In this document: positions 1-64,000 of the stretch, in pieces | How positions within the stretch are numbered: the stretch's first letter is position 1 | Layout of the letters: each line of letters opens with the position of its first letter | Source of the DNA: Fimicolochytrium jonesii | Lineage: Eukaryota | Assembly (NCBI RefSeq): GCF_025526975.1 | Contig: NW_026515691.1 | Span: forward strand, 1-64,000 | DNA: 64,000 nucleotides | Direction: 5' to 3' | Program-made: the position numbers and the translations under genes | Notes under the pieces: model-generated | Databases searched by the model: none | What the model was told of the DNA's origin: nothing | Seen by the model: only the letters and a program-made list of their open reading frames with translations

Positions 1-12
1 AAAAAAAATTAC

Positions 13-860
13 ATGACAGTCATCCTTTGTCTTCTTGGCCGCATGGGCTTCTACCGTGAAAACAATGTGCCGATGTATCAATATATGCAAGCAAACTTCC
101 GATATCTCAGTGAAGAGGGTATCGAACTCTGGCACTCTATCATTCGTCCGCTCATCCACCCGACGATGGAGCATGCCCAGGCAGAGCAATGTGTTTTGCT
201 CAAAGGTGCCCTGCAACAGTGGAAGCAAAAGAAGCAGGGGTGCTGAATCTATGAAAGGGGAAGGCTCGCACGTCAAATGCCGGTACCACATTGTTTATGT
301 TCCGCAACAACCAAGAGCCGAACATACAGGCAGCGGCTGACAAGCTTATTACCATTTTGCAGGAGGTGCAGATCTACACCATGGCCAATGGTGGCGCCCC
401 AACCTATCACAGCACCGGGAAAACAGGTGGAAAGCGGTCACGCACAACGAAGTTCTTTCGATTTACTGCTGAACCAGATGGACTTGTCCTCACTGAGTCG
501 GTCATCCCCTTAGCCCAGCGGGCCCGCAATGTACACGGTCAGCTCAAAGTGAAGCTTGACAAACACATTGACATCACAGGTCTTGCCTATCCTTGCCCAC
601 CTGGGTCCCACACCGACCCTGTCAGGGAATGCTTTCCAGCGCCGTGCGGTTGCTGCCTTGTGCGGATTGGGGCACCATCTATGTTTCAGAAGCGCAAATG
701 CGGCAATTGCTTTGGCATCATCAAGGCCGTCATTGGTGGTGTTACAGAATACCGCAATGATCTTGTGCAGAAATGGAGTCAGTCTGAGGGCGCAGAAGTT
801 GTAAGCGAAGGGGAGAGTGACGATGATGACTGCTTTTCAGACAATGAGGATGAGGATTAG
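13..860 (+). pseudogene. Fragmented coding remnant, possibly the 3' end of a degenerate transposon-derived gene (runs off the window edge)
   Basis: Adjacent ORFs in different frames (13-246, 35-340, 291-860) contain an 'LSEEGIELWHSIIR' motif reminiscent of the final catalytic-Glu helix of DDE transposases, a Cys-rich C-terminal segment (CFPAPCGCC...CGNC) and an acidic tail. Family not assignable by eye. Confidence 0.3.
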
Positions 861-1522
861 GTGTTTTCCTGTTTTTGGGTTCCATACTTCCACTCGCATG
901 TGTACCCTCTTTCCTTTTTTCTTGGTACCGTCGAAAGATAATTCCCCAAAGTAAATTGCAAAATGGAGCAAAACCCCCGAGTCAGTCTCAATGATGAGTA
1001 TAGTTTTGTCGCGCAGATCTCGTGGAGGCTGCCCCTACTCCAGGCTGTCTCAACACTCGAAGAAAATTTAATAGCACTGGAAGTTGAACTCTTGACCCAT
1101 GCGTCCACAAGCCAAGCTTCTCCAACCACACCAAATACCATTGTTGGGTTTGTGGATATCAGGGGGATGTATATTTGTTGTGGGGAAGACAGCTGGGCAC
1201 TGTCAGAATCGCGGACCGCGTCTGCCGAATGTGAGCGCTGAGAGAAGGCGCGTCTGTCTCGTTCTGTGGGCACGGGTGACGGGAGGCCGGTGATGGTGAA
1301 CGCACGGAAGCGACCTCATTCTGCACATGCTTCAACAGCGCATCATATTGAGATAGCGGGCACGCAACGGCATCACTGAAGACACTCGGCCTGGTGACGG
1401 AAACCTCTTAGCCTTTCCCAACACCCAGCGGCGAAGCGTCGCATCAGGACTCTCCAACTTGACGCGGCGAACCGCATCGGACGGAACTAAACTCCACGTA
1501 GATCCACCCAACTTATTTTGCG

Positions 1523-2581
1523 ATGACCGTCCCTCCAATTCCGACCTCGGGATCGGGTACAACACTGGGTGTTCCCTCCGAGGACGGGCCGTCTCCAATC
1601 CACCGCGCGCCGCCAAACACGCCCATCAGTCCCAGCATCCCATCTCCGACCACAGCCGCTGGGACACCCACCAATACCCCGACCAATAACCCTCCCTCGC
1701 ACGCTGCCGTAGTTGCGGTTGAGACGGAGACGATCGAGCTCGTTGTCGGTGAAGACGGGAGCGCCGAGGTTGAAGTCATCACGACCACGTCCACCACGGC
1801 TGTCGTAGATGACGAAGTGCCGGCGAACCGATCTGCCCACCGCGGGACGAATGCAAGTAGGCCAAGGACAGCTGCTGGTGGAAAAGGTGGTTACATCGAG
1901 TCGGAGGATGACGACATCGACGGTTCAGATGACTCGTATTCGACCGACTCGGGTCACCTTCCGAACTCAGCCCGAGATCTCATTCCACGTCGCCGAGCTC
2001 AGCAAGGCTCCAACCGCGCACCGACCAGCAGCGCTTCCTCCGGAACTCCGCAAACCCTTTCTGAATACTTTACCTTCAACGGTCTCATCACCCTAGTCAT
2101 CACCCCTTTCTTCCAAGGCATGTTTTATGGCTTTGGCGAAGGGACTGCCAAGGTCGTCATTGGCCGATGGTTTGGTATTGACCCTGTCGTGGCATTGGGC
2201 GCGACCCGATCAGCCGACAGAGTCAGCAAAGGAGACGAGAAGTCGAGAGGATGGGACATTTTCGGGCTGGCCGACTTCCTCAAGAGGCGAAGGGAGGGCA
2301 AGGAAGATGAGCGGGAGAAGCCGCCCACGACAATGGCTACCATCAGGGCCACGAGCCCGGCTGTGTTGGCGTACAGCCCGGCCGAGTTTGAGAGTGGAGG
2401 AGGCGTCATGGAGTGGGTTGCGGCTGCCGCTATCGCAAGCTCCAACGCGGTTCCCTCACCCTTTGCTGGCAACAAATTCTGGACGTCTGCATCGGACGCG
2501 TCTACGTCGTCTATGGGGCTGAGAATGTTCTCGCTTGGCTTGATGAACGCCGGCTCCGGGCCCAGTATAGTTAGGCGGTAG
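1523..2581 (+). CDS. MIM1: Mitochondrial import protein Mim1/TOM13-family protein with long low-complexity N-terminus
   Basis: 352-aa ORF; the segment 'LITLVITPFFQGMFYGFGEGTAKVVIGRWFG' matches the Mim1/TOM13 transmembrane signature (PF.xGMxxGFGE). Confidence 0.7.
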   Translation: MTVPPIPTSGSGTTLGVPSEDGPSPIHRAPPNTPISPSIPSPTTAAGTPTNTPTNNPPSHAAVVAVETETIELVVGEDGSAEVEVITTTSTTAVVDDEVPANRSAHRGTNASRPRTAAGGKGGYIESEDDDIDGSDDSYSTDSGHLPNSARDLIPRRRAQQGSNRAPTSSASSGTPQTLSEYFTFNGLITLVITPFFQGMFYGFGEGTAKVVIGRWFGIDPVVALGATRSADRVSKGDEKSRGWDIFGLADFLKRRREGKEDEREKPPTTMATIRATSPAVLAYSPAEFESGGGVMEWVAAAAIASSNAVPSPFAGNKFWTSASDASTSSMGLRMFSLGLMNAGSGPSIVRR

Positions 2582-2979
2582 ATTAGGTGTGCATGGACGA
2601 TCACGGAAAAGCGTAGAGCGGGTCATTCATTTAGCTACCCGCTCGCTTCATGAACGTTGTCGGGGCAAAAGGCGTACGTCTCCGCAGAAAGTTGCCAACC
2701 TTCATATACTGCATTCATTGTGTACATGGGCTCTTCAATCTACTTGAACGGTGATACTGGACGACTGGTCGTGAATGGATGTGGGACGCTCTCGTGCCAG
2801 CCTCGCTCGAAACCTTGCTTTGCATTTGCATCTGTCACGTCGACCCGATCATCGTAGGCTGAATTCCTGACGAGCATCTTCATCGCTCGATGCCGCAAAC
2901 CCCACACATGGCTACAATTCAATTGTTTCGACATCGGTTGTACAACCAAGCGTATTGCTAGCAGAGATAGCTTCTATAT

Positions 2980-4668
2980 CTACTTCTTGGCGGCCTTCGC
3001 AGACTTTGGTGTGGCTTTCCCGGATCCTGCCGCCGGTTTAGCCCCTTTCTTCCCTCCTTTCTTTCCGCCTTTTGCGGATTTGGCTGCCTTCGCTAGTTCG
3101 GCCTGTCAATGGGAATCGTTCCGTTTTAGCTCACTTGTCCTACACCTTCATGGATGGCGTTTCTACCAAATCAACTGATCCCAACGAACCTTCTTAGCCT
3201 CCAACTTCCTCTTATACCATCGCTGAATCTTGGTGGCCGCCTGCGCCGCAAGCTTCTCCCCCCGTATCCGCTCCGCCTCAATCTGCTTATTCTGCCTATC
3301 CTCCTCAACCACCTTTTCCAACTCCTCATAAGCCGCCAACAGTTCCTCAAACCTATCCAGATCCTGACTCCGCTTCAACTTGAACGCCTCCAACTCCGCC
3401 ACCTTAGACTCTGTGTCCTCCTCATACTTGGACATCCAGTCCTGGATCTGCCGCTCAAGCGTCTCCCTCTGCCGCGTGAGGAAATCGACGATCTTGTCGT
3501 GCGCTTTTTGTTCCTGCTCCAGCCGCTTAGTGAGGATCGCTTTTTCCTCGGTGAGCTGCTTTTCGTCGTGTAGGCACCGTTGGCGCACGCTGGTCTCATG
3601 CGCTTTGGTTTCCTTTTTGATGTAGCGCTGTTCGGAGTTCGTCAGGATATTGATTTCCTGAATCGTGTCTTTGAGTTGCTGGATGACTTGGTCGCGGTCG
3701 TTGGTCTCGTCCTCGAGGAGTTTGCGTTCGTTATTGAGCTCTTTTTGCAGGGATTTGAGCGTTTGGGATGCTTCCCTCTCTCTGCAAAATAGGGAATCAG
3801 AAAGGTTTATGGGATTGCAGTGACTTTGCACATTACGCACCTCTCTATTGTCTCATGCAACGTATTCCGCTTCTTATGCTCCTCCTCTACAGTGGTAATC
3901 AGACTGTCGAACCGAAACTCCCGCAACTCCCGCATGGTCTTCGTAATCAAGGCTTGCAGCGCATTCCGCTCCTGATGTATCTTCTGCAGGTTTTTCACAG
4001 AGTTGATTTGTGATCGATTTGTAGTGCTTGACACTGCGGTGGCGAAGAATGAGCTTTCGAGGACATCTGGGCGCGGCGTACATTCCCTCCTCCGTACCTT
4101 GCGAAATCCGATGGTCAAACCCTCCATCCTGCCCTGCTGGTGCCCCACTCTTTCCTTTTGAAGGCAGCTTTCGCAAGTTCTTTTGCTCCAAACGAAGCTG
4201 TTCATACCGGTCGTTCAGCCTTGACTGTTCTTTCAGCGCCTTTGCATCTGCCTAACGTTCCGACAAACTCAGTATCCCAACGACGATGCCAACAATCTGT
4301 TGCAGCGCGTATATTCGGCAAGCGTACCGTTTTGCTTTCCCCATACGCATGCCCCGAATCCGCCGGTCCCGCATTCCCAGCCCCGGCGATATCAGCCAAC
4401 ACCGCCAATTGCTCCAACGCGTCCTCCAATATCGCAATGTACGACTGGGCTTTGCCTGGTGGAATGCCCTTCTCCGAGTCTAACTCCACTGCAAAGTGGG
4501 CGACGAGGTCTACGCCCTCTTCTCTTCTTCTTCATATGCGTTTTCATCGTAATTTGCGGGTGTATGGCGGCTGTGGCGAGCGTGGGTCTTTTCTGGTGGA
4601 AGGTCTGGAGCGTTGCGGTTCTCGTACGTTGGGAGGGCTGGGAGCGCTGCTGTTGACAAGACGCTCAT
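2980..4668 (-). CDS. DRC9: Dynein regulatory complex subunit 9 (IQ-motif coiled-coil protein), multi-exon
   Basis: Coiled-coil exon 'LERQIQDWMSKYEEDTESKVAELEAFKLKRSQDL', IQ-like 'AATKIQRWYK' and Lys/Gly-rich tail (GGKKGGKK...AAKK, TAG at 2980-2982), typical of IQCG/DRC9. The start at 4668 is tentative because it needs a 1-nt frameshift in a GAA run near 4520-4535. Confidence 0.8.
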
Positions 4669-5054
4669 CGCTGTGGATTGTCTAGATGGATTCTATGTTT
4701 CTATGCCTGCCGGTATGGGTCTGACCAGAGTGTAAGAATTGGGTACAATTACTGTATAATGGCAACTAATGATGCTGTGTCCATCAATCCGGAGAGGAAA
4801 GCGAGAAAATCAAAATGCCCGACATGGCGGGCGGAGCTCAAACGGAGACGCGTGAGGCGTGACAATCTGTGGGAAGGCAAGCCACGACACACGAAGGCCT
4901 CTCCATCTTCCCATGCATCGTTGCCTAGCTTCATCGGCAGCAGCCACACGGAAAGACTCCGCGATACTGGAACCGACGTAACGTTCCTGCACTTTGCTCG
5001 CCTACTCGTCGCCTCGCCCCTTTCGCCCTCAACCACCGAAATCCCAGCACGAAA

Positions 5055-6400
5055 ATGAGACCTATACCTCCCACCGCGACCCAGTCCTCGCCGACCCGTC
5101 CTGCTTCACAAGTCATCTCCTCACAGCAGCAGCAGGCCAGCTCGCCGCAAACTGCATCGGCGCAAGCAGACGATAAGGCGGTGTCAGACGCGCAGGTGGA
5201 GGAGGTTGCACTTCCGCCGGCGAAGCCTCCAGTCTGGACGGTATGTACTGCCCTCTTGCCATTGCACCTTTTATCTCCAATCATAGTTGTTGAACGATAT
5301 TAATCGTCTTTATATAGTACTCGCCGCTACAAACGACAGGAACAACGCAACCAGCAACCTCTCAGTCAGGCGCTCCACCCAAACCACAACGGCTATCCTC
5401 AACCGACTCAAAGCCCCAGTCTTCACCTCAGCAGAACGCACCAGCCCTCACCACAACGTGTAGCGCAACATGCGCCTCAACCTGTGCATGGAAAACGAAA
5501 GCGCGGGACTCAGTGATATGTCTTGTCCATGGGTCAGCTTGCACGTACTCGCCGTCGGACGTGCTGGCTTCGTTGCAGGAGAGGGTAGTGGAGCTTGCTA
5601 ACACGGTTTCAGAGCGAGGTAGGTGGTGGGGACATCAGCACCCGTATCTATTGATCCTGAGGTTGAGGGCAAATCACTGACTGGTGCCTCATCAGACGCC
5701 GAGATCGCGACATTGAAAGAGCGGATAGCAGAGTTGGAGCTGATTGCGGATAGAGCAGAGACGGAGAATGAGGTGAACGCTGCCAAAGCGTTCGCTCGAT
5801 CCGCAGTCAAAGAGATGAACGAGGCTGGTGCGGCTGCAGGACGAATATCCGATGATCTGTAAGTCTGGCCGACGCAGATGTGTTGAGCGAATAACCCATG
5901 CTAATGTCGGTTCCGATGACAGGAAAGCGGCAAACAGTGCGTCTGAAGGCGCATCCAGTGAGGCACAACCAGCACCAAAAGTAGACAAGAGCGTGCCTGT
6001 CCTCGAGCGATCCGGTCGCTCATTGGCACATGTGAGTTATTCTTCTCGGCCCCATGCACGACATTCGCAAACGCTTGCTCATCCGACACTGTAGGCCACA
6101 AGAGCTCGCCCTTCTCCACGAGCCCGCAAAACATCCGCTACGCCCAAAGATACCACATCGCAACCGGGTGACTCCACCAGGGCCACCGCGGTCCCACAAC
6201 CATCCGATCCCACCCCGCTTTCGCAAGATGGCGCCGCATCCACCCATGGCAGCGCGGACAGCATTAACAGCAATCCACAGGAAGAGTTCAAGAAGAAGAT
6301 TGCGATGATGGGCGGTGTCAACCCGCTGATGGGGATGAATCCAGCCATGATGGTGGGACAGCTGAAGGCGACAGGGAGGTTGTCGAAGGGAGAGCGGTAG
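5055..6400 (+). CDS. Pro/Gln-rich multi-exon protein with short coiled coil and a capping-protein-interaction (CPI)-like motif
   Basis: ATG at 5055 and several GT-AG introns. Splicing 6032-6094 yields LAHATRARP (LxHxTxxRP). The C-terminus reads EEFKKKIAMMGGVNPLMGM...QLKATGR, with TAG at 6398-6400. Confidence 0.6.
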
Positions 6401-6519
6401 GGACCGCGAATATGATATCCTATGGGATTCCAGGGGGACCCAACTTGCCACATGCGGCTGCATCAGTTGAACAATTACTCCCTCCCGTCAGCAATCATCC
6501 TTCGGCGAGTCAGAAGATT

Positions 6520-7557
6520 CTATTTTTGAAATGCAGATATGGCAGACATGTGATATATGCCGCCGCCGCTTTTGACATTCCAAGTGAATGGCATCAATCC
6601 TGGAGAGAGAAAAGGGGCGATGAGAAACTATCCTGCCCCCGCAATTTGAGACCGTTCCAGCGGTTGATGACTTACCCATGGCCTTTGCCCTCCTGACCGC
6701 CTTCCTCACTTTGTTCTGATTCAGGCGCCTCAACCCAGTTTCCGTCTTCGGCTTCAGATGGCCCATAGTGGTGCAGAAGTCCGACAGAAACAGAACATCC
6801 TGTAATCGGAGAGGGGATGAGCATCCGTGCTGTCGCTATTCCTCCTTCCATCCTTCCCATTACAGAACGTGCGTCTACTTTTCGTCGGTAATGAATCATT
6901 ACCTTGTACGATTTCAAAGGGTCCCTCCTAGTTTCCTCACACGTGTCCCTCAAGGTTTGACTACGTTTCCACTTTTTCTCGAACGCCTTAATATTCTTGT
7001 CATTCAGATCTCGTGGTGAATATGTCTATTACCGAGGAAAAGTAGGTTAGGCTGTGTCTGTTGGGTCAACGGCGGAAATATGTAAAGTAGTTACGGTTCC
7101 AGGGATAAACTTTCGTCTTGGATAAGAGCCACCGTAGTACAGGGGGTTCTGTTCTTCTGTTTGTCGCTGGTTCTCTGCGGGAGTCGGAAAATCGGTCGTC
7201 CACGTTGGTGTCAAGTTTCATCCATAGGCATTCCTCCACCTCTGTGCTCACCATTCAGGGTGACCAGATTTTGGCCAGAGCGTACGTCCTCTATGAATGC
7301 TACAAACGCCGGTCCGAAAGGCGACGGTCAGAATGAATTCGACTTCAGCAGTTGCAAGAAGCGACCTGCATACCTATATTCTTCACTGGCGTCCGCTCGT
7401 TCCGTCCCGTTTGTGGGAGCGAAAACTTATCGGATACGTTTGATATGAGGCGGGCGGGGTTGGCGGTTGTTGGCATGCGACGGCAGGCTTGCGCCGCCTG
7501 CCTCGTATGCAGACATGTTGCGGTTCGGGCAACCTTGAAAGCTGTTGGTGGGAGCAT
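6520..7557 (-). CDS. RSM18: Mitochondrial ribosomal protein bS18m, multi-exon
   Basis: Spliced exons give 'DPLKSYK|DVLFLSDFCTTMGHLKPKTETGLRRLNQNKVRKAVRRAKAMG|LMPF', a ribosomal S18 domain. The Arg/Ala-rich presequence starts at ATG 7557; TAG at 6520-6522. Confidence 0.8.
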
Positions 7558-7790
7558 GCTTTACTGAGGTGAAAGATCGTTCCCAAGTTCCCGACCAATT
7601 CCCCAAAGAATAAACCAGCGCAAGCAAACTACAACGAAATAAAGTCATCAGTTCCTCACGTGATATCACGGCACAACGCGTCGGGGGAGGGAGTGACGCA
7701 GAGACTTGCACCTCTTGCCGTTATCGGCGAAGGCAACCTGGAATTTCGAACGCACAGCACAGAACTGCCAGGTCCCATATACCCACCGCA

Positions 7791-9225
7791 ATGGCTGATA
7801 CACCGGTGTCTTCGGCCCTGCTATCACGGCAAGAGTCGTCTCCACCGGACCCATACAAAATGCACGACCCGTGGGCTGGGATAGGCGCAACCTTCGGCGA
7901 TAGCGTCCCGGCAGCGCCGGCTGTCGAAACCGTGGAGGGAATGTGGGCGGAGGCAGAGTCAGACCCTTGGAAGACCTTCTACGAAGAAGAACAGTCAGCT
8001 TCGTCTACCGACGCTGATAATGACGAACTTTGCGCGGAATATTCACCAAAGCGGAGGTTAGAACAAACGAAGGCTGTTCAGGGTGCCCTGCAGTCGGAGT
8101 TCAGCGGCGTGGGCCAGGTCGCGGCTGCAGCTGAGTTATTTGGTGCTGAGGACGCCACACCGCAGACGCCTCATAATAGTTATAGCAGAAGCTTCTCGGA
8201 ATCGCCGCTGCGAAAGCGATCTCTTGATGTGTGTGATAGGCAGCGAATGATCGCTGCAATAGGTCCAGCACCGCCGCTCATCGTCACCGAAGAAGCGCCA
8301 AATGCCGGGCCCATACCACCTAACGTTCGGCCCGACCACGTACCTTTGCGGAAGCTGTCGTTTGGCAAAGACTCTGGCGGTCCAACAACTGTCGGGGGAA
8401 CGACAAATCACGTTGCCTCAAACGTGCACACCATTCTTAAAACCGATACCCTGGCTGGCATTGCAATACAATATGACATTACAGTAACCGCTCTCAAGAA
8501 AGCAAATCGACTCTGGCACGAAGATGAGATCCGCTTTCGGGAACACGTCGTTATCCCGTCGCTCACTGGTTCGTCATCGCCATTAAAACCTATCCAATTG
8601 TCCCCCAGTAGAAGCGCGAAAACTGCGCATCAAAAACTGCGGACGGTGGCGGAAAACCAACCGGCCGAGAGCACCGAGGACCTGCTGAAACAGATTGATG
8701 CGGACCTGGTATCAGCGCTGAATGACCTGGGCCACGAGCACCCTTGGCGGGTTGGGGAGAAACACGTAGATAGAGTAGGGAGGGTACATACTTTGGGGGA
8801 CTGGGACTCGGTGTTGGACGCATCAGCTGCGGATTTGAGACGAGGTGTGAGAAACAGTGGCGGAAAGGCAAAGGAAGTTCGGCGGGGCCAGATGGGAAGC
8901 CTGGAGAAAGTGCTGGTTGGCGAGAGAAGATATCATCAAGCTCACGTGCCTTCGCCGACGACGGGCAGTGGCGGCGGGTCGTTGGGGAAGCTGAATGACT
9001 GGGTTTCTCAGTGAGTATGCACAAAGTCTCGTACAGGCTCGTCTCCTCTTCAAGGCTGACCACCCACTCTCGTCGCGAAGGAAACTCAACTCAATAATCC
9101 CTACCGGCAAAGAAGAGTACGCCTACCTCAGCCCGACCGATCCAGATTCCGGATTCTCGTCTAGCATCGGAACTCCGACAACCGTCAGGTCGAGAACCGC
9201 CACTCGAACGTCGTATTTTGATTAG
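7791..9225 (+). CDS. Intracellular LysM-domain protein
   Basis: LysM motif 'HTILKTDTLAGIAIQYDITVTALKKANRLW...IP'. An intron at 9011-9080 (GTGAGT...CTGAC...AAG) extends the ORF to TAG at 9225. No signal peptide is visible. Confidence 0.75.
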
Positions 9226-9415
9226 ATTAGCTCGGTGGTTTTGTCGTCCATCGCCTATGTAATATTTGTAGATAGCTTTCTTGGGACCGAAATATACATA
9301 TGTAAATCTGCTTGTCCCACTGGGCAAAAACAACTGACCATCCCATAACGGGAAACCCCAGTCTACCCTTCTTATGTATTTGAGATTCTAGCTTCAGATC
9401 ATGATTCGAAGGCCT

Positions 9416-12109
9416 TTACATCGTCTCAGGCGTCAAATCAATGCCAAAAATATCTACAGGTCCCAAATCTTTCCATCCCTCCCTCTCCCTCCGCACAAAT
9501 TCCTTTACGCCCGCTTCCCCTTCTTTCGCCACCAAAGCCGCAACAACATGCTGCCTTGCTTTTCGACACGCCCACAGTGTTGGCGCAACGTGCCCTTTCT
9601 CAGCCTTGGTACCGCCGCCTTCCTCTTGTTTTCCTAATTGCAGGAAACGTCTATACAATCCTTCACATTCCGCAACGAGCCCGGCTTTTCCGACGCCCTC
9701 GATGATCGTCATCCACTCGGTTATCGTCGGCATGTGACCGAGGTGCATTAGTTGCTTGAAGACGCTCAGCGCGTTCTCAATGTCGTTCAACTGCATCAAC
9801 CCTCGTAGGATAGTGTTGGACAACTTGGCATCGAAGCGCGGCTTGGGGCGATGATCCACCGCTGGGTCCATGCCCGTGGGGGCATAACGGTTGAAGTACC
9901 GCAATGCGCCTTGCCTATCTCCCCTGATCATCATCTCCTTGATGAGGATAGCGTATGTGTACGAATTTGGCCATACCCCAACGCTTTCCATTTCCACCAA
10001 TAACTCATCGCACGCCGTGAAGTCGCCGTCCTTGGCCAACGCATAGACCACGGCGCTGTAGGTGTAAATGGACGGCTTCAAGTCCTTGGTTATCATATCT
10101 GCAAACGCTTGCAGAGCCTGCTTCGCTCTACTACGACGTGAGTGCGCCATAATGAGAATGTTGTACACCACGGCATCGGCGACGACTTGATTGCTGTCCA
10201 TTGCATTCAATATTTTCGTTATGCCCCTCAAATCGTCGCGACGGCCATAAGCGTCAAGGAAACAGGAATATGTGACCACATCCGGCGATTTGTGATCCTT
10301 CGCCATGACATCGAAGATTTCGTAGGCGGTCGCGAGATCGCCTTGCTTGAGGTATGCGTCGATGACGATCGTGTAATGTTTCACCGTCAATTCATGTCGG
10401 CGGTTATCACGCAAACCGTTGAAGCAGGTGAGCATGTCCTCTATGCGCCGTAGGGTCGCAAGTGACATCAATACCGCTGAAATCGCGGCGTGGTTCAACG
10501 CCATATCCTTCGACATTAGGAAGTGAAATAAGTCGATGACGTTCTGATGGCGGCCACATTTGTTGAAGCCTGACATTATCGTCCCATATGTCACAGGGTC
10601 TGGTTCCACATTTTGCTGCTTCATGTGGTCTAGGATCTCGTGAAACCGATCCGTCGTCCGAGCGCGAGCAAGGATGCCTAGCGCGATGTTGTAGGTCCAC
10701 ACCGTGCGCATAGCGCCAGGCGATAGCTCTTCCACGCGAAATAGGATTTCGAGAGCGCCATCCACGTCGCCTTTTCGTCCCAACAAGTGCATTAACGCCT
10801 CCAAACTTTTCATCGGAAGATATTCGCCAGACTGCTCGACTTCCTGGACGAAGTCTTTCGCTTCCGAGTCCCCTCTCCTGATGTAGGCCCACATGAGCGC
10901 ATTGAACATGGCTGGGGTCGGAGGCGCTTGCTTCTCTAGCGTCCACTCTTTACATAATGCGCTCGCTTCGGGTAAGAGGTGCGACAAGCAATACACGCGG
11001 ATAATCCTCTCGTACGTCTTTGGCCCTGCCACTTTCTTCTTCTTAATCCAGTTGAATAGCTTCAGAGCTGTTTCGTGGCTAGTTCCTTTAATTAGGAGGC
11101 TGCACTCTTCGTCACTAGATCGTTCCGCAAAATGCTCTTCGAACATGGTAATCGCTTTGGTCGCAGCCCCCAACCTTGCATAAGACTTCATCATTCGAAA
11201 ATGAGTTCTTTCTCCGGCGCGGTTGGAACTGACAGCCTGTCGATACAGTTTCACAATAGCCTCCAGATCATGTTTCTGCGACATTCGCTTCATCAACGTG
11301 GCGAATAGTTCATCAGACACGGTGGCAGGCGATGCGCACCACCACACCATTCGCAAGAACCACTCTGCATCAGCTAAAGTCTGAATATTCGCGTGATTGG
11401 CCCACTCTTCGAACATGGGTGCGTCGGGAAGCTGTCCAGCGTCCTCCATATCGCTGATCAACAAATCGGCCCTGTCGGCAAACTCTTGTCCCGCCAGAGA
11501 TTTGTTTTGTCCCGTTATGACCATTAGGCTGAACCAGTCATCGCGTCCCAGCTTCGCCATTTCTGCTGGGTCAGTTCTTATGCGATCCATGTAATGAGTC
11601 CACACCATTTTAAAGTCGGTATGAGAAAACTGCCGGTGTCGGATCCCATGAAGCAACTTCTTCCAATTCGCCAGAGTTGTCCTTTTCCTTTCATCCGTCT
11701 CTTCTCTATGTTGAAGGCTCGAGCCCGTGCGGATGGGTGGTAAATCTTCGTGACTTGTTGCAGGCCGGTCGTTAAGCTGATTCGTGGAAGACCTTTCGGT
11801 AGTATAGCACTTGGTATGCGATGTGCAAGCCCATCCAGTTAAGGAAGACGTTCGGCGTGTCTGCACGCCGTGCCCCCATTCCTCCCGAAGCTGGCAAAAG
11901 TTGCCAGGAGTTCTTTGATATGGCCGCATTCCCGCGGCTCCACCGCACGTCGAAGCCCGTCGGACTGGCTCGCAGCGCGTAGGTGGGGCAACTTCCAAGC
12001 ACACCAACCGCCACGCTAGTGAGGCTCGGCCCGTTCGCTTTCCGCCGAAGACATGTTGTAGAAGCTTTTGCACGGCACCTGTTGTACCGCATGCGGAGCA
12101 TGTTGACAT
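9416..12109 (-). CDS. Pentatricopeptide repeat (PPR) protein, probably mitochondrial
   Basis: 897-aa single-exon ORF with tandem 35-aa PPR units (e.g. 'VTYGTIMSGFNKCG', 'HYTIVIDAYLKQGD', 'TYSAVVYALAKDGD'). Confidence 0.9.
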   Translation of the reverse strand: MSTCSACGTTGAVQKLLQHVFGGKRTGRASLAWRLVCLEVAPPTRCEPVRRASTCGGAAGMRPYQRTPGNFCQLREEWGHGVQTRRTSSLTGWACTSHTKCYTTERSSTNQLNDRPATSHEDLPPIRTGSSLQHREETDERKRTTLANWKKLLHGIRHRQFSHTDFKMVWTHYMDRIRTDPAEMAKLGRDDWFSLMVITGQNKSLAGQEFADRADLLISDMEDAGQLPDAPMFEEWANHANIQTLADAEWFLRMVWWCASPATVSDELFATLMKRMSQKHDLEAIVKLYRQAVSSNRAGERTHFRMMKSYARLGAATKAITMFEEHFAERSSDEECSLLIKGTSHETALKLFNWIKKKKVAGPKTYERIIRVYCLSHLLPEASALCKEWTLEKQAPPTPAMFNALMWAYIRRGDSEAKDFVQEVEQSGEYLPMKSLEALMHLLGRKGDVDGALEILFRVEELSPGAMRTVWTYNIALGILARARTTDRFHEILDHMKQQNVEPDPVTYGTIMSGFNKCGRHQNVIDLFHFLMSKDMALNHAAISAVLMSLATLRRIEDMLTCFNGLRDNRRHELTVKHYTIVIDAYLKQGDLATAYEIFDVMAKDHKSPDVVTYSCFLDAYGRRDDLRGITKILNAMDSNQVVADAVVYNILIMAHSRRSRAKQALQAFADMITKDLKPSIYTYSAVVYALAKDGDFTACDELLVEMESVGVWPNSYTYAILIKEMMIRGDRQGALRYFNRYAPTGMDPAVDHRPKPRFDAKLSNTILRGLMQLNDIENALSVFKQLMHLGHMPTITEWMTIIEGVGKAGLVAECEGLYRRFLQLGKQEEGGGTKAEKGHVAPTLWACRKARQHVVAALVAKEGEAGVKEFVRREREGWKDLGPVDIFGIDLTPETM

Positions 12110-13413
12110 CGTCCGCCACTGGTTCGAGGAGGCTATGGGGCCGGGGCCGGCCTGACAGAAGTGAAATTGACTCTGGGCCGTGTGGTTTAACTCCTACGTC
12201 GGCGAGTCTGGATTTGGGAAACATCCACTTTGCACACGAACACGAACATCACGTGAGTCGGAGCATCCACGGCAGTGACGGCACAGTCATTCGCAAACGG
12301 CATCTTTTACCAAGGTTCGGTATTTTACAAGACATGAAAGCCATAACGGAGAGAACCCTTCGCAAAGCCCAAGATAACCACGCTCGCCAAACATCACAAA
12401 GGAAGAAAACCGCTGCCCACTCTCCATCGCAACACATCTGCAAGGCATGTGCAATGCCCAGATCACATGACACATATCACTGGGTTTACAGTTGTTCCAC
12501 TCCACTTCGCTGTTGATCTCCGGAGCTCGAATGGAGTCGGGTACTCCTTCCACACACCAGGCGACGAAATTTACTTTGATGGTCAGCTTGCTGGGAAATC
12601 TTTTGCTGTTGCCAAGAGCGGGCGCAAGGCAATGTCCTGTCGATACCATGCGGTGCGATGCCGGTAAGAGAGGAACGACAAAAGCAGAGCTGCAAAGCTG
12701 AGAGTGGCTAAGATCGGTGCGAGACACTCGGAGGAACAGGTAGGTTGTGTGCGTTCGTATGGATATTCATTCAACACACTTCGTCGGCGGAAGCGCATCG
12801 CTCTGTCGGGCCGAGGGCTGGTCAGAAAATATTTGAGACAGTTGGAGCTAGAGCACATGCAAGGATGTGGAAGAGACTGCCGAAAGATGGAAGGCAGCCG
12901 CTAACAGGTCTGAAAAGGGTTTAGCACCAGTGTAAGTCCAAGGTTCCCGCAGAAGTGAGGATTTGCCGCATGGAATATGTGGGGAGCGCGATAAGTGCCA
13001 TCCAATTATTGACAGGTATTAGGGCGTTTCACTAGCCCACATAATCGGACTTTTGCTCGGATTATCTCGCGATTATCTGCCGATTATTCCAGCGCGCACA
13101 GGAACGCGGTTGCTACGCGCTCCCCGATCGGCCCCCCAAGACAGGTCATCCGGGGCCCGGCGCACCCCCCATCGCACCCCAGAAAATCGACAAAAATCGG
13201 CGGTTTCGCTGATCTGGGGTGTGCAGAAAAAGCTGCGTTTGGGGTGGTTTTTCTGCCCCACATAATCCGATTATCTGCACACCCCCCGATTTTCTCCCTG
13301 CGGCGCAGGGTCCGTGCGGCGCAGCCCTGGACCCTGACCCCTCGTGCCCCTCACCCCATGGGTCCCAGGAGTCTGAGGACGCCGAGCAACAGACTGACCT
13401 CAACCAGCCCAAC

Positions 13414-14675
13414 ATGCCTGGGACGTCTGACCGTCAGCGGGCGATCGCGGAGCTCGCCGAGCGCATTGTCCTCCGGGAGGTGGTGGGATACTTCGACGGC
13501 GGGACTAGCGACGAAGACTCGTGGGCCGGGTCGTCGTCGGAATCAGAAGCCGAGCTCGAGTTCGACATCCTGGTGGCGCTGATGAGCAAGAGGTACCTGG
13601 CTTGGCGGGACCCCGTCCCCAAACGGTCGTTTCGGGGGCTCCTGCACACCCTGGACGATGACCGGTGGCTGAACGAGGTGCGCATGAGCCGCACAGCATA
13701 TGGACAACTGCTCGACCTTGTCAAGGATCACCCGGTCTTCCAGTGCCGAAATTCCGCCATCAAGCTGCAGGAGCCCGTATCTTTCCAGCTGTTTGTTGCT
13801 CTATCTCGGTTGGGGCAGTATGGCAATGGGGCCCGCGTGGGCCGCATCGCTCGCATGTGGGGGGTGTCCGAGGGGTGCGTTGGTAACTACACCCGCCGGG
13901 TCCTCGCGGCCATTGAGGAGGTTGGTAGCCGCGGCGGCTGGCTCGACTGGCCCACGGCCCAAGGGAAGGAGCTCATCAAGGAGTGCATCTACCGCAAGTC
14001 GTTCTTCAAGAACTGCATTGGCTTCGTGGACGGGACACACGTCGTGTTTTTCCAGAAGCCCAGCGTAGATGGGGAGGATTCTTCAACCGGAAGAGGATGT
14101 ACAGTCTCAACGTGATGGTGGTCAACAATGACACGGGACGGATTACCTACGTTCACACGGGAATGTGCGGGAGCGCCCACGACGCCCGTGTGTTCAGCCA
14201 TTCGGCTTTGGCGCTGCAGCCAGACCTGTACTTCGGAGAGAACGAATATCTCATCGGGGACAGCAGGTACACCAACACCCTTACCGTCCTTGCCAGCATA
14301 AAGCAACCGCACGCGGACGTCCCCGTTAACAAGGTGTTCAACACTTACATCGCGCAGTTGCGCATCGTGAACGAGCACACGATTGGGCGCCTCAAGGGTC
14401 ATTTTCAGAGCCTCCGCGGACTCCGCGTCGTCGTGAAGGACGCGGACCCCGCCCGTTACGCGAATGCGTGGATCCGGGCGTGCTGCATGCTGCACAACTG
14501 GCTGATGGACGACGGGTATCCGCAAGAGTGGGGCGAGCGGGACCCTGATGCGTTTACGGCCGCCGGTGGTGGTAGGGTGCCGGACGTTACGACCCCCGCT
14601 TCCCGTCGGGAGGCGGATGCCCATAGGCACAGCATTTGGGACTACGTTCTTCGGAAACGCCTGGAGGTGGGATGA
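13414..14675 (+). pseudogene. Harbinger (HARBI1/DDE_Tnp_4-like) transposase with a 1-nt frameshift
   Basis: Motifs 'RMSRTAYGQLL', 'CIGFVDGTHV', 'YSLNVMVV', 'GSAHDARVF', 'YLIGDSRY', 'RIVNEHTIGRLKGHF', 'ACCMLHNW'. The frame switches near 14078-14082, where GAT TCT TC would read GAT TTC TTC in an intact gene. Confidence 0.88.
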
Positions 14676-14676
14676 T

Positions 14677-15157
14677 TGTTATGAATGGGCGGAGCCGATG
14701 GAAATAGAGGCGACTTGTGGTGCAGGTTGTTGACAGGTAATGGTATTCAGACCGAAACAAGAACTAGAACAAGACTAGGAAGAACTGGTGTTGATCTGCT
14801 GGGGGATCAGGAAGTGGGGAGCTCAGGGGAGGCGGCTATTTATGTTTTTCTGGGAAGGCTGTGGGCGGGTACGTGGGGAAGTATGGAAACAGAAGACTGG
14901 GGATGGGGTGGCTACGCTGAGGCTGTGGGCGGGTACGTGGGGAAGTATGGAGAAGGGTTTGTAAGCGCCGCGTGTTGGGAGGTGTGGCTACGTGCGGCTG
15001 CGTGGAGAAATGAAGGCAGTGGCAGGTGTGGGGTAGCGCGGCTGCGTGCGGCTGCGAGGTTTGGCAGATGTCAGGTTTTGACAGGGAATCGACATTGACT
15101 GACTGTTGGGATGCTGTCATGAGGTAAGCGCATGGTATGGACGCGTCGTCCATAACA
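14677..15157 (-). repeat. 3' LTR (481 bp)
   Basis: TGTTATG...CATAACA termini; near-identical to 19975-20504 and, inverted, to 21684-22164. Confidence 0.95.
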
Positions 15158-18100
15158 TCACCCCCTCCTTGAGCCACGGCGTCCGGATGTTGTTTTGATG
15201 TTGGCAGGCTTTGGTCGGGGTTTGTCGGGGTACTTTTGGTGGAACTGGGCAACAAGCTCTTGACATCGGGCAAGGTGTTCCACTGGCTCCCATGTGTTCT
15301 CCGAGCTTGGCCAACCCTGCCACTTGATGAGGTACTGAAGGTGCGTGCGTCGAATACGGGAGTCAAGAATGTCTTCCACAATCCATTCCTCCTGTCCTTC
15401 GACTTCTTCTGGTGGGGTGGGTTCTGGCTCAGTTCGCTCCGGAATGGTGAAACGTGGTTCAAGAAGGGAGACATGGAAGACGTTGTGAATTTTGTAGGAT
15501 GGGGGAAGCTTGAGGCGATATGTGACCGAGTTGATCTTCTCCGTGATTGTGAAGGGGCCAATCTTACGGTGATCAAGTTTCTGGGAAGGTCGGAGAGTCT
15601 TGAGATTCCGCTGTAAGAGCCAGACACTGTCCCCGGGTTTCATGTCTGGGCCAGGTGCCCTCTTAGCATCGGCAAAGCGCTTCATGCGTCCTTGGGCCTC
15701 CTTGAGCTCAGTGGCAAGCTGTTCATGGATTTCCTTGAGATGGTTGGCACGAGCTTCGGCTGCAGGATTAAGGGATTCGGTTGTGGTGGCGGAAGCCAGA
15801 CTGAATCGAGGATGGAACCCATAGTTGGCGTAGAAGGGGGTTGTCTGGGTGGCGGAGTGGATGGTGTTATTGTAAGAGAACTCAGCAGAAGACAAGAGTT
15901 CCTTCCAGTTATCTTGTTGATAGTTGCAAAAGCAGCGAAGGTATTGCTCAAGAATCTGATTGGTCCGCTCGGTTTGTCCATCGCTCTGGGGATGGAACGC
16001 CGATGAGAGGTTGACCTTGGTTCCCAGGAGAGCGAAGAGACGTTTCCAGAAGTGGGAGTTGAACTGTGGGCCACGGTCAGATACAATATCGTCGGGGAGT
16101 CCATGGAGCCGGATGACATGGTGCCAGATCAGATCTGCAGTTGACTCAGCGGTGGCAGTTTTCCTGCACGGTACAAAGTGCGCCATCTTGGTGAACCGGC
16201 AGATGACAACGAGCACAGAATCAACCCCATCACTGGCGGGTAGATCCGTGATGAAGTCCATGGAAATTGACCCCCAGGGGCGGTCAGGGACCTGCAGGGG
16301 TTGGAGGAGACCGTAGGGCTTGTGTCTGCTGGTCTTGGCTTGAGCACATACGTCGCAGGACCTGATGTAGGACTTGACAAAACGCCACTGGCTAGGCCAC
16401 CAGTAGTTGCGTGAGATGAGCTCCAGGGTCTTTGACATGCCGTAGTGTCCTGCCAAACGCGTGTCATGCATGTCCCGGCAGATCTCAGCACGGAGCTTGT
16501 TGGTGGGGACGTAGACAAGGTTGTCGTACAGCAGAACCCCATTTTCCTCGGAGAATCGCTTTATCCGTTCTTGGTCTTCTTGAGATTGCTGGGCAATGGG
16601 GGCCCTAAGCTGTCGCCGGATGGTTTGCGCAAACACATCGGATGCCAGGGCAGCTTTGATTTGGTCAAGGAGCGAGGAGTCCAGTGGGGTCAGATAAGTG
16701 GCGGCCAGGCGGAGATGGTCAGGGGTGAGGATCGTGGTTTCCTGGGAGCGGAATGCTTCTTCCCCCTCCCTTAGCTCGTATTCAGAGCGACGAGAGAGGG
16801 CGTCAGCTTGGTGTTGCTGGGTACCAGGGCGGTATGTGATGACAAAGTCAAAATCAGCAAAGAAGATTGACCAGCGGGATTGGCGGCGGTTGAGGGTACG
16901 GGTAGTCATGAAGTACTGGAGGTTCTTGTGGTCACAGTAAACGATGACCTTGTGGCGGGCACCAATGAGGTGGTGTCGCCATTGAGCAAATGAGTCTTGG
17001 ATAGCCAGGAGTTCCTTGTCGTAGATCTCATAGTTGATTTCCTCAGGAGTAAATTTGCGGGAGTGAAAGGCCACGGGGTGGAGTTGATCTGTGTCGTCGG
17101 GTTGAAGGAGGACGGCGCCAAGGGCAAAGTCGGAGGCATCGGATTCGACAATGAAGGGCTTGTCAGGGTCGGGGTGAGTCAGGATAGGTGCGGAGGTGAA
17201 GGCTTTCTTGAGGGTTTCAAAAGCTAGGTGTGCAGCGTGGGTCCATTTGAATGGCAAGTCTTTGCGAGTGAGCGTGGTCAGGGGTGCAACGATCGCAGAG
17301 TACCCTTGGATGAATCGCCGGTAGAAGTTGGCAAAACCAAGGAAGCGCTGGATGCCTTTGACATTCGTCGGGGGTTCCCATTCGGTAATGGCAGCCGTCT
17401 TCTTTGGGTCCATGGAAATGCCTTGCTGGGAGATGATAAACCCCAGGAACTCAACAGAGTCACGGTTGAATTCGCATTCTTCCGGTTTCGCATACAGCCC
17501 GTGCTGGCGGAGCCGTGAGAGCACCTCAGGGACGTGGTTGGGGTGGTTTTCTGGGTTTTTTGAGAAGATCAGAATGTCGTCAAGGTAGACCACAACAAAA
17601 ACGTCGAGAATGTCACGGAATATGTCGTTCATGAGGTGTTGGAATACTCCAGGGGCATTGGTGAGCCCAAACGGCATGACATTATACTCGAATAGGCCGT
17701 AGCGACATCGGAACGCTGTCTTCCATTCATCCCCTGGCCGGATCCGAAGAAGGTTGTAGGCTCCCCGGAGGTCAATCTTGGTGAGCTGGCGTGCCCCTCG
17801 AAGACGATCCATGATGCTGTTGATCAAGGGCAAGGGATAGCGATTCTTGATGGTGATATTGTTGAGTCCACCATAGTCGACGCACAGACGGAGGGAACCG
17901 TCCTTTTTCTTGACAAAGAGGACTGGGGCACCGGCGGGAGACTTGGAGTGCTTGATGAACCCCTTAGCTAGGTTCTCTTCAAGGTAGTCACAGAGTGCCT
18001 GCATTTCAGGCTCGCTGAGACTATAGATCGGGCCGAACGGTGGCTGTTTGCCCTCTTCTAAGTCGATGGGACAGTTGTAGGGTCGGTGCTCTGGGAGGGT

Positions 18101-19042
18101 ATCCGCGTTCTTCTTGGTGAAGACGTCCGCAAAATCTTGGTATTCTTCAGGTATGCTGGCCTTCGGATCTTTTGGAGGAGTGGTCGCCAGGGCTTGGGAA
18201 TCTGACTTGGTCGGATTGGCGTAGGCAATGAATGCCTGGTCATGCCTTGCCGCCACACGGAAAGCTGGGGCGCTGATAAACGATACGTGGATCGGTGTGG
18301 GTGCTGGGTCCAGTGTGTTGGGTGTCTGGGCTAGGGAGACTGAAATCTCGTCTTGATGGATACGGATCAGAGGTTCAGGGGTTTTTGAGGGCTTCGGGCT
18401 AGGTTCTGTTGGCAGGGCATCCCAGGAGGCGTATTGTCCAAAACCGCAATGGCAGCGGACGCAAAGAGTGCGAGTCTTCCAGTGTAGCTCCACATCATGG
18501 AGCTCAAACCAGGGAAGCCCCAGGATGATTGGCGCATGCGGGGAACATGTCACATGGAATACCACCTCCTCAAAATGGTCGTTGACCCACATGCCCAAAG
18601 GTTGGGTGTGATGGGTAATGGAGCCCGCATGGCTGGGACGTCCGTCAACCAGTTCAAGCGCAATGGGGTCCTCCTTCTTGACAAGTGGGATGCGGTGCTT
18701 GCGGGCATAACTTTTGTAGATGAAGCACGACATCGCACCGGTGTCGAGTAGTGCTGAAAGCTGAACTGGAGCTTGCTGGGCCGATATCTGCAGGGTAACA
18801 GGGTACTCGAATGGTGAGGATGGGCCCAAAGTCCGCATGGGTGGGGGTATCTCAGATAGGAGATTGACATTGTTGGTGGTCAGGAGAAGGGTGTTGCTGG
18901 AGATGCCAGGATCGGAGCAAGGTTTTGTGGCTTCTCCCTTGGCAGTACTGGCGTGGTGAGAAGGCCCAGGACAGGTGTTGCCCAGCTGCTCGGCCTTTAC
19001 TGCAGCTGGACTTGGGCAAAATCCTGGATGGGTGCAGGTTCC
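15158..19042 (-). CDS. pol: Pol polyprotein (protease, RT, RNase H, integrase, chromodomain), -1 frame relative to gag
   Basis: LLDTGA (PR); YLDD (RT); SDASDFALG/DKELLAI (RNase H); HHCC motif and D-D-E 'SMDFI..VSDRG..GQTERTN' (IN); C-terminal chromodomain 'YLIKWQGWPSSENTWEP'. The frame is open from 19042 (first ATG at 18838) and overlaps the end of gag. Confidence 0.95.
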   Translation of the reverse strand, partial: GTCTHPGFCPSPAAVKAEQLGNTCPGPSHHASTAKGEATKPCSDPGISSNTLLLTTNNVNLLSEIPPPMRTLGPSSPFEYPVTLQISAQQAPVQLSALLDTGAMSCFIYKSYARKHRIPLVKKEDPIALELVDGRPSHAGSITHHTQPLGMWVNDHFEEVVFHVTCSPHAPIILGLPWFELHDVELHWKTRTLCVRCHCGFGQYASWDALPTEPSPKPSKTPEPLIRIHQDEISVSLAQTPNTLDPAPTPIHVSFISAPAFRVAARHDQAFIAYANPTKSDSQALATTPPKDPKASIPEEYQDFADVFTKKNADTLPEHRPYNCPIDLEEGKQPPFGPIYSLSEPEMQALCDYLEENLAKGFIKHSKSPAGAPVLFVKKKDGSLRLCVDYGGLNNITIKNRYPLPLINSIMDRLRGARQLTKIDLRGAYNLLRIRPGDEWKTAFRCRYGLFEYNVMPFGLTNAPGVFQHLMNDIFRDILDVFVVVYLDDILIFSKNPENHPNHVPEVLSRLRQHGLYAKPEECEFNRDSVEFLGFIISQQGISMDPKKTAAITEWEPPTNVKGIQRFLGFANFYRRFIQGYSAIVAPLTTLTRKDLPFKWTHAAHLAFETLKKAFTSAPILTHPDPDKPFIVESDASDFALGAVLLQPDDTDQLHPVAFHSRKFTPEEINYEIYDKELLAIQDSFAQWRHHLIGARHKVIVYCDHKNLQYFMTTRTLNRRQSRWSIFFADFDFVITYRPGTQQHQADALSRRSEYELREGEEAFRSQETTILTPDHLRLAATYLTPLDSSLLDQIKAALASDVFAQTIRRQLRAPIAQQSQEDQERIKRFSEENGVLLYDNLVYVPTNKLRAEICRDMHDTRLAGHYGMSKTLELISRNYWWPSQWRFVKSYIRSCDVCAQAKTSRHKPYGLLQPLQVPDRPWGSISMDFITDLPASDGVDSVLVVICRFTKMAHFVPCRKTATAESTADLIWHHVIRLHGLPDDIVSDRGPQFNSHFWKRLFALLGTKVNLSSAFHPQSDGQTERTNQILEQYLRCFCNYQQDNWKELLSSAEFSYNNTIHSATQTTPFYANYGFHPRFSLASATTTESLNPAAEARANHLKEIHEQLATELKEAQGRMKRFADAKRAPGPDMKPGDSVWLLQRNLKTLRPSQKLDHRKIGPFTITEKINSVTYRLKLPPSYKIHNVFHVSLLEPRFTIPERTEPEPTPPEEVEGQEEWIVEDILDSRIRRTHLQYLIKWQGWPSSENTWEPVEHLARCQELVAQFHQKYPDKPRPKPANIKTTSGRRGSRRG

Positions 19043-19923
19043 TTAACCGCGACATTCGCCGTGCGTATCTTGTTCGGGCAGAGTTTGGCTATGTGGCCGG
19101 GTTTACCACAGTAGAGGCAAAGTTTGTTTGTGATGCGGTGTTGGCGCTCTAGCGGTGTGAGGGGTCCTCGCGGACGAGCAGCGTCAATGATCATAGGGTC
19201 GTCTGGGCGGTTGTCGGGGCTCATGAGGGTGGGGCTAGTGGTAACTGGCACATATGGCTGTCGGTTCCTGCTTCGCTCTAGACGGCGCTCAAACAATCGG
19301 TTGTCACATTGGATGGCCTGTTCCATCACGGTGTCGATTGAGGCGGTAGGGGGCATCGTGAGCATTAAGTCCTTGACGTCTTCTTTGAGGCCGCGACGGA
19401 AGGTGGCAATCAATGCCTGGTCATTCCACGACACATCGCATTGCAGCTGTCGGAATTCAGCTACATACTCTGTTGCTGCACGGGTTTGTCGAAGGTTCTG
19501 GAGCTTGTTTTCGGACGTGCGGATCCTGTCGCTGTCTCCAAAGACTGCTTGCATTTGCTGGATGAAATCATCCAGGTTCGTAAGGGAATGATGGTCTTGT
19601 TCGACAAGGGGCGCCAGCCAGGCCTGGGCGGTGCCAGTGAGGTAGGTGCCAATAGTTCGTATCTTGGTCTGATCGTTGGGGTAGCGCCTGGGTTGGAGGG
19701 CGAACATGAGCCGGATCTGGTTGAGGAACCCACGGAACTTGCTTCGGGTGCCATCAAATTTGTCTGGGAGACTGATTTTGGGTTCGGGGGCGTGGGTGGC
19801 AGGGGCAGTGGTCTGGGTTTGCGCTAGTTCGGCCTGTAGGGTGGTATTCTGCGCTCGAAGTTCGTCAATCGCATTGCACATGGCTTGCCAGGCTTCGGCC
19901 GTGAGGGGAAGGGCGTCGGACAT
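18997..19923 (-). CDS. gag: Gag (capsid plus CCHC zinc knuckle)
   Basis: 'PDKFDGTRSKFRGFLNQ', 'LRQT..ATEYVAEF', 'FRRGLKEDVKD' and zinc knuckle 'CLYCGKPGHIAKLC'. Confidence 0.95.
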   Translation of the reverse strand: MSDALPLTAEAWQAMCNAIDELRAQNTTLQAELAQTQTTAPATHAPEPKISLPDKFDGTRSKFRGFLNQIRLMFALQPRRYPNDQTKIRTIGTYLTGTAQAWLAPLVEQDHHSLTNLDDFIQQMQAVFGDSDRIRTSENKLQNLRQTRAATEYVAEFRQLQCDVSWNDQALIATFRRGLKEDVKDLMLTMPPTASIDTVMEQAIQCDNRLFERRLERSRNRQPYVPVTTSPTLMSPDNRPDDPMIIDAARPRGPLTPLERQHRITNKLCLYCGKPGHIAKLCPNKIRTANVAVKEPAPIQDFAQVQLQ

Positions 19924-19974
19924 GGTGATTTGGCGTGGAGGTACAGCGGCTGGGGGTTGTTGAGCAGATCAAAC

Positions 19975-20504
19975 TGTTATGAATGGGCGGAGCCGAGGGA
20001 AATAGAGGCGACTTGTGGTGCAGGTTGTTGACAGGTAATGGTATTCAGACCGAAACAAGAACTAGAACAAGACTAGGAAGAACTGGTGTCGATCTGCTGG
20101 GGGATCAGGAAGTGGGGAGCTCAGGGGAGGCGGCTATTTATGTTTTTCTGGGAAGGCTGGGGAAGCGTGGGGAAGCAGAAGGGTACGGAATGAGAGGGAA
20201 GCCAAGAGAAGCGCCAAGGGTGGGGAAGCATAGAAACAGAAGACTGGGGATGGGGTGGCTACGCTGAGGCTGTGGGCGGGTACGTGGGGAAGTATGGAGA
20301 AGGGTTTGTAAGCGCCGAGTGTTGGGAGGTGTGGCTACGTGCGGCTGCGTGGAGAAATGAAGGCAGTGGCAGGTGTGGGGTAGCGCGGCTGCGTGCGGCT
20401 GCGAGGTTTGGCAGATGTCAGGTTTTGACAGGGAATTGACATTGACTGACTGTTGGGATGCTGTCATGAGGTAAGCGCATGGTATGGACGCGTCGTCCAT
20501 AACA
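19975..20504 (-). repeat. 5' LTR (530 bp)
   Basis: Same termini as the 3' LTR, with a longer and different internal block around 20160-20232. Confidence 0.95.
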
Positions 20505-20589
20505 ATGATAGGGGCGCGTGGCGCAAGGTGTATTGTATTTGTTCCCGCAAGCGCTATAACTAAGAATGCTGTTTCTGCCGACTATATAT

Positions 20590-22164
20590 TCACGGATCTA
20601 CCCGCCAGTGATGGGGTTGATTCTGTGCTCGTTGTCATCTGCCGGTTCACCAAGATGGCGCACTTTGTACCGTGCAGGAAAACTGCCACCGCTGAGTCAA
20701 CTGCAGATCTGATCTGGCACCATGTCATCCGGCTCCATGGACTCCCCGACGATATTGTATCTGACCGTGGCCCACAGTTCAACTCCCACTTCTGGAAACG
20801 TCTCTTCGCTCTCCTGGGAACCAAGGTCAACCTCTCATCGGCGTTCCATCCCCAGAGCGATGGACAAACCGAGCGGACCAATCAGATTCTTGAGCAATAC
20901 CTTCGCTGCTTTTGCAACTATCAACAAGATAACTGGAAGGAACTCTTGTCTTCTGCTGAGTTCTCTTACAATAACACCATCCACTCCGCCACCCAGACAA
21001 CCCCCTTCTACGCCAACTATGGGTTCCATCCTCGATTCAGTCTGGCTTCCGCCACCACAACCGAATCCCTTAATCCTGCAGCCGAAGCTCGTGCCAACCA
21101 TCTCAAGGAAATCCATGAACAGCTTGCCACTGAGCTCAAGGAGGCCCAAGGACGCATGAAGCGCTTTGCCGATGCTAAGAGGGCACCTGGCCCAGACATG
21201 AAACCCGGGGACAGTGTCTGGCTCTTACAGCGGAATCTCAAGACTCTCCGACCTTCCCAGAAACTTGATCACCGTAAGATTGGCCCCTTCACAATCACGG
21301 AGAAGATCAACTCGGTCACATATCGCCTCAAGCTTCCCCCATCCTACAAAATTCACAACGTCTTCCATGTCTCCCTTCTTGAACCACGTTTCACCATTCC
21401 GGAGCGAACTGAGCCAGAACCCACCCCACCAGAAGAAGTCGAAGGACAGGAGGAATGGATTGTGGAAGACATTCTTGACTCCCGTATTCGACGCACGCAC
21501 CTTCAGTACCTCATCAAGTGGCAGGGTTGGCCAAGCTCGGAGAACACATGGGAGCCAGTGGAACACCTTGCCCGATGTCAAGAGCTTGTTGCCCAGTTCC
21601 ACCAAAAGTACCCCGACAAACCCCGACCAAAGCCTGCCAACATCAAAACAACATCCGGACGCCGTGGCTCAAGGAGGGGGTGATGTTATGGACGACGCGT
21701 CCATACCATGCGCTTACCTCATGACAGCATCCCAACAGTCAGTCAATGTCAATTCACTGTCAAAACCTGACATCTGCCAAACCTCGCAGCCGCACGCAGC
21801 CGCGCTACCCCACACCTGCCACTGCCTTCATTTCTCCACGCAGCCGCACGTAGCCACACCTCCCAACACTCGGCGCTTACAAACCCTTCTCCATACTTCC
21901 CCACGTACCCGCCCACAGCCTCAGCGTAGCCACCCCATCCCCAGTCTTCTGTTTCCATACTTCCCCACGTACTCGCCCACAGCCTTCCCAGAAAAACATA
22001 AATAGCCGCCTCCCCTGAGCTCCCCACTTCCTGATCCCCCAGCAGATCAACACCAGTTCTTCCTAGTCTTGTTCTAGTTCTTGTTTCGGTCTGAATACCA
22101 TTACCTGTCAACAACCTGCACCACAAGTCGCCTCTATTTCCATCGGCTCCGCCCATTCATAACA
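20590..22164 (+). mobile_element. 5'-truncated second copy of the same chromovirus (integrase core, chromodomain, PPT, LTR 21684-22164), inverted orientation
   Basis: Reverse complement of 14677-16251 (1575 bp) with the same integrase/chromodomain translation; no matching TSD at the left junction. Confidence 0.93.
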
Positions 22165-22560
22165 TGACAGGGGCGGCGGAGTCAAGTCTCCGCCCGTCGT
22201 GGCGAGTTGCTTGGACATAGAGGGGGCTTAGAGGCGTGCCCACCCCAACTTTTATGGGTGGATGTAGACCGCGGAGGAGCGAGCACCGGACGGTGTGGGG
22301 TGCACGCGCGGGCTGAAACATGTGGGGGTAGTGGGGTGTGGGGGGACCGGCGAGCCCTACCGCTGGGACGCGTGGGAGACGCCCACCACGCAGGGGCGGG
22401 GGGAGCAGGTTAGAGGGACGGGCCGAGCTGGTCCCGGGGGGACATAGAGTCAACAGGCATCATATTTCTGACATATGCGAGTTACCATGGAACACCTTTA
22501 AATCCATGCATGGTATAGGCGGGAGTACGGGGCCCACGTCGCCAGAGGTAGAGGTGCGGA

Positions 22561-22580
22561 GGGGGGGGGGGGGGGGGGGG
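22561..22580. repeat. Poly-G tract (20 nt) just beyond the Harbinger ORF2 stop codon
   Basis: Read directly from the sequence. Confidence 0.9.
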
Positions 22581-22599
22581 ACGCGCTCGTCAAACCAGC

Positions 22600-24713
22600 C
22601 TACTGCGCGGTGTGTTTGGTGTCCCGCAGCCTGGCCTTCATCTCGAGGGCCTTCATCTTGAAATCCCATTTGCGCTCGCTGTCCAGCCTGCGTCTCTTGG
22701 CGTCCGCGCGCCGTTCCTCAAGCTCCAGCTGGAATTGTCGCTCCGCGGACTCCCTGGCAAACCGCCGCTCCTCGAGCTCCGCCTCCCTCGCCTCTCGGCG
22801 CTCCTCAAGCTCCAACTGAAAGCGTTGACTGGCCTCCTCTCTGGCCAACCGCCTCTCTTCAAGTATCTGCTCATCCAGCGCAGATTCCCTTGCCATGCAG
22901 CGCTCCTGCATATCCATTTTGAGGCGAGTTCGGTCTCCCCGGCCCGCCATCACATCACTGACGACAGTCATCATCCCGGATTTCGCCCGGGGGCTGCGAC
23001 TACTACCTGCCCCGCTCTTCCCGGCCTCGTCATCCGACGTAACGGGGTCCGCGAGATCCAATACGGCGGAGCTCTTTCGCTTCCTAGTGGCTTTCGTAGT
23101 CGCCTGCGCGGGCGTGTGCGGGGTGGACGCTGCCGGGCTAGCGGCGGTAGACAGACTAGTTCGCACCTGGTACAGGGCCTTACGAGCGCTGGAGAGGGGT
23201 TGCGCGCCAGAGGCCTGCCCCCCGGATGCCGTGGCAGGCACGACGGGGGTAGCGGGGACCACCGGAACAGGAGTGTTATGATCTCGACGACGGGGCGGAA
23301 GCGAAGTAGAGAAGACAGGCCGAGTGTGATAGGCGACAAGAGATTGTATTGGCGAAACAAGAAACAAGGACTAGACCAGGGGATGAGAAGAACTGGTGTT
23401 GATCTGCTGGGGAGGAAGGGAATGGACGAAGAGAGGCCGGCTATTTATAGATAGGCAACCCAGCAGATCAGAGAACAACAACAACAAGAGGGGACTGGGG
23501 GGCGCCAGCTATGCTCCTAGAGCGTGCGTGGCGAGCGTAGAGAGCATTGCTACAGCTGCTGGCTATGGGGAAGCAGTGGGGGGTGTGGAGAAGCCGAGGG
23601 GGGATTGGCGAAATGAGAGGAGAGAGGAGGAGTGGCGATATTGCAAGAGGATTGGCGAAATGAGAGGAGAGAGGGGGAGTGGCATTGACATTGACATTGA
23701 CACTGACATTGACACTGACATCGACATTGACATTGGCGTTTGACATTTGGCGGTTGACATTGGCGGCTGTCAGTAGGTAAGCTTATGGTATGGGCGCGTC
23801 GTCCATAACAAGGAGGAGCGGGTGTATCATGACTCTGCAAACCGCTAGACGGCCCCCCATTGGTTGGGGACTCCCCATCGCTGGCCGCGGACCCCTCCAG
23901 TATGTCCTCCAGGGCCGTTTGCAACTCCATACGCGCAAAATCTCCCAGTTGGAAGTGAAGCTGCGACCCCAGCTGCTCCTGCGTGTCTGGCGGCGTCTCT
24001 GGCGGCGTCTCCGACGGGTTCTGCGTCTCGGACTGCGTGTCCTGCGGCGTTTCATGGGACCACGCGGTTTCCGAGTCCTCCGGCGTCCCGGCCTCGTCCG
24101 GCGACTCACAAAGCAAAGGTGACTGTGGCGCGGCCCCTGGGACCAGCGCGGCGGCAAGGTTCGAGGGCAAGATTGACGAGGCGGCCATTGACTCCTGAGA
24201 CCCTACCGAGTGCAGGGCCGTTGTGCCAGCGCGGGACCAATAAGGCTCGAGCTCAAAGAAATACCCGAAGATCTTGACGATACAGGCCTGTATGTTGGGG
24301 GTATTCCTCTTCTCCTCCTCCGTGAGACCCTCCCCCGTCTGATTGAATCGAAACTGGGCCCCCTTGAACTTCTTATCCCACTGTGCAAGCTTGTTCTTGA
24401 TGCGAGTCTCGGTCATGTCCTTTCGGTTCTCATACATGAACATTTTTATCTTCCGAATCACGTCCGTTCGCCTATCCTTCTTCGAGCGGTTGACCCCATT
24501 GGCGTCCGGGGTGTCGCGATGCTGCAGGGCCTTGGAGTTCTCGCCCGTAGAGAGCCAATCCACCAAGAGCGCCTCTTCTTTGTCGTCCCAAAAAGCGTAT
24601 GCACCGTCCGCCCGCTGCTTCCCCGCAGCGGACTTTGCGCTTGGCTTCTTTACCCGGGGCTTGCGGGCCCCGGGAGCCCCGGCAGTAGAGGGTCCAGCGT
24701 CAGCAGACGACAT
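22600..24713 (-). pseudogene. Harbinger ORF2 Myb/SANT-like (trihelix) DNA-binding protein, interrupted by a solo LTR
   Basis: N-terminal 'FWDDKEEALLVDWLST...IKNKLAQWDKKFKGAQFRFNQTGEG...FGYFFELEPYW' and a C-terminal Glu/Arg coiled coil. Removing the solo LTR plus one TSD (542 bp) restores a 523-aa frame (HDTPAPP|VPVVP). Confidence 0.85.
23274..23810 (-). mobile_element. Solo LTR (537 bp) of a related but distinct chromovirus family
   Basis: TGTTATG...CATAACA termini and 5-bp TSD AGGAG (23269-23273 and 23811-23815). Shares short blocks with the other LTRs (AAGAACTGGTGTTGATCTGCTGGGG, CGGCTATTTAT, CGCGTCGTCCATAACA) and contains a (CATTGA)n-like microsatellite. Confidence 0.92.
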
Positions 24714-25279
24714 GGTGTCGGGGGCGATGGGGGGGTGTACGGTGAGGGGGGTTCGTTGTTGGTGCGGGCATGTAGGCGGAACACCCCCAGGGTCCTGAAG
24801 ACCCCAGGTTCGCTGGAGGCCTTTTTGCTGCTCTCCCCCGGAGAATCCTGTTTTTCTACACCCTGGAGTAGCGGAACTGGGGAACGGGGGCCTCACTAGC
24901 CCCAGAAAATCGGGAGAAGCCCGACAGATCATCGGGACGTGATTGGGGGGAGCCTGCGCGCACGAACTCTGGACGCGTCGCGAAACGCGCTCGCAGTTTC
25001 GCTAATCTCGCGATTATCTGCCGTTACTGTTTTCGATTATTGGGGGCTAGTGAAACGCCCTATTGTACACTCCGCAAATCGCCAGCGAACGCGCCTGACA
25101 AACTGGCGAATGGGGTACTCCGCTGTGCAACACAATAGTGAACTCATCTCGATGACGATTTGTACTTGGAAACTTTACATACACCATATGACATTATGAA
25201 CTTTAGACACAAAACAGGCAAATGCAAGTGAGGGAGAAAAAAGCGTCCTATGAAACCGTCCTATGAAACAGTATCAAAA

Positions 25280-26458
25280 TCAATCGTCTTTATCAGACTG
25301 GTTCCTGAGCGTTCTCAGGGGAAGGGCAACGGGACCAGCAATGACATCGCTGTCACGCACGAAGGGTCCCTTCTTGTCGGTGCGCGCCTTTGATGTAATG
25401 ATTCCGAACGTGTTGCCAATAACGCCGTCGGGAATGTCCGCGCTGCCGTCTTCCTTCAAGTCGGTAAAGGTGACGGCGAGTTGGTTGACCCAGGCGACGT
25501 GGACCTGTTGATCCTTCTTCTCCTCTTTCTTGTCCCAGTAGAATGTCACGCTCTTTTGGTCCTTGCTGATTGTGGCGTTGAGTTGGGGAAAAACGGTGTA
25601 TGGGATGGGGGGGTTGGTGTCGGGACACTTCTTGATGTAGGGCGCATTGAGGGTATAAGATTGCGACTCGGTCAAAGGCGTGTCGAAGTTTGCGTTCAGG
25701 GACTGTGCAAAGTGCTGTCAGCATGTGTTGCAGGTTCATCGCGTCAGGAGAATAATTGAACTTACGTTGAGCTTGCGAGCACTACGGAACCGGGCATTTT
25801 GTCGAGCCTCCGTGGTGAAGATTTGGTTTGACGTCAGGATGGAACTCCTGTTGTTCAGCTGGAATGTGAAGCCCAAGTAGCCTGCCTCTCCAACACTTAA
25901 TAATAAAGGTTAGAGAAAGTCTTACACCCTTGAGAAGGCTCGCGTAGATACCTGGTAACGATGCTCGAAAAGTTCAGGAACTCGTCGACAGTTTCAAACT
26001 TGGGAAACTGATACTCGCATGGCTTGGCGCCCTTTCCTTTCAGAATTTGTTGCAAAACCGCGGCATGCTGAACTTCCTGGTCGCGCATAAACTATAGGAT
26101 GGTGGGATTACGGTGAGACTCGTTGCGGATGATGACAGCTACCGGAATGGTATTTGAGGCGAGCACGTACCTTAAGATCATCCACAAAACTCGCGCCGTA
26201 GCCTGCGTCCTCCCACTCTTTGGGGACAAAGATGTCAATCCCAAGATTGAAGAGTTCCAGCTCCAGGAGCTCGAAGTTCAAACCGAGCTAGGAACGAAAT
26301 GGGATGTTAGATCAAGGATGCTGAACAGGTTCCGATGGCTGCCAGACGCTTACGTTCAATCTGTCGAAGTCAGCCTTGTTGATGGTCGGTGCCGCCAGCG
26401 CTGAAATGGCGCACGCAGCGGTGCAGGCCAGTGCGCTCGAGATCACGGAGAACTTCAT
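25280..26458 (-). CDS. Secreted ferritin-like (Rds1-type) protein, multi-exon
   Basis: Signal peptide 'MKFSVISSALACTAACAISALAAP'; 'LELLELELFNLGI', 'DQEVQHAAVL...PCEYQFP', 'GEAGYLG', 'IFTTEARQ', 'FDTPL...IKKCP..N', 'VIAGP', as in fungal Rds1/Ferritin_2 proteins. Confidence 0.8.
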
Positions 26459-27570
26459 TCTGATGAGTTTTGTATTGATGTGTTGGTTTCAAGGGAAGTA
26501 TATGAAGGCTCGCGGGCGGGTTATTAGGCTTGATAAAGGAAATTGAAATGGGAGGACTGCTCGAAGAGCTGCCTTTTTATAAGGATGGGATGCTGACAAA
26601 GGGCTTCGGGACGGCGCATCAACACCTCAGGTCTACCCTTATGACTACTAGTGTTGAACCGTTTTGGCTCAAGCTGGTCCAACGTCATGATGCATTCATC
26701 GAAGGCTGAGGATTTGTGAGGGATGCCAAGAGGGATTCCTGTCAGGCTGTCAGTCCGCCGATTGACGCGAAAAAAATGGCCGAGTTAATCCACTGTAACA
26801 CGGTTCGCGTTACGTTGAAAATTTACAAGGGAGCCGTCATAATGATGAAGTACAGTATATCCGTATCGTAGCGGAAGAACCAGTCTCTGATAGATTTAGA
26901 GCGGTGACGGTCTTATGAGTGATGGAACTGACGGTAACCTGACAACGTCAAAGGGATCTGCGTAGTCTTTTGCGGGACGGGGCTCGCAGGAACTTCCGAA
27001 GGATTTGGCGCGACATGCGCCCAAAAACTGTCAATTTACCCGAAATTCCGAATTCGACACCGCGACAGAAATTGGTAACCACCGAGCTTGCAATTCCCAG
27101 TGGGTGGGAGAGAGGAAAGTCCGCGCAAATAAAAACGTCACGTGACAAATTTGGGACCCAACGCAGCTCTCGCACCTTTCTCGAGAGTTCGACTTCCGAC
27201 TGCCATTTTGGTTCCATTTGCCTCTGCGATCACCCTGTTTCTGTCATTACCACCTTCATCCCAGACAAGTCGGCGGTCCTCAACTTGCACCCAGGTAGGC
27301 ATCGGGCTTTCCTCTCCTCAGGCTTCTGTCTCCTTCGGCTCATGTCCCGTGTGAATCCGAACATCATGTCTGATGGCGTCCCACTTGTGTCATCATTTGA
27401 AATCATACACTCACAGCGCATCTCTCTACTTCTAGGCCCTTTTTCCGACCAGCACTCTACTGATACTGGTTGGCCTGTATTCATACACATAGAAGTCTGG
27501 CAAAATTTAGACTCATTCAACCCAACGAGGCTTGTGATCTAGTCGTTGAAGGCGCTTGTCGTTCAACACC

Positions 27571-30500
27571 ATGGCGCGCATCAAGCGTAGCCCACATAAA
27601 AGGGTGGCGGCGCTGGTACGTAATATTTCGGTGATGCGTACATATTCTGTGGGGATGGTGTATTAATACTTGTCAATTCTGCTCAAAGCCGGCAGCCGTC
27701 AGTGCGTATATCTCCACCCTCGCGGAGGCCCCTGAGGCGGATATTCCACGTCATGTGAACGAAGTCGAAGTCTGGCCGTTTCCAAAGACGGATTTTCATC
27801 ATTGGATCCCCGTTCTCAATCGGTTCGACTCGATTTTGGAAACTCTGAATGACCAGTATGATATGAAACATATGCAAAGCAAACCCTTCACGGCGGAACA
27901 CAAAATCCTACTACTCGCAATATTGAACTTTACAACAAGCCTCTGGAAGCATTGTACAAACCGGAGTTTATACAACTCTTACGAGGTGAGCTCAGCGTAT
28001 TCATGCTGGCATCCTTTGCGAAGTGAGTTTCTGATGTGTATGGTTCATCAGCATCTCAGCGAGCTGATCTACACTGGAGATTTGGATGTGCTGTTGGCAA
28101 CCGTCAAACTGGTGTACCGACCCGCGCAGCGATTGGGAAGTCAACGATCCCTGAGAAACACACTGGGCACCGCCCAAGAACGGATCAATGTTTTGGCGCA
28201 GCATTGGGGAACAAAGCAGCTCGGATTGGATCTCGAACAGCTGGCGCAAGACATCGACATCCCGGCGGAATGCAAAGCATTGAATTTTCAATTTTACCGA
28301 ACAGCTGCGAGTACCGACACCACGGCTGCGGCGGACAATCGGCTGGCTACAACGCTTGCGCTCAAGCCCCCACGCACGCCTAAGCCTGCAGGGGAGGCTT
28401 CGGTAGAGAAGCAGACGGATGGTCTCGTTGTCATCAATGTTCCGGACGTGGCTGGGGCGGGCAAAACGGATCGGGAGCTCTTCATGGAATTGGCGGAGCA
28501 ATATCGAGTGCCTGAGGAGCATAAGTTCTCTTTGCTTCAAAAGATTCGACTGGCGATGGCCATGGGCGACTTGCACAGCCGTCGGAAGATGTTGACTATC
28601 CGAATTCTCGCCGTCGCGGTGCTGGTCATACTGGGCAGTGAAGACACGATTCAGAGCAAATTGTTCACTTTTGAACCGGACCTCATACAAAGACTGGCAG
28701 ACATGTTGCAAAAGGACCTGGGCTCAACGGTATGCACCATTTGGGCTTTCTCATCTGGTTCCCTGAGGCTGACTATGTTACCCGGTAGTCTGAGGTTCAG
28801 GAATTGCAAGCAGCATCTTTGTACGCATTGGATAGCTTGGCACACCACCGCGCGCGCTTGAGCGAGATACTCACCGCTGTGAACGCGTCGGCAAACCACG
28901 GCATTCTCATGTTCGTACTCCGGAAAGTTATTACTTCCTTGGATGCACCTGGTATGCGACCTTCCGCGGTTCTCCGCTTGTGGCTCTTACTAAATTTGAA
29001 TTACAGTTTCAGATTATACGCAGGAGTACATAGATGCGTTGTTCGGCTTTGTAGCATACATCGCGTCGACACAATCCGGAGGGAACATGATTATTACTGC
29101 GGGAATATTGCCCGTTCTTGTGCAGTTAATGATGAACACTCGACAGGAGCATATAAAGGTCCGTTGGATCTTTAGCAACGTCGCAGTCCCTCACATTTGA
29201 ACTTACCTGCTACCACACAGTCTGTCACGAAATGCGTCCTGTTGCTCGACAGTCTCGTCTTTGGCTTCAGTCCGTCATTTGCCGCATTCGCTGCAGCCAA
29301 TGGCTTGGAAAATCTGGTTCAAAGGATCCAAGTGCGTTCAGGGTTGTGTTGTGTTAGCTTGCGGCGTGAAGGATGCTCAATCTTTGTATAGGACGAAATC
29401 GGCATATGCATAAGCTTGGCACCGAGTGATCCGATGAGTATCGTCGAAGATTCAGGCGCGCAGAGCGCACCAGCGGGCACAGGTGGGATGCAAGGCGATA
29501 TTGGCAGATGATCACTGTGAAAGCATGCTCACTGGACTCTAACAACAGATTTGCCTCACGAGCGGACGTCTTTGCTGCGTGCGTTGTTGAAATTCGTGTT
29601 GCACATGATGCAGACGTCGGGGACCGCAGACCGCATGCGGAACTTGATCGAGACCACATTACCCAGCTCGTTGCTCACGATATTTGAGCAAACCAAACTT
29701 TTTGGGGCTAGCGTCTTCGGTCTAGGTATGTTTGAGAGGTCATCGCGATGACCTACCTGCTCCTGATTAGCTTGCTGACTTTGCACTCTTTCAGCTGTGA
29801 ACATTATGTCGACCTTTATCCACAATGAACCGACGTGTTTGTCGATCTTGCAAGAAGCGAAACTACCTGAAGCTCTTCTTCATGCGGTGTCGAAGGACAT
29901 ACCGGTTTCGGCGGAAGTGATATCGGCTTTACCAAATGCTTTTGGCGCAATATGCCTGAATCAAGCCGGATTGGATCAGTTCAACGAGGCAAAGCCGATC
30001 GAGAAGTTCCTTCAGGTCTTCACTTCCGAGGAGCACTTGCGAACCTTACAAGACAATGATGTCCCGCATCTTGTCGGAAATTCCATGGACGAGCTGATCC
30101 GTCACCATCCCAGCTTGAAGGAGTATGTCTTGTCGTCCATCATCGGAATGCTGAAGCGGGTGGTGGAGATGGGAGAGGACGCTACACCCGACGACCAAGA
30201 AACGTCGACCTTACGCACCGTTAAGATGACGTCAAATGCCTCGAAGACGGATGACAATGCGGAAGATGAGAAGAAGGAACCGCGCATCGCGCAATTTATT
30301 CATCTGGTTGCCAGGGTAAGACCTTTCAATGCATTGTCGGACTTCCATGTAATACTCATGCCGTCTTCTCAGTTTTTGGAAGGGCTCTTCCAAAATGTAG
30401 CGCACTGCAAAGATTTCATCAAAATGGACGGCGTACAGATCCTATTGAAGTGCTACACCCTTCCGACCTTGCCATACGATTTCTCCTCTTCGGCGTCGTC

Positions 30501-33500
30501 GTATTCGCTGTCGTACCTGTTCCGCGTCTTGATCGAAGTCAACTCGCAGCCGGTTGTTACTCATATGCATGCTGAGATTGATCAAGCACTGAAGGACGCT
30601 GAATCTTTCATCAACCACGAAGGGGATGAAGGAATCATCATCCACTACATTGATATTCGAGGTATGTGAAGTCGAGTATAGGTTTCCGCCCAGAAGACTG
30701 ATAAAAAATGCTTCTTCAGACGATGACATCGATCGCAAGGAGAAGGGTCAAAAGATCCTCCGCACATTGATCATCCTGCAGGGTTTCATCCGACTCATTT
30801 CCGACATCTACTGCACGCATATCTTGACGCATAGCAAGAGCGTCTCGGGATTGATTCAGACTTTCTCCGGAGAGATTGGATCGAAATTGATCAAAGCTTT
30901 CGGAGCTCTCTATCGGTGAGTGACAGCCATAATACCTTTGGACTCTGCGGTTCGTAAATTCTCATACCTTTTCTCATTCCAGCACATGTCTTTGGGAGAA
31001 TCTTCTTCTAAAAGAAAAAGTGCCGAAGCCTTGGTATCAGTCCGCCTCGAAAAAGCACGAAAGATCTAGCATTACCCGCGGGTCGATGGCGAGCTCACTG
31101 CTTGACGTTGACGTGCTGGACTCAGTCTTGGACGCCAATACGACTGGAGTCCCTGCGTCGAATGAGGAGGGGGCGTCGGCGGAGGTTTCGGACTCGAAGG
31201 ACCCCAGAGTCAAGAACACTCGATACTTCAAGCACCTTCTGTCGCAAATTCCCACAGTACTCACTCCACTGTTGCAAGGCATCTTGAAGTTGCTTACCGC
31301 ACGGCGTATCACGGAGTCCTCAAATCGGAAGACGAGTCAAGTGGTTATCGACGGTATTGCATCTCTCCTGCGTGATCACCTCATGTGGGACCGTCCAATG
31401 CGCACTACTTCTATCAACAAGTACAACTACCTTTCTGTCGTTCTTGGCTTCATGTCGGTTCTATTTGTAGAGGGTACTTGTCCCGCCTTGCTGTCATCTG
31501 ATTCAACCGTGTCCTTACTGACATCTATCCTTCAGAACGCACTTCTATGGCATTGAATACGAACTTGGTTGTTGCATTCCACAAATCGGGCGGCACCAAA
31601 TGCGTCCTCGAGGTGTTTGAGAGTTTGTGGGATAGAGCTACCGAGCTCAGTGGATCTGGACAAAACAGCCTCAGTGAAGACGACAAGGCAGTTTTGGCGA
31701 GAATCCACGGCGCAATCGAGATTTCTTTGAGCGTTCTGCAGACACTCGCCAATGGAAAGCTGGTTCACGAGTCGCCTCTGACGGCCAATCTGAGCAGCCG
31801 TGAAAGGGACAAGGCATCGCCCGACTACTTCGATCCACACGACTATCTGGTGGATGTCCGTACCCAAATGGCGCCACTGGTTCTTCGCGTATGGCGCAGC
31901 AGTTACCTCGACCGCGCACCCGCCAACATTGTCAAGGGCGCTCTAATCATCGTGACGCACATCGTTAAGGGAGAAGGAGAAACTAGCACGAAGACCGATG
32001 CGTCCGGGTCGCCAGCATTTCCCTTACTCGCGTCCAGCATTTTCAGCCGGCTGCCTCAGCCGGTTGCCGTTGACGAAGACAAGGTTCAGCAGTTGGTGGA
32101 CATGGGTTTCCCTAGGGCCGCTGCCGAAACAGCGCTGACTCGATGCGGAAATCATGTTGCACGGGCAGCCGAGTATCTGTTGACTCATCCAAGTGTTGTT
32201 GCTGCTGCAACCTACAACTCAGCTCGAAGCAATGCCAACGGGACGGGAGCGGCGGGGTCAAGCGAGACACCTGCAGCGCCGTCATCTTCGATTGCAGCAC
32301 AGACAACCGAAGCCTGTGCTAATGCCGATCATTCTGGAGCGGATGCTGCTGCGACACAATCCGAGGCCGTTCCGATGGACACGGAAAGCGGCGCTGAAGC
32401 AGAAGATCTGGATGAACTAGCTGCAGCGTTGGCTATGTCAATTGAGCAGCCTGTACAGAGCATATCTGGTGAAGCTGCCGCGACGGAGGGTGCTGGTGAT
32501 GCAATCGCCATGGAGGTTGATCCTCCAGCAGAGCCTGCAGTTACGGAAGACAAAGGCAAAGGAAAAGCCCCGGATATCAACATCTTGGAAGCGGCTCGTC
32601 ACGATCTGAAAGAGGAAATTCCCATTCGATGCCTGCAGTTACTCGACAACGTCGAGGATGTCATCTTCCAAGTCAAAGAATTGATCTGCTTGGTTGGAGC
32701 CGCAGACATCCCCAAGACCATCGATCTTCTTGTTACCGACATCGAAAAGCACCGTGAGGCTGCTTCAGTCGCTGGGAAGTCCTTAGCTGTTCGATTACGG
32801 TTGTTCGCCTTGGTTGTCAGTGATAGCACTTGGCAGAAAGTAGCTATCGAGTCGTGTCCTCGCCTTTTGGACAGTCTCTTGAAGATGACCAAGTCGGATG
32901 GCACAAATTCGCCCTGGTTGCCCTCTGTTCTGCTCGTCTTGGAATCCTACATTTCTCTGTCTGACGAGCCGAAACCTGCAGACGCGAAAGGCAAAAGTAC
33001 AGCGGAGAGTTCTGCGGGAAGTCCTCACCGACCGCTAAATGCGGTGGAGAGGATGGAGCTGTTGACAACACTAGTGTCTCTCATGCGGTTGGAGAACGTG
33101 GATAAAGAAATGCTTCATGCGGTGTTGCGTTTGACTGTTCGACTTACACGCTTCCATGGACTGGCCGTTGAATTCGCCCGCTTGGAAGGAATCCCTTTGC
33201 TTTTCGAACAATCCCGAATCGGCTTGTTCCAAGCTCAGCCTGCTATGACTGTCATGATCCTCCGTCACGTCATTGAGGACTTCAATGTTTTGAAATCGAC
33301 AATGGAAAGGGAAATCGCAAACTGGTTCAATTTCCCACGCCAAAGAATGATGGACATCAGCAGCTTCGTCAAGAACAACAGCCATTTAGTCAGCCGCGAT
33401 TTACAGGCCTTCATATCAGCAGTAGCTGATACATGCTTCCTGCCACGGTTTGATCCTGCATCGAAGACGTCTGTCATAACCCTCAAGCCGAAAGAAGAGG

Positions 33501-36500
33501 AGAAAACCGATGTCTCCCCTCCGGAGGAAATCACTCTCGAAGGCGTGGAGAAACCGTCGGAGCCACAGCCGATGGACATCGAAGGCCCAGCAGCAGTTGA
33601 CCCTAACGCCTCGATGACCAGTGCGCCAACCATTGAGCAATTGAAGAGTCTATATTTGTCGGATGTTTCCGAGACGGTAGTGCAGTACTTGGTCAATGAA
33701 GTGCTAGCTCTCAAACATACTTCCGCTGGGAGCCCCACGCTGCAGACCCTACCGTCAGGTTCTGGAAGCGACGCGAAACATGCGGAGGACAAGACTGCTT
33801 CCAGCAGCACTGACGGGTCCATCTCCCCAGAAAGCGTTCACCTAAAGCGGTGCTTCTTACTCCAATGTTTGTCGGAGCTCGTTGTTTCGTATCCCACCTG
33901 TAAAATCGACGTCATCAATGCGACTCAAAAGCGATTGAAAGGAACACCGCACAAAGGATCGTCAGGCCGTAATCCGTTCCTGAATCATCTTCTGCATGAT
34001 CTCCTTCCCCATTCGATCAAAGCCCAAACGGAATCACCACTTGACTTGGCCATTCTGACCCCTGAACTACAGAAGGACTTCATGGAAAGCCAGTGGACAA
34101 TCAGCGTTATTTCTGGACTCTGCTTGGGCGTTACAGCGGATCTTGCGGAAGAGCGGAAATTGTACCCAGATCTGGCGCATGTCAGGCGCTGCGTATTGGA
34201 TGTTATCGCACGATTCCTGAAGGATGCTGTTAACCATGCCGACGTTCCTACACAAGTGCGATACTCGAGGTTCTTCGCGGCAAGCGACCTATGCTTCAAG
34301 CTTCTGACGGCACGTGGTCCCGCGAGAAGCACGACTTCGCCAGCAGCAGCAACACCGGAGATGGATGACATCCCGACCCATTTGGCTCGCGCAATGATGG
34401 AGAAAGGATTCGTGACGCTGCTGACTCAGGTCCTTGCGGAAATCGATTTACATCATCCCGAGAGCAAGAGACTCGTTAGTGCAGTGCTCAAGCCGTTGGA
34501 ACTGCTAACCAAGTTGGCCATCAAATTGGGCAAGACTGTGGAAGCTCGTTCCACGGTCAAGGCCGATGCTGGTGGTGCAAGCGCTGGCGGGGTCGTCCCA
34601 ATGGAGGAGACTAACACTGAGCTTTCGGACATGATCCGCAACTCAGCGCTTGGGATGTACAATGCGCCCACAAGCGACGACGAGATGGATGAGGGCTCCA
34701 CAGGTGACTCGGAAGATGAGGATGGTTACGACGACTTCTCAGAAGATGACCTCACTGGTGACGAAGATCTTGACGATGAAGAGGTGAGATACGGATATCT
34801 CTCCCGGGAAACTCCACGCTTGATATTGAATCTTCTCCCTAGGGATCTGATGTTGACGACGATATGGAAATTGTTATGCCGCAACCTTACCAGGGGAACC
34901 CAGACCCTTCGACAGAGGACGATGAGGATGAAGATGACGATGATGATATGGACGACGACATGGATGACGACTTAGGCGATGAAGAATTCGACGATGATAA
35001 CGAAGACGACATTGTTGAGGAAGGGGATGAACCCGATGAGTCCGATGCCGAAATGTCCTGGGACGACGGTCATGTCGAGTATCATGATCTGACCCCAGAC
35101 CGGAGAGTGTCAGAGGCACATAGTGATGCCCACCAACACGATCATCTTATGGACGCACTGGCTCCTGAGCGGGCTCGTTTAGGTCATGACGAAGCTCACG
35201 AGGAAGCCGACCAAATGGATTCTGATGGAGACGCTCCCGAAGTCATTGACGATGAAGACGAAGACTCCGAGGAGGAGGACGAGGACATGGTTGATGACAT
35301 GTACGACGACGACAGATTCGTCGATGGGGAGGAGGAAGAGACTGCATTCTTTCCTGTCGGGGGTGGCCCGGGATTGGCACATCGAGGATTCGGCCTTCTT
35401 CAGCATTCGCGCGGGTCTCGGCCTAGGCGAATCGCCAGAAGACAAGTGATGGAAGTGGATATGACTCCGGGAGGAGGTGTTGACATCCACTGGGTGCCGG
35501 AAGACGGAAACATCCAGTACGTGGATGGAGGTGATTTCCAGGTGTTAGGAAGACCACTTGGAATGCGTCAAACGGGCAACGAAGACATCATGACGCATCC
35601 ACTCCTGGTGAACCAAGCTCCTGCTCCAACAGCCGAGGCGCGCTATGGGATCACCGACCGCGCTCGCGGCCCTGCAAGCATTCGCGCGGGTGACGTACTT
35701 GATTGGCAAGCGTTCGACAACATGATAGGAGGGAACGCTCTGCAAATCCTCGAGCAGCTATTTGCTCGAACTGGAGCTGCATCTCAATATCGGGTGGAGG
35801 TTCCTGGGTTGCCTGACATGACTGGTAGCATCGCCGCTGGTGGCTTAGTAGCAGGTCTACCACTACCGGGGAGAGCTGCAACGCTACCGGTTTCGACACC
35901 TGTGGCCGAAGGTAGCAACTCGCAAGAGCAGAGCGTTCAGCGCACAGCGTTTGAGGAGAGGATTGCTGTCATCCACGGCTTCGCTCCGTTAGGTACTAGT
36001 GAGCGCTGGTGGCAGGAAGCTCGGTTGATGTACGGCACTTCCGTCAATGACAAAGGCATCAGGGCAGTGGATGCGGTTGTCGAGGCACTCAAACCAGCTG
36101 CAATGGAGGCGGCACAAAAGAGGAAAGAGAAAGAAGAGATCGAGAAGAAGCGACGGGAAGAAGAAGCCGCCAAGCGGAAAGAAGAGGAGGAACGGAAGCG
36201 GAAGGAAGAGGAGGAACAGGAGCGTTTGAAGAAAGAAGAATTGGAACGGCAGAAACGCGCTGAAGAAGAGGCTACCGCCGCAAGTCGGGTACAAGACGAA
36301 GCGCACCCATCCGCGGCCCCGGATATCCCAGCCGAGCCTGAAGTACAGGAAGCAAGTGCCAGCCAGGAGTTACGAATCGACACAAATGCTGCTCCACCAG
36401 AACGAGTGATAGTAACTGTTCATGGCAATCCAGTAGACATCACAGGTTAGTTGGCCCGTTGGAAAAGGATCGCAAATCGATATGTTCAACTCAATATATT

Positions 36501-39500
36501 GCAGGGTCCGGGATCGATGTAACCTTTTTGGAGGCGCTACCGGACGATTTGCGTCAGGAGGTCATCAATCAACACCTCGGAGAACAACAGCGCTCTCAAC
36601 GAGCTACTACTGTTCCACCGACCATCAGCTCAGAATTCCTAGATGCTTTACCGGCGGACATTCGAGACGAGGTACTGGCGCAGGAGCGGAGAGAACGAGA
36701 GCGGCGCGAAAGAGCTAGTCAGCCAGCTGCGGCAACTACGAGTGCTGGGCCAATGGAAATAGATCCTGCCAGCTTTTTGGCGACATTGGATCCCTTACTA
36801 CGACAAAGTGTTCTGCAGGAATCAGACGACGGCTTTTTGGCCACTTTACCGCCAGGATTGGTTGCGGAAGCCAATGCTTTCCGAGGACATCGCGCTCGAA
36901 GCCGATTTGCAGCGTCACAGCAGGCGCGATCTTTAGCAGCTGGATTGTCAGCTACTGGTCAACCTTCCGCTCTACCGGGCAAACGGCCTGGTCATCGCGA
37001 AGCCGTCCACTTACTCGATAAAGCCGCTCTGACAACACTGATCCGTATGCTTTTCTTGCCAGAGAACGTTGGCAAACAGCTGATTCACAAGACGCTTGTC
37101 AATCTTTGCGAGAACTCCAAGACGCGATTGGATCTCATATCTCTCTTCCTGTCGATTTTGGTGGAGGGAAGCACGGACTTGGCGTCTGTGGATAGAAGTT
37201 TCGCGCAGATGTCCATCAGAGGGAAGGGGAAGTTCGCCCTTACACCGAAGAAAGGACCAGCTACTCCTACTCCGCCAACCACCGCGGGAACCCAGGGAGA
37301 AAACGGTCCAAATATCGTCGCGCAACGATGTTTGGAGGCCCTCACCCAGATGGTCACCTACAATGAGGGTGTGGCACGCTTGCTCCTGGTGGAGAATGAG
37401 ATGCTAGCCAACAACCCGTTCAAGACGCCGAAAAAAGGCAAGGGCAAAGAGAAGGTCACCGACAACAGATATCCCGTAGTCGTCCTCCTCAGCCTTTTGC
37501 AACGACCGACGTTTTTGAACAGCGCTGAGTTGATCGAACAGCTTATGCATATCATATCCATCATTCTGCGCTTGTCGACCATCATGACGCAAAAGGCGAA
37601 GGAAGCGAGAGCTGAACAAAAAGCCACGGACAGCACATCGCCGACTGTTCTTCAGGATGTCAGTTCAGTTCCAGCTAGTTCTTCAACGGCCCCTCCTCCA
37701 GAGGAACCTATTGTTCGAGTTGAAGCACAACGGCCAACCCAAACACCGAAGAAGCCTACCAACAGCAGTGTCACAGAATTCAAGCCACCCTCCATACCGG
37801 AGCAGTACGTGTCAGCTGTAGTCAAAGTCCTCACGACCGCAGTATGCTCTGGCAAAACATTCCAATACACACTGTCTGTGGTCCAACATCTATGTTCCTT
37901 AGCAAACAACCGTGAGATCATCACGCGCGAGCTCACCTCGGTCGCTCAGGGTCTCGGCGATGCTATGATCCCCGATGTCGATGAACTGATCGTCGTCCTT
38001 CAATCCGCCAGCACTGCAGTTGAGGTTCAGAGTGCAACTCTTGGGAAGTTCTCACATGCCGGTGCCCTTCAAGCAAAGTTGCTTCGAGTCTTGAAGACGA
38101 TGGACTTCATTCACACGAAACACGGGCGACACCAGGAGAAACAGGCAACGAATGCCCCTCGCCCCGCACCTTCAGCTGCAGATGCCACTCCAGGGACAGG
38201 AGAGGCGTCCGCCGTTCAATCAGATCAGCAGGAGTCGCCAGTGGCCTCCGAAAAAGACAAGGAGATCGACTTGGAAACCAAGTTGACAACCATGTACGAT
38301 TCCCTTCAGCTGCCGAAGCTCTGGCAGAGATTGGGAGCTTGCCTGAGCATCATCAATGAGAAAGATGCACTCATTCATGTCGCTACTGTACTCCTTCCGG
38401 CCATCGAGTCTTTCATGGTCGTTTCCAAGCCGTATGTGATGAGGAAGAAGCCAGTGGTTGCTGCCACGACGGTTCAGACACCAGCTTTGAGCAGGGTCCC
38501 TACGCATCAATCCGCGGATCTTGCGAAAAACAACGAGGAGCTTTTCGTTTCTTTCACAGAAGAGCATCGGAAGATCCTGAACACAATGGTCCGGAATAGC
38601 CCGTCGTTGATGAGTGGCTCTTTCTGCCTTTTGGTGCAAAACCCGAAAGTACTGGAATTCGATAACAAGCGCACGTACTTCAACCAGCAGCTGCATAAGC
38701 GAACAAGTCGGGACCACTACGGGAGTCTGCAGATTAACGTCCGGCGGCAGTACGTCTTCGAAGATTCCTATCACCAACTGCAAGGCAGATCCGGGGATGA
38801 GATCAAGTTCAGCAAGCTGAACGTACGGTTCTATGAAGAGGAAGGCGTGGATGCCGGCGGAGTCACCCGGGAATGGTTTTCGGTTCTCGCTCGTCAGATG
38901 TTCAACCCTGACTACGCTCTGTTCCGTCCCTCCGCCGTGGACAAGGTCACCTACCAGCCTAATCGACTCTCTGGTATTAACCCTGATCACTTGTTGTACT
39001 TCAAGTTTGTTGGTCGCGTCATTGGAAAGGCTATCTACGATGGAAGATTATTGGATGCATACTTTACCAGATCATTCTACAAATCGATGATCGGCGCCCA
39101 AGTTGACTACAAGGACATGGAGGCCGTTGACCCAGAGTTCCACAAAAGTCTTGAGTGGATTTTGCAGAACGACATCACCGACGTGCTTGATCTGACGTTC
39201 AGCACTGAGATCGACGAGTTCGGGAAGAAGCAGACAATTGATCTCAAACCGGATGGTCGTAACATCCCTGTGACGGAGCAGAATAAGCACGAATACGTCA
39301 AGCTCGTCGTGAACCAGCGTCTCGTTACTGCCATTCACTCGCAAATCGAGGCCTTCCTTGGCGGTTTCCACGACGTCATTCCCAAAGATCTCGTCAAAAT
39401 CTTCAATGAGCAAGAGTTGGAGCTATTGATCTCTGGCATGCCTGACATCGACATCGACGACTGGAAGAACAACACCGAGTACCGAAACTACACCGCTTCT

Positions 39501-39931
39501 AGTCCACAAGTTCAGTGGTTCTGGCGGGCTGTCCGAAGTTTCTCGCAGGAGGAGCGTGCCAAGCTGGTGCAATTCGCCACTGGCACCAGTAAAGTGCCCC
39601 TGGAAGGGTTTGCCGAAATCCAAGGGTCAAGCGGAACGCAAAAGTTCCAAATACATAAGGACTTCGCCTCTTCCGATCGATTACCCAGCGCCCACACCTG
39701 GTAAGTAAGGGTTTTCTTGGCAACCGCTATGGTCCATTAGACTAACTGCATTCATTTCAGTTTTAACCAATTGGACCTCCCTGCGTACGAAACATATGAC
39801 CAACTTCGCGCAAGTTTGCTACTAGCAATATCGGAAGGTGGCACTGGTACGTGTTCAGTCCGTTCCGTACCTTTTTGAAGATGAGGGTTCTAACACTTTA
39901 GCTGCTTTATCCAGGTTTCGGATTCGCTTGA
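27571..39931 (+). CDS. TOM1: HECT E3 ubiquitin ligase Tom1/HUWE1, multi-exon
   Basis: N-terminal 'DFHHWIPVLNRFDSIL' (DUF908), DUF913-like region, UBA domain 'LVDMGFPRAAAETAL', acidic region, UBM repeats 'FLEALPDDLRQEV', HECT 'EEGVDAGGVTREWF', catalytic 'SAHT(C)|FNQLDLP' split by an intron, terminal GFGFA-TGA. Confidence 0.97.
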
Positions 39932-40200
39932 TCAGAATGCACTCTACGGCGTCGTTAAGCGGTATCATTCAGGCGGTATCCTTCAGAAAAGCACAGACGG
40001 GCCATATCCCGTAATTCAATATGTGCATGTAGATAGTTTAGCTTCTCTAGCATGATGTATTTGCTTAAAGGTCTAAGATCATCAGCGTCTAATGCCTTGC
40101 TGAAACAACTGCTGCGATCTACCATGTCTAGTTGGGCAGTATCCGCCACCCGAGTACCTATCCGAGTAGTCACAACAGTCGCCCTCTATCCCCAATGAGG

Positions 40201-40875
40201 CTATTCGGAGCTGTCCGACCCATCTGATGACGATCTACGTGCTTTTCGTAACTTCCGCATTGCAGCGGCTTGTTCTCGTATCTTCTCTGGCTTCCCTACA
40301 TTCTCTCGATCAAATGGACAGTGTCTACATCGGAAATGGAAGCTATTAGTCAGATTCTGTGAACTTCGCAGTCCCGCAGCTGGAAGACCCACCTGCAAGC
40401 ATTTCCGCTGCACAAAGAAACTAGTTAGGCACAGATATCGCTGAGGGTCGTGGGTATCCACTTACCAGCAATATCCCCGCTTCTTATGGGACTTTTCCAC
40501 AAACAACGAAAATGAGTTATTCGTTCATCTGCCTCCTCAAGGTAACAAGTAGATTATCTCCAACTCTACAATCCACCCACCAGCTCCGTAAAAACCGAAT
40601 ACCCAGTCCCTGGGTCTTTGTACGTGTCCTTCCCAGCCTAAGTTTAATTATCGACATATATGATATGTGGGATACGGTCAATACACGATCCCTCGAGCCG
40701 AACCTCCAGGATTGTCGGTGGGTCTCGCTCAGCTCTTCGTTTGTGCACTATGTAATGTTTTGAGTACCTCTACGGCTTCGTCATGAATCGCCTTCCATGG
40801 CGGTGCGTCTTCAATATCTTGCGGTCCTATTTGACTGTTGCTGCTCTCCGCATCAGGGTCCTTTGGGCCAGCCAT
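40201..40875 (-). CDS. Small Cys-motif protein, DUF5522/C1orf53-like, five exons
   Basis: Spliced product 'IHDEAVE|AGKDTYKDPGTGYSVFTEL|SHKKRGYC|CGNAC|RHCPFDRENV'; every junction is GT-AG and in frame. Confidence 0.8.
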
Positions 40876-41269
40876 ACTTTGAGTCTGGCGGGAGCGCAAT
40901 ACTGAAGATATAAGACACCTGTTGACGATCTGCTGAAAGGAAATAGGCCGATATCGGGCGGAGAAGGTCGCCGCAAAAGACCTATGGAGGGCTTGGAAGC
41001 ACGCTCGAACAAACATGCAACGAACTGGAAGTATGTAGCGCACAGACAAGCGTCGTCTAACCACTGCGACGCTGTCCTTTTCCTATGTGGTGTATCTGCA
41101 GCAGCAGCCGGTGTTTCTGGTCCTTTTGAAGTTGAATGATGCGAAGAGTGCGAAGGTCGTTTATACGCAGGTTTGGGCGAGCGCGTTTGTTCTTGTTTTC
41201 TCCAAAAGTTCAAACCTGTCCAAATCAGTGTCCAAATATTCTCCCGGAGGTTCTTGGAAAACGGCAAAC

Positions 41270-43977
41270 ATGGCTGGAACCATTACAGCCAACCCTGCTT
41301 CACCTGCAGCCGCGTCGGAGGCTACTGCCTCAGACGCTGTGACGGTGAAACGACTGTATGTGTCAGGACTTCGGGAGGACATTGACAAGAAGGACCTTGG
41401 TGGTCGGTTCGCCACTTTTGGTAAGGTCGTCTCCGTCGATTTGGCCGGAGGCGGTCCTTTAGGAGGATGCAGAGGTTTTGGATACGTTACCATAGAGGGA
41501 AAGCCCTCTTCCATAGCAAAATGTAAGCTTCTTGTGTCTTCGAGGCGCTCTATACTCCGTTCTCACTCTTCATGACAGGTCAGTCCATTTACAACGGCTC
41601 AAAATGGAAGGGAATGCAACTCCACGTCGAAGAAGCAAAGCAGGATTATATGACAAAGCTGAAAAGAGAGTGGGCGGAGATTCAGGCGCAAGAAGACTCC
41701 CGCAAAGACGGGAGAACGCCGACAATCAGTAACAAAAAGCGGAAGAAGAGAGCTGTAGACCATGCCGCAGATATGACGCTCGTGACAGATAGAAACTGCA
41801 AGAACAAAAAGAACTGGAGGTTGTCTCGCTTTGGGCGTGGTGTCTCGGTGTTTCGGTATAGGAATAGAGCCACCGGAAAGGTACGATCGTTACTCGATGA
41901 CGGGAAAGTCACGTCTCACATACTAAATGAAGCGCATATCATTCAGCTTGTCACCATTGACCCTCTACGACATAAAAACAACATCACGAGGCCAGAAAGC
42001 TACGCTCAATTCACACCTGTGGTTCGCCTTACATGGCCGTCCGACAATATTGTGGCCCCAGCCAAAGCGAATCGACCAACATCCAGTGTTTTGGTCGATG
42101 GGACGATGGCGCCAATAGAAGTGACGGAAGAAGTGACTGGGGGGCTATTCGACGACACAGACGATGAAGAAGGTCCAAACCCCAGACGAGAGTCGGACTA
42201 CACCTCGGAATCGGGAGATGACTCGGATGAGACACCAGATCTGTTTGACGAGCCGGAGTTGATGGACATAGAGCAAAAGACACCGTTAGTGGACGAAGAG
42301 GATGTGGGCACCTCGCCAATGGTTGTCGACAGCGACCCAACCTTGGACGATGATGACTTTGAAATTGTACCCCAGGGGGGGAACACCTCAGAATCGCGAG
42401 TCTCACTACCGCATAGGTTCTCGGACGACGACGATGACGACTTTGCCCCTCCCACGTCCGCGCCTCAACCTGCACCGATCCGCAAAAAGAGGACGCTGGA
42501 TGAGATGGAAGCTGAACAAAAACTGTCGAACGAGCGCTTGCGGTTGTTACAGTTGGCAGAGTTGACAGTCGTAGAGCCAAAGGTCACTGCCCAGACAAAT
42601 TCTAGCAAAGTCGCGTCCTTCGAAGACGAAGGAGACAGCAGTGATAGTGATAGTGACAGTGACAGTGACAGTGGCGAGACGAAGACGCCAGGGGTTGCTG
42701 GAAATGTTGCGAGTGTGAACGGAACTCAAGCGAACGTCCCGAGTACCGAGGAGAATGCAGAACCCGCACGGAATGTAATCAGTTTCGAGGACGATGACGA
42801 ACCGGTTGGAGGAGCATATGTTCTGACCTCAGACGATGATTCGGACGACGACGATGGCTCCGAACCGAGCAGTGGAGTTGCGGAACCGGACCGAGTCAAT
42901 GCCGGTGGGCCGACCATAGCGGAGACAGAAGTAGATGGCGTCAGACTGGAGGTCACATTGCGGAGGTCCTCTTTGACCATCAATAGCGGCAGCGAATCGT
43001 CTCACGTGGAAGAGGTGAAAACGGTTTCTACTACTCCATTGCAGAACTGGAACGGGGAGTTTGCAGAACCAAACGAAGAAGAGCCGGATTCGGATTCTGG
43101 GTCTGACTCGAAATCTGAGGCGGAATCTGCCACGGATTCTGATAGCTCCGTGTCGGATGAAGAATCGAGTATTTACAGCCAAAAGGACGACAATCCAACG
43201 AGCGCAACGCCGCTGGAAGTTGCCGGTGGTGCGTCGATTGAACTACCCACCACATCCGGTGAAGCTGCATCAGAGTTCTCCTCGGAATCGGACGAGAGCT
43301 CATTCGCAGCCACACATTCGGGAGAAGAGTCCAAGGGAGAGAGAAATATCGATTCATTAATGAAGGAGGACGCTGAACGTGAACAGAAAACGGAAAATGC
43401 TTCCGCGGCTGCCACAAGCAGTCGGAAGGGTGCGGATAGTCAGGGGGCTCAAACGGCCGTCGCAGTTCCAGCAATGTCCGGGGATAGACACTACGCGGTC
43501 AATACGAATCTGCGAGCGCTGGTGTTTGGCGGAGATGAAGCCGAGAGCAGCGGCTTCTCCCTCTTTGGAGGCCCAGAAGATGACGCTGCAACCAAAGCCG
43601 ATCAGGCTTCTTCATTCTCTTTGTTCCCTTTCGCTAACGACGAGTCTTCGGAAGCTCCGATGGCGGATACCTTCACGTCTTTCGCTCAGCCGTCAGCCAT
43701 TACATCGTCAATGCGTGCATACACAACCCCAGCGGTCCACGATAGCTTCAGCAGCTCAATCCCTCTTTTCTTTCTCCACCTCGACAAGCCAGAGCTCGCT
43801 CATCGCTCGAACTACGCTCCCAACGGGACTTTCATGCGAACGCAGACAGAGGCAGAGATCACGATGCAATGGGAAGACAGCCGGAGAGACTTGACGTACG
43901 AGTTCAAGAGCAAGCACAAGAGTGCTGCGAGGAAGCGGGAGAAGCTGAAACGGAGTAGAGGCGGTGCACGTGGGTAG
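41270..43977 (+). CDS. NOL8: Nucleolar RRM protein Nop8/NOL8-like
   Basis: N-terminal RRM 'KRLYVSGL...RFATFGKV...CRGFGYVTI...YNGSKWKGMQLHVEEAKQDYMTKLKREW', long acidic middle region, and C-terminal 'WEDSRRDLTYEFKSKHKSAARKR'. Confidence 0.8.
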
Positions 43978-44392
43978 AAGCCGTAGAGTATGGCGTGCGG
44001 TGTATGTGTAGGCCAGTTAGATAAATACATAGATTCTGCTCTCGTCCGACATCTCCTCGTTTAGGCCCAATAATATATCTTCTCAATTCTATGGCTGCAA
44101 AGCAGACAGAGCTCTACGCTCGTCGCATGGCGTCCCGTAGGCCGCGACGCGTGCCGCATCTGACTGACAGTGACCTTCTTCACAAGCCTCTGCGCCGTTC
44201 CCTTCGTTCCTTTCTTACTGCCTCCACCGCTTCAAAGACCAACATCTTCCCCATACGTGAGAATTTTTTTCTTTGACCAGCTGGGGATAGTCAGCTGAGC
44301 TACATGCGACCATCTCACGCTTGAACCGGTAATGCTGCGAGTGCCTTTGGGATCTGCCTGCCGCTGATGAGTTGAAATCTCTAGCTCCACGT

Positions 44393-44430
44393 GGGGTTAG
44401 GGTTAACCCTTTCGGGTTAGCCCTAACCCC
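44393..44430. repeat. Inverted telomere-like repeat hairpin
   Basis: GGGGTTAGGGTTAACCC-TTTC-GGGTTAGCCCTAACCCC: 17-bp arms with a single G/T mismatch. Confidence 0.85.
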
Positions 44431-44829
44431 TCCTGACATTCCTCTAAGGCAGAGACTGTCCACTGGCTTCCAGGCAACGTGCACTAGTAAGCATAATGGC
44501 ATTGCAGGGGCTTTGCAGCCATAGCAATCGCCCCGCCTACGGCGGCTACCAATGGACATAAGGCTTTGGAAGCCTGCAGGCAGGTTACGGTTCTGGACGA
44601 TCATACCCATATGGTGCACGGTAAAAGCGTCGGGCAGGTGCAAGTTGCAACCCGATTTCACAGGGGTTTCGCCCATCATCAGACACGTCCGCCCTTTCGG
44701 ACGTGCTGTTTTCGGACTCGATTGCGTCCGATGGACCTGCGAGTTCTCTCCCAAGCACAGCACAAATCCCTTGTACTATTCCGCCCAACAAGAACTAACT
44801 TGATCGACATTAGAGGACTACCCAGCAAT

Positions 44830-47800
44830 ATGTCCTCCAGGAATTCTGCCCCTAATTCCCCTGCCACACCACGGAGCAGTCGGCAACGACGACAAGCACT
44901 TGAGCCCATTGTACGGCAGGATGAATCTCAGGACACAGCGTCGACCTTCGGAGACTCGGCAACACCGTCCGGACTGACCGGCGCAAAGTCGCTGTCCCGC
45001 TCGTTAACGTCCTCTGTCCAACGAGACAGTGCAGGGGCCAGAACTCAAGGCGACGTCTTCTCTGACCTCGAGAATGAACAGTTAGGCGAGGACCAAAATG
45101 GGGGTCAGCAGAAGCGGGGAGACGGTCGTCGTGCTGCGGCTGCCTCTCAAAGCTCAGTTTTGTCGTCACCTTTGATCCGCCGTGATGTACCGATGGGAAC
45201 GGACCCACCGGGAGGGGCCGCTCAATCACCTGCACCAAGGAAGCGCACAGCTGCTGGTAAGTTCGTTTGCCTCTGGTTTATTTGTCTCATGGGTGTTAAC
45301 GAACTCCTATGCAGACACCGTTGGATCTCCCCTCGCGTACCCACCTTCATCGGACGGCCCTGACCGGAGACGACGCCAGAACCCTTTGTCGCAAGTCACA
45401 GATGGCTTTTCCCGAACCTCCTTCTCTGGCTCTGGCGCTCGCGCATTAGGATCGACCCCTCGCAACCGCCGTGGTGATATTGCAGGCAACCGTTTCGTTG
45501 ATCGTCTCTTGCAAGCACAGCAAGATGGCAGTGAAGGACCGGTTGGTCGGAATCTTTTGGATGCCTTCAATGGTATTGGGATGACATCTGAGGGCGACGT
45601 TGCTCAATCTGATCCCGCCGCCGTTACGACGGTCATCTGGGGAACAACGGTCAATATGGCACAGGCGATGAATATGTTCAGGAACTTCATATTGAACTTT
45701 TGTCGGAATGATGCGAATGCGGGAACGGATGACATGGAGACGGACTCTGTGCCGTTCTATCCTCGGTTGCTCCAAAACGTACGTTCGTCTAGTTCAACTA
45801 CGAAGGCGATGCCTATGCTGATGCGTTACACTCTCTTTAGTTGAAAGACAGCGAACGGTACAACATGAACTTGGACTGCTCGAACATTCGTAGCTACAGG
45901 CCGTCTTTGAAGCTGTACCACCAACTCCAAAGATACCCTCAAGAAGTCATCCCTCTCATGGATCATGTTCTGTCAGAAATTGCACGGGAAATGTTCGATG
46001 ACTTCCCTGAAGGTGTCCAAATGAGAGTTCGTCCTTTCAATCTGGAAAGATCCGTGAACTTGAGGCAGCTAAACCCATCGGGTACAGTCTTTCATGTTCC
46101 GGAATTGAGTTGACAAATGGAAGTGCTAAAGTTCTTTGTTTCTACAGACATTGATCAGCTCGTGACGGTTAAAGGAATCTTGATCAGGTCTTCGCCGTTA
46201 ATTCCCGACTTGAATCTAGGTAGGTGCCATACCGGTGGCCACCAGAATTGTTGGTCTCAGACGCCATCTTTAACGTCATTGCTTTAGCTTTCTTCCGGTG
46301 CCATGTTTGTGATCACACCGTAGAGGTCGAAACCGATCGTGGACGGGTCGACGAACCTACGAGATGCCCGCGTGAGGCTTGCAAAACACAAAACTCGATG
46401 AGGCTGGTCCACAATCGATGCGTGTTTGCCGACAAACAGATTTGCCGTCTTCAAGAGACCCCCGATGAGACACCCGACGGTCAAACTCCGCACACGGTCT
46501 CGATGTGCATATACAATGATCTCGTCGACGTGTCCAAAGCTGGTGACAGGGTGGAGATCACTGGTATCTTCCGTGGAGTCCCTGTGCGTGTTAACCCCCG
46601 TCAAAGGGCTATCAAGGCCCTCTTCAAGACTTACGTGGACATTGTTCACATCAAGCGCACTGACGACAAGAGGCTCGGTGTAGACAAAAGCATACATGCT
46701 GAAAACGAATACACAGTCGACTTTGATGAAGGCGATAGTCTCCAAGAGGCCGATCCCGTTCAGGAGCAGACCATCATTGAGCTATCCCAACGGCCGGACA
46801 TGTACGATCTTCTCTCGCGCTCCATCGCGCCTTCGATCTTTGGATTGGAAGATGTCAAGAAAGGAGTTCTCTTGCAACTGTTTGGAGGGGCCAACAAGTT
46901 TAACAAAGAGAAGCCCGGAACGCCGCGTATCCGTGGAGACATCAATATCCTGCTGGTTGGAGACCCTGGTGTCAGTAAATCTCAATTGCTCGCTTACGTG
47001 CATAAGGTTGCGCCCAGAGGTGTCTACACATCTGGAAAAGGATCGTCTGCTGTTGGTTTGACGGCGTATATCACAAGGGACCCGGATAGCAAGCAACTCG
47101 TGCTGGAGAGGTAAGACTCTGAAATATGTCATGGTGGACGAAGGGTGGAGCTGACATGGTTCTGCCTTAGTGGTGCCTTGGTGCTGAGTGATGGAGGAAT
47201 CTGCTGTATCGATGAATTCGATAAAATGTCGGACTACACCCGATCTGTCCTTCACGAAGTCATGGTGAGCATCTGGTGTAAGCATATACCAGTTTCGAAA
47301 GCCAACGCTGTTTTGCAGGAACAACAAACTATCTCCGTCGCTAAAGCTGGCATCATCACAACCCTCAACGCCCGTACATCCATTCTTGCATGTGCGAATC
47401 CCATCAAGTCCAAATTCGACGAGAACCTCTCTGTTATCGAGAACGTGAACCTCCCGGCACCATTGCTATCGAGGTTCGACCTGACCTATTTGATCTTGGA
47501 CAAGCCGAACGAGCGCGACGATCGCAGATTGGCCCAGCATTTGGTTGGGTTCTATGTTGGAGCTGAGGAGCTTCAGCGGCGATTGGTGCACATGGACGAG
47601 TTTGTGGTATGTGCTCTGTAAGCTGGATCTTCAACCGGAGACAATCCTTTGACGAATCGCGTAATTGTGGTGTATTTCAGCCCATCGAGACGTTTGCAAA
47701 GTACATCAACTACGCACGGTCAAAGATCAACCCAGTCATCTCTGAGGATGCTGGTGAAGCGCTGATTGACTATTACGTGAAGCTGCGGAACATGGGGAAA

Positions 47801-48457
47801 GATGGCGGCAGCAACACCGTCACGTTCACAACCAGGCAGCTGGAGAGTATGATTCGGTTGGCTGAGGGACATGCTCGGATGAGGTATGGGAGGATGCTGG
47901 TATTTGGAAAGCGAGAGGCCTCAGTCCTGACCAAGTACTTCTCTTTCAGGCTGTCTTTGACTGTAGACAGGATTGATGTCGACGAAGCCCATCGGTGAGT
48001 GGTAAATTGCGGCGGATCTCTCTCCTCTGCTTCCTTACTCACAGACCCCTCCGTTTTAGCTTGGTCCACACCGCCCTTCAGACCGCCGCCATCGACCCCA
48101 AAACCGGATTGATCGATTTAGATCTCGTCAACACGGGCATCAGCTCCCGATCGCGACGGGTGCATGCGGACAAGCGAGCCGCTTTGCGAGCGCTTCTTCA
48201 GAACATGGACCGCGTTAGCGTCAAGTGGGTTGAGGCTTTCCGCATGTTTGGGGACCAGTCCGATGAGGTAAGACACTGCCGCATTTCACTGGCAAATGAG
48301 GGTCGCCTCAACTCATCTCACCCGCGTTGTTCTTCCCCAGCACATCCCTGAATACGAATTCAACCAGCTACTGGACGAGCTGTCGGATGAGGGTTCGGTG
48401 CACGTTACAGGGCGTAGCAATGCTGAAAAGATGATTCGCAAGACGGGAGGGATGTGA
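44830..48457 (+). CDS. MCM4: DNA replication licensing factor MCM4, multi-exon
   Basis: S/T-P-rich N-terminus, 'VIWGTTVN', zinc finger, '[18 protein letters not shown]', Walker A '[11 protein letters not shown]', 'IDEFDKM', arginine finger 'LLSRFD', '[18 protein letters not shown]'. Confidence 0.95.
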
Positions 48458-48809
48458 GATGAGTTCGGCAGAGCGAGGTCAACTTGGCGTTGTATGAAAG
48501 ATTTCGGTGTTGGACAGCATTTGTGTATATCTGAGTTTTCAAGACCTGGCTTCCTTGTAATATATTCATGCAGGCGTAGATGCTTTGTTTGGGATACCTA
48601 CACATTTGCTATCGGACAGACGCCAAGAGAAAGTTTTCCTTTTTTGAACTACGCTTGGCTGGGAAGATATCATTTTCATTCACTACCTACTATGTACAAT
48701 GGCCTTCGGCCTCAATAAACGACTCCTACGCAAAAAACTCTTCCCGCAATACTATCGGCTCAGAAAGGCACTTCGGACGCGCTATGCGTTGAACGGCTCA
48801 TCAAGCCAA

Positions 48810-49667
48810 CTATCTACCATACGCCTGGCTTCTCTCGCCATCTTCCTGATGCTCTGATCGATGTTGCTCTCCTTCAGCACCCTGTTCGTGGTGACTGGCG
48901 CGGAGGTCCTCATCCGCTCTTCTTGTAACGTTGATGCCACCTACGTAGATTTTTGACCCATGAGCAATGAGTCTAAATTTTCCAGACATATCCGACGCTA
49001 CTTACGTTGTGCCACCTTGATCTTTGCGATATTGGGGCCTTCCCCTTTTGCCTTGTAATAACTCAGCTTTCCCTCGACAATAACATATGCCCTACAAAAC
49101 CAAGGAACGGTTCCTCAATAACCGAAGTAAACTGTCTCCCACGTTAGAATAAAGGGTATAAGTAGTCCGTACCCCTTCTCAAAGTCTTGAGGCAGCTCTC
49201 CCTCGAGCTGGACCTGGTGCCACAGGAGGACGTTCTTCCATTCCCCCGTCTCCGGATTCTTCTTGCCCTCCCTGGTCACAACAGGAAAGTTCCACCTACC
49301 CGTCCCGTCTTTGAACTCCACTCTCCTCGCATCATCACCGACGCGACCGTGTACGATGACCTTCTGGTAATCGGCTGCGGGCAATTCTAGTCGTTAGAGT
49401 CGGTGGAAGCATAGGACTGAAAGTGTCCTTTTCACATGGAAGATGGAAGGGTCTCATGGACGCGGAACTTACGACGGAGGAAAGCGGCAGGAGTTGTGCT
49501 TGTGAATGACTAGATCGAAGAAGATAGAAAGACAAAAGGTTCGCCCGGTAAGCAAGATGGTTTCATCTGGCCGCGAGAGATGACCTGTCACTGGCCGGGA
49601 GACCCTCCACACTCACCCTTGCTTGACGCAGGACAGGACAGGCCCGGCGAGCCTGAGTGAGGAACAT
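48810..49667 (-). CDS. RIM1: Mitochondrial single-stranded DNA-binding protein (SSB OB-fold), multi-exon
   Basis: Presequence 'MFLTQARRACPVLRQAR'; SSB fold 'KVIVHGRVGDD...WHQVQ...FEKG|AYVIVEGKLSY'; TAG at 48810-48812. Confidence 0.75.
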
Positions 49668-50109
49668 TCTTATCCAAGCTGACAGCTTCAGATAAATGCG
49701 ATACGGTGAGAGGACGCTTGCTGCTCGCTCGGTTGGAAGTTGATGAGTTGTGGGGGGCTGGGAGGGAAGATTGTTGACGTGAGCAGCGGGAGACTCCTTG
49801 CGACGTGCGGATGTCCGAACTGACTGCTGCGCCACTTGCCCGTCTGGGGTCTACATTTACAACACGACATGCTGGTGCACGGCTTTCCATCTGCGCTCTC
49901 TCATCAGCGCACTTCCAAAGCTGGCTCCCAGGGCACATCACCTGCAAGTCTCTCGCCAAAAAGGTCTCTCTGTGGGAAGATAGGAAACGAACGGCTCGCA
50001 ACTCCGGCGCCGCACACGCAGTACGTACACAAATCCCCGCTAGCGGTCATAGATGCTGCCTCTGGTTTCGTTCTCGGAATGGAGCAGAGCGCGTGCATCC
50101 CGCGGAATA

Positions 50110-50949
50110 GCGGGCAGGGCAGTCTGACCACTACGGCTTTCACCCCAGACGGAGATATGGAAAGCTAGTAGGCTGTGTGTGACAGCCAAATAGCTAGGGT
50201 CTTCCTTTCTGGTGTGCCTCCTGTCCCATCCGGACTGTCGAGGCTCTGAGAGGATACCCCGAGTAGATGGCTGCTCACGCTCACCGAAACACTTTTCTCA
50301 CCTGATGGGAGAACCTAACCCTAAGTGTGTGTCGGGGCGTTGAGAATCGTGTTCGAGCAACCTGGCTGGAGACGTCTGTTTGTGCACGTCTGCGTTCGCG
50401 CAGATTGCTTTGCTGAACAGAGCCGTCTCTCTGCCTGCTCACATTGATGCTCCGCTTTGACGATGGCTTTGGTCATCGCCCTCATGCCCAGTATTTTACG
50501 GCTGTCTTTGACTGGGTTTCTGCTTGGGCAAACGCCCAACAGAACAAAAAAACTACAAGACGGTCTTAGGTCGCTGCCCGTACCTGTGTTGATATGTGTG
50601 TGCGGCTTGCCATTGCGTGCTTTGATCTTTCCTATCGAAATCGGGCTGGGGACGTACATCACCCCACGGAGACGCCTTGACAGCGGATGAAGACGATCTC
50701 TGCCATGCCTAGAAGCTGCAACCTTCGTTGGAGTTGGGGGAAAGTTTCGCAACAAAGGAGGGAAAACCGTCGGTAACCCTCGGGTAGGCCGTGCGTTAAA
50801 GGTTCGTCCTTGCTATTCCCTCCCGACGCGACATTGCTGCCTTTTTGGAGGTGTGCAAATTCCCTCGGCTTATACCAAACAGCGCTGCAAGTGGCGATAA
50901 TGGGCTTGGCATCGAGACTGTCTGGAACGTCTGTCTGGAGGACTTGCGG
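50110..50949 (+). ncRNA. Candidate telomerase RNA (TER/TR); ends approximate
   Basis: Template CCTAACCCTAA (50314-50324) directly after a hairpin (50295-50313); H-type pseudoknot (50487-50565); enclosing helix 50117-50129 / 50569-50579; CR4/5-like three-way junction (50757-50823) with P6.1 AAGG-UUCGU-CCUU; no credible protein ORF. Confidence 0.8.
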
Positions 50950-51280
50950 GTAAGTGGAGTGTGTTGTGGGATCATGCGCTCCCCTGCCCAAATTTTTTAC
51001 CTCCTGACTTGCAAGATGTCGGTCTTTGAACTGAGTATCAGTGGGATTCTGGTCTTTCAGAACCCCTCGAACTCACTTCAAAGGTCCCTCTGCAGTTTGC
51101 GGGAAATAAGAATTAATGCAATACTCCTTGGGATTGCCAGGGTGCGCCAAAGGCGGAGATTTGTCGGTCAAATTGTCGGTCACAACTGTCGATGCTATTC
51201 CCCAGCTTAGCAATATATGCAAAATGTGGCAAACGTAGGTACAAAGTGAACGAGGTTTGCGGCACCCCATGTTGCAAGTG

Positions 51281-52252
51281 CTACCTCCATGGCCGCCGTT
51301 CACTCGGTGGCCGTGCTTTTGTACTGGTCATGGAATGTGGTCTCGCCCGCATCGCAATCTCGCTGGGATGCCAATGCGTAAAACCACTCTTCCAGCATAG
51401 CCTCCCCTTCCCTCCTGTCAACCTATCCGCATCGTATCTCGAATCGACGACACCAGCGTCCCTCGTTCTCCATCGACCACCAGGCCTCGATCTCGAGGTA
51501 GCCAGCACATCGTCTTCGGCAAGAAAATCGGTAAGCGTGCAGCTAAAGTCGACCTCGGCTTTCGTCGAAGTACGCAGATATGGTCGACGGCCATCTACCG
51601 TGGGTGGTGGGCATCCGCGCTTCGGTATTGGACGCGAGTGCGGGTCGCGCTTTTCGTTATGCGAGCGTCGTGCCTGTGCTAGTCTTTTGGTGAAGTTGTG
51701 CAGTGCCAGCTGCGGTCGTGGGATTTGGGTTTGAGATGGAGGGACCGTTGTTCTGCCGCGCTTTGTGGGTTGCGGCGGTGGTCGGTGCGCTGTAGGGTCT
51801 TTCGGCTCAGCTTTCGTGGTCGGTCGCCCGTGATAAGCTCTCGTGTAGATGTTGCTCGAAGGTGCAGGTTTGCGCGTATACGACGCAGGGATCTTTGGCC
51901 CCTTCGACGAACACCCTTCCCTCCAGCGCCTTCTTCCCCTCTCCGCATCCTCATCGCCTTCCATCCCCACCCGAGCGTTCCGCATGCTCCCTCCCGCCTC
52001 CGCATCCCGCACATCCACACAGCCCCCCGCCACCGTCGAAATCACACCATCAATCTCCCTGTCACTCGACGCCGAAATCAGCCCTAATACCTCGGCGAAC
52101 AGGTTCTCGAGCTCGTCGCGCATGACTGTTATTCGTCCCGCTACACGCTCGGCATCGTCTAGCATTCGTAGGTATTCGGCTTCTGAGCCTTGCGGGATAT
52201 TGGAGGATTCGGATATCGAGTGTAGTTCTGGAATGTCTGATGTGTCTGACAT
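51281..52252 (-). CDS. Hypothetical protein (N-terminal coiled coil, basic low-complexity C-terminus)
   Basis: 323-aa ATG-initiated ORF, divergent from MIX23. No recognisable domain; exon structure uncertain. Confidence 0.45.
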   Translation of the reverse strand: MSDTSDIPELHSISESSNIPQGSEAEYLRMLDDAERVAGRITVMRDELENLFAEVLGLISASSDREIDGVISTVAGGCVDVRDAEAGGSMRNARVGMEGDEDAERGRRRWREGCSSKGPKIPASYTRKPAPSSNIYTRAYHGRPTTKAEPKDPTAHRPPPQPTKRGRTTVPPSQTQIPRPQLALHNFTKRLAQARRSHNEKRDPHSRPIPKRGCPPPTVDGRRPYLRTSTKAEVDFSCTLTDFLAEDDVLATSRSRPGGRWRTRDAGVVDSRYDADRLTGGKGRLCWKSGFTHWHPSEIAMRARPHSMTSTKARPPSERRPWR

Positions 52253-52586
52253 GGTTGATTGCTTTGTGCCTGGCGCACGACTGTTTTTGCAACGAGGCTA
52301 TTAGCAATCTTGAATTGCGAGCAAGATGAAACAGACGGAGACCTACAGAACATGTATGGATCGATAGAGAGCCCCAGGCTCCTGGTTCTTGCAAAAAGCA
52401 AAGCAGCCATGATTGAGGCCGCCGCCATGTTCGACATATTTCCGGACGGCCGACGCTTACGTTAACGCGTTCGAGGCTTGCAACATCATCCACTCGGAAG
52501 TTCCGATGTTCGGTAAGCTCCTATTCCCCGGCCAGTAGATCTAGACCTGCTACTCTGTGTAAATCTTCGTCCCTAAAACAACCGCA

Positions 52587-53582
52587 ATGGCAACGCCAGC
52601 ATCGTCACCCCTGGACGACCGCGCAATCACGACCGTCTGCCAGGACTACTCTTTATTCAAAAGTACGGTGAGCGGCTTTCACTGCTCTGGCAGCACTTCA
52701 CTGAACTGGATGCTGACGTCTTTACCTCTCCTTTCCAGGAACTTTACAGGTACTGTCGACTGGGCTTTGACGGCATAGTGGATATTGTTGGAGCGGGCAG
52801 TAGTTCTGCAAGCGTTTTGGATGACTAGCAGGGGAACATTTTGGTGTGGGAACGTGAACGACTCACCGTCGCGAGATCACTACAGCAATCGCGGATACTG
52901 GAAGATAACATAATACCGAGACTAAACGGATTGACGACACGGCAACCGAACTTTAGAGAGGTGCGGACTGGAAAACAGTTGCTCTCCTTGCTTTCCGTTG
53001 GGTTTGATCTTTGAGCAGCCGCTGAGTGGAAGACCTTTCCGCAGTCCTGTCAGCGGTTTGAAGATACATTACAAGCGGCGTATCGAAGTAGAGAACGGTA
53101 TGTATGGCGCTCTTCAACCTACAAAGCTTGTTGACACTCGTGCTGATTCCGACGTCACCCTTTGCGATGGGCAGATTGATAGCAGAATGTCTACGTGTGC
53201 GAGATGAGAGGATATCGAAGAACAGAGCAAAATTGGGGCCTTACTCGCCTGAAGACGATTCGGATCTCAGTAATGAGATTGCTCACGATGAGGGACAGGT
53301 GAGCGCACGTGAATCAGGGGCGAGCCGATGACGGCGGACTGGTTGGATATGCATTCAATGGACCCGACACCCGGACACGAACCCTCAGCCCACTCACACA
53401 ACCCAATGCAACCCCTGCACCTTCTCCTGCAGCGCCGAGCAATAGAACGCGAGTTCACAGTCGAAGAGATCCTACGCTCACGGACCTCCAACGTGTTCAA
53501 AACGCGATGCGCCGATTCCACCATCATCAAAGATTTTTGGGACGTGAGGAGGGATGCTAAACCTGTGTCCGAGTCGTCGTAG
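52587..53582 (+). CDS. MIX23: Mitochondrial intermembrane-space protein Mix23/CCDC58 (Cid2), multi-exon
   Basis: Exons give 'CQDYSLFK', 'SRILEDNIIPRLN', 'SCQRF...AYRSRERLIAEC' and 'EREFTVEEILRSRTSNVFKTRC', matching the Mix23 Cys pattern. Confidence 0.8.
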
Positions 53583-54058
53583 AGTTTGTAGCCAGCGAGG
53601 GGAAGATTAGAGTTAGATGGCTGATTCTTCGCTGGTTCGTTTTGCGGGAAATGAAATGACGACATCTATCAACACCTGAGCCTTTGCTGCAGGACATCAT
53701 TCCGTGCATCCGCTTTGAACTCCATCGTGTGACATTAGGCGAGGATCACAATCCTTATATTGTTTTACGGTCATGACAACCAGTATTTTTACAGGACAGG
53801 CTACTCCTTTGAAGACTTTACAACACACATCACTATCTATGAACCGAAGGGGAGGGGAGGAACTCGAAGAAAGAAACCCGCGGTGACAAACAGAAGTGAT
53901 AAGTTATCCAAAAGAGAGGGAGGGGAAATCGAGCAACAGAGAGTGTCCAAGAAGGGAGAGGGGGGGTATGGAGGCGAAGAGGTGTAGGAATTATTTCCCC
54001 GCTCAAAGACACGACGAAAAACAGCCAAAAGGGGAGGAAAAGAAAAAAACAGCGGCTC

Positions 54059-56481
54059 TCACTCCATAGTGAGATCAACCACATCCGCGCCTTTCTCCGT
54101 CTTCACTCTAACCCAATCATCAGCGCCGATATACGGCCCAACGGGCTGCTGGGCAGCACCCGCACCAACTTCATCTTCATCTTCTGAAAAGATCTCAATG
54201 ACGTCGACCTCGGTCCCCGTTTGCGAGGTGCCCTCGTCCGTTCCGACCTGATCGCTCCGGTCGTCGGATTCATCATCGTCATCCGCTTCTTCTCCCTCGG
54301 AGCTGGTCGGGTCAAATTCCTCCTCATCTTCCTCCTCCTCCTCCTCTTCCATTTCGCCTTCATCGTCCGAGTCGGCATTCGAACCGGAGTCGTCCGAAGA
54401 GCTCATGTCGTTAATCGGTATTGAGAAATCCGGCCGAATAGGGAGCCGATCCAACTGCTCCCTCTCCTCGTCGGCTAATTCCGAGTCTCTACCGTTCCAA
54501 AACCGGCCTCGAGCAGCCCGTTTCTGGGCCAACACAGCCGGCGAAACCCAAGTATTGGCGCCGTGTTTCCCGTTCTGCTGTTTGTCAGTCCCCTTTGCCT
54601 TGTGAGGAAGTTTGCATTTTCTTTTCGAACACTTTCCGTTAGCAGCAAATTCTGGACACTCGCACACATGTCGGAGCGGACATTGGCGTCCAGCTTGACA
54701 GAAACCGTCCATCGCGAAGGATGGGCAAACCGCTGTATCCAGGCTGTGCTTCACGTGAAGATAAGGGCATTCCTCGCTCTTGGTGCATCTGCCCCGTTCA
54801 AAGTGGACACAGATTGGCATGTTGTACTCCGTGGGTGAGTGCGAGAGTTTGCAAGGCGATTCCGTGCAACTTCCCTTGAGAAAGGCGGGACATACTGCCA
54901 ACCGTGCCGGATCGTGAATGTAAGGACATGATGCTCCTTTCTGACATTGACCTAGAATTATCGGGTTGCGAAGGTTGGAAGATGGATGAGAAAAAAATCA
55001 GTCGTCGATAAGCTCTGCAAGTTTGTCAGTACCAAAGCGATAGAATTGGCAATGCTTTTTCAATCGGGAATGGTGCGATTTCGACGTTTTATGCGCGCTC
55101 CTGGTGCGATTGGATGAAGATAATAAGTACTACATGGCGACAGCGGAGTAGCATCGGCTGATCCATGTTTGCTGTCCATATGGCCGAAGTCAGAAGCGAT
55201 CAAAAGGGAAACAAACTTGTCAGGAGTTCGCAGCGCTCTCGTTAACACGAGGTTTCCGCTCTTAGCTCGGCTGAACGATTGTCCGTTCAAAATTAATCGT
55301 TTTGGTGTTTTTATCTTTGACCTGTCGGCTGCGAAAAGAACGTGGAAACGGCGGATACGCCTCAATGTTGAAGAAACTATTCGCTGCGCCGTCGAGAAAA
55401 GTAATGGTAATCGATGCCTCACCATCTGTAACTCGGACCAACTTATTTCCAGATGCTCCCCCACGAATGAAGGCAACGCCGTTGATGCTGAGGCCTTTGA
55501 TAGCACGTGGGGTCTCTGTTTTTGCAAATAATAGTATCATCAGCGTTGTAAGCGACTTGGGAGACGCCAGTAAAGTCCAGCGTCCTCACCAGGATGAGAC
55601 GCAGAGGGCGATGTAGTGACAATCAGTTTCCGTCCGTCCGCACTCTTTTGATAGGACTTGCCATTGGACACGATCAAGGTGCGATGTTTTGAGGATTTAT
55701 GAAACGTAACCGATTTCGCCGTTATGGGTGCTCTGCGACGGGTACTCAACGTCAATACTCGCCATCCTCGAGAGCAGCTTGAGATGCTCTCGTTGCTCAC
55801 CCTTTGGATGGAGCACGCTTACTCAGACTTTCGGCCGCTGCTGCAGATTGAAGTAAGGCGGGAATTTGGCAAACTTGCGGCGAATATGACGAGACTTCTC
55901 CGAAATGCCCGACCATCGAAAATATACAAGCCCATCTCGGCATTGCTGAACGTACCACTTCCAACGCGATAAAGCTTGTTCCCTTTCTTAACGTATGATG
56001 CCTGTGGCAGTCCACTTCCCAGTGTTGAATTCTCACTGGTCGCACTGCCAGTACTCCGGTTGACAGACATGGCCGTGCCACTATTTTGATTAATCAGTTT
56101 GCGGTGATGGGATTTCACTGGCAGCGATGCCGTTTGCGTGCTTGTCCGCGCTACTGGGGCAAAACTCCGACTTGTCGTGACGGTTCTCCCACTGCTCCCG
56201 TTTATCAGTGTTTTGTTGTGAGGCCCCCGAGCACGACCTGCCGGAATCGGCGCTTTCGTATAGGGGTGGAACCCATGTTCACAATGCGTTCGTGCTATGG
56301 GCTTGACGGGGCCATTCAGAGCACCTGGTTCAGGTGAATCCACAGAGTGTGCATGAGAAACCCCATCCCTCCCTCTTTCGCCCATGTCTGAAGTCGCACC
56401 AGTCTTTATGCCTGAACGCAACGAGAGGCTCAACCTACCTGCAAGCAGCGATATCTGTCTGAGTAACTCGCTATCGTCCAT
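54059..56481 (-). CDS. ZC3H3: CCCH zinc-finger protein ZC3H3/Red5-like, multi-exon
   Basis: N-terminal 'MDDSELLRQISLLAG', tandem CCCH fingers ('CPYIHDPARLAVCPAFLKGSC...CKLSH', 'CVHFERGRC..CPYLH', 'CPSFAMDGFC..CPLRH') and an acidic tail. Confidence 0.8.
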
Positions 56482-57017
56482 ATTGAGCAGCTTGAGGTGA
56501 GACGCTAAGCTAACAAAAAGGAAGTCCGAATCCTGCACAATTGAAGAGCCGAGTAACACTGCCAAACAAGCTGGGAAGGGAAAACGAAGAGATAAAGGCC
56601 TGTGAAATAGCGGAAAGAGGAAGAGAACGGAGACGGGGTGAAGATATGGGCTGCGAGGGGGTAGGTGTTTCTCGATAGGATGTAAAGTGATGGGGAAACG
56701 GGGAACTTCAACTTCGACCGCCTGGCCCGCCTGCGCATTCGTCGCGGCATTAGCAAACGGATTGACCGAAGTGTGTTCGACGTGCTGGCTCAGAACATCA
56801 CGGACAGACCATTCGATGTAGCGAGCTCGGTGCTAATCTTGCGCACCTTTAACATACGCTGCCAACCTCACATCGACTTTGCTGCCATAGCGGTCTCCCG
56901 CCTCCGGCTGCTCCCAATTCGACGTGCTGGCAGAAACCTCAGAAACGTTACAGACAGACGACACATACACAACATACGTACTCCTGAACTGCAGCAAACA
57001 ACTTCAACTCAGCCAAG

Positions 57018-58062
57018 ATGAGCGATGACTTTCAATCCGCACCGCAGCCGCCGCCGAGACGCTTGGGGCGGCGCGCCAAACCAGCAGAAGGTGGACCAGA
57101 CAAGCTCCGCAAAGAAGACGACTTTCTATTTCGCGACGACCTGCTATCCGAAAGTAAAGCTGAAGCGGCGTTGATTGGGAATGATGAGCCACAGGAGCCT
57201 GCCTCTGTCGCAAAGAAGCCGCGGAGGATTCGAGAGATGTTAAGGCCGGAAGCGATGAAGGAGACAAGAGGTGGATGGGATACTCCAGCGCCAGAGAGCT
57301 CGCCGCCGCGGGGTGGACTAGTTGGAGGTACCTTCACCCGTGGAAAGAGTGGGTCAACTAGGAAGGAGGCGCAGGATGTGGAGGATATTGATGATGATGT
57401 AGACACGGTGCCTGTTCCGCCACCAAGGGATCGGAGGGAAAAAATAAAGCAAGTGTTGTGATGTGCTCATTTGGGAGATGTGGCAAGGCTAATATGGCAG
57501 TTCAGAAAGCAAACGACAGTAGGGCAGGATAGTTCTGACGATGCAGGTAAGCGCCCTGCTGGGAACATTCGATATTGATGCAGTGTCTAATGACATTGAT
57601 GTTTCCAGTGACCGTGATCATCCCAGATCTGGATCAAGTGCAAGACAACCAGATGCTCACTGAAGTTGCGGCTGCACCTGCGATCAAAATCAACAGATTC
57701 AAGAATATGCAGGAATTAGACGGGGAGCTTCTAGCTAGCACAGGACAGTTGATTGAGGTGAGCACCGGTCGATGCCTCTTTGCGAGCGGAATCGACTCAC
57801 AGTCGCTGTATTGCAGCCTCCAACATCACTGGCAGGCATAGATGTCTCTCTCCTGGTCTCGACAGCCCTCATTCCTCCAGATCAACTAGTCGAGCCAGAC
57901 GTACAATGGGATTGGGATGTCATCTTCACGGAGGTGGGTTCCGTTCGACCCGCTTAACATGTCTGCATTGCCTCATTCCACTTCCAGGTGACGAGCGACC
58001 TCCATGTCATTCAGAGCCCTGTGCCGTCGCCGCAGTCCAGCCCAAGAAGACAACGAGTGTAA
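57018..58062 (+). CDS. IFT43: Intraflagellar transport protein 43, multi-exon
   Basis: 'IIPDLDQVQD...VAAAP...ELD', 'GIDVSLL' and 'EPDVQWDWDVIFTEV|TSDL', the IFT43 C-terminal signature; TAA at 58060-58062. Confidence 0.88.
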
Positions 58063-58240
58063 TATGATTTCACCCGAGTGTGATATGATTTCGCCTTGAG
58101 GGCGTCCGCGCCGAGGCAATGATCTCATCTTCCCCTCCATAGGGTATCTGTATTTGTCCAGTAATACATACGCCAAAAATGGATGATATTCGCACCGACA
58201 AGTATCTCGCCAGATCTCGTAATAGCAAGAAGCTACGTTT

Positions 58241-58895
58241 TCATCCATAAAGACGGTATCTCTCTTTGCTCTCTTTGATGAGCTGATCTGCAGTCGCCTG
58301 TAACGCCGACGGCCGTTTATCCAGTACCTGAAAAACAAACCGATCAGCGCAAGCTCCATTACCAACCACCGGAATATGTCAGCTCATACCTTCCCCTCCG
58401 CTCCAATCCTCGCCCTCTCCCCAGTCCCCGACGCCTCAACGGACCCATCAAAGAGATATACAGTGTCAGCTTCCTGGTCATATGCGACGGGGAGATCACA
58501 CCGCGGACATTCCCATCTGCACTGTTTTTCGTATCCCGTGGATCTGTTCGTGAAACGGAGCAGTTCAGTCTCCAATGATGAACGGTCTTGCCCCAGAAGG
58601 CTTCCGTACCTCTTTATAATCCGCGTCGTCCCCCGCTTCAAGTTCAGTTTGAACGTCCTCTGCTTCGTTATCACGCTCGCATTGTCGGTTGGCCGACGCG
58701 GCAGCTTGTGGATGCGTTTATCTAGGCAATGCCGAGCGTCAGCCAGGAGTTCCTCCCCGTATTATGTTGTGACATACCTATGATGAGAACGTATTCTCCG
58801 CAGAATTTGCAGTAGTACACGTGAAGGTTCTTTTCGGCGTCTTGCGCGAGATCGTTACTTGCCGAGACTGTGCTGGAACTGACGATTTTTGGCAT
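58241..58895 (-). CDS. STEEP1: STEEP1/CXorf56 (UPF0428) family protein, multi-exon
   Basis: 'MPKIVSSS...LHVYYCKFCGEYVLI', 'LPRRPTDNASVI', 'GYEKQCRWECPRCDLPVAY'. Confidence 0.85.
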
Positions 58896-59495
58896 GGCAG
58901 TGTTGGCGGATTGACCAGTTGTGATGTGTTATAACAGCGAGCTGGTGTTGTTCAAGGTTCGTTGGGAAGTTCGCAGAATGAGAGTGTCGTGAGAGCGAGC
59001 TGAAAGTGTGACAAGAGATCAAAGATTTAAAAGTCGTTCAACTGCGATAAATTGAACATAAAGTGTTTGCAGTCGACGATGGCAAGTTTCGCTGGATTCG
59101 CAAAAAGAATATATGTATTCACAAGTACAGTCCCTCGTCCATCAAGAAGCAGATCACAAGCTACCGCACGCCAAATCACACAGAGCAAGTACAGAGAAGA
59201 GACTCCCCAAAGTCGGGAGGGGAATTGTGGGAGGAAAAGGGGTCGCAAAAATGGGAGACTATATAAGAGAATGAAGATAAAAATGAATAAGAAAGATAGA
59301 AACGAAATTCGATTGAATCGCTATATGCAAACAAATGAAGGGGTTGGCAAAATGGGGAGGAGACAGGGTGGAAGCAAAAATCCCAAATGGCCAGTTGGGG
59401 GTTGTCTCCGAGGAAGTGTTGGGCGGGTCAGAAACGAGTGGGCGAGATGGCTCCCCTCACGGCCAACCCGTCTCAACTATACGATGCCGTCGGCC

Positions 59496-62400
59496 TTACG
59501 ACAAAGCCCAGCTTGCTGCCATCTGCTGGTGAGATACGCCGTCAACGATCCCAGGGAGGGACATGTTTCCCGCAAGCGGCTGGTCACCCCATTGGGGAGG
59601 TGCTTGGAGAGAGCCGTTCTCTTTCTCGTTGCCAACCACCGAAGGGACGATGTCATCTCCGAGGGTGAGCTTGGAGAAGTCGAGGTCATCGATGGACGCG
59701 CTGTTGAGGGACGAGCGCGACTGACTTCGGCTGACCGGCGAATCGCAGGTTTGGTCGCCCCGGGAAGGCTTGGGCCACTGGCCTACTTGCCCGTCGAAGT
59801 CGTCGAACGAGACTTTGCGAGGAGAGCCACGGCCTTCGTTGACCGAGTTGCCGCGGTGAGGGAGACCGGCGTTGTCGCGGCTGAAGAGAACGTCGGAACG
59901 AGGGCGGATGGCCATCGTCGGCGGGGGGAAGGGCTCCTCTTCCCCGGCGCATGGGCCCTCAGTGAGGAAAATCTTCGGGCGCCAGTCGTGGGCTTCCAAC
60001 ATCACACTAGGAGCGAATAGAGGTCAGAACCCGTCACCGCTGTATGAGACCAGGAAGAAGGACATACCTCGAGTTCCTGAACTTCTGGATCAAGGCGTTC
60101 CTGCCTTGTATGTTCGCGTAGCTTAAGGTGCACACTTTGTCGCTGTTAAACTTCGACCTGATGATTGGGAAGAGTTAAGGAACCACGTCGGCCAGTTGAG
60201 GGACGAATATCAAGCCTTACCATTTCTTGCCAACAACCCTTTCAGCGAACGAAAGGACAGCTGCCGAGCCGTTGAAGTTGATGAAAGCATAACCGACGTT
60301 GCATCGGTTCTTAAAGTCCATTCGCAGGTACAAGAAATCAAATTGGCCCTTGTGAGTCCGATTCAAAAATGCAATCAACATTTCCTGAGGGAGTCAAATG
60401 GGAACGTTAGCCGATGTTCAATCATCCAGAGGAGTCTCGCGAGAACACATACCTGGGTATATTTGTTAGGAATATTGCGGATCATAAAGGTCGTGCGGGT
60501 ATCATATCCCATGGCTGCGAAAGAAGCGAGGGTTAGTGTTAGAACTGCGGTGTGTTGCGGAGTGTTGTCTCTCTCAACCAACTCCTACTTACCAATGTTA
60601 TACAAGTTCAACTCATTTGCAGCAGGAATGGAGTGCTCATTGGGTGGAGGGACAGGGTGCAACGGTGAAGGAACTTCCGTGACGGGTGAGCGAGGTCCCG
60701 GGCTCCCAATGCGGAACTTCGGCATCGCCAGCCTGGTGGGAGAAGCTGCAAATCGAGCGCGGCCATTAGGGAACCCGTTGTGTGCCGACATTTGGCTCAT
60801 GTCGGCATGCATGGAATGCTCGAGCTCCCTGGCGAGGGAAGCCGTAACGCAGTTCTCGGATGCTGCGCGACGCAGAGGGCTCGGGCGCATCAGAGACGAA
60901 GACGTGTCAATTTTAAGGCCTCGGTGCTTCAAAGGTTGCCACACGCGTGGTTTGCCCGCCATGCCGTAATGCAGCTCCTCCTATCCGGATGAGTGAGGGT
61001 TAGCTGAGCCTCCAAAACAATGTCTGCGCTGACTTTGGGATGCATACCATCGAGCTGTTGCTTCTATGGTGGTGAGCCATCTCGCTGTGCATGTTTGAGA
61101 CGGAGACAGAGCTAGCGTTGCGTCTCAGACCGATGTTCTGCTCATTATTGTCCAAAATGGGTAGGTGCATAGGGCGGTCAGCGCTTGGAAGGGATGAGCT
61201 GCCGGGGCCCACAGGTATAAAGCGGGGAAAAGCAACGTGTATCGGATGGTCCTATGGAGATATGTACGTTAGTTCGGACCGGTGAGGGTAACAGCATGAA
61301 GTGCTCTGGCATACCTGGATGACGACATCGTGCAGGCCCTCGAATGCACTGCGAGCAACACGAGTGTCGAAGAACTCAACGGCATATGAAGTGTGATTGC
61401 CATAGTTGAAGCTTCGAAGGGAACGAACTCGACCATAGGTCTCCAAAATGTTCTGAGAACAGGGAAAGTCAGATGAAGCCTTCCGGGAACGGTGAAACAC
61501 ACGCAACCAACTTACCACAATCGTGTTATCATCGCGGTACGTCAACCCAGACAGAAGAATCTCTCCTTGATTGTCCAGGAAGTGGGAAACAGACTGGTCG
61601 GAAGGCAGATCAGCGCCATATAGCAGTGCTTGCAGTTGATCCGTGTCAACAAAGTATGTGATGCTTTTGCGATTTCCCAGGTGGGCGTTGCAAAGGGCCT
61701 TGAAAGCATTGACTGCGTGGTCGATGTCGAAGAACATGACAACAACGCCGCTGTACAGGCCTTGCTTGGGTCTGAACATATGCCTGATGTCCCCGTACGC
61801 CTACATGAATCAAAGATGAGTCAAAATTCCAAAATGAAACGTAAAACAGAAGTTCCCACCTGAAGAAAGTTTTTCAACTCTGCCAGACTGAGGTGGACGG
61901 GAAGATTGTCCAGGGCAATGTTGCGGGTCTGGCAAACGCGACAATAGTCCATGGCTGCATCATCAGCCATGCTAACGTCCAACGATACGTTGCCCATTTC
62001 ATTGACGTTCCCAGGCCCTCCATCCATGTTGGAGTGGGAAGGCTCTGCCATGCGGGAGCGCATGTGGGAGATATTGTTCAAGTACCGTGTGGCGCGCTCC
62101 GTGGACAGCGGTGAGAGGGGGGGAGTCACGACTAAAGATTTGCAGAAATAGTTTGTTTCGGATTAGTGCGTAGAACAGGTCACCAAGTCCAAGAGTTTGC
62201 ACGTACTTCGTGGGAACAATGACAAAGCGGCTGGATGGTCAGCTTGGGCCGAGAAAGAGGGGTCTCCTCCGTTGGAATTGCTGTAAGCCGGCTTCAGTCG
62301 TGGGTACGGAGAACGAGCCGGGGTCGGGGGATGGAAGGACCCAACGAATCCTTGCAATCGTGGTGGGCTCTGGTGAACATCCTCATATTCTCGAGGTCGT

Positions 62401-62734
62401 TGCCTGTAGTCCTCGCTCCGATCGTCATAGACTTGGCCGGGGTGTCCTCGTTCCTGAAATGAAACAACTTCCAGCTTCAGCAAAGAACGCTCCTGTTTCA
62501 CGGCCCCTCCCACAACAACGAACTCGCCCGGCTTAGAATACTCACCGAGCTCCACATGTTCGCAGGCTTCCCACGGTCCACATTTCCAGGGAACGACTGC
62601 ATGTAGGCGTCCGGAAAGTAACCTTGCTCGATGCCTCGATCACCTTTCAAGTCTGCACCGTCTGAGCCGGGCGGGCCACGAAAGGCTTGAATCGGTGGCT
62701 GGAGAACGCCAGGGTTTCCGTTTCCCAGCAGCAT
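59496..62734 (-). CDS. MEI2: Mei2-like RRM protein, multi-exon (start codon tentative)
   Basis: Diagnostic RRM3 'DTRTTFMIRNIPNKYTQ|..FDFLYLRMDFKNRCNVGYAFINF...KW|.KFNSDKVCTLSYANIQG..LIQKFRNS|.VM..WRPKIF', plus two upstream RRM-like exons. Confidence 0.9.
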
Positions 62735-63116
62735 TGGTCGTTCGAGTGTAGGTGGCCGTGTATGCGACACGAAGAGTGTGCGGCGAAACGCTGACCGACG
62801 ATGCAGTTATACTGTTCTCCCACGAAGGTGGTTGAGGGATCCGTTCTGAAAGAATGGGTCCGGTTGCAAAATTGGAAGCGGCAAAGCCCTGCGCAGAGAG
62901 AATAAAACAAAACACAAAAAGCCAAAAAGGGGAGGACAGAGGACGGAGGGCTGGCTGGGGGGAGGTTTGAGCGCCTGTGTGATTCCAACTAGCTACGCAT
63001 CCCCTGTGTTGTGCAGGAATGTGGTTGATACTACTGAGAGTGAGGATACTAGAAGTCCTCCTATACTAAGTCCAAAAAAGTGAATGCTCCCAGGTTTAAG
63101 TCCAGGGTTTGCCAAC

Positions 63117-63144
63117 GGGGGGGGGGGGGGGGGGGGGGGGGGGG
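63117..63144. repeat. Poly-G tract (28 nt) upstream of the Mei2-like gene
   Basis: Read directly from the sequence. Confidence 0.9.
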
Positions 63145-64000
63145 TTGGTGGTTGGTGGTATGCGAGCGAGAGAAGGATACTAGCAGGAGCCCGTGGGAAA
63201 TGCAGTATTCGGACAGGCGTCTCGAATATAAAAAAGCCTTGCCAGTGGGTGGGTGTGCTCGTGGTGGTGGTGGGGTGTTTTTTTCTATTCAATTGCAGTG
63301 GACCCCCCCCCAAGCGCCTTGCGTAGCCACGGAGACGCACATCCCCAAGGTCATCAATCATCATCATCATCGCAACGCGGCCGCCAGAGAGCCGGGAGAC
63401 GAGAGAAGGCAAAATGTGATGGCGGCTTCATTGGTTGCCGAGATCCGAGCCGTCGGCACATGATGCATTTGTGCATGTCTGATTACGTAAAGGCGGAGTT
63501 GGCGCGGAGGCATGCCACGTGCAAAAGCCACAACTGGATTACGCCTTTGACACCTGCTGTCACACCCAAAAATATTTTCCATTGATCTCGTTTCCCAGAC
63601 GAAAGATCCGGATGTCGACTAGAGCGGAATCTCAGATAATCCCAAAGAAGCAGATATTCCAAATTCAGACCATCTCAGAGAAAGCCAAAGGTTGCACGCA
63701 ACACCATCGCCAGAATCGCCCACGATATCGCCTCATTGCCGCAATACCCGTTGTACGCTTCATGCAAGTCGAGGCCGGACATCCAGCCGTTTTGCTCTCG
63801 CTACGCCCAGATCCAGGTTGGTAGCCCTCTCGCTGATCATATCACACACCCCATGACAGGTATCCGCTCGCACCTGCCGGGGTTTGAACATTCTCGCATT
63901 CGTCATATTGCGGCTTGGGTTTGGGACCAAAGTTCCCGTGCCGCGTTGCAAACCTCGCTTGGGCTCCTGTACTCTTGGACCCATGTAAGGCTTCTCAGAT

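What the first reader, a model, noticed from the sequence alone, without database searches (positions are those of the whole stretch)
50295..50324. Template with an abutting template-boundary hairpin
TTCTC-A-CC-TGAT-GG-GAGAA forms a 7-bp stem with one bulge that ends immediately before CCTAACCCTAA. A helix directly 5' of the template is the fungal-type template boundary element that stops reverse transcription. This is the longest uninterrupted + strand CCCTAA-type run I noticed in the window.
Basis: partly seen in the sequence, partly recalled or inferred. Interest (0 to 1): 0.8.

Follow-up and report, generated by a model that had tools for sequence, protein, structure and literature searches.

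The report
Complete chytrid telomerase RNA gene candidate
The hairpin and telomere-repeat stretch are real and sit inside a roughly 1 kb sequence of a chytrid fungus that also carries motifs predicted to fold into the other working parts of a telomerase RNA, in the right order, so this is likely the telomerase RNA gene of an early-branching fungal group for which our literature searches found none described.

Summary
Observation confirmed: hairpin 50295-50313 abuts CCTAACCCTAA 50314-50324. The hairpin alone is weak evidence (29% of random positions have one), but the same strand then carries, in canonical order: an H-type pseudoknot with U-rich loop, A-run and inserted hairpin (50486-50565); a core-enclosing helix 3 nt later; and a CR4/5 three-way junction with P6.1 (50757-50823) that fits the published vertebrate/fungal consensus (linker A, A-U closing pair, NUNGN loop, UG). 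Each strict descriptor hits once in 128 kb, here. The 1012-nt region folds at z -7.3. The window's TOM1 gene encodes exactly a Fimicolochytrium jonesii protein, so this is a chytrid. No chytrid telomerase RNA turned up in seven paper searches. Verdict: likely telomerase RNA gene (0.88), with the hairpin as template boundary element. Missing: no homologue, no covariation, no RNA data; this species' telomere repeat and TERT were not checked; an orphan gene model overlaps CR4/5 antisense. A strong GTAAGT donor at the predicted 3' end raises the possibility that spliceosomal 3' cleavage is older than Ascomycota (about 0.3).

The parts
49940..50951 (+). Predicted extent of the folded RNA (5' end uncertain; 3' end at 50949 or near 51005)
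   Evidence: Closing helix 49940-49950/50941-50951, probability 0.91-0.99, kept in a 49150-51100 fold; z -7.3 against 61 shuffles
50009..50020 (+). Outer core-enclosing helix, 5' strand (pairs with 50595-50606, 12 bp)
   Evidence: probability 0.99
50117..50129 (+). Inner core-enclosing helix, 5' strand (pairs with 50569-50579; 7+4 bp)
   Evidence: probability 0.95-1.0; 3' strand starts 3 nt after the pseudoknot
50295..50313 (+). Template-adjacent hairpin, predicted template boundary element
50314..50324 (+). Template region CCTAACCCTAA (would give TTAGGGTTAGG); 9, 10 or 11 nt used
50331..50477 (+). Long irregular hairpin and short hairpin between template and pseudoknot
50486..50565 (+). Predicted H-type pseudoknot: PK1 50486-50492/50511-50517, U-rich loop 50493-50499, PK2 50500-50510/50556-50565, inserted hairpin 50518-50544, A-run 50546-50552
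   Evidence: only strict descriptor hit in 128 kb; 3 hits in 48 Mb of resampled DNA; PK1 and PK2 compete in pseudoknot-free folding, 0.47 and 0.28
50569..50606 (+). 3' strands of the two core-enclosing helices
50757..50823 (+). Predicted CR4/5 three-way junction: P5 50757-50764/50816-50823, bulged P6 50768-50795, linker A 50798, P6.1 50799-50811 with loop UUCGU, UG at 50811-50812
   Evidence: unconstrained fold, probability 0.93-0.99 for P5, upper P6, P6.1; consensus from PMC3950677 hits only here on the + strand
50950..50955 (+). GTAAGT 5' splice-site-like motif at the end of the closing helix; possible spliceosomal cleavage point
   Evidence: best-scoring GT in 49000-51600, 10.4 bits, inside the range of 16 true donors
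50991..50999 (+). AATTTTTTA: Sm-site-like U run (alternative 3' end signal, or intron U tract)
   Evidence: matches the putative U. maydis site AUUUUU (PMC9564094), lacks the G of the yeast consensus
51004..51041 (+). Branch-site-like CTGAC (51004-51008); next AGs 8, 28 and 34 nt after the branch A, first YAG at 51039-51041
   Evidence: the same CTGAC is the antisense of the 3' splice site of an annotated - strand intron

Best explanation
This is likely the telomerase RNA gene of a spizellomycetalean chytrid, and the hairpin at 50295-50313 is predicted to be its template boundary element. Shown by sequence: template repeat, abutting hairpin, and the complementary segments of pseudoknot, core-enclosing helix and CR4/5 in canonical order on one strand. 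Inferred mechanism: the chromosome's TTAGGG 3' end pairs with the 3' part of the template, TERT copies towards the 5' end and stops where single-stranded RNA runs out at the hairpin (at 50316, or up to 50314), then realigns for the next repeat; the pseudoknot forms U.A-U triples between the U loop and PK2; the core-enclosing helix holds template and pseudoknot together; CR4/5, at the tip of a second long arm, binds the TERT RNA-binding domain and activates the enzyme. Given that it is the telomerase RNA, the hairpin sets the boundary with about 0.85 odds. The 3' end is open: spliceosomal first-step cleavage at 50949/50950 (about 0.35), an Sm-protected end near 51005 (about 0.35), other (0.3).
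For: Order and strand: strict pseudoknot and CR4/5 descriptors each hit 1 time in 128 kb, both within 500 nt downstream of the template; 0 of the 5 other telomere-type runs of 8 nt or more have the pseudoknot or the strict CR4/5 downstream. Background in 376 resampled windows: 3 pseudoknots, 205 CR4/5; joint chance per template 6e-7 strict, 5e-4 loose. A P6.1 signature taken only from PMC3950677 occurs at 0.0043 per kb and hits 50798 (+) and 42091 (-). The pentaloop equals that of medaka. P6.1 shares the outer AAAG...CTTG with the ten Aspergillus-group sequences of a published alignment, with the inner pair exchanged (C-G there, G-C here; by eye). An extra helix in the pseudoknot loop is described for Pezizomycotina. 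Fold: z -7.3; -4.8 SD against 122 other 1012-nt tiles, most extreme other -2.5. Length fits 900-2425 nt of fungal TERs. Other chytrids (Batrachochytrium) end in TTAGGG. Template, boundary and pseudoknot lie outside the annotated gene model.
Against: So no covariation. Rfam gives no telomerase match even at E 10. The pseudoknot descriptor and the RNA ends were chosen after seeing the locus; an unselected tile over the region scores -2.4, no better than the best other tile, and the reverse strand also folds well (-3.1). An annotated 514-aa gene model on the - strand overlaps CR4/5 and the 3' end. The P6.1 loop is 5 nt here but 4 nt in the Aspergillus alignment. The predicted 50289-50294/50323-50328 pairing covers two template bases. 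Telomere repeat, TERT and uniqueness in this genome were not tested (no genome held).
Confidence: 0.88

Rival explanations
1. The 11-mer is an interstitial telo-box, a DNA site for a Myb-type TTAGGG-binding factor in a regulatory region, and the hairpin and folds are incidental.
For: The window holds a cluster of such boxes upstream of the MCM gene (44394-44429), so these runs are commoner than shuffles predict; TTAGGG-binding transcription factors are known in fungi (PMC7857110); hairpins abut 29% of random positions.
Against: Does not explain pseudoknot, core-enclosing helix and CR4/5 in order on one strand; the boxes at 44394-44429 have no pseudoknot downstream.
Confidence: 0.04
2. The region belongs to the - strand gene model (514 aa) as last exon and 3' UTR; the + strand folds are its mirror image.
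For: Annotated protein maps to 52428-50662 with plausible introns; last exon codon score -0.04, between real (0.09 +/- 0.07) and non-coding (-0.14 +/- 0.08), so not excluded; reverse strand folds at -3.1 SD.
Against: The protein has no relative among 1.84 billion representatives, 1 hit = itself; only aa 29-135 scores clearly coding, aa 136-355 scores non-coding; it stops short of template and pseudoknot; + strand fold is 49 kcal/mol more stable; all TER motifs read on +. A hypothetical ORF overlapping a TER is reported for Penicillium.
Confidence: 0.04
3. A structured non-coding RNA related to telomerase RNA but not the active one (paralogue, decayed copy or other triple-helix RNA).
For: A TER-like pseudoknot without template also occurs in a viral contig (L054); genome-wide uniqueness untested.
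Against: All core elements are intact and base-paired; no decay visible.
Confidence: 0.04

Closest known systems
Pezizomycotina telomerase RNA (Neurospora crassa TER, Qi et al., PMC3592445; Aspergillus TERs, Kuprys et al., PMC3603654)
   Same: Template core TAACCCTAA, template-adjacent boundary helix, two core-enclosing helices, pseudoknot PK1/PK2 with inserted PK2.1, compact junction with 4-bp P6.1; outer P6.1 bases shared with Aspergillus.
   Different: About 1 kb against about 2 kb; template to pseudoknot 161 nt against about 800 (the latter from the deletion listed); very short boundary hairpin; canonical GTAAGT donor instead of AUAAGU; U run lies after, not before, the donor.
Vertebrate CR4/5 (medaka, PMC3950677)
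   Same: Linker A, A-U closing pair, UG after P6.1, conserved U and G in the loop, identical UUCGU pentaloop.
   Different: Vertebrates use a P1-type boundary and a box H/ACA 3' domain; here a local hairpin, and no ACA box after a hairpin downstream.
Schizosaccharomyces pombe TER1 (Kannan et al., PMC4299874)
   Same: About 1.2 kb, CR4/5 with P6.1, canonical donor at the 3' end, long branch-to-AG distance as the block of step two (34 nt to the first YAG here against 14-27 in 13 TOM1 introns).
   Different: TER1 has an Sm site overlapping the donor and a branch site fully complementary to U2; here no U-rich site precedes the donor and the branch site is ordinary.
Ustilago maydis and Malassezia TERs (PMC9564094, PMC12506658)
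   Same: Same two core domains; putative Sm site AUUUUU near the 3' end; an upstream protein gene on the same strand (here MCM, stop 48455-48457).
   Different: Those come from an mRNA 3' UTR and have no terminal donor; here about 1.5 kb and two AATAAA motifs separate the MCM stop from the fold, so an independent gene is likelier (untested).

Membership tests
Telomerase RNA (opisthokont type) | Template of more than one and at most two telomeric repeats | tested here: met
   11 nt, 1.8 repeats of CCCTAA; criterion from PMC3603654
Telomerase RNA (opisthokont type) | Template matches the organism's own telomere repeat | not testable with these tools
   No genome held; Batrachochytrium, another chytrid order, uses TTAGGG
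Telomerase RNA (opisthokont type) | Template single-stranded | tested here: inconclusive
   9 of 11 nt unpaired; last 2 paired at probability 0.91, about 2 kcal/mol to open
Telomerase RNA (opisthokont type) | Boundary helix directly 5' of the template | tested here: met
   50295-50313, probability 0.88-0.97; function untested
Telomerase RNA (opisthokont type) | H-type pseudoknot with U-rich loop and A-rich strand able to form U.A-U triples | tested here: met
   complementarity only, register of the triples unresolved
Telomerase RNA (opisthokont type) | Core-enclosing helix right after the pseudoknot | tested here: met
   50569-50579 with 50117-50129, 3 nt after PK2
Telomerase RNA (opisthokont type) | CR4/5 junction: P5, P6, linker A, 4-bp P6.1 with NUNGN loop, UG | tested here: met
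Telomerase RNA (opisthokont type) | Helices supported by covariation in orthologues | tested here: inconclusive
   no orthologue found; one exchanged P6.1 pair against Aspergillus by eye
Telomerase RNA (opisthokont type) | Expressed, bound by TERT, directs repeat synthesis | not testable with these tools
   needs RNA data and bench work
Rfam telomerase families | Score above a curated model's threshold | tested here: not met
   0 matches at gathering; none telomerase-related at E up to 10
Animal box H/ACA telomerase RNA | Hairpin - H box - hairpin - ACA at the 3' end | tested here: not met
   ANANNA at 50872 is followed at once by ACA (50879); next ACA at 51182
Ascomycete spliceosome-cleaved TER | Terminal intron: donor at the mature 3' end, branch site, feature blocking step two | tested here: inconclusive
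   donor 50950, branch-like 51004-51008, 34 nt to first YAG; the branch-like motif doubles as antisense splice site of the gene model; true end unknown
Ascomycete spliceosome-cleaved TER | Sm site just upstream of the donor | tested here: not met
   AT4-6 runs in 49800-51300 only at 50493 and 50992; a T5 run at 50842 lies in a predicted hairpin 100 nt upstream
Pol III-type TER | Internal A/B boxes or TATA promoter | tested here: not met
   no A or B box in 49500-51400, no TATAWA in 48500-50300; consensus patterns recalled

The most novel reading that the evidence does not exclude
This is the first complete telomerase RNA from a fungus outside Dikarya, and its 3' end is cut by first-step-only splicing at the GTAAGT donor without an Sm site. 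Spliceosomal 3' end formation would then be ancestral in Fungi and lost in basidiomycetes, against the 2025 proposal that it is exclusive to Ascomycota (PMC12506658).
Probability: 0.3. Interest if true: 0.82.

Novelty: new member of a known kind. Interest (0 to 1): 0.72.

Why it matters
Telomerase RNAs are described for animals and for Ascomycota and some Basidiomycota; a 2018 paper states none was known from the basal fungal divisions (PMC6115765), and searches showed none since, apart from an unconfirmed ciliate-like candidate in Lichtheimia (PMC4133162). A chytrid RNA with template, local boundary hairpin, pseudoknot and vertebrate-like CR4/5 fills the gap between animals and Dikarya, supports a local boundary helix plus CR4/5 as the ancestral opisthokont core, gives a seed for covariance-model searches across early fungi, and makes the question of the ancestral 3' end pathway (H/ACA, Sm, spliceosome or mRNA-derived) directly testable.

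Tried and rejected
Rfam, three scans: nothing relevant. No genome held for the window. Sequencing runs: none was listed, no RNA holder listed; this says nothing about expression. Four viral scans served only to gauge chance rates. Earlier notes of this scan: no look-alike stretch, nothing for this genome, no synteny note. The Aspergillus TER promoter motif with one mismatch is at chance level, 83 against 85 expected: rejected as a guide to the 5' end. H/ACA end and Pol III boxes: not met. No tRNA. Five single ORFs in or beside the locus are not in the protein collection as such. No paper on chytrid TERT surfaced. Qi et al. 2015 on fungal TER 3' ends is not held and the supplements of PMC3592445 could not be read; both may bear on the 3' end reading and on nucleotide conservation.

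Full report
OBSERVATION. The sequence is as described: hairpin 50295-50313, then CCTAACCCTAA 50314-50324. The exact 11-mer is expected 0.01 times per window, but such runs are enriched in this DNA: a 12-nt run on the - strand and a 9-nt run on the + strand lie together at 44394-44429. The hairpin alone is ordinary: 29% of 3000 random positions have a helix of 5 bp or more ending at the preceding base; the 42-nt stretch has z -1.56.

ORGANISM AND SETTING. The HECT region at 36753-39704 is 100% identical to a Fimicolochytrium jonesii protein, next best 90-92% in Geranomyces, Spizellomyces, Thoreauomyces and Powellomyces; the window encodes that 3786-aa protein exactly through 16 introns. So the host is a spizellomycetalean chytrid. 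The locus lies downstream of an MCM helicase gene (+ strand, Pfam; stop 48455-48457; MCM4 by my reading, not tested). An annotated orphan gene model on the - strand (514 aa) has exons 52428-52345, 52267-51287, 51207-51079 and 51006-50662: it overlaps CR4/5 and the 3' end antisense, but not template, boundary or pseudoknot. It has no relative among 1.84 billion representatives; only residues 29-135 have clearly coding codon use, 136-355 look non-coding, and the overlapping last exon is inconclusive (-0.04; real 0.09 +/- 0.07, non-coding -0.14 +/- 0.08).

ANATOMY (+ strand). 161 nt after the template comes a pseudoknot: PK1 50486-50492/50511-50517, loop ATTTTAC, PK2 50500-50510/50556-50565 (9 contiguous pairs), a hairpin 50518-50544 inserted in the second loop, and seven A at 50546-50552. 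RNAfold cannot form pseudoknots and splits PK1 and PK2 0.47/0.28. Three bases after PK2 a helix pairs back to 50117-50129, enclosing template and pseudoknot; a 12-bp helix 50009-50020/50595-50606 lies outside it. 191 nt after the pseudoknot is a three-way junction that folds without constraints: P5 8 bp, bulged P6, P6.1 AAGG-TTCGT-CCTT (the 73-nt piece has z -2.17). An 11-bp helix joins 49940-49950 to 50941-50951 and persists when the ends are changed. The whole looks like two long arms, one tipped by the template core, one by CR4/5.

IS IT MORE THAN CHANCE. Strict descriptors for pseudoknot and CR4/5 each hit once in both strands of the window, at this locus. In 376 Markov-resampled windows (48 Mb) they hit 3 and 205 times; the joint chance of both behind a given template is 6e-7, or 5e-4 with loosened descriptors, for which the real window has 7 CR4/5 hits and one pseudoknot site. 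The pseudoknot descriptor was written after I saw the locus, so take the loose figure. A signature taken only from PMC3950677 (linker A, A-U closing pair, NUNGN, UG) hits 50798 on + and 42091 on -, at a background of 0.0043 per kb. The 1012-nt region folds at -425 kcal/mol, z -7.3 against 61 shuffles, reverse strand -376; against 122 other tiles it is -4.8 SD (most extreme other -2.5), but its ends were chosen from the fold, an unselected tile gives -2.4, and the reverse strand gives -3.1. 200-nt tiles show z -2.2 to -3.1 at 50100-50499 and 50900-51099, with -3.8 on the reverse strand of the latter.

RELATIVES. None found. No genome is held. A CR4/5 pattern gave 0 metagenome hits. Covariation is therefore untested. 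By eye, P6.1 shares the outer AAAG and CTTG with the ten Aspergillus-group TERs in a published alignment, with the inner pair reversed and a loop one base longer (PMC3603654 supplement 1); their templates follow a GGGAA helix end plus two bases, close to GAGAA plus CC here. Rfam has no match.

MECHANISM. Shown: the motifs and their complementarity. Inferred from the N. crassa, medaka and general TER literature: primer alignment on the 3' part of the template, copying to the hairpin, stop by loss of single-stranded RNA or TERT contact at the helix base, realignment; triple helix in the pseudoknot; CR4/5 binding to TERT. The N. crassa template equals 50316-50324 and Aspergillus boundaries sit mostly two bases off the template, so a 9-nt working template with CC as in-register spacer is as likely as 11 nt; either gives TTAGGG repeats. 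A predicted pairing 50289-50294/50323-50328 covers the last two template bases and costs about 2 kcal/mol to open; it may be a folding artefact or a free-RNA state that TERT opens.

3' END. GTAAGT at 50950 is the best donor-like site in 49000-51600 (10.4 bits; 16 true donors 5.7-11.3; 5 GTAAGT on the + strand of the window) and lies at the end of the closing helix. A branch-like CTGAC follows at 51004; AGs come 8, 28 and 34 nt after its A, the first YAG at 34, against 14-27 in the 13 of 16 TOM1 introns with a recognisable branch site. That recalls S. pombe TER1, where a long branch-to-AG distance blocks step two (PMC4299874). Against: no U-rich Sm site before the donor; the CTGAC is also the antisense of the gene model's 3' splice site; the U run at 50992-50998 fits the putative U. 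maydis Sm site and could mark an end near 51005 instead. H/ACA and Pol III layouts are not met. The 5' end is not fixed.

LITERATURE. Seen: PMC3592445 parts 2-4 of 7 (supplements unreadable); PMC4299874 part 1 of 5 and passages; PMC3603654 passages, sections 23-24, supplement 1 (part 3 and passages) and supplement 2; passages of PMC3950677, PMC8480181, PMC4993307, PMC9564094, PMC12506658, PMC6115765, PMC7857110, PMC4133162, PMC11797018, PMC9926174; the rest as search listings. Searches gave no chytrid TER; the library lacks most subscription papers. PMC6115765 (2018) says none was known from basal divisions; PMC4133162 offers an unconfirmed ciliate-like candidate in Lichtheimia; PMC12506658 proposes that spliceosomal 3' processing is exclusive to Ascomycota. 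Three unchecked notes of this scan propose chytrid TER candidates in other genomes; they are leads, not support, and share no detectable sequence with this locus.

VERDICT. Likely the telomerase RNA gene of this chytrid (0.88), a new member of a known kind from an undescribed branch, with every core domain identifiable. Proof needs orthologues, RNA ends and activity.

Noticed in passing
window 44394-44429 and 44143-44151: Two telomere-type boxes in opposite orientation (12 nt on -, 9 nt on +) and a CGCGACGCG/ACGCGT element upstream of the MCM gene; possible Myb-type and G1/S cell-cycle promoter sites.
   Followed up: partly
window 50662-52428 (-): Orphan 514-aa gene model; only residues 29-135 look coding, so the model probably chains a short real ORF to non-coding frames.
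   Followed up: partly
window 15158-21683: Ty3/gypsy retrotransposon with chromodomain integrase (gag 18997-19923, pol 15158-18838, - strand) and an inverted integrase/chromodomain piece at 20484-21683 (+).
   Followed up: no
L054 about 389-470 (+): Viral contig with a telomerase-like H-type pseudoknot (10-bp stem, U loop, A run) just before an ORF start and no template; could be a structured leader or stability element.
   Followed up: no
window 49156-49163 and 49337-49575: TATA-like GTATAAGT followed by a pyrimidine-rich tract, and several CGCG motifs; the transcript could start several hundred bases upstream of the folded region.
   Followed up: no
window 42091 (-): A second match to the literature P6.1 signature without the rest of the junction; expected by chance.
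   Followed up: partly
window 63117-63144: Run of 28 G.
   Followed up: no
window 7791-9014, 9416-12109, 54059-54820: LysM-domain, PPR-repeat and CCCH zinc-finger genes.
   Followed up: no

Follow-up and report, generated by a model that had tools for sequence, protein, structure and literature searches.

A segment of about 1.0 kb in the genome of the chytrid Fimicolochytrium jonesii is most probably the gene of its telomerase RNA, of the non-yeast fungal type (probability about 0.87). The predicted gene is located at 49941-50949 on the + strand of the window, by which we mean the whole stretch of 64,000 nucleotides that was analysed; its ends are approximate, and the 3' end may alternatively lie near 50999. 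Along the + strand, the elements follow each other in the order of terminal helix, enclosing arm, inner helix, boundary hairpin, template, two hairpins, pseudoknot and distal junction arm. The identity of the host is clear from the window itself, in which a HECT-ligase frame matches a named F. jonesii protein with 100% identity along 582 residues, while the next matches (75-80% identity) come from other Spizellomycetales. The candidate is likely a new telomerase RNA of a known type, in a phylum for which no published one was found in the literature searched.

The pseudoknot and its predicted triple helix

The pseudoknot is the element from which the analysis started, and it is likely the triple-helix knot of the template-pseudoknot core of the F. 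jonesii telomerase RNA. A sequence-only reading had described its parts, and all of them were found on the + strand at the positions given there: stem 1 (50487-50492 with 50511-50516), the U-rich loop 1 (50493-50499), stem 2 (50500-50508 with 50557-50565; 9 of 9 pairs, including two G-U pairs), a hairpin inserted in the downstream loop (50518-50544) and an A-rich linker containing a run of seven A's (A7; 50545-50556). Stem 1 (PK1/P2b) is lengthened to 7 bp by a G50486-U50517 pair, with the 5' strand at 50486-50492 and the 3' strand at 50511-50517. For stem 2 (PK2/P3), the 5' strand may extend over 50500-50510; a bulge at U50509 together with a G50510-C50556 pair would bring the gap between the two stems to zero, at -7.4 kcal/mol vs -7.9 kcal/mol for the 9-bp form.

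The same reading had noted a one-base difference from the human P3 strand, and the comparison agrees with it: 50501-50509 differs by one base from GCUGACUUU, which is contained in the human-derived DU177 construct as printed in PMC8266650. At the composition of the window, the chance of at least 5 of 6 matches before UUU is about 0.005, for a register that was picked post hoc.

The inserted hairpin folds at z -4.99 (0 of 200 shuffles), and stem 1 together with this hairpin folds at z -3.51 (0 of 200 shuffles). Unlike in vertebrate TR, the flank after stem 1 is predicted to form a hairpin of its own (p 0.93-0.99) and not a P2a extension; the best duplex of the flanks has interruptions and is weaker (-12.9 vs -14.4). 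The A7 run is predicted to be unpaired (p 0.88-0.98). Folding without constraints in a nested ensemble gives two main pairings that exclude each other, stem 1 (p about 0.49) and stem 2 (p about 0.29), as expected for an H-type knot in a program that cannot form knots. For both strands of stem 2 there are competitors with equal or better energy, at 50181-50187 and 50914-50923.

In the proposed structure, the two stems would be stacked without a gap between them. Four purines (50557-50560) open the 3' strand of stem 2, so that four U's of loop 1 could form triples. These U's (U50494-U50497, the predicted third strand) would lie in the major groove along the predicted Hoogsteen face of the purine run, giving U.A-U, U.A-U, U.G-C and U.A-U triples; U.G-C triples have been reported for yeast telomerase knots (PMC13541005). 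The one base by which the strand differs from the human one would extend this purine run. The minor groove of stem 1 is the predicted path of the A7 linker, and the inserted hairpin, like PK2.1 of Neurospora, would point away from the knot.

The junction of the two stems also separates two possible registers of stem 2. In the 9-bp form, the only junction U-A pairs are U50507-A50558 and U50508-A50557, so the triples would be mixed, unlike those of human TR; in the DU177 knot, the junction has three U-A pairs and the major groove three triples (PMC8266650). Registers with three such pairs are 2.5-4.2 kcal/mol worse in the candidate. If the locus is a telomerase RNA, stem 2 might nevertheless take the human register. 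U50507-U50509 would then find their partners in three A's of the A7 run, six bases would form a loop, and the result would be three U.A-U triples like those of human P2b/P3. For this arrangement speak the 5' strand, which equals the DU177 strand at 8/9 positions, the three triples of DU177 itself (PMC8266650), the available A7 run and the fact that the energies leave out tertiary contacts. Its energy is -3.7 kcal/mol vs -7.9 kcal/mol for the continuous 9-bp stem, and we consider it unlikely. The continuous 9-bp stem is the form preferred here.

Predicted template, enclosing helices and distal junction

A template-like run of 11 nt, CCUAACCCUAA, is located at 50314-50324 on the + strand, 162 nt upstream of the knot. 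TERT would copy it into TTAGGG repeats, with 3-5 template bases serving for realignment, and another chytrid, Batrachochytrium dendrobatidis, has TTAGGG telomeres (PMC11797018). It is the sole run of at least 10 nt on the + strand of the window, and runs of at least 11 nt appeared at a rate of 0.054 per shuffled window (355 shuffles). A hairpin at 50295-50313 (p 0.88-0.98), whose last base directly precedes the template, is likely the template boundary element; copying would end at this hairpin, which abuts the 5' edge of the template. The region around it (50285-50330) folds at z -1.94.

Within the template, 50314-50322 is predicted to be unpaired (p 0.99-1.0), while the last two A's are predicted to be paired, which points either to a template of 9 nt as in Neurospora or to a misprediction. 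These two A's are taken by a predicted 6-bp helix (50289-50294/50323-50328) that leaves the template in a 9-nt bulge. A boundary hairpin together with a template closed into a bulge would, if real, be an odd geometry for a telomerase RNA. Between the template and the knot, the predicted fold contains a long hairpin (50331-50461) and a short one (50462-50477), and 50330-50462 folds at z -4.48.

The whole region 49940-50939 folds at z -4.05 (0 of 20 shuffles), with an energy of -427 kcal/mol on the + strand vs -375 kcal/mol on the - strand. Its two ends are closed by a predicted terminal helix (49941-49950 with 50941-50950), which has 10 bp (p 0.99) in the fold ending at 50950 and 7 bp (p 1.0) when the fold ends at 51000. 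When the knot strands are held free, the 5' strands of the core-enclosing arm lie at 49961-50031 (p 0.96-0.99). The predicted core-enclosing helices are 49967-49976/50663-50672, 49979-49987/50628-50636 and 50009-50020/50595-50606, of which the last (12 bp) is the strongest between both flanks. Besides, an inner core-enclosing helix pairs 50117-50129 with 50569-50579, just 3' of the knot (p 0.95-1.0). According to this model, Pol II would transcribe an RNA of about 1.0 kb, in which the closing helices hold the template beside the knot.

Downstream of the core, a CR4/5 three-way junction is predicted at 50757-50823, on which the MFE and centroid structures concur. It contains P5 (50757-50764 with 50816-50823; 8 Watson-Crick pairs, p 0.96), a predicted P6 (50768-50795) and a P6.1-like hairpin (50799-50811; 4 Watson-Crick pairs, p 0.93). 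The 5-nt loop of the latter, UUCGU, fits the consensus NUNGN, which covers both Neurospora and vertebrate P6.1 (PMC3592445). Compared with the vertebrate P6.1 15-mer printed in PMC10035886, 50798-50812 is identical at 9 of 15 positions, and two inner pairs are changed on both sides. The junction would bind the RNA-binding domain of TERT as the second essential domain of the RNA.

Taken separately, the parts of the junction are not distinctive. Its fold is weak (z only -1.54; 16 of 200 shuffles), and neither P6.1-like hairpins alone (39 in the window vs 32.5 in shuffles) nor a loose three-way-junction descriptor (4 vs 2.2) exceed chance. As controls, we also examined 815 overlapping anchors at other places in the window. 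A template of at least 11 nt was located upstream of 4 anchors and a P6.1 with a Watson-Crick P5 downstream of 5, and template and junction occurred together at none of them (0 of 815).

The 3' end, neighbouring genes and rival explanations

The 3' end would be made in the fungal manner, by spliceosomal first-step cleavage or by trimming to an Sm site. For the former, the candidate cleavage site is a consensus 5' splice site, GUAAGU (50950-50955), at the end of the terminal helix; this hexamer has 5 occurrences on the + strand of the window. Past it come a branch-like CUGAC (51004-51008), the next AG at 51015 and the next CAG at 51041. We place cleavage at 50949/50950 just short of even odds. 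For the latter, an Sm-site-like U6 run at 50990-50999, one of 4 Sm-like sites on the + strand of the window, is predicted to be unpaired and follows a hairpin at 50948-50989; a 3' end trimmed to this site, near 50999, rates a little further below even. Since the Sm-like run lies downstream of GUAAGU, which reverses the published order, only one of the two signals would be in use, unless a weaker donor-like site at 51035-51042 takes the place of GUAAGU. Together with a branch/acceptor at 51072-51095, this weaker site follows the published order, but it is within chance, and the intron signals were read from alignment gaps.

We also observed an inverted repeat at 51020-51090, just past the Sm-like site, which overlaps the weak intron-like signal (51035-51095). 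Folds of windows within 50900-51199 have a z of about -4 on the - strand and of about -2 on the + strand. A box H/ACA end was not found: the one ANANNA, at 50872, is within an arm, and 50882-51181 contains no ACA.

The site is located in the gap between an SSB-like gene and a frame at 51281-52297, both on the - strand. The SSB-like gene (fragment 49115-49393 and upstream) matches Pfam PF00436 with E 3e-4, below the cut-off, and in a Pfam scan of 16 frames it was the only frame with E < 0.001. It sits downstream of MCM4 and a few hundred bases from the candidate RNA. It is likely the mitochondrial SSB; it would be divergent from the candidate RNA, with which it could possibly have a common promoter. 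Upstream of the MCM4 frames, there is a telomere-like cluster at 44392-44430, with a 12-nt run on the - strand and a 9-nt run on the + strand, which may represent promoter sites for a telomere-repeat-binding factor. Further away, 15158-21683 contains retrotransposon frames of the Ty3/gypsy chromovirus type (gag, and pol with a chromodomain), and a further integrase-chromodomain frame runs along the other strand. Coding readings of the candidate region were rejected: a Pfam match to TssG (E 0.002) was below the cut-off, and an upstream + frame (49778-50107) has as its sole match a tandem-repeat protein over 19 residues, which is not credible.

The locus might instead encode another structured non-coding RNA, or the 3' end of a neighbour's transcript, with an ENE-like triple-helix element for stability, and the template run would then be a telomere box of a promoter. 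Triplexes of U-rich and A-rich strands are not exclusive to telomerase, according to a review (PMC13541005), and the 12-nt run upstream of MCM4 indicates that telomere-like runs occur here outside telomerase RNA. Rfam searches point the same way, as they returned 3 matches each and, at E up to 10, none to a telomerase family. What this explanation leaves unexplained is a boundary hairpin that ends exactly at the template, and P5, P6 and P6.1 in the right order. Moreover, the flanking genes on both sides are on the - strand, so that a fold on the + strand does not belong to their UTRs. We regard such an RNA as improbable in comparison with a telomerase RNA.

Still less probable is chance complementarity in an intergenic or repeat-derived region, with a non-functional knot. 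We described the knot by a stem 1 of at least 6 bp, a U-rich loop, a stem 2 of at least 9 bp and an A-run, with thresholds that were partly fixed after the site was known. On both strands of the window this descriptor has a single match, the pseudoknot site. Of 297 dinucleotide shuffles of the window, 10 also contain a match, a rate at which such matches are to be expected when many windows are scanned, and 6 of the 119 AT-rich metagenome matches listed fit the descriptor as well. Against chance stand the co-occurrence of template, boundary hairpin and junction, with template and junction found together at none of the 815 anchors, and the z of -4.05 for the 1-kb fold. The least probable explanation is a frameshift or read-through pseudoknot in protein-coding or retroelement sequence: reporter constructs show that frameshifting can be stimulated by the human knot (PMC8266650) and Ty3/gypsy copies are present at 15158-21683, but the + frames across the knot are short (50 and 80 codons from stop to stop), the 80-codon frame has no Pfam match above the cut-off, and for a 163-codon - frame none of 45 candidates is a homologue at E up to 1.

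Relation to known telomerase RNAs

We searched metagenome contigs for orthologues of the candidate telomerase RNA. The strict knot pattern gave 0 loci. With a looser pattern, shared with the human-derived strand, 119 matches were listed, of which 80 had flanks of 1200 bases and the rest of about 300. Among the matches listed, none combined a stem 1 of at least 6 bp with a template of at least 9 nt, and none of the 6 that fit the knot descriptor had a template of at least 9 nt upstream. No orthologue from which covariation could be read was recovered among the loci listed. Several recurring matches (L136, L151, L173, L206, L235 and L250; 6 of 10 loci checked) turned out to be the antisense of three-tRNA clusters and were rejected as chance. 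Viral contigs, scanned three times as a gauge of the chance rate, gave 120, 1 and 13 loci.

In the full-text literature searched, which mostly excludes subscription papers and whose supplements may hold further sequences, no chytrid telomerase RNA is described. The published fungal telomerase RNAs found there come from ascomycetes and basidiomycetes, and chytrids are unmentioned in the accessible parts of PMC9564094, PMC9841428 and PMC12506658. The sole proposal for a basal fungus, a ciliate-like candidate from Lichtheimia, appears in PMC4133162 as unsupported and without a homologue in other basal fungi.

Qi et al. (PMC3592445) described a vertebrate-like knot with contiguous helices, together with P6/6.1, in filamentous ascomycetes and fission yeasts, and the knot and P6/6.1 form in their account a core common to vertebrates and non-yeast fungi. 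In the Neurospora knot, a conserved helix, PK2.1, is inserted in the variable downstream loop (PMC3592445). The candidate is like the Neurospora crassa TER, as presented in that paper, in most parts of its architecture. Both have a boundary element and a TTAGGG template of 9-11 nt, which two helices separate from the knot. PK1 and PK2 are contiguous (in F. jonesii a zero gap is possible with one bulged U), helices enclose the core, and the downstream loop contains an extra helix, so that the F. jonesii hairpin is the positional equivalent of PK2.1. A P5/P6/P6.1 junction with a 4-bp P6.1 and a NUNGN loop completes the likeness. The candidate differs in its length (about 1.0 kb vs 2049 nt) and in the Sm-like site near its 3' end, a site that was not observed in N. 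crassa (PMC3592445). Unlike Pezizomycotina TER, it has no telomerase match in Rfam.

Basidiomycete TERs, from Malassezia (PMC12506658) and Ustilago (PMC9564094, PMC10035886), are similar to the candidate in the template, two stems before the knot, a CR4/5 with P6.1, and a terminal helix with an Sm-like U run after it. The U6 run of the candidate is comparable to the AAU5-6CY site of Ustilaginales. The Malassezia TER has about 500 nt (PMC12506658), compared with about 1.0 kb here, and the Ustilago TER is cut from a protein-coding mRNA (PMC9564094, PMC10035886), whereas here the one upstream + frame tested has no credible homologue. The predicted 3' end is like that of fission-yeast and Aspergillus TER (Kannan et al., PMC4299874) in its 5' splice site, branch-like site and AG, and the distance from the branch point to the next CAG (34 nt) is long as in S. 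pombe. In those fungi the Sm site comes before the donor (PMC4299874); in the candidate the Sm-like run comes after GUAAGU.

The resemblance to vertebrate P2b/P3, which the sequence-only reading had put first, is borne out in part. Eight of the nine P3 letters agree with the human strand, the U-run is three bases ahead and an A-run stands before the 3' strand (PMC8266650). P2a and the box H/ACA end of vertebrate TR were not found in the candidate, and in its best register the junction has two U-A pairs, compared with three in the human register (PMC8266650). The P6.1 region is identical to the vertebrate one at 9/15 positions, with inner pairs changed on both sides (PMC10035886), and animal TRs, at 239-609 nt, are about half as long as the candidate.

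That reading had also suggested an animal-like ancestral core retained in an early-diverging fungus. The knot is most probably that of a telomerase RNA and the host is a chytrid, but in the light of PMC3592445 a specially animal-like core is not supported. Qi et al. provide a precedent both for the animal-like core in fungi and for the extra hairpin, so neither of them is a novelty. The letter-level likeness to vertebrates in P3 (8/9) and P6.1 (9/15) is notable as a comparison of sequences, and one sequence cannot separate inheritance from convergence under shared constraints.

As the knot is of the textbook kind and its hairpin has a precedent, the value of the candidate would lie in its lineage and in the whole gene, and not in a new mechanism. 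It would place a chytrid example between animals and Dikarya. The question of which features are ancestral could then be addressed, setting the contiguous knot, PK2.1, P6.1 and 3' ends at Sm or splice sites against H/ACA ends. It is possible, though we hold it rather doubtful, that the chytrid RNA preserves an ancestral fungal and partly opisthokont state, with near-vertebrate letters in P3 and P6.1, a PK2.1 predating ascomycetes and spliceosomal cleavage of the 3' end at a canonical donor. If true, PK2.1 and spliceosomal 3'-end formation would date to the base of Fungi, and the RNA would provide a sequence seed for telomerase RNAs across chytrids, zygomycetes and the unicellular relatives of animals.

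Follow-up and report, generated by a model that had tools for sequence, protein, structure and literature searches.

Does the three-way junction that can be folded at 50757-50823 on the forward strand of a 64,000-nt stretch of Fimicolochytrium jonesii DNA (contig NW_026515691.1, positions 1 to 64,000; hereafter the window) belong to a telomerase RNA (TER), and what surrounds it? The host is a soil chytrid (Chytridiomycota, Spizellomycetales). A sequence-only reading had likened the junction to the CR4/5 domain of TERs. This reading is backed by a context that was absent from it: a pseudoknot, an Sm-like site and a telomere-repeat template with its boundary hairpin. With a probability of about 0.9, a predicted stand-alone TER of about 1,070 nt has in this junction its CR4/5 domain, the part that binds TERT and activates the enzyme. 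The support for this is structural and statistical and comes from one sequence. The junction consists of the following parts.

50757..50823, + strand: CR4/5-type three-way junction closed by P5 (50757-64/50816-23), with junction strands AAC, UUA and GCUA
50768..50795, + strand: P6, a short irregular hairpin of 10 pairs with the loop CUCG, as given by folding
50798..50812, + strand: P6.1 with its flanks, A-AAGG-UUCGU-CCUU-G; loop residues U50804 and G50806, loop unpaired with a probability of 0.97-1.0
50679..50935, + strand: long irregular arm with the junction at its tip; helices with a probability of 0.67-0.99

When 50750-50830 was folded, the three-way junction was both the minimum free energy (MFE) and the centroid structure. 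Pairing probabilities were 0.96 for P5, 0.93 for P6.1 and 0.99 for the core of P6 in four of five short contexts. In the fifth (50700-50860) P5 and P6.1 went down to 0.71. All three helices stayed at 0.93-0.99 in the long folds (936-1,251 nt), and the outer three pairs of P6 had a probability of 0.62. The eight Watson-Crick pairs that had been proposed for P5, GGAGGGAA (50757-64) with UUCCCUCC (50816-23), are present in the sequence, as is the proposed P6.1, AAGG-UUCGU-CCUU at 50799-50811 between A50798 and G50812. P6 had been rightly described as an irregular hairpin; its ends, placed at 50766 and 50796, are moved by folding to 50768 and 50795 (10 pairs). Two additional pairings, CGUUGG/CCGACG and GCAA/UUGC, that were thought to extend the arm have a probability of 0.0 in the ensemble of 50070-51005, and the CCGACG strand also conflicts with P5, which already uses C50823. 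According to the folding, the arm is actually lengthened by UCGC/GCGA (50747-50/50828-31) and by a 12-bp helix (50731-42/50860-71).

P6.1 is defined in the accessible text of PMC3592445 as a 4-bp stem with a 5-nt NUNGN loop, and AAGG-UUCGU-CCUU falls within this definition. The A between P6 and P6.1, described as invariant in the part of PMC4993307 available to us, is found here as A50798 in the junction strand UUA. The vertebrate geometry that had been ascribed to P6.1 is borne out: the 4-bp stem and the NUNGN loop with its U2 and G4 are kept, and P6.1 with its flanks is identical at 9/15 positions to the vertebrate 15-mer AAGAGTTGGGCTCTG, for which the version printed in PMC10035886 was used. 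Both inner stem pairs differ from the vertebrate motif yet still pair, i.e. the differences are compensatory. In human numbering the conserved loop residues are U307 and G309. As a bare motif (4-bp stem, NUNGN loop) P6.1 has 39 matches in the window, both strands taken together, compared with 36.0 under the null model. With the A and G flanks the numbers are 4 and 2.1, and when A-U and G-C end pairs are also demanded a single site is left (50798-50812) against 0.17 under the null. A closing helix of at least 8 bp was seen in none of 128 simulated A/G-flanked matches. Among the 39 bare matches, the 50799 site alone combines a pairing probability above 0.5 with a template 100-2,500 nt upstream. 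The stability of the 81-nt junction piece by itself is ordinary (z -1.54, equalled by 16 of 200 shuffles).

The core elements of the predicted TER lie upstream of the junction.

50117..50129, + strand: 5' strand of a core-enclosing helix, pairing with 50569-50579 with a probability of 0.93-0.98 in all long folds
50295..50313, + strand: predicted template boundary element, hairpin UUCUC/GAGAA (50295-99/50309-13, probability 0.97)
50314..50324, + strand: template CCUAACCCUAA for TTAGGG repeats, 11 nt, the longest + strand telomere-repeat match in the window
50487..50565, + strand: H-type pseudoknot formed by PK1 (50487-92/50511-16, 6 bp) and PK2 (50500-08/50557-65, 9 bp including two G-U pairs)
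50518..50544, + strand: hairpin within the pseudoknot's second loop, where Neurospora has PK2.1 (probability 0.91-0.99)

The template is longer than one and shorter than two telomere repeats, and an 11-nt match was found in none of 60 simulated windows. Its first 9 nt are unpaired in the fold model (0.98-1.0) and its last two A residues are paired. The boundary hairpin stands directly 5' of the template and ends 1 nt before it. TTAGGG ends have been described for another chytrid, Batrachochytrium dendrobatidis (accessible text of PMC11797018). A 12-nt alternative template on the minus strand (44394-44405) was rejected, being paired in a hairpin and standing without other TER elements. The core-enclosing helix (50117-29/50569-79) comprises 11 bp and surrounds template and pseudoknot alike. 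Within the latter, the loop AUUUUAC is U-rich, and the A7 run at 50546-52 would be the A-rich strand. With regard to U-A.U base triples, three U-A pairs of PK2 face the U4 loop, of which only two are adjacent, and in the best register PK1 and PK2 have 2 unpaired nt at their junction. A descriptor of TER-type pseudoknots matched only here on either strand of the window, the null being 5 matches in 60 simulated windows. Part of the pseudoknot (50500-50514) is repeated exactly over 15 nt in an MCM4 exon (47949-47963; blastn E 0.22, probably chance).

On the + strand the order is that of TERs: template-adjacent hairpin, template, pseudoknot, junction and U-tract, with 163 nt between template and pseudoknot, 192 nt between pseudoknot and junction and 167 nt between junction and Sm-like site. 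The four elements by which TERs are defined in the accessible text of PMC3603654 (template, boundary, U/A pseudoknot and P6.1 junction) are all present and in order. Because the same stretch holds a telomere-repeat template and a predicted pseudoknot, the junction is likely the activating part of a TER. The joint chance of template, pseudoknot and junction in order, calculated as the product of rates from 60 simulated windows, is about 3e-8 per window, or 5e-6 when P5 is not demanded, figures that are optimistic because the locus was already known when the descriptors were drawn up. No Rfam telomerase family reached its gathering score in the window, nor did any match with an E of 10 or less, and the Rfam matches at the locus were at chance level (mir-456, E 4.6; eiav_FSE, E 4.1). 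The pseudoknot pattern gave 0 matches in a metagenome scan. A metagenome scan for synteny with the C-terminal exon of MCM4 yielded, from at least 601 candidate stretches, at least 12 distant loci (38-58% identity); among the MCM4 loci listed, none had the elements together, one had a 9-nt template match and a different one a flanked P6.1 match. As no homologue was found in the metagenome scans, membership of the TER family rests on one sequence.

The extent of the predicted RNA was derived from the fold of the whole region.

49930..51000, + strand: predicted telomerase RNA gene of about 1,070 nt, its ends inferred from folding
49931..50031, + strand: 5' segment with nested long-range helices that close the molecule (partners 50585-50678, 50941-50951 and 50986-50989; probability 0.96-1.00)

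The closing helices of the 5' segment include ones of 11, 10, 9 and 12 bp, and their partners change when 50040 or 50070 is taken as the start of the fold. For 49930-51000 (1,071 nt) the MFE was -447.4 and z was -7.73 on the + strand, a value to be read with the fact that the boundaries were picked after inspecting the fold, and -4.09 on the minus strand; on each strand 0 of 30 shuffles were as stable. After correction for composition this region ranked first of 59 windows of the same size (-5.0 SD relative to the 58 controls), at -66.0 kcal compared with -43.1 kcal for the runner-up, the window at 44101. A shorter cut of 931 nt had a z of -4.80 and the widest gap to its shuffles among 14 windows. 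The 300-nt windows across the locus were unexceptional, with stability ranks of 35-337 out of 638. Therefore, the stability of the region comes from long-range pairing.

At the 3' end of this region two sets of signals overlap.

50990..50998, + strand: Sm-like site AAAUUUUUU, the predicted 3' end, in a single-stranded tail beyond the terminal helix
50950..51016, + strand: intron-like signals GUAAGU ... CUGAC (51004) ... AAG, which enclose the Sm-like site

The Sm-like sequence AAUUUUUU, which starts at 50991, is unpaired with a probability of 0.99-1.0 in the fold of 49930-51005 and is partly paired when the fold extends to 51150. The consensus for such sites is given as AAUUUUU in the accessible text of PMC12506658. 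AAT5+ occurs twice on the + strand of the window, once as the Sm-like site; for AAUUUUUU, about 0.009 occurrences would be expected by chance within 300 nt. Another candidate, CUUUUUGG at 50841-48, was discarded: it has no 5' A and sits in a hairpin. A box H/ACA 3' domain is absent, since one ANANNA (50872) and one ACA (50879) occur with no hairpin between them and no further ACA follows up to 51120. Just after the Sm-like site, 51013-51030 forms an 18-nt inverted match (17/18, E 0.22) with 44231-44248, which is part of the folded non-coding stretch at 44 kb.

The intron-like segment is 67 nt long, like the MCM4 introns in size. It begins at the end of the 11-bp terminal helix and contains the Sm-like site, which its GUAAGU (50950) precedes by 40 nt; there is no A-U5 site upstream of this GUAAGU. 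The signals are a lead only, because about 0.03 GUAAGU donors are expected per 200 nt. In ascomycete TERs the Sm site comes first and then the splice site (accessible text of PMC4299874 and PMC3603654). This layout, in which a 5' splice site coincides with or closely follows the Sm site and the branch site lies downstream, is not that of the locus. It is unlikely that the predicted F. jonesii TER has its 3' end generated through the spliceosome, in an arrangement unseen in ascomycetes. The Sm site would be lost on splicing or on first-step cleavage, so that Sm loading and spliceosome entry would compete. Were it true, the link between TERs and introns, which is viewed as exclusive to Ascomycota in the part of PMC12506658 at hand, would be placed at the base of Fungi.

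Among the genes of the window are Tom1/HUWE1, a PPR gene, a Ty3 element, MCM4 and a CCCH zinc-finger gene. The Ty3/gypsy chromodomain retrotransposon occupies 15158-21683 (gag 18997-19923 and pol 15158-18838, minus strand), with a second integrase-chromodomain piece beside it on the + strand (20484-21683). MCM4 ends at 48457, and two genes on the minus strand are close to or overlap the locus.

48810-49667, - strand: intron-containing SSB-family gene (Pfam SSB E 3e-4, below the curated cut-off)
50659-52428, - strand: orphan gene model EV422DRAFT_603131 (P0127, 514 aa), whose last exon (about 51008-50659) covers the junction

The first exon of the SSB-family gene, MFLTQARRACPVLRQAR, runs from the ATG at 49667, and the gene points away from the TER locus. 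By its sequence this exon looks like a mitochondrial presequence, and the gene probably encodes a mitochondrial single-strand binding protein. About 260 nt separate the start codon of this divergent gene from the beginning of the gap that holds the TER elements, and such an upstream neighbour points to a promoter of its own for the predicted TER. That the RNA is a product of the MCM4 3' UTR is unlikely, because the SSB gene, convergent with MCM4, intervenes. A sigma-70 scan was not informative for a fungus. Upstream of MCM4 lies a 436-nt non-coding stretch (44089-44524) bounded by a perfect 15-bp inverted repeat, with z -5.54 on the + strand and -3.76 on the minus strand. It carries a 17-bp hairpin with telomere-type repeats on both arms and a 4-nt loop (44393-44430) as well as an AAT7 tract at 44262; its Rfam matches are at chance level only, and 43 nt of it are 81% like 56877-56918. 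This stretch may be either a small non-autonomous element or an RNA of unassigned class.

The last exon of P0127 overlies the junction, and it has to be considered whether this exon is the real gene and the + strand fold incidental to it. On the minus strand, GTGAG is available as a donor at 51076 and CTGAT is present at 51041. However, when the 323-aa exon was compared with 3,424 candidates of 177-566 aa, none was related at E up to 1, the ORF of the last exon matched no Pfam family (the N-terminal part of P0127 gave only CorA, E 0.37) and the overlapping antisense ORF 50324-50812 had no match among 1.84 billion representatives. The codon-model score of the last exon, -0.183 bits per codon, is lower than the minimum of the 31 trusted coding chunks (-0.166) and falls among those of antisense ORFs (-0.149 and -0.219). 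Furthermore, the exon misses the template and the pseudoknot, the + strand folds better, and an antisense transcript could coexist with a TER. That the sequence is a coding exon with an incidental fold is highly improbable, and the last exon over the predicted TER is probably mis-predicted, while P0127 near 51900-52267 has a coding-like score.

The locus could also be another structured non-coding RNA or a decayed copy, the working TER being elsewhere in the genome. Another strongly folding non-coding stretch with telomere-type repeats exists at 44085-44528 (z -5.54), from which it follows that such repeats occur nearby outside the locus. Yet in that stretch the repeats are locked in a 17-bp hairpin, and it has no pseudoknot match and no A/G-flanked P6.1, whereas at the locus all TER elements are intact and ordered; by blastn the locus is single-copy within the window. 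We regard this explanation as very unlikely, if slightly less so than the coding one. That unrelated motifs have come together by chance in an intergenic gap is as improbable as a coding origin. Each small motif is common alone, the scan spans very many windows and the descriptors were tuned post hoc, but the joint estimate has to be set against a prior of about 1 in 500 that the TER of the genome falls in a given 64-kb window (assuming a genome of some 30 Mb), and the z of the whole region is -7.7.

Taken as a TER, the locus is closest in layout to the TERs of Pezizomycotina such as N. crassa. According to the accessible text of PMC3592445 and PMC3603654, these share with it the TTAGGG template with an adjacent boundary helix. 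Common to both, too, are a helix that encloses the core, a pseudoknot of PK1 and PK2 into which a hairpin (PK2.1) is inserted, and a P5/P6/P6.1 junction of compact form whose P6.1 has a 4-bp stem and NUNGN loop (PMC3592445, same proviso). The locus is about half as long as a Pezizomycotina TER, that of A. oryzae being given as 1,869-2,355 nt (PMC3603654, in part). It has no AUAAGU splice site of the Pezizomycotina type beside the Sm site; instead, the canonical GUAAGU stands 40 nt upstream. PK1 and PK2 are described as contiguous in non-yeast fungi in the text available from PMC3592445, whereas they are 2 unpaired nt apart here.

The Ustilago maydis TER and the candidate TERs of Malassezia resemble the locus in a CR4/5 with P6.1 and in a 3' Sm-like AAU5-6 site (accessible text of PMC9564094, PMC10035886 and PMC12506658). 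The size class is similar too, the Ustilago TER being given as about 1,300 nt compared with about 1,070 nt here, and the Sm-like site reads AAU6AC at the locus and AAU5-6CY in Ustilago and Malassezia as far as these sources describe it. In the same partial text, the U. maydis TER is cut from the 3' UTR of the Emi1 mRNA (PMC9564094) and has a branched P6 (P6a/P6b), whereas the locus adjoins a divergent SSB gene and its P6 is a simple hairpin. With the CR4/5 of vertebrate and sponge telomerase RNAs it shares the P6.1 geometry, the A before P6.1 and an 11-nt template (PMC8480181 and PMC4993307, in part). Those RNAs have a box H/ACA 3' domain, which the locus does not. At the locus the template boundary is a local hairpin and not only P1. 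The locus is also two to three times longer.

By analogy with the known systems, the predicted TER would be transcribed by RNA polymerase II, as work on Neurospora, Ustilago and vertebrates suggests. TERT would bind the template-pseudoknot domain, and its RNA-binding domain would make a separate contact with P6/P6.1; its grip on the junction may use P6 and the junction A, as described in the accessible text of PMC4993307. The loop residues U50804 and G50806 and the junction residue A50798 would be required for activity. In N. crassa, activity is restored when a template-pseudoknot fragment and a P6/P6.1 fragment are supplied in trans, and mutations have been made at the U and G of the loop (PMC3592445, in the part available). 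The enzyme would copy CCUAACCCU(AA) into TTAGGG repeats and halt at the template-adjacent hairpin. An Sm ring on AAUUUUUU may protect the 3' end near 51000, a protection that has been proposed for Ustilago (PMC9564094) and Malassezia (PMC12506658) in the text accessible to us.

Fungal TERs have been described from Ascomycota and Basidiomycota, judging from the accessible text of PMC9564094 and PMC12506658. One candidate from outside Dikarya was found in print, that of Lichtheimia, which is presented in the available part of PMC4133162 as ciliate-like and without homologues. A literature search, whose coverage left most subscription journals outside, retrieved no description of a chytrid TER, and no paper on chytrid TERT was found as judged by title. 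The locus is likely a TER of known type in a lineage for which the literature searched describes none.

In the phylogeny, animals and Dikarya are separated by a long branch, and a chytrid TER falls on it. If the identification is true, it would directly support the CR4/5 with P6.1 that has been inferred for the animal-fungal ancestor. A PK2.1-type insert would not be peculiar to Neurospora and its kin, and the Sm-type 3' end, as opposed to the H/ACA end of animals, would date to early Fungi. Spizellomyces punctatus, of the same order as F. jonesii, is transformable. The locus offers a seed for model searches over the early-diverging fungi.

What the first reader, a model, noticed from the sequence alone, without database searches (positions are those of the whole stretch)
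50885..51015. Possible spliceosome-defined 3' end of the candidate telomerase RNA
An 8-bp stem, CUGCAAGU (50885-50892) / ACUUGCGG (50942-50949), closes exactly at a consensus 5' splice site GTAAGT (50950-50955). A branch-like CTGAC (51004-51008) and an AG (51014-51015) follow, giving a 66-nt intron in non-coding DNA. Fission yeast and filamentous ascomycete TERs obtain their 3' end from the first step of splicing. If the same applies here, that mechanism would extend to early-diverging fungi. I see no canonical Sm site directly upstream and no ACA box, so 3' protection may work differently.
Basis: partly seen in the sequence, partly recalled or inferred. Interest (0 to 1): 0.7.

Follow-up and report, generated by a model that had tools for sequence, protein, structure and literature searches.

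The report
Chytrid telomerase RNA 3' end
This is the tail of a likely telomerase RNA gene in a chytrid fungus: the splice-site-like letters are there, but the RNA is predicted to fold past them and likely ends about 50 bases further on, at a U-rich protein-binding site like that proposed for smut fungi, rather than being cut there by the splicing machinery.

Summary
All motifs are at the stated coordinates. The window is from the chytrid Fimicolochytrium jonesii. The upstream RNA has a template, boundary hairpin, pseudoknot and a canonical CR4/5 with a 4-bp NUNGN P6.1, so it is very likely telomerase RNA (about 0.88; no orthologue or RNA data obtained).

The proposed 3' end is poorly supported. 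The 8-bp stem has probability 0.00 in all 12 larger folding contexts, because its 5' strand belongs to the long CR4/5 arm. The AAG acceptor is poor and only 8 nt from the branch. It matches the putative Sm site of Ustilago and Malassezia TERs and starts two bases after the last predicted paired base.

Best reading (0.6): an Sm/Lsm-protected end near 50998-51007, with GUAAGU internal. The donor is strong (10 bits, above 23 of 25 real donors) and donor plus branch with no good acceptor resembles S. pombe TER1, so cleavage at 50949 stays possible (0.15). 3' RACE and Spizellomycetales orthologues would decide.

The parts
50064..50999 (+). Candidate telomerase RNA, about 0.9 kb; both ends inferred from folding (the 5' end could lie near 50009)
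   Evidence: Fold z=-5.2 on + and -2.4 on - strand, 20 shuffles each; contexts
50064..50642 (+). Template-pseudoknot domain, closed by a long predicted helix 50064-50129 / 50569-50642
   Evidence: Constrained folds; a different pairing wins when 50000-50040 is included
50295..50313 (+). Template boundary hairpin
   Evidence: P=0.95-0.99 in all contexts that contain it
50315..50324 (+). Template CUAACCCUAA for TTAGGG repeats
   Evidence: Only copy of this 10-mer on either strand of the window; about 0.8 unpaired
50487..50565 (+). Pseudoknot: stem 50487-92/50511-16, U-run 50494-97, stem 50500-08/50557-65, inserted hairpin 50518-44, A-run 50546-52
   Evidence: Read from the sequence; complementarity scored; no covariation available
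50643..50668 (+). 5' strand of the predicted basal helix of the second domain; pairs with 50965-50989
   Evidence: Duplex -32.5 kcal/mol, 11 of 2000 shuffles as good; P 0.76-1.00 for its three main helices in two of four contexts, absent in the other two
50679..50935 (+).
   Evidence: The four helices tracked have P=0.94-0.99 in 12 of 12 larger contexts
50757..50823 (+). CR4/5 three-way junction: P5 50757-64/50816-23, P6 50765-97, junction A50798, P6.1 AAGG-UUCGU-CCUU 50799-50811
   Evidence: only such P6.1-type motif on the + strand of the window; consensus 4 bp + NUNGN from PMC3592445
50885..50949 (+).
50950..50955 (+). Consensus 5' splice site-like GTAAGT; probably internal to the mature RNA; use unknown
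   Evidence: 10.0 bits; partly paired in a 5-bp hairpin 50942-46/50951-55 or in a local hairpin
50965..50989 (+). Segment inside the supposed intron whose 3' part is paired in every context tried (basal helix, local hairpin 50948-64/50974-89, or 5' region); C50989 is the last paired base
   Evidence: C50989 unpaired probability at most 0.01 in 4 of 4 contexts; basal and local forms within 3 kcal/mol
50991..50999 (+). Sm-like site AAUUUUUUA; likely marks the mature 3' end
   Evidence: opening cost 0.4 kcal/mol; consensus AAUUUUU and AAU5-6CY in basidiomycete TERs
51004..51015 (+). Branch-like CTGAC and poor AAG acceptor; alternative acceptors end at 51041 (CAG, 34 nt from branch) and 51060 (53 nt)
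51037..51095 (+). Second intron-like cassette after the U-tract: ATCAGT, CTCAC (A at 51075), CTGCAG; 59 nt; weak, found after the fact
50659..52428 (-). Public orphan gene model (514 aa) whose last exon 51007-50659 is antisense to the finding; probably a spurious model

Best explanation
The stretch is likely the tail of a chytrid telomerase RNA whose mature form likely runs through the GUAAGU to the U-rich site AAUUUUUUA at 50991-50999, where an Sm or Lsm ring would protect a 3' end predicted near 50998-51007. Shown in the sequence: template, boundary hairpin, pseudoknot complementarity, CR4/5 motif, U-tract, splice-like motifs. Predicted: two abutting folded domains (50064-50642 and 50643-50989) followed by a single-stranded U-tract. 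Inferred from other fungi: a longer Pol II precursor (poly(A)-like AATAAG/ATTAA at 51105-16) is shortened by termination, endonucleolytic cleavage or trimming until the bound ring stops the exonuclease, as proposed for Ustilago and Malassezia TERs, where no cleavage intron was found. On this reading the GUAAGU/CUGAC pair is chance or at most a minor side path.
For: TER anatomy: with P6.1 consensus. C50989 paired in 4 of 4 contexts, and the U-tract at least 0.92 unpaired throughout in 3 of 4; opening it costs 0.4 kcal/mol, while opening the whole donor-to-branch stretch costs 26.8. 50960-92 pairs with 50640-70 at -32.5 kcal/mol: 11 of 2000 shuffles and 3 of 5816 window tiles, itself included, as good; that helix starts at the base after the first domain ends and also appears on the reverse strand. 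AAT5+ arises in 97 of 5000 shuffles per 200 nt; 0 of 25 real introns hold a T6 run. Ustilago: AUUUUU 9 nt before the mapped end and no 5' splice site; Ustilaginales AAU5-6CY; Malassezia AAUUUUU and no cleavage motifs.
Against: No RNA data, no orthologue, no covariation. The donor is among the strongest in the window and is followed by CTGAC at 57 nt (real 39-59); under the strict rule that is a 0.3-2.3% coincidence. The donor is not clearly masked: opening cost 5.6 kcal/mol in the full RNA, within the 2.8-10.9 of real donors measured in local windows. At domain level the pairing of 50950-89 is not significant: 23 of 150 shuffles folded as well. Its partner is context-dependent, and the U-tract is partly paired in some contexts (about 0.5 unpaired; 0.2 in the largest). 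The site lacks the G of the yeast consensus AU5-6GR. U-tracts between donor and branch are known features of fungal introns (recalled).
Confidence: 0.6

Rival explanations
1. One reading: the spliceosome cuts at 50949|50950 and releases the 5' exon as mature TER. The second step fails because the first AG is too close (8 nt) and the next CAG too far (34 nt). The end would be protected by structure or an unknown protein instead of Sm/Lsm.
For: Donor 10.0 bits, CTGAC branch, no good acceptor at 14-21 nt; a long branch-to-acceptor distance is what stalls S. pombe TER1. H. polymorpha has GUGAGU cleavage without a consensus Sm site; no canonical Sm site was seen in N. crassa. An RNA ending at 50949 can pair its last bases weakly.
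Against: The stem offered as the terminal element does not form. The branch UCCUGAC is not the fully U2-complementary site that S. pombe needs, and the donor has neither +1A nor +3C. No U-run is left near the cut. An exact basidiomycete-type Sm motif and an extended complement of 50643-68 would both have to be chance inside the discarded intron.
Confidence: 0.15
2. Both signals work: the mature RNA ends at the U-tract, while cutting or splicing at GUAAGU is a side path that removes the Sm site and the closing strand and so limits TER level.
For: Accounts for both uncommon motifs at once; donor accessible; Kannan et al. suggest that cleavage can compete with maturation as regulation.
Against: No expression data; no example of an Sm site inside a TER intron in the papers read; loose rules give donor+branch in 11-27% of shuffles.
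Confidence: 0.1
3. Sm-site end made by spliceosomal cleavage further downstream, at the non-canonical AUCAGU (51037), then trimmed back 38 nt to the U-tract. This is compatible with the best explanation and specifies its cutting step.
For: Order Sm, donor, branch, acceptor as in Aspergillus and fission yeasts; +1A and +3C each block step two there; geometry typical for this fungus (59 nt, branch-to-AG 20 nt); 59 of 20000 shuffles under my strict rule, 163 to 361 of 5000 under looser rules.
Against: Pattern chosen after seeing the sequence; AUCAGU is not a donor in any TER I read about; with G at +1 it scores only 0.8 bits; its branch ACTCAC is also the minus-strand donor of the annotated model.
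Confidence: 0.08
4. The RNA is a Pol III transcript and T6 at 50993-98 is its terminator.
For: The only T6 in 49900-51300, right after the last helix; plant and ciliate TERs are Pol III products.
Against: Internal T5 at 50842 and two T4 runs; no TATA or B-box match; 0.9 kb is long for Pol III (own knowledge).
Confidence: 0.05
5. The region is not a telomerase RNA; it is the antisense of the annotated 514-aa gene or plain intergenic DNA, and all motifs are chance.
For: A public gene model covers it on the minus strand; Rfam finds no telomerase family; no orthologue or transcript was obtained.
Against: The protein has no relative among 1.84 billion representatives, pLDDT 0.33, a last-exon codon score of -0.02 against 0.14 for held-out MCM4 and weak splice sites. 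Four TER elements occur in the right order on the + strand, and the + strand folds far better than shuffles.
Confidence: 0.1

Closest known systems
Ustilago maydis UmTER/ter1 and Malassezia MgTER 3' ends (PMC9564094, PMC10035886, PMC12506658; passages read)
   Same: Template, TBE, pseudoknot, CR4/5 with P6.1, then a putative Sm site AAUUUUU without the terminal purine; no canonical donor after it
   Different: Here a consensus donor lies 41 nt before the U-tract; the tract is followed by AC, not CY; no convincing + strand host ORF found, whereas UmTER is cut from an mRNA
Schizosaccharomyces pombe TER1 spliceosomal cleavage (PMC4299874, parts 1-3 of 5 read)
   Same: Canonical donor, a branch site and no well-placed acceptor near the 3' end of a TER
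   Different: In TER1 the Sm site overlaps the donor from the 5' side and the branch is fully complementary to U2; here the U-tract is inside the would-be intron and the branch is UCCUGAC
Aspergillus/Neurospora and S. cryophilus/S. octosporus TER ends (PMC3603654 passages; PMC4299874)
   Same: U-rich site near the end; the downstream AUCAGU cassette has the same order of parts
Hansenula polymorpha TER (PMC3851723, passages read)
   Same: Canonical-type donor (GUGAGU) with an RNA form ending at it and no consensus Sm site
   Different: It has a perfect UACUAAC branch and U-containing candidate sites just before the donor; here neither
Vertebrate H/ACA telomerase RNA (PMC4993307 passages)
   Same: Same template type, U-rich pseudoknot, 4-bp P6.1
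   Different: No hinge H box and no terminal ACA here

Membership tests
Telomerase RNA (fungal/vertebrate core) | Single-stranded template of about 1.5 telomere repeats matching the organism's repeat | tested here: inconclusive
   CUAACCCUAA unique in the window and about 0.8 unpaired; this genome's telomeres could not be read; TTAGGG is reported for the chytrid Batrachochytrium
Telomerase RNA (fungal/vertebrate core) | Template boundary helix just 5' of the template | tested here: met
   Hairpin 50295-50313, P 0.95-0.99; prediction only
Telomerase RNA (fungal/vertebrate core) | Pseudoknot with U-rich loop and A-rich strand 3' of the template | tested here: met
   Both stems complementary; 0 of 118 chance pattern matches had the full second stem; triples not tested
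Telomerase RNA (fungal/vertebrate core) | CR4/5 junction with 4-bp P6.1, NUNGN loop and junction adenosine | tested here: met
   50757-50823; consensus
Telomerase RNA (fungal/vertebrate core) | Covariation across orthologues; Rfam match | tested here: inconclusive
   No orthologue obtained; no Rfam telomerase hit
Telomerase RNA (fungal/vertebrate core) | Expressed, binds TERT, templates repeats | not testable with these tools
   No sequencing run was listed
Spliceosomal-cleavage TER end, S. pombe type | Sm site directly 5' of, or overlapping, the donor | tested here: not met
   No U4+ run between 50847 and 50992; U-tract is 41 nt downstream
Spliceosomal-cleavage TER end, S. pombe type | Branch site fully complementary to U2 | tested here: not met
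   TCCTGAC, not TACTAAC; U2 sequence of this fungus not checked
Spliceosomal-cleavage TER end, S. pombe type | Long branch-to-acceptor distance | tested here: inconclusive
   8 nt to AAG, 34 nt to the next CAG, against 14-21 typical; met only if the AAG is skipped
Spliceosomal-cleavage TER end, Aspergillus/Neurospora or S. cryophilus type | Donor with +1A or +3C downstream of the U-rich site | tested here: inconclusive
   Not met by GTAAGT 50950; ATCAGT 51037 has both changes but is weak and post hoc
Sm-site (snRNA-type) TER end, basidiomycete type | AAU5-6 motif, single-stranded, at the 3' end after CR4/5 | tested here: met
   AAU6 at 50991-98, mostly unpaired; following bases AC differ from the Ustilaginales CY
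Sm-site (snRNA-type) TER end, basidiomycete type | Mature end maps at the site and Sm/Lsm binds | not testable with these tools
   Needs RACE and immunoprecipitation
Box H/ACA TER end | Hairpin, hinge ANANNA, hairpin, ACA three bases from the end | tested here: not met
   Only ANANNA (50872) sits in an internal loop of the arm; no ACA after 50879 up to 51120

The most novel reading that the evidence does not exclude
A chytrid telomerase RNA uses a fully canonical GUAAGU donor that lies upstream of its Sm-like site. First-step cleavage there either makes a mature end protected without Sm/Lsm, or acts as a switch that cuts away the Sm site and the closing strand of the CR4/5 arm. Either would place spliceosomal action on telomerase RNA before the origin of Dikarya, in an arrangement not found in the papers I read.
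Probability: 0.22. Interest if true: 0.75.

Novelty: new member of a known kind. Interest (0 to 1): 0.42.

Why it matters
My literature searches found no validated telomerase RNA from a chytrid (the only early-diverging candidate seen was an unconfirmed ciliate-like RNA in Lichtheimia; subscription papers are not covered). Animals finish TER through H/ACA, Dikarya through Sm, and spliceosomal cleavage is held to be ascomycete-specific. A chytrid TER with a mapped end would date these routes. An Sm-type end would push snRNA-style maturation back to the base of fungi and keep cleavage a later invention. An end at 50949 would overturn that order. One RACE experiment separates the two.

Tried and rejected
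Own genome: none held, so telomeres, TERT and U snRNAs could not be checked. Sequencing runs: none was listed; this is no evidence on expression. Rfam: 0 hits on the window at E up to 1; 4 weak unrelated hits on 50050-51150 at E up to 10. Earlier-finding look-ups by place and sequence were empty. Qi et al. 2015 is not held. My first P6.1 assignment (50838-53, note) was dropped for 50799-50811, which fits the consensus. Pairing of 50973-81 with the 5' region 50087-95: strongest isolated duplex but 7.6 kcal/mol worse in the full RNA; the forced pairs for it were off by one and were redone. TER inside a host intron from GTACGT at 50022: donor under 5 bits and no long ORF across the junction. The automatic branch calls include likely wrong ones (distances 6, 28, 34), so I used the 11 CTRAY introns. 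The donor-opening comparison in 240-nt windows (candidate 13.9 against 2.8-10.9) cuts off the arm, so I did not count it as evidence. The candidate intron is not unusually structured against real introns (z -1.1). No tRNA. No supplementary files were read; alignments in the supplements of the Ustilago, Malassezia and Aspergillus papers could refine the Sm-site comparison.

Full report
Source and setting. The finding lies in a gap between a divergent minus-strand gene that reads like a mitochondrial single-strand binding protein (my reading of the sequence, not searched; start near 49667) and a minus-strand ORF at 51281-52252.

Is the host a telomerase RNA? Very likely. On the + strand, in order: a hairpin at 50295-50313 (P 0.95-0.99); CUAACCCUAA at 50315-24, the only copy in the window, about 0.8 unpaired; a pseudoknot with stems 50487-92/50511-16 and 50500-08/50557-65, a U4 loop, an inserted hairpin and an A7 run; and a three-way junction with P5, P6, a junction adenosine and the hairpin AAGG-UUCGU-CCUU. 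That hairpin fits the 4-bp, NUNGN consensus of P6.1 (PMC3592445, passages and section 19 read; PMC4993307, passages) and is the only such motif on the + strand (one on the - strand). 50060-51000 folds with z -5.2 on the + strand and -2.4 on the - strand (20 shuffles each). TTAGGG telomeres are reported for another chytrid (PMC11797018, two passages). Against: no Rfam hit, no orthologue, and a public 514-aa gene model whose last exon is antisense to 50659-51007. That protein has no relative among 1.84 billion representatives, a model pLDDT of 0.33, a low codon score in its last exon and weak splice sites, so I take it as spurious. I put TER identity at about 0.88.

The observation. All motifs are where stated. 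The 8-bp stem forms only in the isolated 86-nt piece (P 0.72 at 37 C, 0.11 at 22 C). In 12 of 12 larger contexts it is 0.00, because 50880-50935 is the 3' strand of a long arm that carries CR4/5, with helices at P 0.94-0.99; forcing the stem costs 8.5-12.3 kcal/mol. About 3% of positions close some 8-bp stem by chance.

The intron signals against the fungus's own introns. I mapped 25 annotated introns (16 in TOM1, 9 in MCM4); they are gene-model introns, not checked by RNA here. Lengths are 54-74 nt. The donor at 50950 scores 10.0 bits, above 23 of 25 leave-one-out scores. The acceptor at 51015 scores -0.2, with 1 of 25 as low, and AAG is used once in 25. In the 11 introns with a CTRAY branch the distance to the acceptor is 14-21 nt in 10 and 6 nt in one; the candidate has 8. 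AGs within 8 nt of a CTRAY were skipped in 3 of 4 cases. So a 66-nt intron is unlikely as drawn; the next CAG gives 92 nt and a 34-nt branch distance. This cuts both ways: a good donor and branch with no fitting acceptor is what stalls S. pombe TER1 after step one (PMC4299874, parts 1-3 of 5 read). Chance: 0.3% per 150 nt and 2.3% for the whole gap under the strict rule; 541 to 1336 of 5000 shuffles under looser rules, which themselves recover only 7 to 11 of 25 real introns. A scan for donor of 8 bits or more plus CTRAC gave 17 sites in the window, at least one antisense to the TOM1 coding sequence, so such pairs do arise by chance.

AAUUUUUUA lies at 50991-99, inside the supposed intron. AATTTTT occurs twice on the + strand and once on the - strand in 64 kb; AAT5+ arises in 97 of 5000 shuffles per 200 nt; 0 of 25 real introns hold T6. 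It matches the Malassezia consensus AAUUUUU (PMC12506658, passages) and nearly the Ustilaginales AAU5-6CY (PMC10035886, passages). In U. maydis AUUUUU lies 9 nt before the mapped end and no donor was found there (PMC9564094, passages). The segment before it is paired up to C50989 in 4 of 4 pseudoknot-constrained contexts, and the U-tract is free in 3 of 4; opening it costs 0.4 kcal/mol. With a 5' end at 50040-50075 the partner is 50643-68, which starts at the base after the template domain closes, giving two abutting domains and then the U-tract. That duplex is -32.5 kcal/mol, matched by 11 of 2000 shuffles. The weak points: at domain level 23 of 150 shuffles fold as well; a local hairpin that buries part of the donor is within 3 kcal/mol and wins in some contexts; the U-tract is largely paired in the 1.3-kb context.

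Weighing. In the fission-yeast and Aspergillus TERs the U-rich site comes before the donor or overlaps it (PMC3603654, passages); in Yarrowia the best donor candidate is also downstream of the Sm site (PMC6746865, passages). A cut at 50949 would discard the U-tract and the paired segment and leave an end with no U-run. The donor has neither of the step-two blocks +1A or +3C, and the branch is not the perfect U2 match. Counter-examples exist: H. polymorpha cleaves at GUGAGU without a consensus Sm site (PMC3851723, passages) and N. crassa showed no canonical Sm site. Qi et al. 2015 could not be read. A second cassette after the U-tract, ATCAGT-CTCAC-CTGCAG at 51037-95, has the known order and typical spacing. 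It was found after the fact and its donor is weak; I give it 0.08, as a version of the U-tract model. An H/ACA end is not met.

Novelty. Searches for a chytrid or other early-diverging fungal TER returned no validated example; PMC4133162 (two passages) offers an unconfirmed ciliate-like candidate in Lichtheimia. An unchecked note of this scan reports a roughly 750-nt candidate in Spizellomyces; I could not compare sequences. The RNA is a probable new member of a known family in an unexplored lineage. The 3' end claim as written is not supported as the leading model, but it is cheap to test and either outcome dates the maturation routes of fungal telomerase RNA.

Noticed in passing
   Followed up: yes
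window 50009-50020 with 50595-50606: A 12-bp complement (P 0.99 when 50000-50040 is included) offers an alternative closing helix, so the RNA's 5' end may be near 50009 rather than 50064.
   Followed up: partly
window 50834-50858: A second hairpin (UUUUUGG tip) branches from the arm below CR4/5, forming another three-way junction; role unknown.
   Followed up: partly
window 50950-55 with 51007-12 and 50942-46: GUAAGU is complementary both to the ACUUG just before it and to ACUUGC that starts at the branch adenosine; GACTTGC occurs at both places.
   Followed up: no
window 48790-49667, - strand: Intron-containing gene that reads like a mitochondrial single-strand DNA binding protein, head to head with the candidate RNA; a shared promoter in 49700-50050 is possible. 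Name from my reading, not searched.
   Followed up: no
window 15158-19042, - strand: Ty3/gypsy-type retrotransposon pol frame of 1294 aa with protease, RT, RNase H, integrase and chromodomain matches.
   Followed up: no
window 22561-22580 and 63117-63144: Pure G runs of 20 and 28 bases.
   Followed up: no
window, around 26000-39930 and 45100-48457, + strand: TOM1/HUWE1 ubiquitin ligase (16 introns) and MCM4 (9 introns in the public model; relatives' models are up to about 200 aa longer) served as splice-site references.
   Followed up: partly
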